Source of the DNA: Gracilinanus agilis
Lineage: Eukaryota
Direction of reading: 5' to 3'
Length of the DNA stretch: 63,871 bases
Assembly: GCF_016433145.1 (NCBI RefSeq)
Contig: NC_058132.1
Span: 36,023,604 to 36,087,474, forward strand
A model generated the notes under the pieces. That model did not search any database. It was not told the DNA's origin and worked only from the letters and a program-made list of their open reading frames with translations. Both the position numbers and the translations under genes were made by a program. This document shows, piece by piece, positions 1 to 63,871 of this stretch (position 1 is the first letter of the stretch; each line of letters starts with the position of its first letter).

Positions 1-603
1 ATATGATATATGTAGGTATAGGTCTAGTTAGTTATATCAAGCTAGATAGAAGCAGATTCATTTGAGAACTTGCAGTATATGCTGCTTTCCAGAACTCTCT
101 TGAGGAAGAACAGCTGGGGAAGGAGGAGTGCCTAGTCAGCTCTCCTTCCTTTCCCTTCCTCCCCCTCCCCCCCATACTCTGTGGTCAGAGGAGGACCTTC
201 TGAACTTTGAAGGGCCTGGAGGATGTTGGATTTTTCATTCTCTCAAGGCATCCCTGGATAATCTGATAAAGCTAAGGGCCCTATCTAAAGCAGGCAGCTA
301 ATAAATATTTTGTTCAATAAATAAATGGGTTCCTGGATTATGGGGGTACAGGTGGACCTCAGTTTCTCCCTCTGTAAGAAAGCTAGACTAGATCTCTATG
401 GTCTCTTCCATCTCTAAGTGCTACAATCCAATTAAATTCCAGATAGAAGATGCCCCTAAGGCAATTAGGGAAAAAAAGCCATCTCAGAGCTGGGCCATAT
501 AACCTAAGCCACAGCACTGAGGAAGAAGGCACTGTGAAGAGTGGGGTGGAGGGGCAGCAAAGTATCATGAAAACAATTAGAATAGAAAAGTTTCCAGAGG
601 ATC

Positions 604-762
604 AGTTGCGTGGTTCAGTGGGTAGAGAACCTGGCCTGGAGAAAGGAGGTCCTAGATTAAAATCTTATCTGAAACACTTTCTGGCTGTGTTACCTAAGTC
701 ACTTCATCCAGTTGCCTAGCCCTTACCACTTCTGCCTTGGAATCCATAGATTCTAAGACTGA
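604..762 (+). mobile_element. CORE-SINE (MAR1_Mdo-like), cut by gap
   Basis: tggttcagtgggtagag...ggaggtcctag...aagtcactt...gcccttaccacttctgccttgg. Confidence 0.85.
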
Positions 763-1118
763 NNNNNNNNNNNNNNNNNNNNNNNNNNNNNNNNNNNNNN
801 NNNNNNNNNNNNNNNNNNNNNNNNNNNNNNNNNNNNNNNNNNNNNNNNNNNNNNNNNNNNNNNNNNNNNNNNNNNNNNNNNNNNNNNNNNNNNNNNNNNN
901 NNNNNNNNNNNNNNNNNNNNNNNNNNNNNNNNNNNNNNNNNNNNNNNNNNNNNNNNNNNNNNNNNNNNNNNNNNNNNNNNNNNNNNNNNNNNNNNNNNNN
1001 NNNNNNNNNNNNNNNNNNNNNNNNNNNNNNNNNNNNNNNNNNNNNNNNNNNNNNNNNNNNNNNNNNNNNNNNNNNNNNNNNNNNNNNNNNNNNNNNNNNN
1101 NNNNNNNNNNNNNNNNNN
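763..1118. other. Assembly gap (356 N)
   Basis: N run. Confidence 1.
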
Positions 1119-1899
1119 CCTTTAGTCTTCCGAGAAAATTAAAAGTTTCAGGGTAGATGCTGTTTGGTATTGGCTGAAGGATTTTCCTTGAAAGAGATTC
1201 CCTATATCAATGAAACTGTAAGTCCAGTGTGGAAATATCGAGAAGGCCAAAGAAGGAAAGTAAGTTGCTTGCAGGCAGGCCACTTGACCAATTCTAGAAC
1301 CTTCCTTCTGACTCCCAAGCTAGAATGCCTGCGCTGCATTTATTCATAGTCTCCAACAGAGGACCTTTAACTCTTTTCTCTCTCACCCCCTGAGTGCTTT
1401 CAGGCTTCTGACGTTGTAGGTGCAGAAAGTGAGCAGTCTTGGGAAGGGGAGGAGTGTCTTTTGGTTCCTGGAAGATTTCTCAGAAGTGCTAACACACACA
1501 CAGAGAACTGAAAACAGCTGAGGTTTCCCAGACTGCTGCCCTTGGGCGACTATGGGGGATCTAGATACACCCCGAATGGTCAGGGGGAGAGGGACTAGCT
1601 GTTGCCGGTGGCTTCGGCTCCGAGTTGCTCCCTGTTTGCCATGACGGGGCCCTGAAGGGTTCAGGGGAGGCGAGCATAGTACTGGGAAGTTGGGCAGACT
1701 GGATCTCCAGAATTTCGGAAGTTCCTGGACCTCCCCGTTTCACATCCTTCTCCCCTGCTCCAGCCACAGCACCAGGATCGTGGGTCTTGCTGACACAAGG
1801 TGGGGCAGGTGGCCTCTTGGACTCACCTGGGGTTGGAGTCCCAATCCGGACGTTTCCTCGAATAGCTTCTCCGGGCCTGAGGGCACAGGGCATCCCGGG

Positions 1900-2710
1900 C
1901 TCCCTTCAGCTTTGGTCAGAGGCACCCTGGCCGGAAACCTTCACCAAGCGAGACTTTTGCCATGCCACTGTGCTGTGCTCCGTGGTGGCCCGCTGCGCGC
2001 GGCCTGGGGAGGAGGCGGTGCGCCTTCGGGGCAGCGCTATTGGTGATGTTAGCGCTGCTCTGGCTGGGTGTCGAGGGTCCAGAGCTCATTCGCTTACCCC
2101 CGGGGGCCAGCCGGCCTCCTGGCACAAATACATCCGTGCGCCCGGACGCTGGTCTGCAGCCAGAGCAGCTGGAGGGTGGCGACGACGGAGAGGCCATGAG
2201 AACTCTGTGGTGCTCCCCAACACAGATCCAGGCCCCTCCTCTGCAGCCCTCAGAGCCCCGATTTCGCACCTTCCTCCGCCACCGGCATTGCCGCTATTTC
2301 CCGCTGCTCAGCGACCACCCCGACAAGTGCAGAGGGCGGGTGCGACTGCTACTGGCCATCAAGTCGGCCCCGGAGCAAGAAGAGCGGAGGGCGGCTGTGA
2401 GGCGCACGTGGGGTCAAGAACTGGCCGGCTCGGGCTCGGGCTCGGACGCCGAGGTGGTGCGCACAGTGTTCCTGCTGGGCAGGGGAGCCGCCGAGGAGGG
2501 GCCCGGAGGGGAGGCGCTTCGCCTGCGGCTGGAGCAGGAGGACAGGGCGCACGGGGACTTGCTGCGCTGGGACTTCGCTGACACCTTCTATAATCTCACC
2601 CTCAAAGCCGTCAACTTCCTGCGCTGGTTCCAACATCGCTGCCCCGGGGTGGAGTTCGTGTTCCAGGTAAGCGCAGCGAGAGAGGGATCCCCGCAGCGGC
2701 TGACCAGGGG
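1900..2710. promoter_or_regulatory. CpG island over the 5' part of the B3GNT7-like gene
   Basis: Visibly GC- and CpG-rich relative to the AT-rich, CpG-depleted remainder; boundaries approximate. Confidence 0.7.
1962..2666 (+). CDS. B3GNT7-like coding exon 1 (235 codons)
   Basis: Ends ...GAGTTCGTGTTCCAG|gtaagc (EFVFQ), strong donor; the ATG at 1962 is the most plausible start but an upstream exon cannot be excluded. Confidence 0.9.
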
Positions 2711-3930
2711 CAGGCACAGCAGCCCAGCCCTCTGCCAGGCTGAGAGAGGATCTCCTCTCAGGGGGTGCTGAAGAGGGAGCGGCTTGGATTGGACGGGCAA
2801 AGGCTGGGGAATTGGAGGGAGGGGAGAGCTGCCAGGGGACTAAAGTTTATCAGCCCAGCCCTAGAGCAAGAGGAAATTCGGATAATCTGGTCCGACCTCC
2901 TCGCTTTACGGAAGGAAAAGAGGAAGACTGGACGGTCCTCCCGCAAGTTAGTGGCACAGTCAGGACTAGTTCCCCAGGATGTAAAGGGCTGGAGAGAAAG
3001 GAGTGGAAGATCCAGGAGTGGAGAGGAATCAGGGCTTGGTGAGATTCGTGCCTGAGAGGAATAGGAGGGAATACAGGGCAGGAAACTGAGGGATAACAAT
3101 AAAAACGTACGGTATCCTTTGTGGGAGAATAACAGGGCACAACAGAAAGCGACGGCCCGGTAACTAAGGGGATTATAGTTAGAGAGAGTGCCGGACTTGG
3201 AGTGATAAAGACGAATTCAATCCTGCTTTGTGAAGCTGGGGATGGCCTTTAGCCGCTCTCGACCTCAGTTTCTCATCTGTAAATTGGGTAGAGGGGACTG
3301 CGCAGCGTCTGGCACGTAGTAGATGCTTAGTTGATTGGAAGATTCTAGGGTGCTTTGGCGTGGGGGGGGGGGGCGGGAGGGGAGAAGCAAGTACCAATCT
3401 ATGTTGAGATGAGCTGGGTCTATCCCCAGGGTGACGATGATGTGTTTGTACATCCTGCCAATTTGCTGGAATTCCTACGCTCTCGACAGGATGACCCTGG
3501 GCTGCCCCAGCTCTTTGTGGGGGACGTGATTCTCCGGGCCTGGCCCATTCGCAACCGGCACAGCAAGTATTACATCCCACCCGAACTCTTTAACCAGCCT
3601 TACCCGCCCTACGCTGGAGGCGGAGGCATCCTCATGGCGGCGCCGCTGGTCCGGCGCCTGCTGCCAGTCTCCGAGTATCTGCCCCTGTTCCCCATAGATG
3701 ACGTCTTCCTGGGCATGTGCCTGAAGCGGCTCGGGGTGGTGCCCCAGGCCCACCCAGGCTTCCGGACTTTCGGCATTCACCGGATCCGCACCAATCCCAT
3801 GAATCAGGATCCCTGCTTCTATCGAGAACTGCTCATGGTGCACCAGCTGGAGCCCCCTGCTCTGATCAGCATGTGGGAGGCTGTGCACAGCAAAGAACTG
3901 CACTGTGCCAAAACTGGCAGCTTCCTCTGA
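1962..3930 (+). CDS. GT31 beta-1,3-N-acetylglucosaminyltransferase, B3GNT7-like paralogue; join(1962..2666,3430..3930), 401 aa, type II Golgi membrane protein
   Basis: ATG in gccATG context; signal anchor [14 protein letters not shown]; intact motifs [95 protein letters not shown]; phase-0 GT-AG intron joins two ORFs with no stop or frameshift. Confidence 0.93.
3430..3930 (+). CDS. B3GNT7-like coding exon 2 (166 codons + TGA)
   Basis: ctatccccag|GGTGACGATGATGTGTTT (GDDDVF) through [13 protein letters not shown]. Confidence 0.92.
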
Positions 3931-4364
3931 CTCTGTTGCCCTTCGAGGGGCGCTGGGGGGGGAGGTGTCTCCCCAACCTATTTTGTCTCTACCTCAGTTC
4001 TTACAGGTAAAGTGGGATAGATAAGCAGTGGAACTACCGGCTTGGCTTGCCAGAGGATCTGGGTTCCGATTTCCCCCTCTCAACTTCTCTGGGCCTGTTT
4101 CCACATTGACAAAAGAAGGGGTTGGACTAGGGTGCCCTGAGGGCCCTTCTAGTTCTTGACCTGGGATAAAAGATCCACTGATGCGGGGCCCCATTCATTC
4201 TCTGCCTAGTTCTAACCCTAGCTCTAAAACCCGGAGGTGAGGAAGGCACTTTGGAAAAAGAGGAGGGGGATGTTAGCAAAGTGACTTTAGCAGGGCTGCT
4301 CTCTGGGGCCTGGGAAAGACCTGGGGCAGGGCTAGCCAGTAGTCTAGACCCTTATATTTGGAAG

Positions 4365-4590
4365 CAGCATTGAGTAGCTGCAGGAACTGAAGGAACACTA
4401 TATTTGGAATCTGAGGCTCTGGTTTCCAGTTCTAGCTTTGCCACAAATCTGCTGTGGGGAAAGTCACTGAGCCTCAGTTTCCTAGCCATTAAATGGGATA
4501 GCAATATTTCCTCTGTCTACCTCATAGGAACTATTGAGAGGATGGAATGAGACAATAAATTGTGAAAAGTGCTTTGTGATCATAGACACA
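4365..4590 (+). mobile_element. MIR-type SINE
   Basis: ctgagcctcagtttcc...aaatgggatagcaata...tgagaggatggaatgaga core. Confidence 0.75.
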
Positions 4591-5307
4591 CAGAATGGAT
4601 TATAGAGGCCCAAAGGGCAATGATTGAGATGGCCAGAATATAAGAAGTCACTGTTGAGAGCCTTTTCTTCTGGCAGACAGAGGAGACAGCTCCTTCGTTG
4701 GCTTGCTTTCTGCACCTCCTGCTCTAACTGGAGGGATGCCCTTTGTCTCTAGGTTGCTGTGGGCAGAGAGAAAGTAGACGGTTTTTCAGCCACAGTAAAG
4801 CGGGTCCAATGGAAGAAAATGCCTAAAGGGCATGTCTGACCAGCGGAAAGAGCCCTTTACCTTAAGGTAGGGCCAGGCTATGTGCCCAGAAGGGAGCAGA
4901 GTTTGAAGTCACCAGTGCAGTTTGGTGGTACTGTCAGGGAATGGGGAAAGATGCCTTTTTGTTTTCAGACAGGACATCAAGGGTTAATTCCTTCCCTCCT
5001 CCTCAGTTGAGTAATTCAAACCCAATTCAGCCAGGATTTCAAACCTAATCTGTAAGACACACAATAAATCAGATTCTGGCCTCTGATCTTATTTGCTTTT
5101 GGAGTCCCCAGTCACCATGGTGGCAGGGCATCTTGTCATTTCAAACACATCCCCTTCTGGGTTAGAAGCAGAGCTCTGCTGGCTGTACCTCAGAGTTAAA
5201 GAGAAAGTCAAAATGCTGAAGAATGGACAGAACTTGCCAAAGCCCTCAGTGTCTAGTCACTGGGCTTTTCCACCTCAGTTTATTGTTTTACATTGTTTTT
5301 GTTGCTC

Positions 5308-5509
5308 TTTTTTTTAAACCCTCACCTTCCATCTTTGAATCAATGCTGTGTATTAGTTCCTTGGCAGAAGAGCAGTACAGGTGAGGCAATGGGGGTGAAG
5401 TGACTTGCCCAGGGTCACACAGCTAGGGAGTGTCTAAGGCTAGATTTGAACCCAGGACCTCCTGGCCTCTGGGTCTGGCTCTCTATCCACTGAGCCACCC
5501 AGCTGCCCT
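5308..5509 (-). mobile_element. CORE-SINE (MAR1_Mdo-like)
   Basis: Poly-T, aaaccct...gacttgcccagggtcacacagctag...tccactgagccacccagctgccc. Confidence 0.9.
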
Positions 5510-5824
5510 TACTCTTTTCAAATCACCCCTATTTCTCAATATAGTCCTTCCTCTTTTGTTTCTATAGAGATATGACCCTTAAAACAAAATACAAACAAGA
5601 AAAAAGAAATAGTTCAACAGAAAGAACTAACACAGCAGCCAAGTCCTACATTATAGACAGTCTTCCACATTCAAAGTGTTTCCAAGGGGCTTTCCAGGGA
5701 ATTGATGTCTCAGTACTTGGGCATAGGCTATATCTCATACACTAACAGACTCAGAGAGGGACCTTAAAGATCATGTGGTTTAATTCTCCTCCTTTTACAA
5801 GAGGCAACTGTGGCTCAGAGGTTA

Positions 5825-6275
5825 AGAGTACTGCACTTGGAATCAGGGAAGACCTGAGTTCAAATCTGACCTCAAACACTAGCTGTATGATCTCAGGCAA
5901 GTCACTTAATTTTTTTACGACTATCTGGCTCAGTGGATAGAGTGCTGAGCCTAGAGTCAGGAAGACCCAAGTTCAAATCTAACCTCAAACACTAGCTGTA
6001 TGATCTCAGGCAAGGCACTTAATTTTTGTATTACTAGCCAACTCAGTTGATAGAGTGCTGGGGCTAGAGTCAGGAAGACCTGAGTTCAAATCTAGCCATA
6101 GATACTTCCTAACTGTATGACCTTGGGCAAGTCACTTAATCTCTGATCACCAGACAAAAAGATCCACTGGAGAAGGAACTGGCGAACTGTTCCAGTATCC
6201 TGGCCAAGAAAACCCCTGGGATAGCTATGATCCTTGGGGTCACAAAAAAAGTTGAACATGAATGAACAACAAAAC
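5825..6275 (+). mobile_element. Three tandem CORE-SINE heads, the last with an RTE-type tail
   Basis: Repeated gagtcaggaagacc.gagttcaaatct...ggcaagtcacttaat; tail ccactggagaaggaa.tggc.aac...ccagtatcctggccaagaaaacccc. Confidence 0.8.
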
Positions 6276-7171
6276 TTCGTTTTACAAATGGGGGAAGTGA
6301 GTCTGGAGGAAAATGAGGTCTAGAGAAGTTACCGTCCTATCTCTGCCTGAGCAGAGTGACTGGAAGGTGAGATGACAGCTGCCACCCTTCCTCAAACCCG
6401 AGTCTTCCTAGTATATCTCTGGCAGTTAGCAGTAGGGGCAGGGAATAGCTTTATGGTCTTGAGACCAAAAGGTCCTGAACATTTTTTTTTTTGCTTCTCA
6501 TCTCTCTGGACCCATTTCCCCATCTGTAAAACAAGGGGGTTGGACCTGATGGTATCTGAGGTCTCTTTCAACTTGAGGCACAGTCCTGTGAGTTCTCCCA
6601 CCTACTATGTGATTACGGTGGAGTCACAACTTCCATGGAACTGAGTTCTCTTCTAAAATAAGGAAGTTGGGTTTGAGGACATCTAAGATCTCTTCCAGCC
6701 CCGGCTCCCATCCAATGAATAACTTCATTGACTCAAGATTAATTCACGTGCTTTGATTTCTCCCAGCGGGATGGAAGAGCCGGATGGTTCATCCCCAGCT
6801 CTTCTGAGAGAGTGGCCTGCCTGCCCCACAGGGCTGCATCTTGGGACTCTCCAAAGGGCTGTGTCCCTGACCTAGGCGGCCCTGGGCGAGGAGCAGATGC
6901 ACATCCTAGAGGAGAGGAGAATTTGCAGTCCCCAGCTCAGCTGTGGTGGCTGTCTTGATGGACTTTGCGAACACCGTTTCCCCTTCAGTTCCCAAATTGG
7001 CACAGAGGCAGAAGAGGTTTCCCAGTGGTCCTCACTACACATGGGCTGACAGCTAAGACTTGCAGCTAGCTGCAAAGGACCCGATAAGCCTCCTTCCTGC
7101 ACAGGTGCTATTTCTGAGCACTCTGAGTCACTCTGGGCCAAGAACCCTGAAGGAAACCTCTTGAATTTATG

Positions 7172-7714
7172 GTCATGCAAGAGGAAGGAAGCCCACAAGA
7201 GGACCTGAGAAAAAGTTTGGTCCGTTTTCTTTCCACTTTGTAATATATATCACCCATGCGGTAAAGTAATATTTGTCTCAGGAAGTTCTTAGGGCCCTTT
7301 TAGGTAGCAGAGAATAAAAGAAGATTCATTTAGCAAATCAATTTAGCAAATAGCAAATTTCTCTTTTCTTATATATTTTTTTACTGCCTAGAACACTTTT
7401 GCAGAGCAAGTAACTCTAATAGCTTTAAAATGAGCCATAAATAGCAGCAGGTAGGTGGCACAGTGGATAGAATGTCAGGCCTAGAGACTGGAGGTCCTGG
7501 GTTCAAATTGGACCTCCATACACTTTCTAGCTGTGATACCTTGGGCAAGTCACTTAACCCCACTTGCCTAGCCCCTGCCCATATACCTTAGAGTTGTTAG
7601 AGAATCAATACTTAGTTATATCACCGCATGGGTGATATAAATTACAAAGCAGAAATTAAACTGATCAAACTTTTTCTCAGGTCCTCTTGTGGGTTTCCTT
7701 CCTCTTGCTATGAC
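7172..7714. repeat. Inverted repeat, arms 7172..7262 and 7623..7714 (about 90% identical)
   Basis: Hand alignment gives about 9 differences over 92 nt. Confidence 0.9.
7443..7615 (+). mobile_element. CORE-SINE in the spacer of the 7.2-7.7 kb inverted repeat
   Basis: ggtggcacagtggatag...ggaggtcctgggttcaaat...ggcaagtcacttaaccc. Confidence 0.85.
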
Positions 7715-7726
7715 ATATATATCAAT

Positions 7727-7886
7727 CAGTGGTTCCCAAACTTTTTTGGCCAATCGCCCCCTTTCCAGAAAAAATATTACTTAGCCCCCTGGAAGTTAAT
7801 TTAAAAAAAAATTTTAATAGCAACTAATAGGAAAGATTGCTGCAGCACCCACCAGGGGGCGGTGGCGCCCACTTTGGGAATCACTG
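7727..7886 (+). mobile_element. hAT/Charlie-type MITE, internally deleted copy
   Basis: TIRs cagtggttcccaaa / tttgggaatcactg; near-identical to 32634..32826; degenerate AT-rich 8-bp flanks. Confidence 0.85.
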
Positions 7887-9740
7887 ATATATATTATAAG
7901 GATTAGAAATAAGTTAGCCATAAATTGGAATTTTAAAAAGCCATTTTAGAATTAGTTCAAATGGTTTGTAATTTTTATAGTTTCAATTTTCTTATGAGAC
8001 TAAGTTATGTGAGTAGCAGGACACGATTAAATTTGAAATTCATTATCTAACAGCATTTGCCCTGCCCATTATATATTTGTGTGTAGGGTTTTTGTCGGCT
8101 AGGCCTGCCTCTACCAAGGCATCCTGATATGTCTTCTGTAAAACAACGAGGGAGGTCTGGAAACCTCCGAGTCAGAGCAGTTGGGTTGACGGCAAACTCT
8201 GGAACCAACTGCCGATGCCGGTGTACAGCTGTACGCAGGGAAGTGTTGGTTAGGCAGACGCAGCTGGTCACAACGTTGGTCTCCCAAGCATGGCAGGGGA
8301 TGGCCCTTGGGAAAACAATGTCTGCTTCCAGAAAGGGTAGACGAGAGCACCTAAAAATAAGGTTTGCAATGGTGGATCCACAACCACCTTCAGCCACAAA
8401 ACTGGACATTTCTGTGAATGATTCATTCTGGATGCTAAGAGACCAAGTGACTCAGTTAAGTCCTCGCACATCTCTTTTGAGAACGTTGAAATACTCCTGG
8501 GATCTAAGAGTTGGAAAAGACCTTCGTCGTTCAATCCTGCTCGACTCTACGTGGGGTTTTCTTGGCAAAGATACTGGGGTGGGCAGCTCATTTTACAGAT
8601 GAAGAAACTGAGGCAAATAAGGTAAAGGGACTTGTTCAGGGTCACACAGCTGGTAAGTGTCTGAGGCCAGATCTTCCCGACTCACTCCACTGAGCCACCT
8701 AGCAAGAACTTGACCCAGAATTTCCCACCCAATGAAAAATATTCATCTTTTACAAGAAACCTTTCCTAAACTCCCTCAGTGCTGGGCCCTTCCTGCTACT
8801 GATTATCTCAGTTTCTTCTGTCTCTAGCTTGTTTGTTTGCAGATGTTTGCATGTCGTCTCCCCCAAAAGACTGTGAGCCCCTCCACGGCAGGGATTATGC
8901 TTTTGTCTTTCTCTAGTGCTTCTCCTAGTGCTTAGCACGCTGCCTCAACACATGGGAGGTGTCCGAGAAATGCTCATGGACTTGACAGTATCCCAACAGT
9001 CCACTCCATTCTAGATCGCTCCATTGGTTAGCCGATTTTGCCTTTGAAAAAACCTAAATTTGGATCTTTGCAGCTTCCACTCAGGATGGGCCATTCTGCT
9101 CTCTGAAGCCAAGGAGAATAAAGCCAAAGAAACCTTTACTACCTAGAGACGGCAGTTATTCCCAGACTAAGTTTTCCCTTCCACACATCCACAAATGTAC
9201 GTAAATATAACTATGTTAGACCCAAGAATGTAATTCTATTATATAAACATTTATATATTAATATTGTATAATACGATATTAATTCCACAATCTAATTTAT
9301 ATTGTCCTTATAGAACACTTACATATAAATACTACATAACTATCATATGCACATACATATTTATTCTTATCCTATCAGAAGAGAAGCTTCTTGAGGAGTC
9401 AGGGAGCTGTTTCTTATTCTAGATTTGAATCGCCAGCACAGCATTGGTCCTCAGTTTTTCTCACCCACAATATCCAATTTGTGGTCTAGGCCTGACACTA
9501 TTACCTTTGTGACATCTTTCCCAAATGATCCCTCTGACACCATTTTGCCATCTTCCCCTTTTAATGCAGGTCCTCATCCCCTCTATGCTGGACTATTGCA
9601 ATAGACGGCTGGTTGGTCCATCTGCCACAAATCTCTTCTCCTTCCAGGTTATCTATCATTTAACTGTCAAAATAATATTCCTAAAGCTTCTTGTCTCTCA
9701 CTCATTCAACTACCTCCTATGGCTCCCTATCCTCTTAACA

Positions 9741-9947
9741 TTTTTTTTTAATTTTTTAGGACCCTTACTTTCCATTTTAGAATCTTAGTATTGGTTCTAA
9801 GGCAGAAGATCAGTAAGGGCTAGGCAATGGGGGTTAAATGACTTGCCCAGGGTCACATAGCTAGGAAGTGTCTGAGACCAGATTTGAACTCAGGACCTCC
9901 CATCTCTGGACCTGACTCTCAATCCACTGAGCCACCCACTTGCCCCC
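9741..9947 (-). mobile_element. CORE-SINE (MAR1_Mdo-like)
   Basis: Full-length reverse copy with poly-T. Confidence 0.9.
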
Positions 9948-9995
9948 TCCCCTTAAAATTAAATATAAAATCCTCAGTTAAAAGTCCTTCAGAGA

Positions 9996-10193
9996 GGGCA
10001 GCTAGGAGGCTCAGTGACTAGAGAGTCAGGCCTGAAGATGAGAGGTCCTGGGTTCAAATCTGGTCTCAGACACTTCCCAGCTGTATGACCCTGGGCAAGT
10101 CACTTGACCCTCATTGCCTGGCCCTTACCACTCTTCTGCTTTAGACCCAATACACAGTATTGATTCTAAGATGGAAGGTGAGGGTTAAAAAAA
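9996..10193 (+). mobile_element. CORE-SINE (MAR1_Mdo-like)
   Basis: Full-length forward copy, head-to-head with the previous one. Confidence 0.9.
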
Positions 10194-10199
10194 TCCTTC

Positions 10200-10620
10200 A
10201 TAACCTGCCCTTCCCTCCAGTGTTCTTACACTTTATAGCCCTTCTATGATCTGGTGACACCCCCCTTTTTGATATTCCCCAAACTAGACATTTCCATTTT
10301 GAGGCAACTGGCCATTTTCACTGGCTGTCTTTCATGCCTGGAATACTCTCCCTTCTTAGCTCTGCCTCTCGTCTTCTCTGATTTCCTTCAAGTTCCAGAT
10401 AAGTAGCCCTTCCCCTTTCCCAGTCCCTCTTAATTCTAATGCCTTTCCGTTGTCAATAATTATGCTATTTATCCGGATTGTGTATCCCAGCTTGTATATA
10501 ATTGTTTGCCTGTTGTCTCCCTCCTTAGACTGAGCAGAGACTATCTTACTTTTCTTTATATCTCCAGCCCACAGCATTTACCTAGTAGATGCTTACTAAA
10601 TGCTTAATGACGACCTGCCT
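10200..10620 (+). mobile_element. L2 3' fragment
   Basis: ...ttgtctccc.c.ttagactg...tatctccagc.cacagca...tagtagatgcttactaaatgct. Confidence 0.7.
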
Positions 10621-11019
10621 GAAGTAAGCACTTAATAAATGCTTTTTCATCAATTAATTAATCAAACTCCATCCTATCTCTCAATGCGATTCTTCTTATT
10701 CCCATCGTAGAAGCACATGTATTCGTAAAAGTCTGTGACTCTGTTGTAAACCTCTCTCCTTCCCCTTGGTAGAATGTAAGCTCGTGGAGGGCAGGAAGGG
10801 ATCAGTTTTGTCTTGCTCCAGCCAGCTAGCACATAGGCTTAAAGATTGTCTGTTGATTGGTTGAATTCAATAAGCATTCATCAATTAGCGGATATGTGCA
10901 AGAAGGCATAGGCTAGTTACTGGAGTAACAAAAATGAAGATCAAATAGTTCCTGCCTTTAGAGTGCCTACCATCTTCTACTGCAAAGATATATCCAGAGA
11001 GGTAATTTGGGGGGATGTG

Positions 11020-11048
11020 TGTGTGTGAGAGAGAGACACACACAGAAA

Positions 11049-11086
<38 letters not shown>

Positions 11087-11480
11087 GAGATGGAGAAATA
11101 GAGAGACTGAGAGACACAGAGGGTGAGAGACAGAAACAAAGACAGAGAGACACAGAAGCACAGAGANNNNNNNNNNNNNNNNNNNNNNNNNNNNNNNNNN
11201 NNNNNNNNNNNNNNNNNNNNNNNNNNNNNNNNNNNNNNNNNNNNNNNNNNNNNNNNNNNNNNNNNNNNNNNNNNNNNNNNNNNNNNNNNNNNNNNNNNNN
11301 NNGGAGAAATAGAGAGACTGAGAGACACAGAAGGTGAGAGACAGAAACAAACAGAGAGACACAGAAGCACAGAGAGTGAAAGACAGAGGGAGAGAGAGAC
11401 ACCGAAAGATAGAGATGGAGAGGCACAGAGTGAGAGACAGAGGCAGGCAGAGATGGAGACAGAGGGAAAGAGAGAGAGAT
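11020..11480. repeat. Degenerate (GA)n/(GACA)n simple-repeat block spanning a gap
   Basis: A roughly 75-nt unit ggagaaatagagagactgagagacacaga.ggtgagagacagaaac...gcacagaga occurs on both sides of the gap. Confidence 0.9.
11167..11302. other. Assembly gap (136 N)
   Basis: N run inside a GA-rich repeat. Confidence 1.
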
Positions 11481-11958
11481 CACTGGTATGATCCTTACAT
11501 CTAAGGGAATTATGAGAGGCTACTTGGAGGAGGTGGCCCCTCAGCTAGGTCTTGAAAGACTATGTATGAGGAGGAAGAGCATTCTGGACTTAGAGGACAG
11601 CCTGTACCAAAGCATCATCCTTAGTGGCCTTTTTCATTAATTAGTTTTATATTTCAACCACTGTGATCTTTTAATAGGGGAAATTGTTCACAGTTCCAAG
11701 TTTCATTGAGTTAAGAACTTCTACCTGTAATGATGCTGCTGCCTAAGAGGGAGCTATCGCTTTCTTCCAACTCTGCTTCTCAATGTCTGATCTCCATGCA
11801 TCTCAAACCTATGCTTCCCATATCCCATTCCTTCTTGGCTCTTCTCTTCCATTGTGTTCTCTGGAATTCCTGTTAAATGATTACAAACTTCCATTCTTTT
11901 TTTATGTTTCCAAGTCTTTTTAAACATTTTATTCTGAACTTAACATAAAAGTCATATA

Positions 11959-12152
11959 TTTTTTTAATTTTTTTTTAAACCCTTGTATTTCGGTGTATTG
12001 TCTCATAGGTGGAAGAGTGGTAAGGGTGGGCAATGGGAGTCAAGTGACCTGCCCAGGGTCACACAGCTGGGAAGTGTCTGAGGCCGGGTTTGAACCCAGG
12101 ACCTCCTGTCTCTAGGCCTGACTCTCAATCCACTGAGCTACCCAGCTGCCCC
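11959..12152 (-). mobile_element. Young SINE1_Mdo-type SINE
   Basis: gtattgtctcataggtggaagagtggtaagggtgggcaatgg tail and near-consensus head. Confidence 0.92.
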
Positions 12153-12779
12153 TTAACATATTACTTTTAAAGCTGTTCTGCTTATCTATTTCCATCCAGA
12201 TCTTTTTTCTGTTCTCTTCTATGCATTAAAAATATTTTTAACTTGGAAATTAAGTACCAAAAAAATAGCATTTCCATACACACAGCAGAAGACAAAATGG
12301 AGAATCTGGATGAAGCCATCGACTCCATTTTTCATGCCTGATTTTGCAAAATATATAAATAATGAATTCCAAATATTACTTTCAAAACTTCCTATTTGTC
12401 TGTGCTTCTCACTTAATTTCTTTCTATACATTTAAAAACTGAACTGTGCAAACGACCATCTTTTTTTTTAACATCACAATTACTAATTCCAATTTGCAAA
12501 ACAAAAAAACAGAAAAACCAAATCAGCATAGTCCAGCCAAAGGAATTTATATGGTGGCCATGTTTGAAAATGTGTGTCCCTAAAAAAAAAAAGATAAAGA
12601 AAATATATGTCATCTTTCTATTGTGTGAGAATTTATTTTTTTTACATACTGTATTAATTTCTGTATATTAGGGAGAATTACTGTGTATTTCTGTATCTGG
12701 GATCTGGGTCAGAAATATCATCCAGTCTGCTGCTTTTTGCATCTTCTTTGTGCTTGAGGATCTCAATGAATATCTTTCC

Positions 12780-13140
12780 TTTATAACAGAATTTGGTTAA
12801 TAAATAAAGGGGACAAAAGTTCTTTTCCTGCTTATGTGACCTATACACCTATGGGGATGGGGAGGGGTGGATAGAGGATGGACCACCTAGTAATTAGTTC
12901 TAACCAATTAAAAATGTCCTGGGATGTCCAAGGACCGAATAATGAGGTTCTAAAAAATAATCTCTCTATTAAGCTGCCTGATCCAGATTGGGCTGTCCCT
13001 GGTCCTGAGAGAGCCACAAAGACCTCTATCACTTTATCAATTAGGATGCTGGCTTAACCAATAAACCTGGTATCATTAATAAACTTACCCAGGAGACTGA
13101 TGAACTGGGAAGCCAGGATATTTGAGGGGACATCAACATG
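12780..13140 (+). mobile_element. Possible solo LTR
   Basis: CCAAT, TATA-like and two AATAAA motifs, ending in ...aaca; no convincing TSD. Confidence 0.3.
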
Positions 13141-13231
13141 TATTTTCCAGTCCTCAATTGTGATGGGTGGGATTGGGGTGAAGAGGAAGACAAAGTAAAT
13201 TTCTAAACTCTTTAGGAAAAGAGAGAGATGG

Positions 13232-13430
13232 ACATTTGGGTAACTCAGTGGACAGAAAGCCAGGACTCGAGATGGGAGATCTTGGGTTCAGATCTGACCT
13301 CAGACACTTTCTAGCGATATGACTCTGGGCAAGTCATTTAACTTCTATTGTCTAACCCTTACCACTCTTCTGCCTTGGAATCAATACTTAGTACCAATTC
13401 TAACATAGAAGGTAAGGGCTTTTAAAAAAG
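13232..13430 (+). mobile_element. CORE-SINE (MAR1_Mdo-like)
   Basis: ctcagtggacagaaagccagg...cccttaccactcttctgccttgg...aaggtaagggcttttaaaaa. Confidence 0.88.
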
Positions 13431-13439
13431 AGAAAGAAG

Positions 13440-15330
13440 GGAGACAAAGACCCCTGCTTTTGGGATGAGAACTCACTGCTGGGAAAATTGGAAAACAGTA
13501 TGGTAGAACCTAGGTATAGACCAACATATCTGACACAAGATAAGGTCAAAATAGGTACATGATTTAGACACAAAGGGTGACATCATAAGCAAATTAGAGG
13601 AGCATGGAATAGTTTACCTGTCAGATCTATGGATAAGGGAAGAATTTATGACCAAACAAGAGATAGAGAGCATTATAAGACACATAATGCATAATTATGA
13701 TTATAATAAAATTTAAAAATTTTTGGGCAAACAAAACCAAAGCAATCAAGATCAGAAGGAAAGCAGAAAATGGAAATTTTTTTAAAACAATTTTTTTATC
13801 AGAGACAAAGGCCTTTGTTGTCAGATATATAGATAACTGACTCAATTGTATAAGAATAAATGGTCAAAGGATATAGTTTTGGTTGAGGAAATCAAAGCTA
13901 TCTATAGTATGAAAATTCTCTATATCTCTATTGATAAGAGAAATGCAAGTTAAAGAGCTCAGAGATACCACCTCACACATTCAGATTGTCCAATATGACA
14001 AAAGGAAAATGATAAATATTGGAGGGGATATGGGACAATTGGGACACTAATGCATTGTTGATGGAGTTGTGAAGTGACCCAACAATTCTAGAGAGCAGTT
14101 TGAACCATGCCAAAAGGCTATAAAATTATCCATACTCTTTGATCCAGCAATACTTCTACTAGGTCTATATCTCAAAGAGATTAAAAAAAATAAGGACCTA
14201 TTTGTACAAAAGCACACATAGTAGCTATTTTTGTGGTAGCAAAAAAATTAGAAACTGAGGGGATGCCCATCAATTGGGAATGGCTGAACAAATTGAGGCA
14301 TACGATTGAAATGGAAAACTGTCGTGCTATAAGAAATAATGAACAGGATGTTTTCAGAAAAAGACTGGAAAGACTTATATGAATAGATGGAAAGTGAAGT
14401 GAGCAGAACCAGGAGAATATTGTACCCAGTAATATTGTAAGGATGATCACCTGAAAGAAATAAAGAGAATTAAGTCAACATCCTGAACTAAAGATCTGAC
14501 TTTATTTTGTGCCCACAAAATACAGAGTCCGAGGTGTGCAAGCCATGCCCATTCAGTGGCATGAGACATCTCATGTCCAGATGACAAGGGTTATATTGGC
14601 TTTGGACAATTACTTAACCAAGGTAATTAATAGGGGAAATATTCAGAACATGTTCCTAAATGAATTTGTGAAAATTTTGCTGAAATGGTTAATAAATTCC
14701 AGTAAGAGGAGTTATAATTGGGTCATCCTCCCTTTTCTCACTTCCCTTATTGGGTCACTTGCTTATGACACTGTAGGATTAGGTGAAGGTCCCCTTTTCC
14801 TCATGTTATAAACTCTAGAGTGTGTGGCAAGGAAAGAGGAATTGTACAGGTACTTTCATCATTGCAGAGGCTCTTAATACTATTCCTATTCCTATTATAC
14901 CTTATTAAAATCACACAGTTATAATCAAACTCTTATAGAATACTTAAAAGTGATTACAATTTACTTAAATTTCTTCTTATCAACTGTGATCGACCTCACT
15001 ATTTTCAGCAATATAAAGATTCAAGGCAACTCCAAAGGACTCATCATGATGATGCTATCCACCTCGAGAAAAAGAATTGATGGAGTCTGAATGTAGATGG
15101 AAGCATACTATTTTTCACCTTTTTTCTTTGTGAGATGTTTTTTTTTAAATATACATGTCTTCTACAACAGGATTAATATGGAAATATGTTTTGCATGATC
15201 ATACATGTATAATCTATTTCAAATTACTTTCTTGAGGGGGGAGGAAAGGGAAGAAGAGAATTAGGAACTGAAAATTTTAGAAAACCAATATTAAAAATAT
15301 TTTACATGTAATTAGGATGAAATATTGTTG
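13440..15330 (+). mobile_element. Degraded L1 ORF2 3' half and 3' UTR, interrupted at about 14450..14980
   Basis: gggaaaattggaaaacagtatgg, gagataccacctcacac, ggggatgcccatcaattgggaatggctgaacaaatt. Confidence 0.8.
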
Positions 15331-15479
15331 AAGGAAAAAGGTGGGAAAATGACCTGTTGATGTGTCACTTACTCCACCCACTACCAGCACTTTTCCTCTT
15401 TGTACAGATGACTACTTGTGTGCCCTGATTATGTGAGAAAAATTTCCCTTCCCTTCTTCTCTTTTTGGTTTTGGCATTC

Positions 15480-17200
15480 AGGTGATCCAACAATCCTTAA
15501 ATTTTTTTCTCCTTGATCTGTTTTCTAGGTCAATTCTTTTTACTATGAGATACCTTACATTTTCTTTTAAGTTTTTTAGGCTTTTGACTTTGTCTTAATA
15601 TTTTTTTTTGTTGTCTCATGGAATCACTGGCTTCTATCTGGCCCATGTTAATTTTCAGAACGTTTGTTGCTTGGGCCAAGTTTTGTCCCTCTTATGTGAA
15701 ACAATTCCCTTTGCAATTCTTTTTTATATCTTTCATTTCTTTTCTATTTTCTCAAATGTTCTCATTTTACTTAAAAAAATTTTTAAAGTGCTTTAAAATC
15801 TCTTGCTTTGGGGGGCAGCTGGGTGGCTCAGTGGATCAAGAGCCAAGGCTAGAGACGGGAGGTCCTGGGTTCAAATTTGGCCTCAGAGACTTCCTAGCTG
15901 TGTGACCCTGAGCAAGTCACTTAACCCTCATTGCCTAGCCCTTACCACTCATCTGCCAAGGACCCAATACATAGTATTGATTCTGAACTTCTAGGAATTT
16001 TCTTTGAGCTTTTGCCCAAGCTGTGTTTTGCTTGTGGATGTTTTAGAGAATTCTCTTCTGCTTGTCTTTTTTTTTTTAGCACCTACTTTCTATCTTAGTT
16101 ATCATTTCTAAGGCAGAAGAGTGGCAAAGACTAGGCAATTGGGGTTAAGAGACTTGCCCAGGGTCAATTTGAACCCAGGTCTTCTTGTGTTTATGTCTTG
16201 AGTATACCTCTCACCACAATAGCTCATTAAGATTCTTTTTTTTTCTCATTCTTCTTGCCTTCATCCTGACTTTGAACTTGATGTCAGGATCAGTCTCTAT
16301 TACACAAGTGGAGGACAGGTCTGGGCTGGTCCTGTTGCTGTTTTCTTGGGGTATTGTGTGTTGTGTTGCTCCAGGATCTCAGGACAGGCTGGATACCTGA
16401 AAACTTTCAGTATTTCCACAGTGGTCTGATCCAAAGCAAAGTCATTTGGTTCCACCTTCCATCCCCACCCCAACCTGAACTCTGCAAGTTCCTGTCTTGG
16501 GTTTGGGTCTGTGCAAGTGTTGACTGCTACTAGATGCCACTCCTATTAGTCAGCTAGAAAGTTCTTTTGGTCCAGAGTGACAGAGCTGTAGGCTCCTCTT
16601 TGTTCTGGGATTTTTGCCTTGGTTATTCCTCTGCTATCTGGGTTAGATGATAGAATTGAGATCCTGCTTGGCTCTTGGGGTCTGAGCCACACTGCTGCTT
16701 GCTTCTGAACTTCCTTTCTTGGCATACCACCAGGGGCTTCTGGACCTGGGCTCAAGGCTCCTTCTCAGTCTGCCCTGAATCGGTGACCCAGATTGGGGAG
16801 CATGTGACAAAGTTGCTGGTTGGTGCCTGTGTATGTTGGGTATGGATCTGGGCTGTCCTTTGGCCTGGGTACACAGTCTACCTCCCCAGGTGCATTGGAT
16901 CCCACCTACAGCATAAAGCCATATACCTCTCTCCCTCTTTGTTGCCCTGGGCTGGACAAATGACTCAGTGTGTCTTTTTCTGGATTTTTCCACCAGGATT
17001 TGGTCTGGTGTGTTTTCTAGATCTGTTTGGAGAAGTTTTGTGGAGGGGAGCTCAGCTCTGTTGTTTCTTGCTGCTTTTACTTCTGGGCTCTGCCTCCAGG
17101 AAAACAGACAACAACTTAATATATAACTTTTTAAGTTATCCTGTTTGTCTTGTTTTCTTCCAGGCTTCCTTTGGTTTTCTTCTGTGCATTTAAAGACATA
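15480..17200 (-). mobile_element. Degraded L1 5'/ORF1-region fragment with nested SINEs (15810..15985 +, 16070..16185 -)
   Basis: T-rich sequence with marsupial L1-like tracts; boundaries uncertain. Confidence 0.5.
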
Positions 17201-17212
17201 CTTTAGTGATTG

Positions 17213-17417
17213 GTTTTTTTTTAAACCCTTAACTTCTATCTTAGAATCAATACTGTATTTTGGTTCTAAGGCAGAAGAGCTGTAAGGGCTAGGCAATGGG
17301 GGGTTAAATAACTGGCCCAGGGTCACCCAGCTAGGAAGTGTCTGAGGCTAGATTTGAACCTAGGACCTCCCTGTCTTTAGGCCTGCTCTCAACTCACTGG
17401 GTTACCCAGATGCCCCC
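17213..17417 (-). mobile_element. CORE-SINE (MAR1_Mdo-like)
   Basis: Full reverse copy. Confidence 0.88.
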
Positions 17418-17849
17418 AGTGTTTGTTTCCTTATTTTAATTTTGGCAACCCTATGGCTAGACTGTTCTCTCAACTCTTCTCCACTCTCTTGAACAAAAAA
17501 GTCATAAAAATGTATAGTCAAGAAAAAGAAATGGCCACATTGGCTGTTTTTGAAAATGTTATGTCTCCTTCTGCACCTTGAGTCAATTATCTGTCAGCTG
17601 AGCAGTATATTGTATTTCCTGTGGTTAGAACCCTCAGTCTAGAGTCAGAAAGAACTGAGCTCAAGTCTGGTATCAGATATTTCTAGCCAGATAACCTTGG
17701 GTAAATCGCTTAAATTCTGAATGCCTCAGTTTCCTCAACTTAGGGTTGTTATAAGAATTGGCATATTTGTAAAAAAGGGGGAAAAGTACGTATCACAACA
17801 CTTAGCATATCATATGTATTATATTAATTACATAAATATTAATTCCCTT

Positions 17850-18800
17850 CACTTCATAACTTGTCCTATGGGGTCATGGTTGGTTATTATATTATTCATG
17901 ATTCTTAAGTCTTTCAAAGTTGTTTTATGTTGTCACTATATAAATTGTTCTACTTCTGCTCACTGTCTTCTACCTCAATTCACACATCTTCTGATATTTC
18001 TCTCAAATGATCTTTCATTATTTCTTATGGTATGATGACCCAGTTACATCTACATCCTATTTGTTCAGTCATTCCCCATTTAATGGACATCTTAGTTTCT
18101 AGTTCTTTTCTAAAACAAAAAGAGCTTTTATATATACATACATATATATGTAAAATCTTATATATGGATCCTTTTCCTTTTATATCTCTTTGAGTTATAG
18201 GCCTAGTGATTGAATCACTGGGTCAGAGTATGCAGAGTTGAATAAGTTTGGTGACTTTCTCATCATGATTCCAAAAGCTTTCCAAAATGGCTGGGCCAGT
18301 TCTTAATTTTACCACCAGTATACCAGTGTGCCTGTTTTCCCACTGCCCCCTCCAACAACTGCAATATTCCTTTGTTGAGAGCATGTTTTTAGAGGGCTGT
18401 GGAGAGCCTGTTTTCTCTAATTTTACAAATTAGAGAATATTTCATCATAAATTAGAAAATTTTTTATAAAAATAATTCTCTCTAAAAAATATCTGTTAGG
18501 GAAATGGTTCTTGTTTTTACAAATTTCAATCAGTTTCTTACATACCTTGGATAGGATACTTTGAACAGAGGAAACTGTGGCAAAGATTTCTTTCCCCTTC
18601 AACTGTTTCTTTTCTAATTTTAACTGCATTAGTTTTGTTTGTGCAAACACCTGATTGCATATAATCAGAATGATCTGTTTTCGCAGAGATCTTCTCTGAT
18701 ATTCTCCGGTGTCTGGTCAAGAATTTTCCTCATCCAGACTTGCAAAAAGAATTTTCTTCCTTGCTCTTCTAATTTTGTTTATAATCATGTCATTTTCTCA
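17850..18800 (-). mobile_element. Degraded L1 ORF2 3' fragment
   Basis: Minus ORF ...QTKLMQLKLEKKQLKGKEIFATVSSVQSILSKVCKKLIEICKNKNHFP... resembles the L1 ORF2 WEKIF/DKGLISKIY region. Confidence 0.7.
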
Positions 18801-19284
18801 TAATTCCCTTTCTCCTCGTCTTTGCCAATGAAGTGGAAATGCCTCTTGGTGTTATCTCCGCTAGGAATCAGATTGGAAAGATTAAGTGAGTTTGGCATGT
18901 CCAACATCTCAGTAAAGGTGCTTTAAAGTCATGCTTTCTAGGAAGTGTGGAAGCAGGGTTTACTGTCATAGGCTCTCTATCAAAATATCAAGCAGTCACT
19001 GTGGTGCTTTGGAAGAGGCAATGGTCTTGGAGTTAGGAGATGTCAATTTGAGAAAGCTCAAATGAATGCTGTAGCTATTTGTCTGAACCTGGGAAACTCA
19101 CTCTATAAAAGATACCTTCACTCATCCCTTGCTAGGGTTGTGAGAAAAGCATTTTGCAAGACATAAACACTAATTGTGATTATTACCCCTATATGGGGAA
19201 CCATAGACAAGTCATTTAATACCAGCTTGTTCACCTAGATCTCTAAAATGGGGAAACTTCATTTTTTAATTTTTTAATCTTTAT

Positions 19285-19487
19285 TATTTTTTTTTAAACC
19301 CTTACCTTCCATCTTGGAGTCAATACTGTATATTGGCTCTAAGGCAGAAGAGCATGAAGGGCTAGGCAATGGGGGTCGAGTTGACTTGCCCAGGGGCACA
19401 CAGCTAGGAAGTATCTGAGGTCAAATTTGAACCTAGGACCTCCTGTCTTTAGGCCTGGCTCTCAATCCACTGAGCTACCCAGCTGCC
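19285..19487 (-). mobile_element. CORE-SINE (MAR1_Mdo-like)
   Basis: Full reverse copy. Confidence 0.9.
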
Positions 19488-20999
19488 GTGGATAATTTTA
19501 CAAGGTTGTGAAAACACAAACTTGTACCTAAAGCATAGACATGGTATAATTTTGGAGGGTTAGGGTTAAAGTTAGGGTTAGAAATCAGCCCAAGCAGTTG
19601 GGTCTGTGCTCTGGTTCCTTGCTGAAATGATGGATTCCTTGTGACTGGGTCTGAGATAAAGCTAAATTGACTAAGTGCAGTGGGGTGGACTCATGTTAAG
19701 GAATCACTCTTTTCTTTAAGAGATGAAGAAACATGGCTTCACCCTCCTTTGGGTGATTTTTTCCCCCAGTCTTTTTTCCCCCTTGGACTTCCAACCAAGT
19801 TCTCCTTCTCCCCCTACTCAACCCCACTATCCCCTGAATGGTATCTTGGAGCACAACTACATGACTGCATGAAAAATGTACCAGTCTTGGTGGAACTGAG
19901 ATGAGGCTGCAAATTCCTGGTTGCTCTCTCTTCTCTTTCTTGAGTACAGGCCATTGACTAGCAATCCTAGATGTCTGTGACTTTGGGCATCAGCCAACTA
20001 GAGGGAGATTTACCTAACAGCACAGTTCTTAGGGATGATCTGTACCAGGATTATCTCATAGCTGAAGGACTCAAGAAAGTCTGGTTGGCCAGGTTTAGAT
20101 CTTACTGAGTTGCTTGGATAGGTATCCAAGAGAAATGTGGAACACCTCTGCAGCAGTCCCATTAAGGAGCTTTACCTTCCAGAGGAAACATAATGAGTTA
20201 TTTGAGATATTTTGTTTCCAGTATTTGTTAATATTCTACTTCCAGTTTTGAGTCTCATGTAGTTCATCTGTGGTGGAAGAAATAATTTTACTATAGGTGT
20301 CTTTTCAGGTTTTGATGAAACCATAGATACAAGCATATGAAACAAGGTTTTGTTTTAGAGATTTCTCTGGAGTTCATCAGATATGGGGTTAAGCTAGAGA
20401 AAACCTGATTTCTCCTTTTTGAGATTAGCCTCTCTTCTTCCCCAACACATTAAACTCTGGTTATATGAGTCCAGCCCCTTTAGGCATGCCCTAGAACACG
20501 AGGTACATTTCTTAAAAGAATAAAACAATTTAATAAAAGAGTTTGCATCAAAGTTAACAGGAATCAAGCAGTTTTTCATTTTAAAAATCCATACAATGCT
20601 CAGGATTTGCAGTGGCATTACTAACACTGTCAAGACAGTCGTTTCCTGCCAAAGTCCTGCACGTTCCCATTAGTTACTGAGTCATTAAAGGTCATCTATA
20701 AACATGGCTTCCAGATGCCACACAATTCATGGCAAGGACTTCAGAGAATCAGTGCTGCAAATTGGCAATCTCTCCATTTTGCCTACCCACGGCCTCCTCA
20801 TTTCCATTCATCAGGATTCTGAAATGACCTTTTGGAACAGCCAAGACAGTCTGCCCCTGGGCACTAATAGTAAGGTAGGGAGTGACCAGCCCCGAAGTTT
20901 GGTGGAATTTTTGTTAAAGACATGTGAATGAGGAGAATTAAGAATGTTTTAAGAAACAACTAAATAGAAAGGATTTTTAAATGCCCAACAAAAGGAGAC

Positions 21000-23900
21000 T
21001 GTGCTCTTCTTTAAATTGATTTATTTCTTTTGGAAAGAAAATTGCATTTGCCAAAAATGAAAACTTAATTCGGAACAAAACCCTCAAGAACTCTTTTATA
21101 GGTAGGACTCTTTGCCCAATGGGAAAGAGCTCAAATTCATACTTTAATTTATGGCTTATACAGCACTATTTCTTTCTCTCTCACATATACACATATATAC
21201 TATTCACAATGTGTGATGAGGTGACATTTACCAAGAGAATACCATTTTAAAGCAAATTTTGTCAACTAAATGACTATAATCTATTTAAAATAAATACATT
21301 TGTGTATAAAGTTTTAAACAATATGGTTTCAAAATGAAAACATAATTATAAAATCATATACAAATGCTAATATTAAGGTAACAAAACTGTACACTACAAT
21401 TCTTACAAAGTGATGCATCTTTATATAAAAAGCAAAGAGATTAATAGACCATCGATGCTCATTAATGGAGAGCCCTAACTGAAAATTAAAGGATGTTATA
21501 ATTATTTATGCAAAAATATAGTAAGGTATTATAAAGTGTAATTCTCATGTACGCAAACATATGACAGTCCTCACACAACATTGAGCTAACGTTGCTTGTA
21601 CATTTGGTCGGTTATTTCTTGCCTTAGTAGAGATCTAAAGTTTTTTGAGGTTCTGCAGGAAAAGCCTGGCTGATGAGTGGGCAAACTTGAAGGTGCAAAG
21701 GTTCTATAGCAATGCTAGTATTAATTTCTTCTCTAAGAATTTTTCATCTAATTTTTTGGTGTGTTAGTGCCGAGTTATACTATCCAGCTGAAACGGTGTC
21801 TAGCTCATGCTTACTTTTTATCCTTGGAATAAAAATAGGAAGCTTTGAGATGATCAGATTATTAAATCAATATACTTAAGGTGGGAAGAGATTGATCTCT
21901 AAGTACCTGAAAAAAACTGAGTTGGTTATCTTACAACCATTCCTCTAAAATAAAAACAAACAGAAAACCAGGACATTAAAAAGTTCCAAAGTTACATTCA
22001 AAATTGCTACATAAAACTATACCTAAAAGTTCCATTGCAGAAAACTCAGAGGTATAATTCTCTGAATAGTCATTTTTGGAAGAACTGTACCTAAAGGATA
22101 CCATGATGGTATCATGGCACAACTTATTCATGAATGAAAATAACTTTCTCAAATGTGTTTCCCATTCATATGTTTTGCTTCTGAATGACACAACAAGGTT
22201 TCTGTTGCTTTTTCTTTTTATCTACAATTTCTTTAGGGAAGCCCAAGAGGTGGCCCTTTATGGAATCAAGCAATCCTTCTTGCCTTATGCCCAAACTGTT
22301 CCTCAACTTCAGCCCACCACATGCTAGTCTACTTATAACTTACACCTTGCCTTTCACCCAAATCGCCCTGGCGCCTCTCCTCCAAAAATGTCATTCTTTG
22401 AAAAGTGGAACTGCTATATTATGCTAGGAACATACAGAAAACAGCCGCAAAACTTGTGTGGGTGAAGGGCAGCTGTTTCCTTCACTGAACCACGGTGAAA
22501 AAGCTTAAAGAACACTTTGCATATTTGCGATTTTAAAAATTAGAATAAGCCAGCTGTCCTCTCTTCTCTTAGAAACGAAAAGTAATCACCACTACCAAGT
22601 TTGAAGGCATTTTTATGCTGTGCTCTTGTTAGGTACTGTTTAGTCTCGTTTCCTATTTTACATAAAATCCTTTTATTTTAATGTAAAGCCTCATGGTAGT
22701 TACTTTCATACAGTTTTATTATGAGTCAGTCTTATTTACCAAACTGGGGATGTACAGACAGAATTTCACAGTTACTAAGATAGCCAGAAAGCAGAACCCC
22801 TCTCCTCAAATGCTTAGACTTTCCTTGTTTCATGGAAGCAAACCAAATCCCCCAAATGTCATAAATATACACAATATTTCTTCATCAGCAATTTAAAAAT
22901 CTCCAACAGGCGGCATGGCTCCTAGTGATTAATTCATTGTGCCAGCTTTTTCTGAAAGTACGTGACTCTGGGAAAAGCATGATTCTTGATCTTAATATAG
23001 GATACGACGACAGCTTCTTTCTAAGTTCTCGATCTGCCAGATAGAAGACTGGCTACTTAGGAAACAGTTGTTTAAAAAAAAATCTCCAGGCAGAATACTC
23101 ATATAGTCAGAAAAGTTACTTTAGTCGAATACTGGCTGGTTTTTCAGGACTATTTCTCTACATAGAACGGATCTCTGGCAACAGCCACTGAGGAGAAACC
23201 TGCTGACTTACAGAGGTATCATCACAGAAGTGGGTCTGACAAATGGGTCAGATCGCAGCCATTGTGGAAGCTTTCTCTCTTTTTTTATATTCAGCACAAC
23301 TTTGGAAAGAAATGTTTTGGTATCTTAAAGGACTTTCTCCCCTCTTCTTGAAAGGTAAATTTTCTTTTGGAATTATGGTACTTCCAGGGCATAGAATGAT
23401 GGTCCCAAATTGGTATGTGCTTGAATCTACTTCATAAGTACTAGATACACATTAATGTATGTAGTAGGTATTTTGGGGAAGATATTCTGTGCCAGATTAC
23501 AACGTAAACAGCCCCAAGTTTTATTTAGGGCTTTAAGGAAGAATCAGTTTGATTTACATGCAGTCAGATAATCACATCATATCAACCAGAAAGCACTATC
23601 ATTATTTTTAAAAAAGGAATATTTACACATGTAATGAACTTGGAACCCCTTCCCAAAAAGGCATGATATAGATCCAAGTCTTGTTCTAATATTTACATGT
23701 CGGGGACTGACTTTTTTTTTTTTTTTTTTACAGTTGGGATCAAGGATAACCCACTGGCCCACAGTGCGAAACGGGTAGAAAGCTACCCAGGAATGGGAAG
23801 CACTGACTGTAGACAGATGGATGGACTGATCCTCAGTGGCTTTCTCCTGGAGATTTTCTTCCTTACCTTCACTTTCTGTGACAGCAAGAGATGTGCTCCT

Positions 23901-24567
23901 GGGTCACCCTGCCTCACTTCATCTGGCAGAATGTGAACAGACAGTGCCACAAGAAAGAAAAAAAAAAGCACGACAGGAGAAGCACAAAGCCCAGCGCTAA
24001 TCTGACTACGAACAGCTCCCTTGCTGATGCCATTCTGTGCTGGGGTCAAGAGGCTGCAAGGTTCTGATGACATAACATTACTTTGGTTGTACCACACAGG
24101 GAGAAGCAAGTTTGGGTGGAGATCAGTTGGCAAAATGCATGTCATCCACTTTTAAGATTCTGAGTGCAATTTTTAAAGAAGGATGTTGTTGGGATTGTGT
24201 CTCTCCGTGGCTCCCTGTTCTACCCGTCGGTTGTGCTATTAAAGCCCATGACTTAAGTGACTTCTGGTTTTGTCCTAAGACAATGGCATCCCTTTCGTTA
24301 TCCAAGAGAGGGACCCCAAGTTGGGAAACTTCCAGTGCCGTCAGGACTGTGGCCTATATCTGAGAGGCAGCTTCTCTGGTCACATACATAAGGACCAACT
24401 GTAACTGGGGGATGCTACTGATGGCAGGGGAAGAGCCACCTGCAATTCAGGAAGAAAGGATTTGATAGTGCCATGTCCACAAGACTGATTTTACAAGAAA
24501 TGTCAGAGAATCAGAAAACTTGCTCAGTCACTAACGGAGACAAAGGAAACAAAATATTTGTCATGTG
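21000..24567 (-). other. CEP104: Probable CEP104 3' UTR (about 3.5 kb)
   Basis: Repeat-free, AU-rich stretch after the stop; minus-strand AATAAA at 21020..21025 followed by a U/GU-rich tract, and ATTAAA at about 21143..21148; end position inferred. Confidence 0.5.
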
Positions 24568-24689
24568 TCATCGTTTGGTATATGGCCTGCTAGTACTTTT
24601 GTTCAGGCCTCCTTTGGGGGTAGGAATCTTGCTTCCAAATTTGGATCCTGAGGTGCCCGATTTGGCCATCAATGAGTCTACTGCTTTCC
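24568..24689 (-). CDS. CEP104: CEP104 last coding exon (122 nt CDS)
   Basis: [42 protein letters not shown]; SxIP motif. Confidence 0.96.
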
Positions 24690-27600
24690 CTGCAGTGAAA
24701 ATACACAGAAATGTTAAATACAGGCAGAGCATTAAAATGGAGAATCTTAAGAACGAACTGTAACAGTGCATGCTCTGACTGCCTGAACCAATTGCCCTTT
24801 GGGCTGCAGTGGGCTGGGTACACCGAGATCTGTGCTGATGGACAGAACCAGCACGACAGGTCCGACTGTATCATCTGTGTTGGGAAAAGGCTCCCCAGTC
24901 ACGTGGCTGGCCGATCGTTTGGGCAAAGAGAAATCCCAAGTAGTCTGTTTAGAGAAGAGTCCAAACTACCAGTAAAATATGTAATAATTATTGGTAGCAG
25001 GAACAGAAAGACCAAAGATTGAATAAATATTTATCCACAGCTGGAAGATGACGGAATTGAGTCACATGTGCCATGTCGTTAGGGTTAAAAAGTCTTCAGC
25101 TTTGATTAAGTAAATGAATAATCACATTTTTCAGGCCTCCAATACCTCAATCATGAATTATATTCATTCCCTCTAGAATAAAAGGGCATTCTCAAAGTTT
25201 TTCCTGGTCAGAAGAAAAAATAAATTAAAAATACCATTTCTTTAAACAGGTCACTTTGAACCTAGTCCGCATAAAGGCCAAAACGAGGGTTGTAAACTAT
25301 GCAGCAGGCTTGCAGAAGGGCACCCCAGGAATTCATGTTTTTTTAATGTATGTTTTTAGCCTCTTTGTTTTCAGCAGGCCTCTCTCTATATTCACTCACA
25401 CTCACTTACACACACACTCTGTCTCTTTTTCTCTCTCCCTCTCCCCATTTCTCTCTCTCTTCCCCTCCCTTCCTCTCTTTCTCCTTCTCTCCCTCTCCCT
25501 CTCTCTGTCTCCCTCTCTCAAATATATTTTCATTTCACTTCATTTCTTTTCAAACTAACTCTGTAGGCCTTCAAATGGTCATCCCATGGGCTGAGTTTCA
25601 CTCATTCATCCATTCACCCATTCGCCCATTCAGCCAGAATGACTAATGCTCGGATGCCCAGCCAGCCCCGTGCTCTGGGTTGAAGAAAAAGATACATGCA
25701 GACAAAGATAAAGAAGACACAGCCCCTGCCCTCATTGAGTTTATGTAGAAAAGTATCTATCACATGAAACACTTTGTCACAAGCTTGCTTTACAGAGTAG
25801 ATCCTGATGAAAAAACAAGAAAAAATCTGCTTGGTCTGCACCAACTTGGCGGAAATACCCTACCCAACTGTGTGGCTTGTGTCTTCTGCAAGTGGTACAC
25901 CTTGCGCAGGTTCATCGTGCAGCCTGCCGGCCCTGTCAGGTGAGATTTCCAGGCCTGAAAACCACAGAAGAGAGCAGTGAGTCGTAAAGGCAGCAGGGCC
26001 CTGGGGCTGCCAGGGGCTCCCCTGGATGAGCTGAGGGTGGTTCCAGGCTCCCCTGGATGAGCCCAGAGCCATCCTGGAGGGACGGCCGCCTTTATCACAA
26101 CATGACAGCCAAGCACCTGCAGAAAGTCTTCCTGCCATCTCTCTTATTACGAAACACTCTTATGTACTTGGCTTTGGACTACAACGAAATGGAACTCTTT
26201 CCTATTGAGCAGTTTTCTGAAAAGCCAACATAGTCCTCCTTGTTTCTGGTCGAGTATGTGGGCACAACTCAAAATAAATGAGCAATCAATGTGAAAAGTT
26301 ACTATGAGTTAAGACTAGCTGGAGGTGCACAGGGCCTGTGCATTGAAAGGCATGCTGTATCGAAATGAAAACAAACACATCTAAGTCATGTAGAGAAATC
26401 TGGAGAGACCTCTAGGAGATCATGCAAAGTAAGAAAAGCAGAACCAAAGCATTGAATGGAGTCCATACGGACCAAGATTCTTTGAGGAGACGTAAATGAG
26501 CATGAATGGACAAAAAACTCTTAAGGAGAATTTAGGAGAGCACGAAATAAAGCCATGATATTTTGTGTATTTAATTAGATTTAGATATTGTTGTCATTCA
26601 ACAAGTCTAGTAGATTGCCTTACTGTTCAATGCCATTTTAAAGGAAAAACTTAATTTTTTTGACTGAACTTGTGATTTCATCCTTTTAAGGATGCTTCCT
26701 CTCTTGGTGTGGCAATCTGTCCAGAGTAGATGTCACAGCCAGTGGGGGGCACAGACAGGACCTGAACCTACACAATTTTAACAGGTTTGGTGACCTACTA
26801 CTCAGCAGGGCCTGGCATGTAAATTGTGCTAAGTAAGTGAGCACTGATTTCTCACTTCTGAGTGGATTAGAAAAGTCAAATAGAAATGGGGAATAAGGAG
26901 CAGCTCCAGAAAAAGTCACCTTGACAGCAGCATGGCTTGACGGCTACTAGTGTAGTTAGTAATGGGAAGGGTAGATTCAGGGGATGAGACTGGACCTGTG
27001 GTTTCACGGAAAGTCTCTTCACCAAGTGGGGGGAGGAGGGCACCTTTTCTGCCTGGGGCCCCGAGAGCACAGGAGATTTACTCGAGGACACAGAGCTGGC
27101 CTGTATCAGAGGCAAAATTTGACTTCAGATTTTCCTGGCTCCAAGAGCAGCTCTCAATCTACTACACCACATTGCCTTTGGGAGAGAGAAAAACCAAAAA
27201 GTGGACCCGTAAACATGAAGCTTAGGGGCAGACAGTACTAACTGCTTCAAGAGGTCCTACATAATAACCGAAGTTCATGATAGTGTTCTTAAGTCATGCA
27301 GGAAAATCTAAATTACGTTCTCTCTACTCTTGTGAAAAAAGGCTGTGTTTGATGTTTGATGTTGTTCCTTTCTATGAATGTGGAAAACCAGGAGTGGTGC
27401 ATATGAGCCATTCACAGCACCAGTTTAACATTTAGCCTTTCAAGCTGCTCGTATACACCACTATTAGCAAATGTTTCCCCAACAGCTTTTTAATTATTTT
27501 TGGTAAAACTTCATTAATGAAGGACCCGTTAATTTAGATTCCATGATAAATTTGCATAGATGTTGGGATGAATTTTATCTTTGTACTATTTGGAAAAAAA

Positions 27601-30600
27601 AAAACCAAAGTCTGCCAAATAAACTAGTAATATTAGCAAGAACAATGAGAGAAAACCTGACCTTCTTGAGAACAAGTAGTATGGTCTTCAAGTACATTCA
27701 AGAGCATTTACATACAAACACAAAGGGATGGGAACATATTATTTTAGTCACAATTAAAGTGGATCTTAATAGAATTTCTGTCCTTTCTGGTTACTGTATA
27801 TTAAAGTACTAAAACTCCTTTTCCTTTAAAAAGTTGGATCACTGAGGTTTTTTCAAGCCTACTACAATTTCTGTAAGATTGTCAGGCACAGCTGAGAAAT
27901 ATACATACTTTTTAATTCCCATTCAGTAAACACCAAAGAGGTCACATAGAAATTTCTAAAGTTTGATTCAGGTCTTTAGCTTCCTTCTTGTCTTTTTCTT
28001 AGGTTGAAAGGAGCATTTTGACATCCAAAACTACCACAATTTTGCTGCCTATTTCCCTCAATAATTTGATTAACTTATTTAAAAGCTGTGAAGCTTCTTG
28101 GAAGCTATGCCATTTAGTGCATATATACAGAGTACTGAAATTTCATTATTTATATTACCTTTAAGCATAAAGCAACTTTCCTGCTTAATTTTTTTTAAAC
28201 CCTTCCCTTCCTTCTTAGAATCAATACTATATATTGGTTCTAAGACAAAAGAGTGGTAAGGGCTAGGCAATGGCGGGGGGGGGGGGGTAAGTGACTCATA
28301 CAGGGTCACATAGCTAGGAAGTGTCTGAGGTCAAAATTGAACCCGGGACCTCCTGTCTCTGGACCTGGTTCTCTATCCACTGAGTCACCTAAGTTGCCTC
28401 TTTTGCTTATCTCTTTTAACCATGTATATTTATACTGTTGTCTTGAGGTCATGCTAACCATCTTTGCTTTTCCCAATGTACTTGAAGTAGAAACAAATTC
28501 TGCTCCAATCTCTTATTTTAATTGCCTGAATCTTTATATTTCAAACATATATTTTGTAAACAATTCTGGCATTTTTAACAAATTTATTCTGATGTATCCA
28601 ATCAGAAGAAGAGCAAGAGTCATAGATATTATCAAGGAAATGATAGAAAAGATGAATGGCAAGGGCATGGAATGAAAGGGAGACAAGTTAAGTGATCCAC
28701 TGATATTCCTGTGATTGCATCAGAAATCAAGGAAGGGCCAGAGTTGGGTGGACACAGACTAGAGCTGCACAGGAGAGGGAGGCATGGATGAGTTTCCTTC
28801 TGCATCACTGAAGATGCAGAAGTCCATGAAACGACAGCTCTAGTTGAGTGTTTGGGAGCTTCTCCATCATTCTGAATTACTGAGGCATGATGGTATGGGA
28901 AACACGTAGGTAATTCAGATGTATAACTCTGGAACTGTATTTCCAAGATTAATTTTTGCTTAAGACCTTATCAGGATATAAAATTACTTCAGAGATGAAT
29001 GGAATAACCATTCTGAAAGTCCAGATAAATATGTTCTAACAAACTTTACAGAGCAATCATTCAGACTATTTTTTATCTGCTTATTTCAATTTAATTAAAA
29101 TGGAATGAAATCTCATAAAAACCAGAATTTGCTAGGCTTAGTTAGACTCCTTACCTCCTCTCCTGGTGTAAAATTCTCGTGGCACAATGGACACCGGTTT
29201 GCATGCTTTTCTGATCTGGCAGCTAAAATAACATTAAGTAAAATGCTTCTGAGTTAACTAATCAGAATGTTACCAGTCATACACAAAGACAGTACTGCAA
29301 AAAGAGGCTGGGGAAAGGCATGCTCATCTTTCTAGGCATACTAAGCCCAATGGAAAGACCACCATTATAGGCATGCAAAGGCAAAGTTGAGGGTCTCCAG
29401 GGCTATCCTCCAAAGCATGCCTGTTGCCTGCGCCAAGGTCTTCTTGAGACTTTACTCTGTTTATTCTTTTCCTCTCTACTCCTTTACCCTCAGTTTTACA
29501 ATCGATACTGTGTATTGGTTCTAAGGCAGAAAAGCATTAAGGGCCAAGCAAGGGGTCTTAATTAAGGGACTTGCCCAGAGTCACCCAGCCAGGAGAGGTC
29601 TGAACTTGAACCCATGATCTCCCATCCCTGGGCTGTGCTCTCAATCCACTGAGCCACTCAGCTACCCCATATCATAGAACAGAAAAGATGGCTACGTACG
29701 ATTACAAGCTTTGATTTTTATGTGTCTTGGTAGCTCTTCTTTTAAGATGGCTTCACAGCAGCGATGGCATTTTCCAAAGTCATCTCTTTTGTCACACTCT
29801 GTTAGCAAGTGTTCTGTCAGGCTGGCTATCTCGACCACCTGGAGGAGGAAACCAAGAACAAAGCCCGTTAGTTACTGGAGGCAGGGACGAGGTTCAATTT
29901 CATATCAAGGCAGGAGGATCCCACGCCTCGCTTTTATATGGCCTCCCATATATGTGCATGCAGACACACATGTGCACATAACTGAAGTTAAGAAGTAAGC
30001 CCATTTATCCTTCCTTCTCTAGCACCTAGTTATTCCTTCTATGTTCAGTCTTAGACTTAGACAATACAAAGAATAAAAATCCTTCTCATTTCCGTGCTAG
30101 GGTCATCTAAAAGGACATTTCGAAGATGTAAGAAAGAGCATGTAGGTTGGCGAGTACTTACAGAATTCCTGAGTGAAGAAGGAATTCTCAGATCCTGACT
30201 TGGTTTGATATTTTATTGCTGTTATCTTTAATGTTTACAGAACTAAGCACAACTTTCCATTTTGGATTTTAAATTAAGCCTAAAACTGAAAGAAGTTCAC
30301 ATATTTCATTCAGAGACGGCCTGATTTTTCTAGAAAATGTCTGGAAAAATTAAGCTACATCTAAGTTCAATATAGCATTCTTATTAAACACATTCCACTC
30401 TCATGAAAATGCCTGGGTTTTTAACTGGTTAGGTGTTTCTAAGAATTTGAGATGCTGCCACCTATTGGAAAATAGGTTGATGTAATAAAAATATTCATAT
30501 ACTTTTTCATAGTTGTAAAGTAATGTTTCATTTCATTAATGCATTAATGCAGGCAGCTATCGGTGAATTGGATTTTATAATCCTTTTTACTACTTTTAAT

Positions 30601-33600
30601 TAACTTTGGAAAAATATTTATTGGCCGCTACTCAACAAATGATCTAATTAGCATGAGAGGACAAATAAATTGAGTCAATGTAAACTTTCTTACAGAAAGT
30701 CACAAGAAGCTATACACAAAGGTTATTTGGGAAAGGAAAGAACTATTGTTCAGCATATAAAAGTACAGAGTATATTCTGGAAACATGGTTATCACAAGAA
30801 AGTAGGTCCAAAAACTCCTTAGGTTATTTCTGAAGTACAGAATGTTGCAGCCATTGTAGATGGAGAGTTGGAAGGGATGGATCTCAGATGTCATACAGTC
30901 TAATTCTTTTATTTTACAGTTGAGGAAACAGAGGCCCAGGGAGGTTGAGTGACCTGTCTAAGGTCACTCCAAGCCAAGTCACACCAAGCCAAATAATGGC
31001 TCTTAGAGCAAGACTCTTATCACTGATTGCAATAAATGAGATGGAGCAAATATGTAGAATCTGGCTCCAAATAAGGGTCAAATAAAGTCTTTCCCAACTT
31101 CAGAGGATGTTGGATGCTGAATGAAATGATAGAAGGTACAAGAAGATGAAGATCTGAGCTCCCCAAGACAGAGAATAGGAATGAAAAATCATTGGTAAAC
31201 TATTATAGTCATAGGAGGAGAGATTTTGAGGGGTTATCTAGCTATTCTCTTGGACTAACAAACCAAAGCCCAAGAGATGAGTGTGGGCCAAACCAATTTT
31301 CAAAGTTCCCCAAGGAAGGCGACATTTTCATTTTAAACAACTCCAATGTTTGGTTCCTCACAGCCGAGTTTAGTTTCATTAGGGAAGAGGAACAAGGCCT
31401 AGGATTGCCATTTACCCAACCAAACATTTTTTTAAAACTGAGGTGAAAGCATGTGAAGAAAGTTCAGAGTGTAAAATGGAAAGAGCAATGAATTTGGAGT
31501 AAGGAGAATAAATAGAGACAGGTTCAACTCTCTGGGCCAGTAGTTATGACTTGTGTTACCCTGGGCAAGTCACTTCATCTTATGGGACACCTCGATTTCC
31601 TCATCTGTAAAACTGGACAAGATGGACTTCTTATAAGGTCTCCATCAATTCTAAATCTATAACCCAAGGATACTTACACTCCTTTTCTTCCTCCATTATT
31701 GAAAGAAAGCAAACTGTTCTGGTGGTTTGATTAATAATGAATAAAATTAGTTTTTTCTCCTAAGGATTTCTTTCTTGTTAAATGCAGCTTTAACTTTCTG
31801 CCTTTTTTTGGGTCTTCTCACACACTGTGACTAAATTGTGCTAAGACTATTGACTATTTTGCTAGGATTGGAAGTGGCATCCGAATAATACATGACCTGT
31901 TTGCAGTGTTCACATCTTGTCAACATAGGACAATGCTTCCAGTAATGGAGATCTAAGCCTTCTTCTGTGAATGAGTCATCTCTTTCCCCACAAAAGATGC
32001 AAAGACTAAAATAAAACAGGAAAAGAAATATGGATGCAAATATCTGGTATGTTAACATTAATCTAGTCCTATTCTTACGTTTCCAAAATTTAATAATTCA
32101 GTATAACAAAAATCTCTTAAGTGACTGCTATGTACAAGACACTGCTATAAAGCAAAAACTATAGTCTTTGCCCTCAAGGAGTTTAGATTCCATTAGACAG
32201 ATATCAAATGTACACAGATAATTGAACACATCACGATTTATCAAAGGAGACAGCATTAATGAGTAGGGGTTATAGGAGGGGGCTCTTGGCCAGTCTTGGA
32301 CAAAGAGAAGCCACAGTTGAAGAGGTACCACACACCAAGGTGAAGGTCCTGAGGCAGGGCAGAGAATCTTCCATATGGGAAGCATCTAGTACTCCAGTTT
32401 GAAATGGAAGAATGAATGGAGAATAATATGAAATATGGCTAGAAAGGAAGGAAGGACTGTGGAAGGCCTCGAATATCAGGTTAAGGAATTTTGTATTTCA
32501 CTCAATAAACATTAAGTGCCTACTATGTGCCAGACACTGTATTACATGCTGGGAATACAGAAAGTCAAAAGACAGTTCCTGCCCGCAAGGAACTTACAAT
32601 CTAATAGGGTCCTAGGGTCACTAAACACTAAAGCAGTGGTTCCCAAACTTTTTTGGCCTACCGCCCCCTTTCCAGAAAAAATATTACTTAGCCCCCTGGA
32701 AATTAATTTTTAAAAAATTTTAATAGCAATTAATAGGAAAGATAAATGCACCTGTGGCCATCACCGCCTCCCTAGATCACTGCGGGACCCACCAGGGGGT
32801 GGTGGTGCCCACTTTGGGAATCACTTCACTAAAGGGTTTGTTTGTTTTTTTTAAAGCAGGGGGAGTGACATGGCCAGATCTGTACTTTGTTTTGGCCCTG
32901 GAGGATGTATTTGTTGTGCAGAGACTAGAGGTGGGAGGGCCAGCTAGGAAGTGATGACCACAGTTCAGATGAGAAGTGATGAAGGGCTGACCCAGGGGGC
33001 TGGCTATCTGGGAATATGGATGTGGGAAGTATTGAGGAAATTGAGTCCAAAACATTTGGCAGCAAGTCTAGAGATAAGGGAAAGCCCTCTGCTATCCAGC
33101 AATGGCCTCTTCATGGTCTTGATTTGTACATAGAAGTGAATGACCCAGATGGCAGGATGTTGTCCTTTACTGGAATTATAGAAGCATCTGGGATTCCAAG
33201 ATGAGAATTCCCCTGCTGGGGTGGATCATAGGAGTTAAACTCAATAGCCTTTGGGGTTCCTCCCAAATCAGAGTTTTTAGGAATCCAAAAGGGAAGGGTG
33301 AAACATATGAGTTCTAATAATGTCTGCATGACCTTGGGTAAGTCATTTGACTTCTGAGATGCCTGAGTCACTCAATTTATAAAAAGGGGTTATGACTTCC
33401 TCAGGGTTGTTCTATAACCTTTTAGACATTTAAGTACTCTGACCATGTGAGCCATTGTGAGTGTGTAGATGGTGGATCAGAAGAGAAATCTTATGTCAGA
33501 GGAAGAGTGTAAATGAGGCCCTAATTTCCACTCTGGATTTTAGATTTCACTCTGGCCATTTTGTATTCAGAAACTATTCCACAACTTCAAAACATTCCGA

Positions 33601-36600
33601 GTTTCTAATAACAACTCCCTGACCATTTGTAATGGAGAAGGAAGAAATAAAAGGGTCCTGACTTGCCAACTGTTGATGCTTACTGATTAAAGGAGAGAAT
33701 TTTTCTCATTCTTTTGACTATTAAATATAGGTTCAACAAACAAAACAATTACAATGAACTAAGGGGGATTTTTTTTACAGCCTGTTTATGTCATCACTGT
33801 TGTATCCTATGTACTCCAAAAGAGAACTATCCATGACTTTACTCACTAGTCCAAATAATTTGCAACGGAGGCATGATCATCGGGAATGTCTGGAGGATTA
33901 GCGTGAATTGCTTTCTTTTTGAAATCATCTGCAGAAATGAGCAAAAGAAAAGAAATAAGCAATTTAAGAGATTTCATTTCTAATATTTCTTTTCAAAACT
34001 GGCTATTATCAGTTCATTTGGAAATATTCTCTAACAATGTTCCTGACATTCAACATGCATAGGACCTATGGGTTAGAAAGTGGGCATCCCATGGAGTTTT
34101 TTTTTTTTTAATTTTTTTTTAAACCCTTAACTTCTGTGTATTGGCTCATAGGTGAAAGAGTGGTAAGGGTGGGCAATGGGGATCGAGTGACTTGCCCAGG
34201 GTCACACAGCTGGGAAGTGTCTGAGGCCTGATTTGAACCTAGGACCTCCTGTCTCTAGGTCTGACTCTCAATCCACTGAGCTACCCAGCTGCCCCCGATT
34301 CCTTTGGAGTTTTGAAAAGGATAAAAAAAATGTGATGTCATTCAGTGGCCTTGTCCAAGAATATTTCCTCTGTACAGGGGTTACGTGGTTTCCACACACC
34401 TTGGTTCTTCATCTTTCCCGAGTCACTTTCTTTTTCCTAAGATACAAAAAAAAAAAAAAAAAAAAAAAAAGAGGTCAAAGTTTGTTGGCTAAACATGAGG
34501 TTACATGAAGGACCTTTTAATGATGAGCCCAAGCTCCTGTCAAAGGGACATGTTTAGGTTTTGGTCTGGGTAGGGTTCATATATTTTGAGAAACAAAATA
34601 GAACAAAAACATTAATCAGAGGTAAGCAACCTGAAGTAAAATGAACTAATTTTTAAGCAGCCTGATCCCAGCTTCTCCATCAAATGCGTTCTGTTCTCTT
34701 AAATCCTTCCCATGTCTTTTCCCTCTTTCTTTTTCTAGTTCCTTTTTACTTCTCTGTTGCATAAGTTTGTCAGTGACTTCAATGAATAATGATTATGAGT
34801 CCTACTGGCAACAGATGGAGCTAAAGGTAATCCTATTAAAGGGAATATGTCAGAAAAATAAAAAACAATTCCTCAGTTACACAGTGACCAATTTTTAAAA
34901 GAGAATTATATTTTATAGAGTGATATAGTGATTAGGTTTAGGTACTTCCCAATCTCAATCCCAACCCCCAACCATTAATCAATTTTTAAAAAATTGGAAA
35001 TCCTGAAAATATCAATAAAATTGAAAGAAGAGCATTGAATTATTATTCAATAAATAAAATTAGGAGCTGGTTTTATGAAAAAATAAATAAAAGAGATAAT
35101 ATACTGGTTAATTTGATTAAAAAAAGAAGAAAACCAAATTACCAGTATCAAAAAAAAAAGTTAAAATCACAACCAATGAAAAATAAACTAAAGCAATTAT
35201 TGGGAGTGATTTTGCCCAATTATATGCCAATAAATTGGTCAATCTAAGTGAAATAGATGAATATTTATAAAAATATAAACTGCCCAGATTAACAAAAGAA
35301 GAAATAGACTACTTAGACAACCTCATTACAGAAAAAAATAATTGAACAAACCATCAAAGAATTCCCTAAAAGAAAGACTCCGGGGCCAGATGGATTCACA
35401 AGTGAATTCTATAAAACATTCAGAGAGCAATGAATGCCAATAGTACACAAACTATTTGAAAAAACATCGGAAAAAGGAATTCTTCCCAATTCTTTTTATG
35501 ACACAAATACGGTACTGAAACTTAAACCAGGAAGAGCTAAAAAAGAGAAAGGAAACCATAGACCCATTTCCCTAATGAATATTGATGCAAAAATTTTAAA
35601 TAAAATACTAACAAGGAGATTACAGCATTATCTCACAAGAATCATACACCATGACCAGACAGGTTATAACCATGAATGCAGGAATGGTTCAATATTAGGA
35701 AATCCATCAGCATAACTGGCCATATCAATAACAAAACCAAAATAAATATATGATTATTTCAATAGATTCAGAAAAAGTCTTTGATAAAATGCAATATCCA
35801 TTCCTTATAAAAAGATTAGAAAACATTGGAACAAAAAGAGCTTTCCTTAAAGTGATAAATAACATCTATCTAAAACCATTAGCAAGTTTTCTCTGAAGTG
35901 GTAATAAACTAGAACCCTTCCCAATAGGATTGGGGTTTGTAATACTGGATTAAGTAGCATCTGATCCCATCTATTACACACGTGCTGCTGGCTCTCTCGG
36001 GTACGGTTTCAGCTATCTGGCACAATTAGAAAAACTCACTCTGAACTTTCTTTCCAATGTGGATTTAAATAAAATCTTAGTATTCAAATTGGTTCTGACA
36101 TTTTTGTGGGAGGAAAAATATCCTCTGGATTATGCAAAAGAGGAAAACTCTAGATGTTACTAATCCTGCAGGAAGAGGATAATTTCTCTCATCTCACACA
36201 AAAAGTCCTAAGAGGTTTCTCTCTGAAAATTTACAACTTGGGTCAGCTAGTGAGTAGAGAGCTAGGCTTGGAGAAGGGAAATCCTGGGTTCAAATCTGGC
36301 CTCAGACACTTCCTAGCTGGGTGACCCTGGGCAAGTCACTTAAGCCCCATTGCCTAGCCCTTTCTGCTCTTCTGCCTTGGAACTAATACATAGTATTGAT
36401 TCTAAGATGAAGGTAAAAGAAAACTTACAACAATTCAAACTCTGATCTCTGAGCTGGACAATTAGACTATTTCACAAATGGTTTTCATTATCCAATGAGA
36501 AATGTTTATTTTAATATATCTCATAAAAAAAGAAAAAGAAAATCAGAGATTTAAAGAGAATCAAAGACCACAGTCTAACCTACATGGCCATGTGAGGAAT

Positions 36601-39600
36601 AAAAGATGGGCAGGTGAGTGTAAGGCCAGGGCTGAGTGGCCACCTCATTTTAAGTCATTAAGGATGTACTGACCTTCTCGATCTGAGATTCTGCTTGCAT
36701 CTCTCTCAGTGCTGCCAGTTGTACTTGCAGAACTTTAACTTCTTCTTTCTTTAGTTTTTCTGCTTCTTCTGTTGCTTTTCTTTGAGCCTATTTTAAAAAT
36801 CCCATTAAAGAGTTTTTAGTGTTGTCTCAGAAAACAGGATGCAATTACCAACATAAAAATATATTCTACTGGTACAACCGATACCAGACTATTGACTTCC
36901 TCTGGGAGGAGGAGGAGGGGGAGAGGGAAAGAGAGAATCTGAATGGCAAAATGTCAGAAAACAACTCTCAAAAACAGTTTCTGTGTGTTCTTACTGTTTC
37001 TAATGTTCACAGTTTATATAATATTCACTTCGACAAATGATGCATTCAGAGAAAAAAGTTGGAAGAATGACTTGTGTGTGTCCACCTTCAGAGAAAGAAC
37101 TGATAAGCAGAAATAAGCAAGACAGAGTTTTGTGTACACATTTATCTTTTTGTCAAATGATGCCTTCTCTAGTGTGGAGAGGGGAGGGAGGGAGCTACCT
37201 AGGAATTTTAATGTAACAAATAAATAAGTAAAAACCAAAATAAAACTGAATAGATAGTACACAGAAAGTTTACACTGTGGCACTTGGAGCACCCTGTATA
37301 GTAGCATATGTGTGTGTGTGTGTGTATGTAAATATATATATGTGTGTGTGTGTATCAAGTGTTCAATATATATTTGTTTTATGGAAAAATATCTAAAATA
37401 GTGAATGTCCCACATATGGACTTTGACACAGCTCCTCATATATTTTTTCCAGTTGTAGATTCATGCTCCTGTTATTTGTTTTGGAAGACTAGGCAGTGAT
37501 ATTCAAAACTGACACTGACCTCCATAGTAATTGTAGTTCCGCCATCAATTTTTGCAAATCCCTCAAAAAGTGTCTTATAGAGAACATTCTTGCGAACGTT
37601 GCCATCATCTGCAGGTAGGTACTCTAGAATTAGGGTTCGATGCTTCTTATACATGTCCAAAATAATTTTAATAGCAATTTCTCGTATTTCAAAGATTCTG
37701 TGCTCTAGGGCACTCACTGAAAACTAGAAACAGAGTACATGTTTAGATGGAAGGGACATTTCAGGTTCTCATCCCCTGGGCAATTATTTCAAGAGTTTTG
37801 GAGCTGGCTCCTCTACACTCTCACACTCTTGTTCTCCAATTGCTGGTAAAAACACGGCCTTGTATATCAGTTCCCTGTTCAAGCTCCACAAGTGGCTCCC
37901 CACAGATTATCATATCTCTTCGGTTTGACATTCAAGGTCCTTCACAATGGGATCCCAATTTACTTGTGTCTCCAATATTATTTCCCACTTCTGCTTTACA
38001 TAAAACTGAAGCAAACTCATTATCTCATTATTCCCTGAAGATACCACATGTACTCCCAAATCTTTGCCTCTGCTTATGCCGTTCTCTTTTCTTGCATCCC
38101 TTTTTTCCCCAACTTATTTGTTATCCTATCTCAATTAATTGCTATCTCTAATTTGAGGCCTTCCCACCTCCTTTTCCTCAACCTCCTATGTGTCCCAATC
38201 TACAATAATCATGCCTCTTTTCTCTAAATTCCCAGGGCACTTTTTAGTTAATTACAATCAGCTGTCATAAGCTACCTTGTCCAGTTCTTAATTTTTATAT
38301 AAAACAATAATAAATATTTTGAGGGATTCATGCTCTGGGAAAGAGATAGTTGAATTGACTTCTGAGGCTTCTTTTGATTAAATAAATCGTCAAATGGCAG
38401 CAGTTCTTACCCGCATAACATTATCCACAGTAAATCCAGAATTTTCAGTCCCCAGGTCTTTTAACAAACGTGCCAATAAGTCTGTTTGACTCATTGCTAG
38501 ATGAGTCGAAGAATTCTGTTTTAATGGTTGAATTAAATGTGATGGAATAATTTGCAGAGGCTTAATTTCCTTACACAAAGCCAGTTCCTACAAAAGAAAG
38601 ACATAATTCATGAACTATACTAGGAAATCCTAGCTGTGATTTTATGTCAGTTTAGAAGAATTTTTATGATATACCACCCAAGAAACATCAGAAAAATAGG
38701 AAATTGTGAGGAAACCAGCTGGTTAAGGGCCAGAAGTTTATTATACATTTGATTAAGTAAATCAAAACCCTAAGTGTAGTAATTGACCTGATCATTTGAG
38801 GATTCATTTTATCATTTAGGGTATCAGGAAATATGAATCTTTAATAGAAAATTTAAGATTTTTTTGTTCCTATCATTGATTGTTCTCTTTATAAAATAGA
38901 TTTGATAAATGTTAATAAATTTAAACCACGGCAGCTTTGTTGCTAGTATTCTTACCATTAGACGTTCAATGCCAGTGAGGGGGTATAGCTTTGTGACTTA
39001 GTATGATTACTAACAGGATGAGTAAAATTAAAAGTAATAGTTATGAATGAACATGGATAAAAACTTAAGTATTGTTATTTATGACACTCACATTTATATT
39101 CATAATAATCATTATTTTGTAGAGAAAGAAAATTTATTTCAATATTGGTTTGTCAAGGGCTCACCCTACGCAAGGCATTTTGTTAGGTACTGAGCTTATG
39201 AAGATGAAAAATCAAGCTGGCCCTGGGACTTCTGAACTGACGTATAACTAAACAACTGTAGTACTAGTATGAAAGCAATCAGGCACATAGGAGAAGCCAA
39301 CCAGAGAGGGAGAGAGATTCGAAAGTGAGAAAATCACTTCTTGCTTGGGATCAGGGAAGGCAGAACTTGAATCATGAAGGAAAAGGATTTCAACAGACAG
39401 AAACTAGGGGATGCTTCATTCTTAGAATGAAGGTGGATGAAGCAAGGGAAGAGAGGCTGAAGAGAGATCAAAGCCCAGGAAGGTCTTTGAGCAGGGGCGT
39501 GCCATGACTAAGATGAGGTGTCAGAAGAACTGTCATGGCATGGACGGTCTGAAGATAGGAGAAACTGAAAGCAAGGAGCCTGGGCGGGAGGCTATTCTAA

Positions 39601-42600
39601 GAGCTAAAGAGGGACTGATTTAGAGGGCTAGCAGTGAGAGTGGAAAGAATGGGACGGACTAATGAGATACGATGGAAGGAGAAACAGCACAACTTGGTAA
39701 CTGATTGGATGTGGGAGGTGAAGTAGAGAAGAGAATCAAGAACAGGCATTCAACAGAAGAATGATGTGCTGTTACTGGAAATAGGGAACTTTAAGAGGAC
39801 ATCTGGGCTCTACACTGGGCTGCTTTTAATGGAGAGTGTTAAAAACTGGCGATTTCAAAAAAATCACTGCTGAACTTTGCCCTCCTTTTGTGTTTTTGCC
39901 TACATGAATATAAGGATTGCTTTTTTCTCCTCCTTTTAAGCCGATGTTACAAACCTGATTTTAAAGCAACAGCAGCTGTATTTATCTTCACAATTCCTTT
40001 CAAGTAGATAATTGGAAACCTATTCTCTAAAAGTTAAGAGCGCTCTAAGAAAACTCACAACTTTGGAACAAAGCTAACAAGGTCCCACGATTTTCTTAAT
40101 AGTGTCAAAAAATCAAAAAGCCCAGGTCAAAATTTATTTTTTCCCCTTTGCCCAAAGGCTGGATATGTGCCCACAGTAAATAATCAAAAGTCAATGACTC
40201 AAGTGATACCCTCCCGGGAATGTGCTTAAACCTTGTGTACACAAGAGTGGCTGCTCCATTTTCTCACATTCTGTGGAGAAAATGGTCTGTAATCCTCTAG
40301 TATTTGGGTAAAAATCACTCTCAGTCAGTATGAAAACAAGCAATGCACTGTCTGACTGTCTGACTGATTATGTGTTTCCCTCTCTCTGTCTCTCTTTCTC
40401 TCTCCCCCTTACTTTCCATCTTAGACTTAATACTATGTTTTTGGTTCCAAAGCAGAAGAGAAGTTAGGACTAGGAAATCAGGGTTAAGTGATTGCCCAGG
40501 GTCACACAGCTAGGAAGTGTCTGAAGTCAAATTTGAATCCAGGACCTCTCATCTCTAGGCCTGGCCCTTTATCTACTGAGCCCCCATGTGTTTTATTTCC
40601 AATACAGTTTTCCCTGAGGTTTGCTTCGAGACTGCTAATAGGGCTAGACCAAAATAGATAATTTAAGGAAAATGAAGAACATTTTGTGCCACTAAGAGTC
40701 GACTCTGTGTCAAAATCACAGTTACTTCTGGGTCTGTGCCTTCTCCCTGTTTTTCTTCCAGAAACACAATATTTATTTAACATCTTTAGATCTTCTTTTC
40801 TGCTTGGCACACTGATGATGAATTTTTTACATCTTTATTGACAATGACTTAAAAATTTTTTTTTCATCTCTGGCTGATATTTTCAAAGTCAACAGTAAAT
40901 GTATTTCACATTTGACAACAGTCAAGAGCAGTTTCAGCAAGACAGTTATTAAAATAATGGCTTACATGCACATGATCTTCAATGTGTGTGTCACCCTTAG
41001 CTCTAAGAAAAGGAAGATTTTTACAGGTCCTGGGTTTCGGGACATCACACAGTAGAGGTCTCGTTTTTTTTACATACTTATTTAAATTTTCACCAGCAAC
41101 AAATCTTGAATACTTGGGCAGCCTAGTTCGTGCAACTTTTGGTTTAATGCTGGTGAAAAATAAAGTTTTTTTTCATAGTCCACATCTTTTCATCTAATAA
41201 ACATATTCTCAGCAAAGGTTTATTTAATGCTTCCTTTTCTATTAAGACAGAGAAGACTATACAATGTCAAAGTCATAAGAGTCTTTCAGAAACCTTAGCT
41301 CAGAAGAGCCAAGCTAGCATGAGAAAAAAGCATGAAAATAAATTTTTAACTATTAAAGATTGTGTCTCTTAACTGGTCAAACTGAATGTAAATCCAGTAT
41401 AATTTCAAAGATAAGAATCAAAGAGATTCATTGTAAAGTATATGAATTTATTACAAATGTTAAAAGATCACATGGGGGGCAAACCTCTCAGTACAGTTTT
41501 CTTTAATAAAACTTCAAAAAACCCCAGCCTTCTACTGTTTAGAAAACAAATCTAATGGGACAGGTGGGTGACTCAGTGGATTGAGAGCCTGGCCTAGAGA
41601 TGGGAGGTCCTGGGTTCAAATCTGGCCTCAGACACTTCCCAGCTGTGTGACCCTGGGCAAGTCACTTGACCCCCATTGCCTAGACCTAACCACTCTTCTG
41701 TATTGGAATCAGTACTTAGTATATTCTAAGATAGAAGGTAAGGGTTTTAAAAAATTAAAAAAATATATTTATAGTTTTCAAAATGGTCTGGTTAAATTAA
41801 CCATCAATTATTTTTCTAATTTTCCAGTTAAGGGAAAATAGTATGCAGAAGTGACTGAGTAAAGCATCTTATTCTGTCTTAGCTCACATTTCACGACAAA
41901 AGTTAAAATGGCATATTTAGGAGTACTAATACTCTCAATAAACTCGTATTTCACATACATACTCTAGTAATTCTTAGCCGAAGATAACTGCAAAGAAAAA
42001 TCATTAGTAATTACTCGTATAGCTGATAGGTGAAGAAATGACCCCATTTTACCAATTACATTTCCCATGTGCCACAAGCAAATCTAGCAGAAATGTTTGA
42101 GTGTTCATTTAAAGAGGTCCATTTCTGTGACTTTCTTGTGGCACATCACCTGTTAGAAGGTGTTTTTTGGTCCAGATCTGATTTCACCAGTGTAGCGACA
42201 AAGTATGAAAACCTTGAAGACGCCGATGAACCATGTCCCTGACTTAGTGGTAGTGAGCTGCCCGGAGCACTGAGAGGTTCCCCAGTCCTCGTCACCCTGC
42301 TTTTCTAAGCAGGCTTCATCTCTTCCACATTTTTCCTTCCCCACCCAGCGTCCCTGGCTGGCGATGGGAGGCCCCAATGGGGCAGCACATCCCACTCCCA
42401 GCTGATGTGAAAACAAGCCTCCGCCTGGGCTAGCCTGCAGCTGCTCCCGGAGGAGCCCCGGAGTAGGCTGTCGGGCCGTCAGCGCTGAGCTGCACGAGGG
42501 GGTTTTACCTGAATGAAGTTCGATGCTATGATGCGGAGGCGAGCGGAGGAGTCCCCGGTTCTGGTCAGCAGATTGGGAAGGGTCTTCTCCACGGTGATGG

Positions 42601-45600
42601 AGGTTTCTGGCTTACCAAGCTTGTGTTTAGGAATGTATTGTGTGATAATCATCTTTAATAATTTCAGTGATGTCTGAAAGACCTTCGTAAAACAACAAGC
42701 AGAGACACGTGCGTCAGCTCCTGCACTAGCAAGACCAGCATCCCAGCTAGGAGTTTGCTTCCATTCTACAGGCGGCTGCTAAGTCCTGGGCCGGGCCCTG
42801 ATGATGCAGAGATCAAAAGGAATGGCCGCAGCCCTCCAGTTTGCCCTTTGGGAGAAGGCGGGGAAAGTCAGCATCGGAATTTATGTCCAAAACAAAATTC
42901 AAGTAGCGGGAGGCGAGGGCAGGAAAGCCCTAGCAATAACAAGGGGAACCAGGAAAGGCCTTTGGAGGTGGCGGCACTGAGGGAGCGCCTTGAGCTTTAA
43001 GAGCGGAGAGGGAGACCATTCCAGACATGGGGCAACCTAGGCAAAAGCATGGAGATGGGAAACAGAATGTGATATAAATCATTTGAGGAAAAGCTACAGA
43101 CTGTGAGGAGGGTTGAAAGGGCCACATTGAGGGATTCAACCATCCTCTTCCTTCTTAAGCCCCTCAATCTTTTTCCTTGATCGGCTACGAGAACATTCCT
43201 TTTGTGCTGCCTCATAAAGGATGGTGAACCCTTGTGGGCACAGGATCTGGCCACTCATTGTGTCCACCCAGACTTGGAAGAGTTTCAGCGCTTTCTTGAA
43301 AGGCCTTTCAGATTACTCAGGTTTCATGAAAATAAAATACAAACCGAGGGACAGCTGGCTGGCACAGCGGTTTGAGAGCCAGCCTAGAGGTGGGAGGACC
43401 TGGGGGCGAATCTGGCCTCAGACACTTCCCCGCAGGTGAGCCTGGGCTCTTACCACTCTTCTATCTTAAAGATGATACTAAGACAGAAGGTAAGAGTTAA
43501 AAAGAACAACAAGTTGACCATCATGCTGTTATGCAGGAACCACATTTTTGTAAATTATTAAATGGGATGTGCTTTAGGCAGTATGGAGAAATCCAAAACT
43601 ATTTTGATGATGTTGTCCAACTCGAGATTTAAAAGGACTCCAGGAAAGGCTAATATCTCAGTCTTTTTACCTATAATTATGGAACATTCTTCTTTTTTCT
43701 CTTTTTTAAAAAAAAAAACCTTTACCTTTTTAGTATCAGTTCTAAGGCAAAAGAGCAGTAAGGGCTCGAGACTGGGGTTAGCTGACTTGCCTGGGGTCAC
43801 ATACCGAGGAAGTGTCCAAGGCCACATTTGAACCCAGGACCTCCCATCTCCAGGTCTGGCTTTCTATCCATTGGGCTACTAGTTGCCCCCTTATATTTTT
43901 TAAATACGAGGAGCATGCTGGTCTCAGAGAAGCCTGACTCTTAAATATGTCATTACCCTCAAGCCAAGAACTATCCATTCACATACTGTTCAATCTGGTC
44001 TGGTGTCTATTATACATAATACGGTCTATTATACGGTTACATTGAGAATAAGATGCCATATTTGCATAGCGTTAGTGAGTTCAGTTACTTACTGAAGGTA
44101 CGAGGTCCTTGATGGCTCTTCTTATCAGAAAGACAGCAGCTCTGAGCAGGTTCTTCAGATCTTCCTTTGGGGTCCCAACAGGTGTTGCCATTAATCTGTT
44201 ATACAATGAAAGCAATGCATCTTCTCGGTATGACCAGGTCTTCGAATAAGCTCCAGCAACCTAATGCAAAGAGAAATTCTCATTTTTTAATATAAAATGA
44301 AAAATGAAAATGGTTGGTTACATTTGCAGAAGAATATTGTTTGAAGTTCCTTTTGTTTATTAAAAATATTTCGAGTAAGAGGTTTCAAAATAAATGAATG
44401 AAGCATTTAAAGCCTAGGAATACCAATCATGGAATTACTACAGGATAAATATATATACTGAAAAAAAGAAATGTGAAACAGGAACAACAATAAATGAAAA
44501 GCTTTGCTACTAAAAAACAAAATTAGCCTGTCATGTCATACTGAATGGACAGTATTAAAAGCCCCATCAAGAGACGTATTTTAGAAAACAAAAACCTACA
44601 AAAATCCAAGAAGACCATTTCTAAAGGGAGAATGCCTTGCTTTTAATGGTTTTTCTTTCTCTGGGAGATAGGACTACAGTTGACATTTTCACTACTAGAA
44701 CGGCTAACATTAAAAACAAATAGGTATTCATTTTGAACAGAATATTCATATGTACGTTCTTAAATTTTAGTTTCAGCATCAGATAATTTCATGTACTTTA
44801 TAATGAAAACACTACTATTGATGAAGGGATTTTACAAGTCAAATTAACATTCAAATGTCTAAGATCAAGCTTTATAAGGACTTTTGGTCTTGTTTCTTTT
44901 TACCAGAGTTTCTCCCAGCACGTCTATGGTAGAACTGGCTTCTCTTAGTGCTTTCTCAGTTAAGGGCTCTGGCTCTCCTGCAGTGCTGCCTCTTGGAAGC
45001 AGATCTTCTTCAACCTTCTCGGGCTCCACATACACTTCTCCTTGTTGCTTAAGAACAGCTGGAAGAGGTCTTTCATCATAAGGCAATAAATCAACCTGAA
45101 AATGAATGAAAATAAAATGATTTTAAATACCTCATATCCTTTGATCTCCTGCTCTGCGGTTTCTTCTCTATTCCCTCACCCTCGGATTTAGTGCTCTCTA
45201 AATAAAGGTCATATCTGAAAGATCATTCCTTTTAAGCCATATCTGATATATGGCATAGCAATACTATTAGAATAATTCCTTCATATGACTCGACTCAGAA
45301 AAAAAAATAGATAATGGCTTTATGTCCCTAACACCGTCTACGTGTAAGAAAGGTGGTATAAATTCTTCCTGAATTATTATTTACTTACCATTAGAAGTAT
45401 AAGTTCAACAAGTTCACCAGAGTGGTGTCAAAGTAAAAATTAGCTGACAATGACAAAGTCTCTATTTTTTTCTTGGTAATGTCAAGCTATGTCTAAGCTT
45501 GGGGATAAACAGCAATTATGAGGTTCATATGCTTTAGTATATTCATTCACTTGCTGGCCTAAAGTGCCCATTTAAAAAAGGAAATCAGAGGCTAAACAGA

Positions 45601-48600
45601 CAGCTTTCAATTTCATTAAAGTATATATTTTTTTAACTCTTACCCTCTGCCTTAGAACAGATACTAAGTATTGGTTCCAAGGCAGAAGAGTGGTGAGGGC
45701 TAGGCAGTGGGGATTAAGTGTCTTGCCCAGGGTCGCCTAGCCAGGAAGTGTTTTAAGGCCAACTTTGAATCCCAGTCCTCCTGACTTCAGGCCTGACACT
45801 CTATCCCTGTGCTAGGTAGCTGGCCCATATAAAGGACTTTAATATTAAGAATCTACTATATGTAGCTTTGGTCATGTTATTTCTATGTTAATGATTTAAT
45901 ACAGAAACACCTTGCTGGCTCATATTTTCAAATTCATTTCTATTTATAAAACAAATCTGACAGTTATTTACATCAAATGCAAATACTATTTATGATGTAT
46001 ATGTAATGAGAAATATTGACATGGTTAGAGTAGAGGAGCTCATGGGATGACAAATTTAAGGCCAAAAGGACTGAAAATCAGCTAATCCATCTCCATCATT
46101 TTATGGGTGAGAAAATGGAGGCTTTAGAGAAATACAGTGACTTGCTCAGGCCACCCAGGCAGTCATTAGCAGAGCACGATTTGAACCAAGGTCCTCTGTC
46201 TATAAGTCAGAGCTCTTTCTACTACACAAATAATATAGATCAGTACTTTTAAAAAAATTATTTTTTAAAAAACTCTTTAACTTCTCTTCTAGCATTGATT
46301 CTTTTTTCCTTTGCTTTAAAAAAATTATTAATAGAAATAATTTCTAGGTATATCTCAGTCCCTCCCTCTCCTCCCTACATCATAGAAGGCACCATCTGGC
46401 CAACAGATATGTACATATAATGTCTTTTGTGTTTACTTTATTCAGTTCATTCTCTGGAGGTGAATGTTCACAAATTATTCTTTAGATATTATATCTGTAG
46501 CTGTATATAATGTTCTCTTGGTTCGACTCATTTCACTCTTCATTATCTCATGGAGTTCTTTCTAAGATCTAAAAAAATTAATCTGCTCATCTATCACTAT
46601 CACATTCTCTAATCAACAGACATCCTTTCCATTTTCCTGGTATTAGTTCTAAGACAGAATAGCGGTCAGGGCTAGGCAGTGGGCGTTAAGTGCCTTGCCC
46701 AGGGTCACACAGCTATAAAGTGCCTGAGGCCAGATTTGAACCCAGGACCTCTGGCTTTAGGCCTGGTACTCTATCCTCTCCACTACCTAGTTGCTCCAAT
46801 ATAGGTTAGTATTAAAGAAAAGAGTACAGAGAAGTTCACAAAGAAATCTGAAGAGGCAGACATGAAAGATAATCAGTGTTTTGGACTTGACCAGGAGAAA
46901 AGCTTCTGCTTCAGGGCACACACTGGCCCTGGCCTGGCACACATTCCCGTGGAACATGGACTAAAGGAAATGGGCTTGAAAGCAGGGGGTCTGGGGGGTC
47001 TGGGGAGGGTTCCTGCGGCTCCCTGGAATTGGGATGGGTCTGGCTTCGAGCTACTCACATTGATCTTTGAAAGAGGATCTGAGGCTGAGAGCGGCTGCCC
47101 GACGGCGGCTTGCATTTTAACATTTGGAGAACTGTGAAGCTGAGACTTGGAAGGTTCCACGCAGGGTTTCTCTCCTGATTGCTCCTCACGGTGCAGCAGC
47201 GACTGGGAAGATTTCTGCGGGCGAGGGCTACTAGAATGGACCATAGGTGCCAGGGGAAAATCGAAAGGCTTTCGAATCTACCAAGAGAACAAAGAAAATT
47301 TGAAGTCTTCCTCTTCACTGCATAACAACTGTCTGTAAGGGAAACACTGGCCAGAGCAGCTCCAAGACCGAACCCTCAGCCACACAAAGCACATTAAGGG
47401 CCATTCCAGTTGTGTCCTCACAGTGCTGGCTATCCAAATGGCAGCACATATGATTATAAACTGATTAATTTGATTAAACCAGAAGCTTTTTATAAGCACA
47501 GGCCTGGAGATTACTTAGAGGAGCCTTCTAGTTTTTATTTTAGTTGTTTGTGAGCCTATTCGATCCTCCCCTCCCACCCAGTGCAGACGGCTCAAGGCTG
47601 GGGACCCCGTGTGTTATGCATCTCTCTCTCTGTCTTCACAGAGCCATAAGCATGCCAGGTATTTTTAAAAGTGCATGTCAGGTGAATGAAGGAATGCCTT
47701 GTTAAACATTTGTGTTAAAATCTGCTTAAAGCCTGTGAGCTCCATCTGTGTAATGCCTGCCCTGGCAATCTTGACGGTCCTGATTTGTCGTTCGGGCCCG
47801 CAGCTCACCATCTGGGAATCCAGGAGATCGTGAAGCTCCAGCTGCTGGTACACCTTGGTGCGATACTGCTCCATCTGCTGCTTCTTCTCTTTGGCCAGGT
47901 CATAGTCTTCTCTCTCCACAGCACAACGCTTTTCCACATCATACCTGCCGAGGCGCTCCCCAACCTGGAGGCAGAACGTTCACTTCTGATTTCAAGTTTC
48001 AATTTAGCGAAGAGGCCGAGGCTATCCCTCTGCAAATATTGCTCACACTGCAAGCCAGGCTGTTTTACGACTTTTAAAAACCCTCAAAATCACCTAAATT
48101 TCACCTTTAATTTGCATTAAACCCATTCTTTCTTCTGATGACCAGAACCACAATAATGGGGCATCTTATTAGTATAGCCTGACATACGGTGGACAAATCA
48201 GTAAACTTTCGATTTTTGTAAAGAATTTTGATTTTTGTCTGTCCAAGTAACCTGGATTTTTGTTTACATGTTCATATCAACTCATGAGGAGCAAGCTAGA
48301 AGCATGCTAACCAGGTTTGATTATTTGAATTTAAGAAGAACTCTGACACTAGCTGTGCAGCCTTGGAAAAGTCACTTAACTTGTTTGCCTCAGTTTCCTT
48401 ATTTGTAAAATGGAGATAATAATAGCACCTATTTCCCAGAGTTGTTGTGAGAATCACATTTATGCCCGACACATAGTAGACACTTTATATGTGTTAGTTA
48501 TTATTATAATTATAATTATTATATGACTAAAAATTCCAAAAGATTGGGTTTCAGGTAAGAAAAAGTATTGTATTGATCAGGCTAGTAATTACTAATAAAT

Positions 48601-51600
48601 GAATTGGTCAGTGATCAAAGGCAAATTCATTCAGCTTCCTGAGTAATTAAATACAATCTTGGAAGTTTATTATTTAGTCCTTCCCAAGATATCTCTAACT
48701 GGCGAATATTTAATGAGAAGGCAGGCTAATAATTTGTAGTCCCTCTTTGGTTTTTTCATGGTGATGGGGAAAGTCAAATGCCTGGTCACAGGATTCCAAT
48801 ATCTTCACTGATCTAGATGAAGAAATCAGGATAAGCCTGGTTTAGATTGGCCTTCCTAGTTTATCCCAATGAATGACTCAAGGATGTTGTCATTCTTCTT
48901 CCTGAACACATTTGGATTAAACTAGTTTTTGTTTACTGGACAAGATGGGGCTTAAAATCTCAATCCTAATTACCCCAGTTTTAGAAGCTCTGGGATAGGG
49001 AATGTGAGAGCATCTCTAGGATTGTCAGGACAAAGGAATGAGGAAGGATGCTTGAAAAATACTGAATCTTATTCATTCAGAGCATTATTCAGAAACAAAA
49101 ATGATATAGCATTAGGAATAAATCTTCTCCTTTATAATTCTTTTCTTCCTACTCAAGTTACCTTTTGTAGATCAGCAATAGCCTGTTTCAGTTTTTTCGC
49201 ATGATCATAGCGCTCCTTTTGGACAGCTTCTCGTTTCCTCTCATCTAACTTACGGATTATTTGTGCAACTTCTGGATCCTGGTACATATCAAAGGCTAAA
49301 TCATCCAGGGGAGAAATATAGTCGGGTTTCCTGAAGGAAAAACAGAAAATATTTTTAAAAAGAATTTTAATAATCCTTTCAGTGTTACCTATTAAATATT
49401 AAATAAAAATACTTTGTATGATAGAAAGTGCTAGATATGTATGACTTACTATTGCTATTGTTCAATTCTAACTGGTGCTCAATATTGTCATAGATTTAGG
49501 GGATAGGAAAGCAGTATAATACAGTCTCCACTGTCATGGAGTCTATTATAATCTTGGGAAGCCAAGGATAACATAAATGAAGCAATTAGAGAATAATAGA
49601 TATGAAGAGTTGATAAATTGAGTGATATAGGGTATAAATTATGGTAGGAAGTCATAGGCATACTGGTCTTAATTTATCTTGTATATTTTAGCAACCCAAT
49701 CAAGCCAGGTTCTTGAGAAATATTCCCATCTAGTTCCTTCTTCATCCTAGACCAGCATAAATGGTTGTATTCTACACAATCAAAACTCTTAAAACAAAGT
49801 TAAGCCAGCGGTTGCTAAATTTCTGCTGCGGCTCACATTCCATGGTGCAGTGAAAAAAATATGGGATCTGAAGGCAGAGGACTTGTGCTCAATCTTGGTT
49901 TTGTCGCTTATTACCTTTGTGACTTTAGGCATGTTGACCTGATAATAACAATACTGGCCTATTCTCTTCCTAGAGCATGTAGCCAAGACATAACAGAGAA
50001 TTTCTCAAGCCTTAACAAAATCGAGAACAACTACCCATTTCTGGTCATTCATATGAGTACAAATGACACTGCTAGAAAGAACCTAAGAAGTACTGTCCAT
50101 GATTATCAAGTATTAAGCAAAAAAATGAAAAGCATAGAGCAAATGTTGGGATTTCTTCAAAGCTGCTCAGTGGAGTCAAGAAATGCAGAAAAGAAAAACT
50201 GATTTGGAAAGTTGTTCAGCTGGCTCAGAATATAGTGTCTAACAATGGGATTTAGACTGCTGGACAATTGTCTAAAATAAAGAGATGACAGACTCCTACT
50301 TAAAGATGGGATTGAGCTGATAGGGACCCGGGATCATGTATTTTTCTGAAGTACTGCAAATCTATTGAAAAGAACTTTAAACTAAAAAGGACAATGGGAG
50401 GGGGAGAGAAATGTCTATATATATCTTCCAAGTTAGATACCAAAAACAATAATAATGAGGGAAGAATAGTAGTTGAGACAGTCAGTAGTTCATAGGAAAT
50501 AAAACCCAAGGAAGGATCTGGTAGTAAACTCATGACCCCAAATGTTTACATACAAATGGTTCATTTAGGATTAAGCAAAAGGAATTAGCAAAGAAAAAAA
50601 TTGACCTCATAAATAGCAGCAAATTGTCTCTAGATCAAAATCATGATGCTGTAATCGGGGATATGTTATTCCAAAGAAATAAAGTTTCTAAAAAGGGGTG
50701 GGTGGGATGAAGTAGCTTTACATATTATGATTAGATTATGAAGAAATCCAGGAACTCAAGCATGGAAGCATGGTGGAAAGCAATCATGTGAAAATTAACA
50801 ATGGTGGGAGAAACAAGATATTTTGTTGCTGGAATATCTGAATGGAAAGAGGAAATAAATGAAGAATTTGGGAAATGGATCATGTCTGACACAGAAGCAA
50901 GATGCAATTGAGAAGAAACACTTCAATTATCCAGACATCTGCTGGATCTCTCTTTCTCTGCTAAGAGCAGAGCAACTATTTTATTGATTTGCTTTAGTTA
51001 TAATTTCATCCTTCAAAAGCTAGAGGCACCAACAAGGGGACTTTTTCTTCCAGACTTGATTCTAATAGCTGCTTGGTTGTAAATGATGGGATTTCTAGGG
51101 GAAAAGTGACTTCTCTATCCTAGAATTTGTACCAGAGGAGAGAAGAGCTGATCCTAGTCTGACATTCATGCCAGCTTTGGGGAAAACTGATTTCAAAGGG
51201 GCCCCAAGAAGGACAGGGAGGAGTTCATGTATTAAATTTCTGCAGGGAAGTTAGTCGAGGAGGGAAAGAAAACTGACAAAAAGGAAATTCTGAAAAAGGG
51301 ATTTGTCTCAAGTGGATACTCAGGGATCTGACTAAACAACCTAGATTTTAAAAAAAGAAATGGACACAAGAGGGAAGCAAAGTAAGGCAATAGGATAAAC
51401 GGCAAAGTGTGCCAAAGCTTTGTAAAAATAGCATCTGGAATGGTGAAGCTCAGAATGAGTGGATGCCACCAAGAGAGGTTAAAGGCAAAAAGAAGGTTTT
51501 TTGGTTTTGTTGTGCTTAGGAGAAAAGGGAAGCGCAACAAAGGGATAGAACCCAAGTTTGGAGCAGACAGGACAAAGATGTCTGACAACATGGAGAAGGT

Positions 51601-54600
51601 GGAGCTGCTTAGTGTTCATGTTGCTTTGGTTTTCACTGTGAAGGATAATGATCTTTGTACTGGAAAAAAGAACAAAAATGGTTGATAGTGAGCTGACATC
51701 AAAGGATAATTGAAAACAATAGTAACTGAACCTCTAAGTTGCCTTTGATAAATTCAGAATGTTTGGCCCAAATGAACTGTATACATCCTTGTGTACTGAA
51801 AAGGAAGGAAGAGAGAAAGCAGGAGAGAGGAAGAACTGCAGGAAGGAAGGAAGAAGAGAGAAGGAAGAAAGTAAGGAAGAAAAGAAGGAAGAAGGGAAGG
51901 AAGAAAGAAAAAAGGAAGAATAAGCATTTAAGCAGTATTTGCTGAATACTGTCTTGTACTAACTGCATGGCAGCACCCTGCTAAGAACAGATATGATTAC
52001 TGTAATATTTCTTTTTCTTTAAAAAAACAACAACGACCCAACCCTTATCTTCCATCTTAAAATCAATACTATGTATTGCTTCTAAGGCAGAAGAGTGGGA
52101 AGGGGTAGGCAATGGGGACTAAGTGACTTGCCCAGAATCACACAGCTAGGAAGTATCTGAGGTCAGATCTGAAACTGGGACTTCTCATCTCCAGGTCTGG
52201 TTCTCAATCCACTAAGCCACCCACCTGCCTCCTTGTCAGTAATATTTCAAAGATCATGGAAAGTGGGAGAGGTACCACAAGACTGGAGAAGAACAAATGT
52301 TATTCTGATGTTCAAAAGAGGGAAGACAAAAGAGTATTAGATTTGGATTCCTGGGAAAATTGTGGAAAGAATCATTAATGAGATGGTTGGGAGATATCTC
52401 AAGGAAAAAGCTGTGAAGACAAGGAGCCAGCAGGGCTTCATCAAGAAGAAGTTATACGATTCCAACCTTTATTTCCTTTTCAGACAGTTATTAAACTATT
52501 ATGAGCAGAGTGATGCCTCACTTGAATTTACCTAGATTTTAGCAGGATTTCTTATAAAGTATCCCATCCTATTCCTGTGGCAGAGACAGAGTAATGGGGA
52601 CAAGACATTAACATGACTGGATGCATTCAGACTGGGTCGGCCACCAGACTCAGTATAAGTGTTGAAAAGGTCTTCAGTGGGGTGCCTCAGGGATTGGCTG
52701 GATTCAAATGAGAAGATATTCTATAGATATCCATGTAAAAGATTACACTTGTGTTAAGAACAATCAGCTTCACAAGTTTACAAGTTGAGGCTCAGCAGGC
52801 AGAACCTAGCAGTAGTTGGTTGAAAAGGATCAGGGTGTCTGAGTATAGTGCACACTGAAAATAAGCTAGAGTATGGGACATGAGGCTACAGAGTGGTAAC
52901 GTCCAGGAATAAAGGTTTGCCAGACTGCATCTCAGATACTATATTCAGTTCTGGGCACTACTGTCTAAGGAATACACTGAAAAACTGGAAATCATCACTA
53001 GTGGAAGGTAACCATCTCAGTGAGGTGTCTTGTGTCCAAGCCATCTGAGCATCAACTAAAGGAACCAGGAACATGGAGCCTGGAGTGAAGAATGTGAGAA
53101 CACATGAGGCACACATCCAAGGACAGGAAAAGCTGTCTTGAGGAGGACTCCTAAACGTGTTTTATCTGACCTGGGATGCTGGAACCAGGAACTATGGTTA
53201 AATGTTGAAAAAAAAAAAGCAGATTTAGACTTTGAACCACAAAGAAACTTCCTAAAAATTGGAGCTATCCCAGAAGAAAAAGGGCTGCCCTGGGAGAGGG
53301 TATGTTCCCTTTCCCTGGAGAACTTTAAGCAAAGGCTGGATGGCCACCATTTTTGGGGATGGGGCCTGAGCATTCCTTTCAGATATGGTTGGACTGATTC
53401 ATGACTTCTCTGGTCCTCCCTAACTCTAAATTCCAAGATTCTGTGATTACCACAAAGCCCCTCAACTCATCAGGGCATCTGTGAGACTGGACAAAACCAC
53501 TAGAGGAAGGAGCATGATATGAAGGCTGGGAGTTTCCTTCTTCAGAGTATCAGTAACTTGTCTTACCCCTCACGCTTCACTTTGTAATTGTGGACAGATG
53601 ACCTTGGGGCAGTTGCCTGTTGCTATGTGGAGCCCTAAATCACAGGAGAAAAGCAGGCCAAGGAGATAGAAGTGGCCAATCCTAGGGAGTGGCAACAACA
53701 AAATAGGCTGGACTTCTTTGGGTGGTATATCTTTAATTTCTTGGCGATGTCTGACAAATTCAGTTATCTAGATACAAGAATTATCTGAAGTATACGGTCA
53801 TCTTTGAAAGGGTAATGCATTATGTTTCTTTTTAAATTCCTGACCTTAATCTGTAAATATATTTATGACAATCCAATTACTGGCTTATTGAGAAATGAGG
53901 AGACTATAGAGTACACAAAACAGAATTCTAAGGAAATGCTTTATATTCCTCCAATATTTCAAGCTTCCTAGGAAAATGGTTACAGAAATTCATCTTTCTA
54001 AAGGACCAACATTCTTACCCAAAATATGATCCATCTAATCCTGAGTCCTCTGAACTCTGTCCAAGATAATGATCAATCAACTTCTCTCTGGAGGTCTTCG
54101 GGGACAAGGAAAAAAACAAACTTAATATCACGGAGGATTCTATACTCAAAACAGAAAAACTATTTTAAAAAACAAACTTTTACCTTCTGTTTTAGAATTC
54201 ATTCTAAGTATCGATTCTAAGGCAGAAGAATGGTAAGGGCTATGCAATGGGGGTTAAGTGATTTGCCCAGGGTCACATAGCTAGGAAATACCTGAGGCCT
54301 CATTTGAACACAGGTCTTTCCAAATCCAGGCCTGGCATTCCATCCCCTGTGCTACCTAGCTGCCCCAGAAAAGCTATGTTGTAAAGACAGCACCACTTAA
54401 TAGCCTGCGGATTCTGAATGGCTCAGTGTCCCTTGTTAACTAGAGAAAGAGTCAGAAATACCAGATGAAAGAAAAGTTTCACTACAATATAGGAATTAAA
54501 ACTAGTCACTTTACTATTAATTTTGTTGGGTTTTTTTTTGCATGACAGTTTGATTATACTTTTTTTTCCCAAGAAACACTTTCATTTAGAAATAATTAAT

Positions 54601-57600
54601 TTTTTTTCCTTTGGAATTTTACTTCCCAAACTTACGATATTGCTCTCATCACTGCAGTTTTCAGGGTCCCCGATGATATTAACTGCTACTAAAGCAACCT
54701 AAAAATAGAAAATCGAAACAACGGAAATTAAACACAGAGGGTATGAGGCATTTTGGTCCCTTCATAACAAACTACCAATTTGTACTTTTTACTGGTCTCT
54801 AAACTACACATAAATGAACATTAAAGAGCTGAATTTCAAAGACTAACTTCTTCATCTACCAAAAGCTAGAATGCTTAATAGAGAAAATGACCTTTAATGC
54901 TGTAGGTTGGACATGAAATAAAATTATATAATTAGAAATGGATTTAATGCACTTCCAACATTTTAATTTCATTGAAGAAAATAAAAATTGAAACACAAAA
55001 TTATAAAAATCTTGGCCTCCACAGTAGCCAGGGAGTAAGATGGACTACTACAATTCTTTCTGCCTTGTCTTTAATGCTAATAATGCACCATTTACATTTT
55101 TAAGCCTTAAGTTCCCATCAGTTGCAGACTTCAATATTGCAAGGATTTGTGACTGAAGTTGTAAGGATCATTCTTCTATCCTGATTATGCCTCTGGGCAT
55201 TGGTGTAGCTGAAAAACCCCTCACCTGGTGGTCTCCCCAACAGTGAAAAGCTGGTAATTTTGCTAAGCTGGTCCTTGAATGACACTCATCCCATGGTTGG
55301 GCCCTGACTCAAAGTATTTCCAAATTGGGAGGTGGCCCTGCCAGGGCTTGCACTTTGTGGGCACAGTCTTTGAGAATGTAGGGTAACTTCCAGACCATAT
55401 CAATTCCATAAGTATTTTACAGAGAAAAGCAACAGAAGGGGCTGCTAGGTGGTTCAGTGGAAGGAAAGCCAGGTCTGGAGATGGGAGGTCCTGAGTTCAA
55501 ATCCAACCTCAGACACTTCCTAGCTGGGTGACCCTGGCTGAGGCACTTAATACCTAGCCCTTAGCACTCTTTTTGCCTTGGAACTGAAAAAGAAAAGAAA
55601 TAGAAATGAAGAACCTAGAACTTTACTAATTATTTGGAAATGTGTGGATAAAACTTGCTAAAACTGCTAGTTCAAATATGGGAAATTTTAAAGCACCTAT
55701 GAAAATGGTTAAGCATTCAAAGCATGTCTACAAGTCAGAGGGAACCACTGAAGGGAATCACAAACAGTCCTGATTCCCGGGAGACCATTGTCAGTGCTTT
55801 GGATGTAGCAAAACCTGATGCTTTTAGTTTCTTGCTGTGGAGCTTGGTGAGGGAGAACCAGTGAACCATGGTTTACATTTTCTGGCTCAATTGAGTTCTC
55901 CTACACAGTTACAGCCCCAAACCTTTGATCAATGGGTTTTGGAAGTCTGTGTGCGTGCCACTATGCCAAGAAGGTGTGGCAACTCTTTGCAATCATTTAG
56001 TCCCAAGGCTGAGTAAAAATCCATTTCTATCATTACTTTGCAAGAGAGGAAACTGTTAAGAACGGGAAATCAGAGGTTCTATGAGGATTTGAGTACAACC
56101 TATCATTTACAAATAATGCTTTCAATTTTTTAACAAGGCCGTCATTTCATACGAGTTTGGTGAAGTTTAAATCCAGTCTTAGAGTCTTTTAGGAAAGATG
56201 CTATGCTTAGGGAAAAACTGGAAGAGTATGCTTTGAAAATGAAATCATACCTTTCTCTAAAGATAAGAATAGTTATTAGCAGAAGATGTGCAAACTATTA
56301 ATAACCATATTAAAGAAGGCTCCAATTCGCCAAACAACAAGAGAAATGCAAATCATAACAGCCACAAGGTTTTATTTCACACCCAGCAAATGAATAGATG
56401 ACAGAAGTTGGGAATAGTCAGTGTAGAAGGAACTGGGGGGAAGATAGGCACCCTGGTGGTGTGGCTGGCAGAGCTATGATTCAGCAATGACCACTGTGGA
56501 GAACAGGCGGGAATTAGGCAATGAAAGTGACCAAAACGTGTAGATCCTCGGACTCCAAGATCTCATTATTAGGCATATGCCCATCCTCATCCCCAAAGGT
56601 CATAGACAAGAAGAAAGGCTACCACACTCCAAATATTTATAGCTAGCAACACTTTTTGTGGTAGCAAAGAACTGTAAATAAAGCTAAGCTTCTTGCTAAA
56701 CAAACTGTGATATATGAATGTAATGGAATATTATGGTGCTCTAAGAAATGATGAACATGATTTTTTAATATGGAGAACCATGAAGACTTAAAGGTACTGA
56801 TGCACAGTGCAGAAAGAAGAGCTAAAAAGAACAAAACAATAGACAAAGACTCCAACAATGTAAATGGAAAAAACCTAAGCAAAACAGCATCACAAAACAA
56901 TCCAAAGTGAATGCAGCAAAATTTCAAGGAATAAGCATGGCCCCAAAGAGAAGACTGGGGAAGATACTCTATCCCACTTCTCAGCAGAAGAGGGAGAGCC
57001 ATGGTTGTGGAACACAGCACATTTTCAGACTTTTGTGGTATAAAGATCAGTTTTTTTTAATTATTTTTTTTTTAAACTCTAAACTTCTGTGTATTGGCTC
57101 CTAGGCGGAAGAGTGGTAAGGGTGGGCAATGGGGGTCAAGTGACTTGCCCAGGGTCACACAGCTGGGAAGTGTCTGAGGCCAGCTTTGAACCTAGGACCT
57201 CCCATCTCTAAGCCTGACTCTCAATCCACTGAGCTACCCAGCTGCCCCTATTGATCAGTTTTGCTTATTTTTTTTCTCTTCTAATTTTTTCTTTTAACAA
57301 TATTATTTGTAGGGGCAGCTAAGTGGCTCAGTGGATAGAGCACTAGGACTGGAGTTAGAAGGAAGTGGGTTCAAATCTGACCTCAGACATTTCCTAGCTA
57401 TGTGACTCTAAGCAAGTCACTCAGTCCCATTTGCCTAGTCCTTGCCCTTCTGTCTGGGTTAAGTTTTTTTTTTCCTGTGGGAAGGTTCTTTGGGGGGGGG
57501 GGGAGAAGGAAAGATACTTGGGAGATATTTTGATGATGTGAAAACAAGATATCAAAAATGTATTCTTAAAAAAGAAAATGAAATCACAATATTTGACTAG

Positions 57601-59974
57601 ACTAGACAAAACATTTTAAAAGAGTGCTACAACTAATGGGGAAGGTTGATTAATCTTACCTGGTTATATAAGTTGTATCTATTGACATGGTTTTTATGAA
57701 AAATCAACTTGAGAAATTGTCCTACAGCATCCACATAAACTGATTTTAGTTCTCGAGCCTTACATCCTGTTTTTTCATTGTCGCAGAGAGACACATAACT
57801 GCAAGGACCAAGCAAAATTAAAGAATTTTATGTCTATAAGCATGTGCAATTAAGTAAATTGTTCCTTCATTCCTACTGGATAGTTATATTGAAAAAAAAA
57901 AAAAAAACAAAAACCAACCCACCACTACCCAATACAGAGAAAACTGGTGAAAAAAAGAATTGCCCCATAATGAGTGGCTGAATTATTATCTGGAGCAATA
58001 TACTTCTTCGAAGGGAAAAAGCTCTGTATCTAAAAAGCCAAATGAGAACTAGTAATAAAAGTTACCATAGTGATGTGGTTTAAATCTTTTAACACTGTAT
58101 GCAAATAAACTAACAATGTTATGTCAACATGATCCTAGTTGGCAGTTTACACTGAGAGTTGATCTATATTTTATGAAGCGCTGGGAATACATTCTTGACT
58201 GATAATTCAACTTTTAGGAATTATGTTCTTTCTATATCCACAGCTATTGCCCAGTTATGAATGATTAGGCAATGAATTGTGAAGCTAAACCAAACTATTT
58301 CCTTTGATTATTAAAGCCACACAAAACTGGTACTGAAGCTCTATTTCCAAGAAATTATGCAAATTTTGACCCAGGTAGAAATTTAGATCACAAGACTGAC
58401 TAAAGTTAAGAATTAACTTTGTACTTTCATTCTTACCCAAGCCTTCGAAATCGCTCTGCTTGATATGGTGCAAAATATTCAGGCAAACTGTCGCTAATAT
58501 AAAACTCGATTTTACTGGAAATCATATACTGGTGAGCAAGTAATTGAAGTTTTCGAACTCGGCATCTCTCCACCATCTGAAGGACAATTTCTTGAGGAAA
58601 CTGGCAAAATCTGAAAGAGAATAAATTTCTCCAAATTAAGTTTGTATTTACAAACCTGGCCTCTAGATGTCATTTAACATGAGTCTTTCTTAATTTCAAA
58701 TTTCTAGTGAAACATTTTGAAATCATTTTGTGAAGATATCTGCTTCCTAACTAAGCAAAAATGTGATGGGATCGAAAGATTCCAACCAGAAGTGAATGCT
58801 CTGTAACAGATGCCATGAGGACTGGATGAAGGAATTGAGTATTGTTAGCCCAAAGAAGATGAGATCAGGTGGGGACATGAAGAATCTGAGAGGCTATTTC
58901 CATGGAAGAAAGGTTAGACTTATTCTTGGGGGAAGGCCAAAATAGGAGCAATCTGAAAAATCCAAAAAAAGACAACAGCGTTTGTACCCCTTAGGACAGC
59001 TCTCCTGAACCTGCAGACATAGAGTTAACTCTGCCCTGATCTTGGGAGACTTTATTGAAGAATACTTTCCTCTGCTTTCCTGAGATGTGCTTGACCTAAG
59101 GGAATTGTCTTGTGTTGAAATCAGGGGGCCACTGGGACATACTCAGTTATAAACAAGAAGTACACATTTTACATGGGGTAAGTGGCCTAGAGCAGCACTG
59201 GTGAACCTTTTAGAGATCACACGTCCAAACTGCAACTTCAAGCCAACTTGTGAGCCCCCCACACTACCCCAGAGAGTGGGGGGAAGAAGTGCTGGCATTG
59301 GGTGGCTGGACAGAAGGGCAGGACATGTAACAAGTGTCCTCGGGGGAGAGGGGGAGGGGAGCAGCCCCCCCTCCAAGGCCACCATGGCTTCGCCAACATG
59401 GGTCTAGAGTCAAAGCAAGTCTAGGTACTTCCCACCTTAAGAACAGATCATTTCACCTTACAAAACACATAAGCAGAGATCTCTGACGTTATCAAGATTA
59501 GTCCTTCACTTAGTAGAGCCTCTTATGTATAGAAGTAACTTTAATAACCCATAAGTAAGTCCTGAACTGAAAACTAAATTATTGGCTATTCATTTGGCTC
59601 TTGTCAACAGTAAGCCAAAGTAAGTGACAATCTCTAATTTAGCCTGCGTTTAACATGTACCCATCGAAGGCACTGGGGGTCCAAATACAGAGATGACAGA
59701 CTCTATGCTCAGGGAATTCGTAATTTAATGGAGGCGAGAAAGGAACACAAAGAATTTATGACACAAGGAAATAGGGGCTAAGTAAGAGCAAGAGTGCCTC
59801 AGTGGATAGAGAACCAGGCCTAGTAGAGATAGGAGGTCCTGGGTTCAAATCTGGTTTCAGACACTTCCTAGCTGTGTGACCCTGGTAAGTCACTTAACCC
59901 CTATTGCCTAGCCTTTACCACACTTCTGCCTTGGAACCATTACATAGTATTGATTCTAAGATGGAAGGTAAGTG

Positions 59975-60009
<35 letters not shown>

Positions 60010-61847
60010 TGGTACTAAAACACCCATAGCTCTGGGCTGTCAGCTGGGGGAGGGGTCTCTTTTCACTGATGTAGATGACAACTCCCAGATGTCTTCGGAG
60101 ATAGTCTTCCTATGCTGGTGTGGCAGCAACAATCATCACCATATGGCTACCTTTCTGGTTCCCACCGACAGTTACAATCCCTCTCAGTTGACCAGATCTA
60201 GATTGAGGCTTGGTGGGAACAATGAAAGTGGAGGCTACAATGACAATAGTCTTTAAGAGTCCGAGGTCCTCTTGTAAAAAATGCCAGAGGCTTTAAAAGA
60301 AGGAATGCCCTTTGATTCAGCAATATCACTACTGGGTTTGTATCCCAGAGATTTTTAAAAAATGGGAAAGGTTCTGTTTGCACAAAAGTATTTATAGCTG
60401 TGTTTTTTGTGGTGGCAAAAAATTGGAAAATGTGGGGTTGTCCCTCCATTGAGGAATGGTTGAACAAATTGTGGTATATGATGGTGATGGAATACTATTG
60501 TGCTGCAGGGAATGATGAACTGCTTGATTCCTTTCTAAAAAAATTTTATTATTATTATTTTTAGAATATTTTTCCATGGTTACATGATTCATGTTCTTTC
60601 CCTCTCCACCACCTCCTCACCCCCCCCATAGCCGATGCACAATTCCACTGAGTTTTACATGTGTCATTGATCAAGGCCCATTTTCATATTATTGATATTT
60701 GCATGGGGGTGATCATTTAGTGTCTACATCCCCAAGGGTATCCCATCAACCCATGTGTTCAAACTGAACTGCTTGATTTCTATCTGGAATGACCTACATG
60801 AAGTAACGCGGAGTGAAATAAGCGGAACCAGGAGAACATTACTGTGATACTGTGGGATGATCAAATGTGATTGACTTTACTACTAATAGCAATGCAATGA
60901 TCCAGTACAACTCTGAGGGACTTATGAGAAAGAACATTCTCCACATCAAGAGAAAGAACTGTGGGAGTAGAAATCCAGAAGAAAACACATGATTTCTCTT
61001 GTTTATATGATCTGAGGTTTTGGTTTTAAAGCTTACTCTCACAAATGAATAATATGGAAATAGGATTTGGGTGATAATATATATAAAACCCAGTGAAATT
61101 GCTTGTCAACTCCAGGAGAGGGGAGGGAAGAGAGGAGGAAGGCAATTAGAATCATGTAACTATGGAAAAATTTTTTTTAAATGTCAGAGGAAGACTTCAG
61201 TGAGTGACAAAAAAGATTTAACTTTAAAAAAGTTAACTTGTACTCAACTTTTTAACATAACATATACTTGCATGAATCATTTTAACATGTCAAAAACAGT
61301 AATTTCCACTCAGATTTGGAAAATAAATCTTCCTCTGATATAACAAAAGTAGTCAAGCACACTCAAGAATATGGAAGAGGCCACATGGTACAATGAGGCA
61401 TCAGAATCAGGACCCTTTTCTTGAAGAAAATGTAACACAGAGAATGGACTTCAGATTTTAGAAACAGATTGAAGTCAGAGGTTTGAGACATTTTATATAA
61501 GTTTCAAGACAGAGATATGGGTGTCACTTCAAGGTGGTCAGATTATAATGAGCTAAATTGTAGAAGAAGTGGGTTTTATGACCACTTTACACTTCTGATC
61601 ATTTGATTTACAATGAAACCAAGGACCTAGAATTCAAGGAAACATACATTGTCCCCGAGGGACACAATGTTGTTACCTCACCCTCCATTTCCTTTTAATT
61701 CATTCATTCATATTTATCTTGTATTTATTTTTACCTTGGTGATCTCCATCCATTAACAGTTGGTGCATGGACCATTAATTCTTTTGCATTGAAACCATCT
61801 TCATGTCCAGATGAACTGACGACTACAAACCCAATCTTGTGTGGCAT
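24568..61847 (-). CDS. CEP104: Centrosomal protein 104, 21 coding exons, 2787 nt, 928 aa
   Basis: [19 protein letters not shown] start, jelly-roll N-terminus, coiled coil, TOG domain, four C2HC zinc fingers, C-terminal SKIP (SxIP) motif and ...SRPYTKR-stop; exon sizes sum to an intact frame. Confidence 0.98.
25385..25520. repeat. (CT)n-rich polypyrimidine/polypurine tract in the last CEP104 intron
   Basis: ctctctctct...ccctctccctctctctgtctccctctctc. Confidence 0.85.
25864..25954 (-). CDS. CEP104: CEP104 coding exon 20 (91 nt)
   Basis: [30 protein letters not shown](G). Confidence 0.95.
28190..28400 (-). mobile_element. CORE-SINE (MAR1_Mdo-like)
   Basis: Full reverse copy. Confidence 0.88.
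29155..29222 (-). CDS. CEP104: CEP104 coding exon 19 (68 nt)
   Basis: (P)[22 protein letters not shown]; gtaagg donor. Confidence 0.95.
29470..29670 (-). mobile_element. CORE-SINE, diverged
   Basis: gtattggttctaaggcagaa...gacttgcccag.gtcac...ctcaatccactgagccac. Confidence 0.8.
29700..29838 (-). CDS. CEP104: CEP104 coding exon 18 (139 nt, zinc fingers)
   Basis: [46 protein letters not shown]; C|gtacgt. Confidence 0.96.
31897..32005 (-). CDS. CEP104: CEP104 coding exon 17 (109 nt, zinc fingers)
   Basis: [36 protein letters not shown]. Confidence 0.96.
32634..32826 (+). mobile_element. hAT/Charlie-type MITE, 193 bp
   Basis: TIRs cagtggttcccaaa / tttgggaatcactt; perfect 8-bp TSD cactaaag. Confidence 0.92.
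33847..33928 (-). CDS. CEP104: CEP104 coding exon 16 (82 nt)
   Basis: (D)[26 protein letters not shown](Y); catttctgcag acceptor, gtgagt donor. Confidence 0.88.
34097..34296 (-). mobile_element. Young SINE1_Mdo-type SINE
   Basis: aaacccttaacttctgtgtattggctcataggtg...gagctacccagctgccccc. Confidence 0.92.
34400..34436 (-). CDS. CEP104: CEP104 coding exon 15 (37 nt)
   Basis: [12 protein letters not shown]+G; long U-tract acceptor, G|gtgtgt donor; supplies the phase needed by the next exon. Confidence 0.9.
35000..35930 (+). mobile_element. L1 ORF2 fragment (endonuclease-to-RT linker and RT start), antisense in a CEP104 intron
   Basis: GILPNSFYD...[17 protein letters not shown]...IIHHDQTG; frameshifted and with stops. 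Confidence 0.92.
36240..36420 (+). mobile_element. CORE-SINE (MAR1_Mdo-like)
   Basis: ctgggttcaaatctggcctcagacacttcctagctgg...ctcttctgccttgg. Confidence 0.88.
36674..36787 (-). CDS. CEP104: CEP104 coding exon 14 (114 nt, coiled coil)
   Basis: [38 protein letters not shown]; AAG|gtcagt. Confidence 0.9.
37520..37723 (-). CDS. CEP104: CEP104 coding exon 13 (204 nt, TOG)
   Basis: [68 protein letters not shown]; gtcagt donor. Confidence 0.95.
38411..38587 (-). CDS. CEP104: CEP104 coding exon 12 (177 nt, TOG)
   Basis: [59 protein letters not shown]. Confidence 0.96.
39300..39800 (-). mobile_element. L2 fragment
   Basis: Purine-rich + strand with L2-like aacttggtaactgattggatgtggg tract. Confidence 0.55.
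40400..40585 (-). mobile_element. CORE-SINE
   Basis: Reverse copy. Confidence 0.85.
41558..41755 (+). mobile_element. CORE-SINE (MAR1_Mdo-like)
   Basis: Forward full copy with A-tail. Confidence 0.9.
42509..42682 (-). CDS. CEP104: CEP104 coding exon 11 (174 nt, TOG)
   Basis: [58 protein letters not shown]. Confidence 0.96.
43348..43890. mobile_element. Two CORE-SINEs in opposite orientation (43348..43500 +, 43705..43890 -)
   Basis: Recognisable heads and tails. Confidence 0.8.
44093..44260 (-). CDS. CEP104: CEP104 coding exon 10 (168 nt, TOG)
   Basis: [56 protein letters not shown]; gtaagt donor. Confidence 0.96.
44904..45095 (-). CDS. CEP104: CEP104 coding exon 9 (192 nt)
   Basis: [17 protein letters not shown]...[25 protein letters not shown]. 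Confidence 0.95.
45625..45825 (-). mobile_element. CORE-SINE
   Basis: Reverse copy. Confidence 0.85.
46615..46795 (-). mobile_element. CORE-SINE
   Basis: Reverse copy. Confidence 0.82.
47059..47277 (-). CDS. CEP104: CEP104 coding exon 8 (219 nt, divergent linker)
   Basis: [22 protein letters not shown]...DPLSKIN; ctcttggtag acceptor, gtgagt donor; phase 0/0. Confidence 0.9.
47809..47964 (-). CDS. CEP104: CEP104 coding exon 7 (156 nt)
   Basis: [52 protein letters not shown]; gtgagc donor. Confidence 0.96.
49162..49330 (-). CDS. CEP104: CEP104 coding exon 6 (169 nt)
   Basis: [56 protein letters not shown]. Confidence 0.96.
49960..53448 (+). mobile_element. Long CR1/L3 LINE relic (ORF1 esterase remnant, ORF2 remnants, 3' ATTCTGTG end), interrupted by a GA-rich tract (51800..51920) and a SINE (52030..52230 -)
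   Basis: [15 protein letters not shown] (CR1 IHVGTND-like), [18 protein letters not shown] (CR1 ORF2 DMEKAEVLN.FFASVFT-like), terminal gattctgtgatt. Confidence 0.82.
54019..54095 (-). CDS. CEP104: CEP104 coding exon 5 (77 nt)
   Basis: [25 protein letters not shown](G); gtaaga donor. Confidence 0.93.
54165..54367 (-). mobile_element. CORE-SINE
   Basis: Reverse copy between CEP104 coding exons 4 and 5. Confidence 0.85.
54636..54698 (-). CDS. CEP104: CEP104 coding exon 4 (63 nt)
   Basis: [21 protein letters not shown]; ttttag acceptor, gtaagt donor. Confidence 0.94.
55438..55590 (+). mobile_element. CORE-SINE
   Basis: Forward copy. Confidence 0.85.
56280..57030 (+). mobile_element. Degraded L1 3' fragment
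   Basis: gagaaatgcaaatc..., gcaacactttttgtggtagcaaaga, atggaatattatggtgctctaagaaatgatgaa. Confidence 0.7.
57051..57248 (-). mobile_element. Young SINE1_Mdo-type SINE with TSD gatcagtttt
   Basis: Near-consensus; gatcagtttt at 57045 and 57253. Confidence 0.93.
57312..57470 (+). mobile_element. CORE-SINE, head-to-head with the previous one
   Basis: ggggcagctaagtggctcagtggatagag... Confidence 0.85.
57660..57798 (-). CDS. CEP104: CEP104 coding exon 3 (139 nt)
   Basis: [46 protein letters not shown]; CAG|gtaaga. Confidence 0.96.
58437..58610 (-). CDS. CEP104: CEP104 coding exon 2 (174 nt)
   Basis: [57 protein letters not shown]; ttttcag-type acceptor, GG|gtaaga. Confidence 0.96.
59193..59401 (+). 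mobile_element. hAT MITE, OposCharlie1/OC1-like
   Basis: Ends cagcactggtgaacctttt / ggcttcgccaacatgg resemble a CAGTGATGGCGAACC TIR; 8-bp TSD gcctagag/gtctagag. Confidence 0.75.
59780..60007 (+). mobile_element. CORE-SINE with a long A-tail
   Basis: Full copy with about 30 A. Confidence 0.9.
60200..61180 (+). mobile_element. L1 3' end, with an inserted reverse L1 3' fragment at about 60530..60760
   Basis: gcaatatcactactgggtttgtatccc, gaatggttgaacaaattgtggtatatg, aagcggaaccaggagaaca. Confidence 0.75.
61735..61847 (-). CDS. CEP104: CEP104 first coding exon (113 nt CDS; exon starts at 61861 with 14 nt of UTR)
   Basis: [37 protein letters not shown](R); acceptor tttatgaacag, donor AG|gtaaaa. 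Confidence 0.95.
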
Positions 61848-62852
61848 TCTGTACGGTTGGGCTGTTCATAAAAAAAGGTAAGATTTTTTTTTAAAGTAAA
61901 AGAACTCATAGAAATATCAGAATTATTACAGAAATTGTTATTAATTCCTTTCATATTTATTTTAGACATGTTCAGGAAAACAAAATTTAAGTAATTCTTA
62001 ATTAATACTTAATCAAGCAATTACTTTTCTTTAAAATAATTTCAAATTTTTATCTTTTCATCTATTTCTGTAGACACCTTTAATTTTAGCAGACAAAGTA
62101 GCATTCATTTTTACTTTATCTTTTCTAAAATTGAAAAAGTTACACAGATTATGTAAGGAGAAAAGGTAATTTTAATCAATAGGCCAATTAACAATGAAAA
62201 AATGAGAGGGAAGAAAATAAATGAGTCAACCAGAATTTTATTCTAAAAATTTGTTGAACTTAATTTTACTAAACTATAATTATTCAATTTTTAGGTTGAT
62301 GTCATTATTTGGAGGGTAAAGAAGCATTCATGAGTAAATCTCATCACAGACAGTAAAATTTAAATCTAGATTCTTCCTAGGCATGAAGCCCAGACTGCTA
62401 GACTTGGAGACAGGAAGAGACCTTCAAATTTAGCCTCTAAAACACTTTTTAATTTTGTGTTTTGCCCATGATTGCTTAGCAGACTCAACTTCCTCACCTG
62501 TAAAATGGGAATAACCCTCATAATCCCTTCTTCAGAGAATTGTGGGGCTTAAATGAGGTCACGTAAGTCAAGACCTGTTCAAACATTAACAAGCTCTGGA
62601 AATGGCAGCTATTACAGTTGTCCTTGTTAGCTCTGGGAACTTCACTTGGCCAAGCCTGTTTCTTTATCTGTGAAATGGCTTTACTATTGCCCGTTCTACC
62701 TACTTTACAGGTAGTTGTAAGGATCAAGCAGTGTATATTCAAGTGCTTTGTAGATTGCAAAGCACGGTGTAAGTGCAATCTAATTGTAATCTGATGCTGC
62801 TGATGCTTATTGGACTTTATGAATACTAGGAAATGAAAAAAGGCTGCAAACC

Positions 62853-63410
62853 ATTTTTTTTTCTTTTTAAAATTTTAAACCCTTAACTTCTATGTATTGA
62901 CTTATAGGTGGAAGATTGGTAAGGGTAGGCAATGGGGGTCAAGTGACTTGCCCAGGGTCACACAGCTGGGAAGTGTCTGAGGCCGGATTTGAACCTAGGA
63001 CCTCCTGTCTCTAGGCCTGACTCTCAATCCACTGAGCTACCCAGCTGCCCCNNNNNNNNNNNNNNNNNNNNNNNNNNNNNNNNNNNNNNNNNNNNNNNNN
63101 NNNNNNNNNNNNNNNNNNNNNNNNNNNNNNNNNNTTTGAACCTAGGACCTCCTGTCTCTAGGCCTGACTCTCAATCCACTGAGCTACCCAGCTGGCCCCA
63201 AACCATTCTTTTTTTTTTTTTTTTTTTTTTAAAACCCTTGTACTTTTGGTGTATTGTCTCATAGGTGGAAGATTGGTAAGGGTGGGCAATGGGGGTCAAG
63301 TGACTTGCCCAGGGTCACACAGCTGGGAAGTGGCTGAGGCCAGGTTTGAACTTAGGACCTCCTGTCTCTAGGCCTGACTCTCACTCCACTGAGCTACCCA
63401 GCTGCCCCCC
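62853..63410 (-). mobile_element. Stacked young SINE1_Mdo-type copies around a gap (62853..63051, 63135..63199, 63209..63410), followed by further older SINEs to about 63790
   Basis: Near-consensus copies sharing the gaagattgg variant and ccatt(c)tttt flanks. Confidence 0.9.
63052..63134. other. Assembly gap (83 N)
   Basis: N run between near-identical SINE ends. Confidence 1.
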
Positions 63411-63871
63411 CCCCCCATTCTTTTTTTAAACTCTTACTTTCTGTCCTAGTAATAAGTCCAAGGCTCACTGAAACCATCTTCAGGTCTAGATGAAATGATG
63501 ACTATGAACCCAATCTTGAGCAAGGTCTAGGCAAATGGGGGTTAAGTGGCTTTACCCAGGTTCACACAGCTAGGAAGTGTCCGAGGTTACATTTAAACTC
63601 AGGATTTCCTGACTCTAGGTCTGGCCCTCTATCCACAGAGCACTGCTGCTCTTAAAATCAATTTTAAGACAGAAGAGTGGCAAAGGCTAGACAAATGGGC
63701 TTACGTGATTTGCCTAGGGTCATACAGCTTGGATGTGTCAGAGGCCAGATTTGAACACAAGACCTCCTGTTTCCAGGCCTGTGCCACCTGCCTGTCCTGT
63801 TAACCATAATTAAAGATCTAGTCAGGCTATCCTTACTGCCACAAATGCTAATAATGTTGCAATGATATTCC

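Follow-up and report, generated by a model that had tools for sequence, protein, structure and literature searches.

B3GNT and B3GALT genes as a rule have their coding sequence in one exon (PMC8022947). The same study (Petit, Teppa, Harduin-Lepers, 2020) gave the name B3GNT11 to a clade that it lists for sharks, ray-finned fishes, coelacanth, and frogs and considers to have been lost in human; its main text makes no mention of marsupials or paleognath birds. Two other papers mention b3gnt7l, as this gene is also known, and neither carries functional data. The sister subfamily (ohnologue), B3GNT7, is a keratan-sulfate and sulfated poly-LacNAc beta3GlcNAc-transferase. Human B3GNT2, a poly-LacNAc synthase with several crystal structures (6wmm, 7jhk, and others), belongs to another B3GNT subcluster; the roles of its residues were taken from PMC7948508.

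Here, we describe a GT31 gene of the marsupial Gracilinanus agilis in a window of 63,871 nucleotides, the whole stretch of contig NC_058132.1 that was analyzed. With a probability of about 85%, it is the functional G. agilis orthologue of B3GNT11 (b3gnt7l), encoding a putative beta-1,3-GlcNAc-transferase that experienced an intron gain and a burst of substitutions in marsupials. It is an additional member of a known and already named, but uncharacterized subfamily.

The gene occupies positions 1962-3930 of the forward strand and consists of two coding exons of 235 and 166 codons, yielding a protein of 401 aa (Table 1). These exons result from splicing of the ORFs 1962-2771 and 3355-3930 via CAG/gtaagc (2666/2667) and ccccag/G (3429/3430). 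The exons were searched separately by reference; both proved 100% identical to RefSeq XP_044526903.1, "B3GNT7-like [Gracilinanus agilis]", 401 aa, which was then used as the full protein. Hence the complete 401-aa type II enzyme reported in the first-pass annotation agrees with the RefSeq model. The gene is thus already annotated in RefSeq, as is its Monodelphis counterpart under the old accession XP_001376755; the accession numbers of the opossum proteins had no match in the literature searched. The first exon is covered by a CpG island: in the block at ca. 1700-2700, the observed/expected CpG ratio, calculated from composition, is 0.68-0.74, compared to 0.22 for the window.

Table 1. Features of the B3GNT11 locus in the G. 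agilis window
Feature	Positions	Strand	Evidence
Minimum 5' UTR and promoter-proximal sequence	1760..1961	+	Spliced contig of run X18 starts at 1760
Coding exon 1, 235 aa	1962..2666	+	ORF, sequence, PF01762, B3GNT2 match
Intron, 763 nt, phase 0, GT..AG	2667..3429	+	Splice sites; joint in run X18 contig
Coding exon 2, 166 aa and stop	3430..3930	+	PF01762, residue-by-residue B3GNT2 alignment, dN/dS vs. diprotodont contig
Possible alternative 3' splice site, ctctcgacag/g	3480..3490	+	RefSeq isoform X2 models
3' UTR, at least ~1.3 kb	3931..5212	+	Contig of run X3; poly(A) signals 4488, 4554, 5063
CEP104, tail-to-tail neighbor, synteny anchor	24542..58669	-	Pfam and tblastx

Both exons belong to the same family. 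In the first one, the Pfam domain PF01762 (Galactosyl_T) is matched at profile positions 1-84 with 50.3 bits, and in the second one at positions 88-192 with 57.6 bits, the cut-off being 23; the respective E-values of the human B3GNT2 matches are 1.9e-28 and 5e-39. The AF2 model has the GT-A fold, with the mean pLDDT of 83 and values mostly above 90 in the catalytic domain. Its top 27 PDB matches are human B3GNT2, followed by B3GALT5 and B3GALT6, and the TM-scores with the B3GNT2 structures, normalized to the target, are 0.79-0.86. The splice junction is gap-free on the B3GNT2 crystal chains, falling between residues 210 and 211 in 6wmm (FVFK/GDDDVFV).

The protein is predicted to have the type II topology, with an N-terminal tail, a signal anchor, and a luminal stem. 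In particular, an Arg-rich tail is followed by a hydrophobic stretch at ca. 21-37, where AF2 places a helix (20-34) and then a disordered stem (36-73). Exon 1 appears to encode a short cytoplasmic tail, the signal anchor (ca. 20-37), a stem of low conservation, and the N-terminal half of the GT31 domain up to FVFQ; exon 2 carries the DxD motif (D237-D239), the acceptor loop, the Gly-rich loop (298-301), the presumed catalytic base D326, and the putative metal-binding H373.

All GT31 features listed in the first-pass annotation could be located in the protein, namely the DDD site (GDDDVFV, 236-242), PIDD (323-326), the C-terminal VH (372-373), and the conserved cysteines C84, C110, C123, C227, C332, C364, and C394, together with HRHCRYFP (107-114), EDRAHGD (193-199), and MNQDPCF (358-364). 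The two substitutions it had pointed out, TLKA in place of TLKE and RAWPIR, are present as well (213-216 and 271-276). Identity to human B3GNT2 is 42-45%. Residues D237-D238-D239 align with D245-D247 of B3GNT2, I324-D325-D326 with I331-D332-D333, G298-G301 with the Gly loop, and H373 with H376; none of 52 sequences deviates at D237 or D239. The Asp and Lys that bind uracil also align one-to-one, as do most acceptor residues. In total, 19 of the 21 checked donor, acceptor, and catalytic residues of B3GNT2 are retained, including all catalytic ones. The exceptions are L151 and H282, replaced in G. agilis by A136 and I275; the stems of the two proteins are unrelated.

To place the gene within GT31, we constructed a tree of 74 proteins. 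The marsupial copies form a clade (support 100/100), which is sister to the paleognath bird copies (100/99). Together they are nested in the b3gnt7l clade of fishes, coelacanth, and frogs (99/98), and the latter is sister to the true B3GNT7 clade (100/99). This true B3GNT7 clade includes proteins of Monodelphis, Vombatus, Notamacropus, Sarcophilus, and Macrotis, each of which thus has both genes. Outside marsupials, the best 120 protein hits are b3gnt7l of fishes, sharks, coelacanth, and amphibians, and proteins of paleognath birds; eutherians, monotremes, neognaths, and reptiles are not represented among them.

Alternatively, the gene might be the B3GNT7 orthologue (or that of another named B3GNT) moved next to CEP104 by a rearrangement. 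It is named B3GNT7-like in RefSeq, and true B3GNT7 scores nearly as high as fish b3gnt7l (361 vs. 382 bits, 55-56% identity). However, the separate marsupial B3GNT7 clusters with the sampled eutherian and platypus B3GNT7, and the clade of the gene itself is well supported. A tree constrained to have the gene within B3GNT7 is worse by 23.9 lnL and is rejected by the AU test, if only moderately (p-AU 0.035). B3GNT7, whose catalytic domain is 55% identical and which shares motifs such as EPCF/DPCF with the G. agilis gene, resides at a different locus and has ARPIR (Arg) rather than AWPIR (Trp) in the acceptor loop and TLKE rather than TLKA. Given also the same CEP104-adjacent position in fish, frog, and kiwi, we consider a relocated B3GNT7 extremely improbable. 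By contrast, B3GNT11/b3gnt7l shares with the G. agilis gene the clade, the CEP104 neighborhood, and the presence of a separate B3GNT7, at the catalytic domain identity of 50-62%.

These data bear out the initial suggestion of an ancient B3GNT7 paralogue, akin to fish b3gnt7l, that has been kept in marsupials. The suggested loss in eutherians is in line with both the protein hits and the published loss in human (PMC8022947): judging by protein databases and that study, placental mammals appear to lack B3GNT11.

The genomic context is conserved as well. CEP104 was found on the minus strand of the window and B3GNT11 is on the plus strand; therefore, the genes are arranged tail-to-tail, as had been described. 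CEP104 was recognized by its N-terminal domain (exon 58436-58669, PF21038, E 3.7e-20) and zinc-finger exon (31834-32097, PF21039, E 7.5e-16); the nearest detectable CEP104-like exon, at ca. 24.5 kb, was found by tblastx with kiwi CEP104 (24542-24645). The order LRRC47-like, B3GNT11, CEP104 is common to kiwi (Apteryx) and frog (Spea), and the adjacency of B3GNT11 and CEP104 is also seen in the teleost Betta. Hence B3GNT11 is retained beside CEP104 by fish, frogs, ratite birds, and marsupials. Of the proposed LRRC47-B3GNT11-CEP104 arrangement, the CEP104 side is observed directly. Searching the window with the kiwi neighbor for LRRC47 yielded spurious GC-rich matches only; as the window contains just 1961 upstream bases, assembly gap included, LRRC47 lies outside it, and its position upstream of the gene in G. 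agilis is inferred from kiwi and frog.

Unlike the one-exon coding sequences of B3GNT11 in fish, chimaera, frog, and kiwi, the marsupial one is split, and its stem is strongly accelerated. The G. agilis gene therefore deviates from the single-exon structure of the subfamily owing to the 763-nt intron, which is missing from all these orthologues. This split is derived, having arisen on the marsupial lineage, and no argument against orthology; the intron represents a gain in an otherwise single-exon family. Over the last 60 nt of the intron, didelphid and diprotodont sequences show 92% conservation, with the same acceptor in a diprotodont Logan contig, and the gene span exceeds the coding sequence by 0.7-2.4 kb in Monodelphis, Vombatus, and Petaurus. 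Retention of the intron would lead to a stop at 2769. Concerning its source, we found neither copies of the intron elsewhere in the window nor similarity to the flanking exons. A 5-nt repeat at the intron ends was considered as a clue to the origin and rejected, as the splice consensus alone yields such a repeat. Intron gain in vertebrates is described as extremely rare in PMC3257199 and PMC12357937.

The possible alternative acceptor is conserved and lies 60 nt into exon 2, in frame, and its use would remove 20 residues including the DxD motif. Exactly these 20 residues are absent from the RefSeq isoform X2 models of Notamacropus and Antechinus; no such joint was seen among the contigs of the RNA runs.

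An unusual intron also raises the question whether the gene is a decaying relic, unexpressed or non-functional, with the "intron" drawn by annotation to bypass a disruptive insertion. A coding intron is atypical of B3GNT genes (PMC8022947), the long marsupial stem branch would fit such a history, and the model of Sminthopsis is marked as low quality. Against this, the splice sites match the consensus, and sequence conservation around the acceptor extends from American to Australian marsupials. In exon 2, compared between a didelphid and a diprotodont (one species pair, one diprotodont Logan genomic contig), dS is 0.308 and dN 0.033, so that omega is 0.106, far from the value near 1 that would have spoken for decay. 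The frame is open across five marsupial orders. Annotated models exist in 12 marsupial species, ten of them full-length, one represented by isoform X2 only, and one, that of Sminthopsis, of low quality; in the tree, the crown marsupial branches and the crown branches of B3GNT7 are equally short.

Transcript data point in the same direction. They come from runs of a close relative rather than of G. agilis, and their RNA label is our guess; none of the G. agilis runs on record is labeled RNA, and the only strong match there is probably the DNA sample of the assembly itself. A contig of run X18 covers 1760-2662 and 3426-3817 with the intron precisely spliced out, which speaks against a relic. In run X1, from the same organism as X18, the sequence spans the exon-intron boundary and a part of the intron, without the joint, and this speaks against a retrocopy. 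From run X3, a contig of 1868 nt (depth 52) begins at the exon-2 boundary and reaches 5212, although, the RNA contigs being unstranded, it may include an overlap with the 3' end of CEP104. Taken together, the gene is intact and under purifying selection across marsupials and, if the presumed RNA label holds, gives rise to a spliced mRNA in a close relative. The concern that it might lack expression is thus answered by the spliced contig, and we regard the relic scenario as very unlikely.

The functional B3GNT11 orthologue has nevertheless changed considerably. The marsupial stem branch amounts to 0.99 substitutions per site, in addition to 0.55 on the amniote stem, compared to 0.01-0.36 on other internal branches of B3GNT11 and B3GNT7. 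Among 125 columns conserved across B3GNT7 and B3GNT11, 22 are changed in marsupials, 14 of these being fixed in all sampled marsupials. Some of these changes are next to functional residues: F210Y and E216A beside the uracil cradle and Lys215, K235Q just ahead of the DxD motif, and F302I just after the Gly loop; W273 and I275 belong to the acceptor loop. The specificity of the enzyme may therefore have shifted.

It is possible, though rather unlikely, that this B3GNT11 descendant was neofunctionalized, acquiring a new acceptor or donor specificity on the marsupial stem and making a marsupial-specific glycan. The contrast between the very long stem and the short crown branches, the fixed changes beside donor and acceptor residues, and the intron gain and DxD-skipping acceptor on the same lineage would all agree with that. 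Yet the catalytic residues of B3GNT2 and most of those contacting its substrates are retained, and many stem substitutions introduced Arg, Ala, or Pro in an exon rich in GC (GC 0.67, GC3 0.78); such a trend could reflect non-adaptive, GC-biased substitution just as well as adaptation. More doubtful still is a combined scheme, in which re-tooling of the specificity on the stem, together with the intron and an alternative acceptor giving a catalytically dead isoform, would constitute regulated lineage-specific glycan extension. If it were true, marsupials would have gained a regulated, lineage-specific glycan-extending activity.

We favor the reading of the gene as the B3GNT11 orthologue. B3GNT11 is the sister of B3GNT7 produced by whole-genome duplication, and its place beside CEP104 dates back at least to the ancestor of bony vertebrates. 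Judging by family knowledge and the conserved residues, its product probably adopts the GT-A fold, is anchored in the Golgi membrane in type II topology, and acts as a metal-dependent inverting beta-1,3-N-acetylglucosaminyltransferase. No enzyme assay for any B3GNT11 was found in the literature searched, and hence the donor and acceptor are deduced from paralogues: with the conserved residues, these suggest transfer of GlcNAc from UDP-GlcNAc to O3 of galactose. D237-D239 and H373 would bind the divalent metal and UDP-GlcNAc, while D326 would remove the proton from O3 of the terminal galactose of a LacNAc-type acceptor; the enzyme would therefore extend poly-LacNAc or keratan-sulfate-like chains. 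In the marsupial lineage, a phase-0 intron was gained immediately upstream of the DxD codons, and a burst of amino-acid change was followed by renewed strong constraint. Roles in the shell coat, milk, or keratan sulfate are pure speculation.

Nothing is overturned by these observations, as the gene had been annotated and the subfamily named, and marsupial retention with placental loss is a common pattern. Still, the gene offers a clean, datable case in which a member of a vertebrate gene family of single-exon genes gained a spliceosomal intron. Few vertebrate GT31 subfamilies lack biochemical characterization; B3GNT11 is among them and is absent from the mammals commonly used as models. Marsupials, the laboratory opossum included, are the only mammals in which we found B3GNT11, and therefore provide a mammalian system for learning what B3GNT11 makes.

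The spliced product of the two plus-strand ORFs (see table) has 401 residues, 235 from the first exon and 166 from the second, and the 763-nt intron is in phase 0. In a profile search both exons matched Pfam PF01762, at profile positions 1-84 and 88-192, and hence the match is contiguous over the junction. Human B3GNT2 crystal chains matched exon 1 at E 1.9e-28 and exon 2 at E 5e-39, with exon 1 ending at residue 210 of the B3GNT2 chain and exon 2 starting at residue 211. As both exons are 100% identical to the 401-aa RefSeq protein XP_044526903.1 ("B3GNT7-like [Gracilinanus agilis]"), the model is already annotated, and this protein was used for full-length analyses. It contains all motifs and cysteines named in the first-pass annotation, and the tail-to-tail arrangement with CEP104 described there holds. 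LRRC47 does not lie within the window. Exon 1 is within a CpG island (observed/expected 0.74 vs 0.22 window-wide).

Features of the locus (window positions; N runs are assembly gaps or masked)
Feature	Position	Strand	Remark
First ORF	1962-2771	+	
Splice donor	2666/2667	+	CAG/gtaagc, consensus
Second ORF	3355-3930	+	
Splice acceptor	3429/3430	+	ctatccccag/G, consensus
Alternative in-frame AG	3489/3490 (in 3480-3490)	+	60 nt into exon 2
High-copy repeat	5286-5400		just 3' of 3' UTR
CEP104 zinc-finger exon	31834-32097	-	
CEP104 N-domain exon	58436-58669	-	
SINE copies	34191-34300, 52127-52230, 62947-63261, others		CEP104 introns
LINE-like ORFs	34990-35712		CEP104 intron
N runs	763-1118, 11167-11302, 63052-63134		second inside CT/GA-rich simple repeat, ~10.9-11.5 kb

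The high-copy repeat is interspersed, with contig depth of 29,000-414,000 in the runs of a close relative, many loose ends and T-rich flanks. The marsupial SINE copies share a short ORF motif, LAQGHTA.KCLR.DLN/KLG...VSR.DSQSTE/K, and the LINE-like ORFs resemble, by eye, an ORF2 (reverse transcriptase) fragment.

Within GT31, the gene belongs to the B3GNT11/b3gnt7l subfamily and is not B3GNT7. Exactly this group was given the name B3GNT11 by Petit et al. (2020; PMC8022947), who report it from sharks, ray-finned fishes, Latimeria and frogs, among them Nanorana parkeri, and regard it as an ohnologue of B3GNT7 that is lost in human; marsupials do not appear in their main text. When 1.84 billion cluster representatives were searched exhaustively with HMMER, the scores showed a clear gap: marsupial cluster 714 bits, fish b3gnt7l 382, true B3GNT7 361, hagfish 316 and all remaining single-domain B3GNTs 265 or less. 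Very long predicted proteins of 1200-2160 aa with four to seven tandem B3GNT-like domains (P0216-P0219 and the like) also scored high; in these, tandem arrays of some non-mammalian genomes have probably been fused into one gene model.

In a maximum-likelihood tree of 74 proteins and 401 columns (LG+C20 PMSF), the marsupial clade (support 100/100) is sister to paleognath birds (100/99), and both are nested within the b3gnt7l/B3GNT11 clade (99/98). The sister of the b3gnt7l/B3GNT11 clade is the true B3GNT7 clade (100/99), which includes platypus B3GNT7 and the B3GNT7 that five marsupials carry as a separate gene. The rival reading is a B3GNT7 moved beside CEP104 by rearrangement; however, marsupials have their own B3GNT7, and constraining the marsupial clade with B3GNT7 was 23.9 log-likelihood units worse (p-AU 0.035). 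Moreover, the neighborhood is old: the gene order is NPHP4, DFFB, C1orf174-like, b3gnt7l (+), CEP104 (-) in Betta, and LRRC47-like (-), the gene (+), CEP104 (-) in kiwi and the frog Spea. The relocation is therefore rejected, and the tree, AU test and synteny bear out the central proposal of the first-pass annotation, an ancient B3GNT7 paralogue akin to fish b3gnt7l and kept in marsupials. A second tammar (Notamacropus eugenii) "B3GNT7-like" protein, P0458, with 70% identity to eutherian B3GNT7, may have arisen by duplication of true B3GNT7 within that lineage, the regular tammar copy being P0452.

Protein searches found the orthologue in each marsupial order sampled: Didelphimorphia (Gracilinanus, Monodelphis XP_001376755.2), Microbiotheria (Dromiciops), Dasyuromorphia (Sarcophilus, Antechinus, Sminthopsis), Peramelemorphia (Macrotis) and Diprotodontia (Vombatus, Phascolarctos, Petaurus, Trichosurus, Notamacropus). 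Among the best 120 of 2396 matches, non-marsupial entries were called "b3gnt7, like" or "B3GNT7-like", with a few unnamed or 'hypothetical', and came from teleosts, gar, sturgeons, coelacanth, sharks, rays, chimaera, frogs, salamanders and caecilians. The only bird cluster among these 120 comprised paleognaths: two kiwis (Apteryx mantelli and A. rowi), emu (Dromaius), cassowary (Casuarius) and ostrich (Struthio); eutherian, monotreme, neognath and non-avian reptile entries were absent from the same 120. The kiwi CDS has GC3 0.95. That paleognaths were the only sauropsids among these matches suggests that neognaths, and perhaps other reptiles, lost the gene independently. The eutherian absence is based on protein databases and, for human, on the published statement.

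The gene has all tested features of B3GNT11/b3gnt7l and GT31 except for the single-exon structure; the two-exon structure of marsupials is a derived change. Betta, Callorhinchus, Spea and kiwi carry the CDS in one exon, as B3GNT and B3GALT genes do as a rule, amniote B3GNT3 being the exception (PMC8022947). By contrast, the gene span exceeds the CDS in every marsupial model (1922 bp in Monodelphis, 3449 bp in Petaurus, 3576 bp in Vombatus), and a genomic Logan contig of an Australian diprotodont (L003) shares the acceptor, with 92% identity across the final 60 intronic bases. This places the gain after the sauropsid split and before the marsupial crown. The intron was inserted without codon loss or gain; at the present CAG/G site, a K-to-Q change of residue 235 converted an AAG/G-type sequence. 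Vertebrates are considered to gain introns very rarely (PMC3257199, PMC12357937).

Splicing was followed in contigs of the close relative ('organism A', 93-96% alike; RNA kind guessed, tissue coded) aligned to window 1400-5400. One contig (run X18) covers 1760-2662 and 3426-3817, skipping exactly 763 nt with GT..AG ends, and another (X3, depth 52) extends from the exon-2 boundary to 5212, giving a 3' UTR of ~1.3 kb. A processed retrocopy would also yield a spliced form, but run X1 of the same organism as X18 extends over the exon-intron boundary into part of the intron without the joint, which counts against such a source. Intron retention leads to a stop at 2769. RefSeq isoform X2 models of tammar (P0002) and antechinus (P0005) lack exactly 20 residues, from GDDD to SRQ, and the alternative AG is equivalent to their site. 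Its use would delete the DxD, predicting a catalytically dead isoform; this joint was absent from those seen in organism A contigs across 1400-5400.

The marsupial branch measures 0.99 substitutions per site, in addition to 0.55 on the amniote stem. Of 125 columns that are conserved and identical between B3GNT7 and non-amniote B3GNT11, 22 differ in marsupials and 8 in paleognaths. In all sampled marsupials, 14 of the changes are fixed (W93P, L106R, N118D, V132A, I137P, Q187R, L189R, I200L, Q202R, F210Y, E216A, K235Q, F302I, V371M), and TLKA and RAWPIR, flagged in the first-pass annotation, are lineage-specific marsupial states. Many changes are to Arg, Ala or Pro, and exon GC is 0.67 (GC3 0.78); this bias in a GC-rich exon makes GC-biased fixation a serious alternative to adaptation as the driver of the stem changes. 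Crown-marsupial branches (0.02-0.14) do not exceed the B3GNT7 branches of these species in length. Between L003 and the window, exon 2 amino acids are 93% identical, while the 3' UTR is just 69-71% alike; the proposed dN/dS check gave, for exon 2 in this one species pair, dS 0.308, dN 0.033 and omega 0.106, far from 1.

The AF2 model (mean pLDDT 83, catalytic domain mostly >90) has a helix at 20-34 and, after it, a disordered stem, and its top structural matches are human B3GNT2 (target-normalised TM 0.79-0.86). Residue roles in B3GNT2 (PMC7948508) were transferred via alignments. The counterparts are K134 for the GlcNAc O4 contact K149; D207, T208, F209, L212 and K215 for the uracil contacts D215, T216, F217, L220 and K223; D237-D239 for the DxD D245-D247; I269, A272, Y282, Y296 and F349 for the acceptor contacts I276, A279, Y289, Y303 and F356; 298-300 for the Gly loop 305-307; I324-D325-D326 for the xED motif I331-D332-D333, in which D333 is the catalytic base (PMC7948508); and H373 for the metal ligand H376. 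Only two mapped residues differ, L151 (A136 here) and H282 (I275). The alignments show that these residues are conserved; from this, the protein would be a type II Golgi enzyme, metal-dependent and inverting, with beta-1,3-GlcNAc transferase activity and, by analogy with B3GNT7 and B3GNT2, may act on Gal-terminated LacNAc-like chains. The roles suggested in the first-pass annotation, in the shell or mucoid coat, in milk or in keratan sulfate, are speculative.

Annotation of the gene, in Monodelphis under an old accession number, and the name of its subfamily predate this analysis. New here are several points: the marsupial 'B3GNT7-like' genes are assigned explicitly to B3GNT11; occurrence in amniotes is patchy, marsupials and paleognaths being the only holders among annotated proteins; an intron was gained; a burst of change on the stem gave way to strong constraint; and splicing is seen at the level of the junction. 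The finding is no surprise; it is of use as a lead for glycobiologists and for researchers of intron gain.
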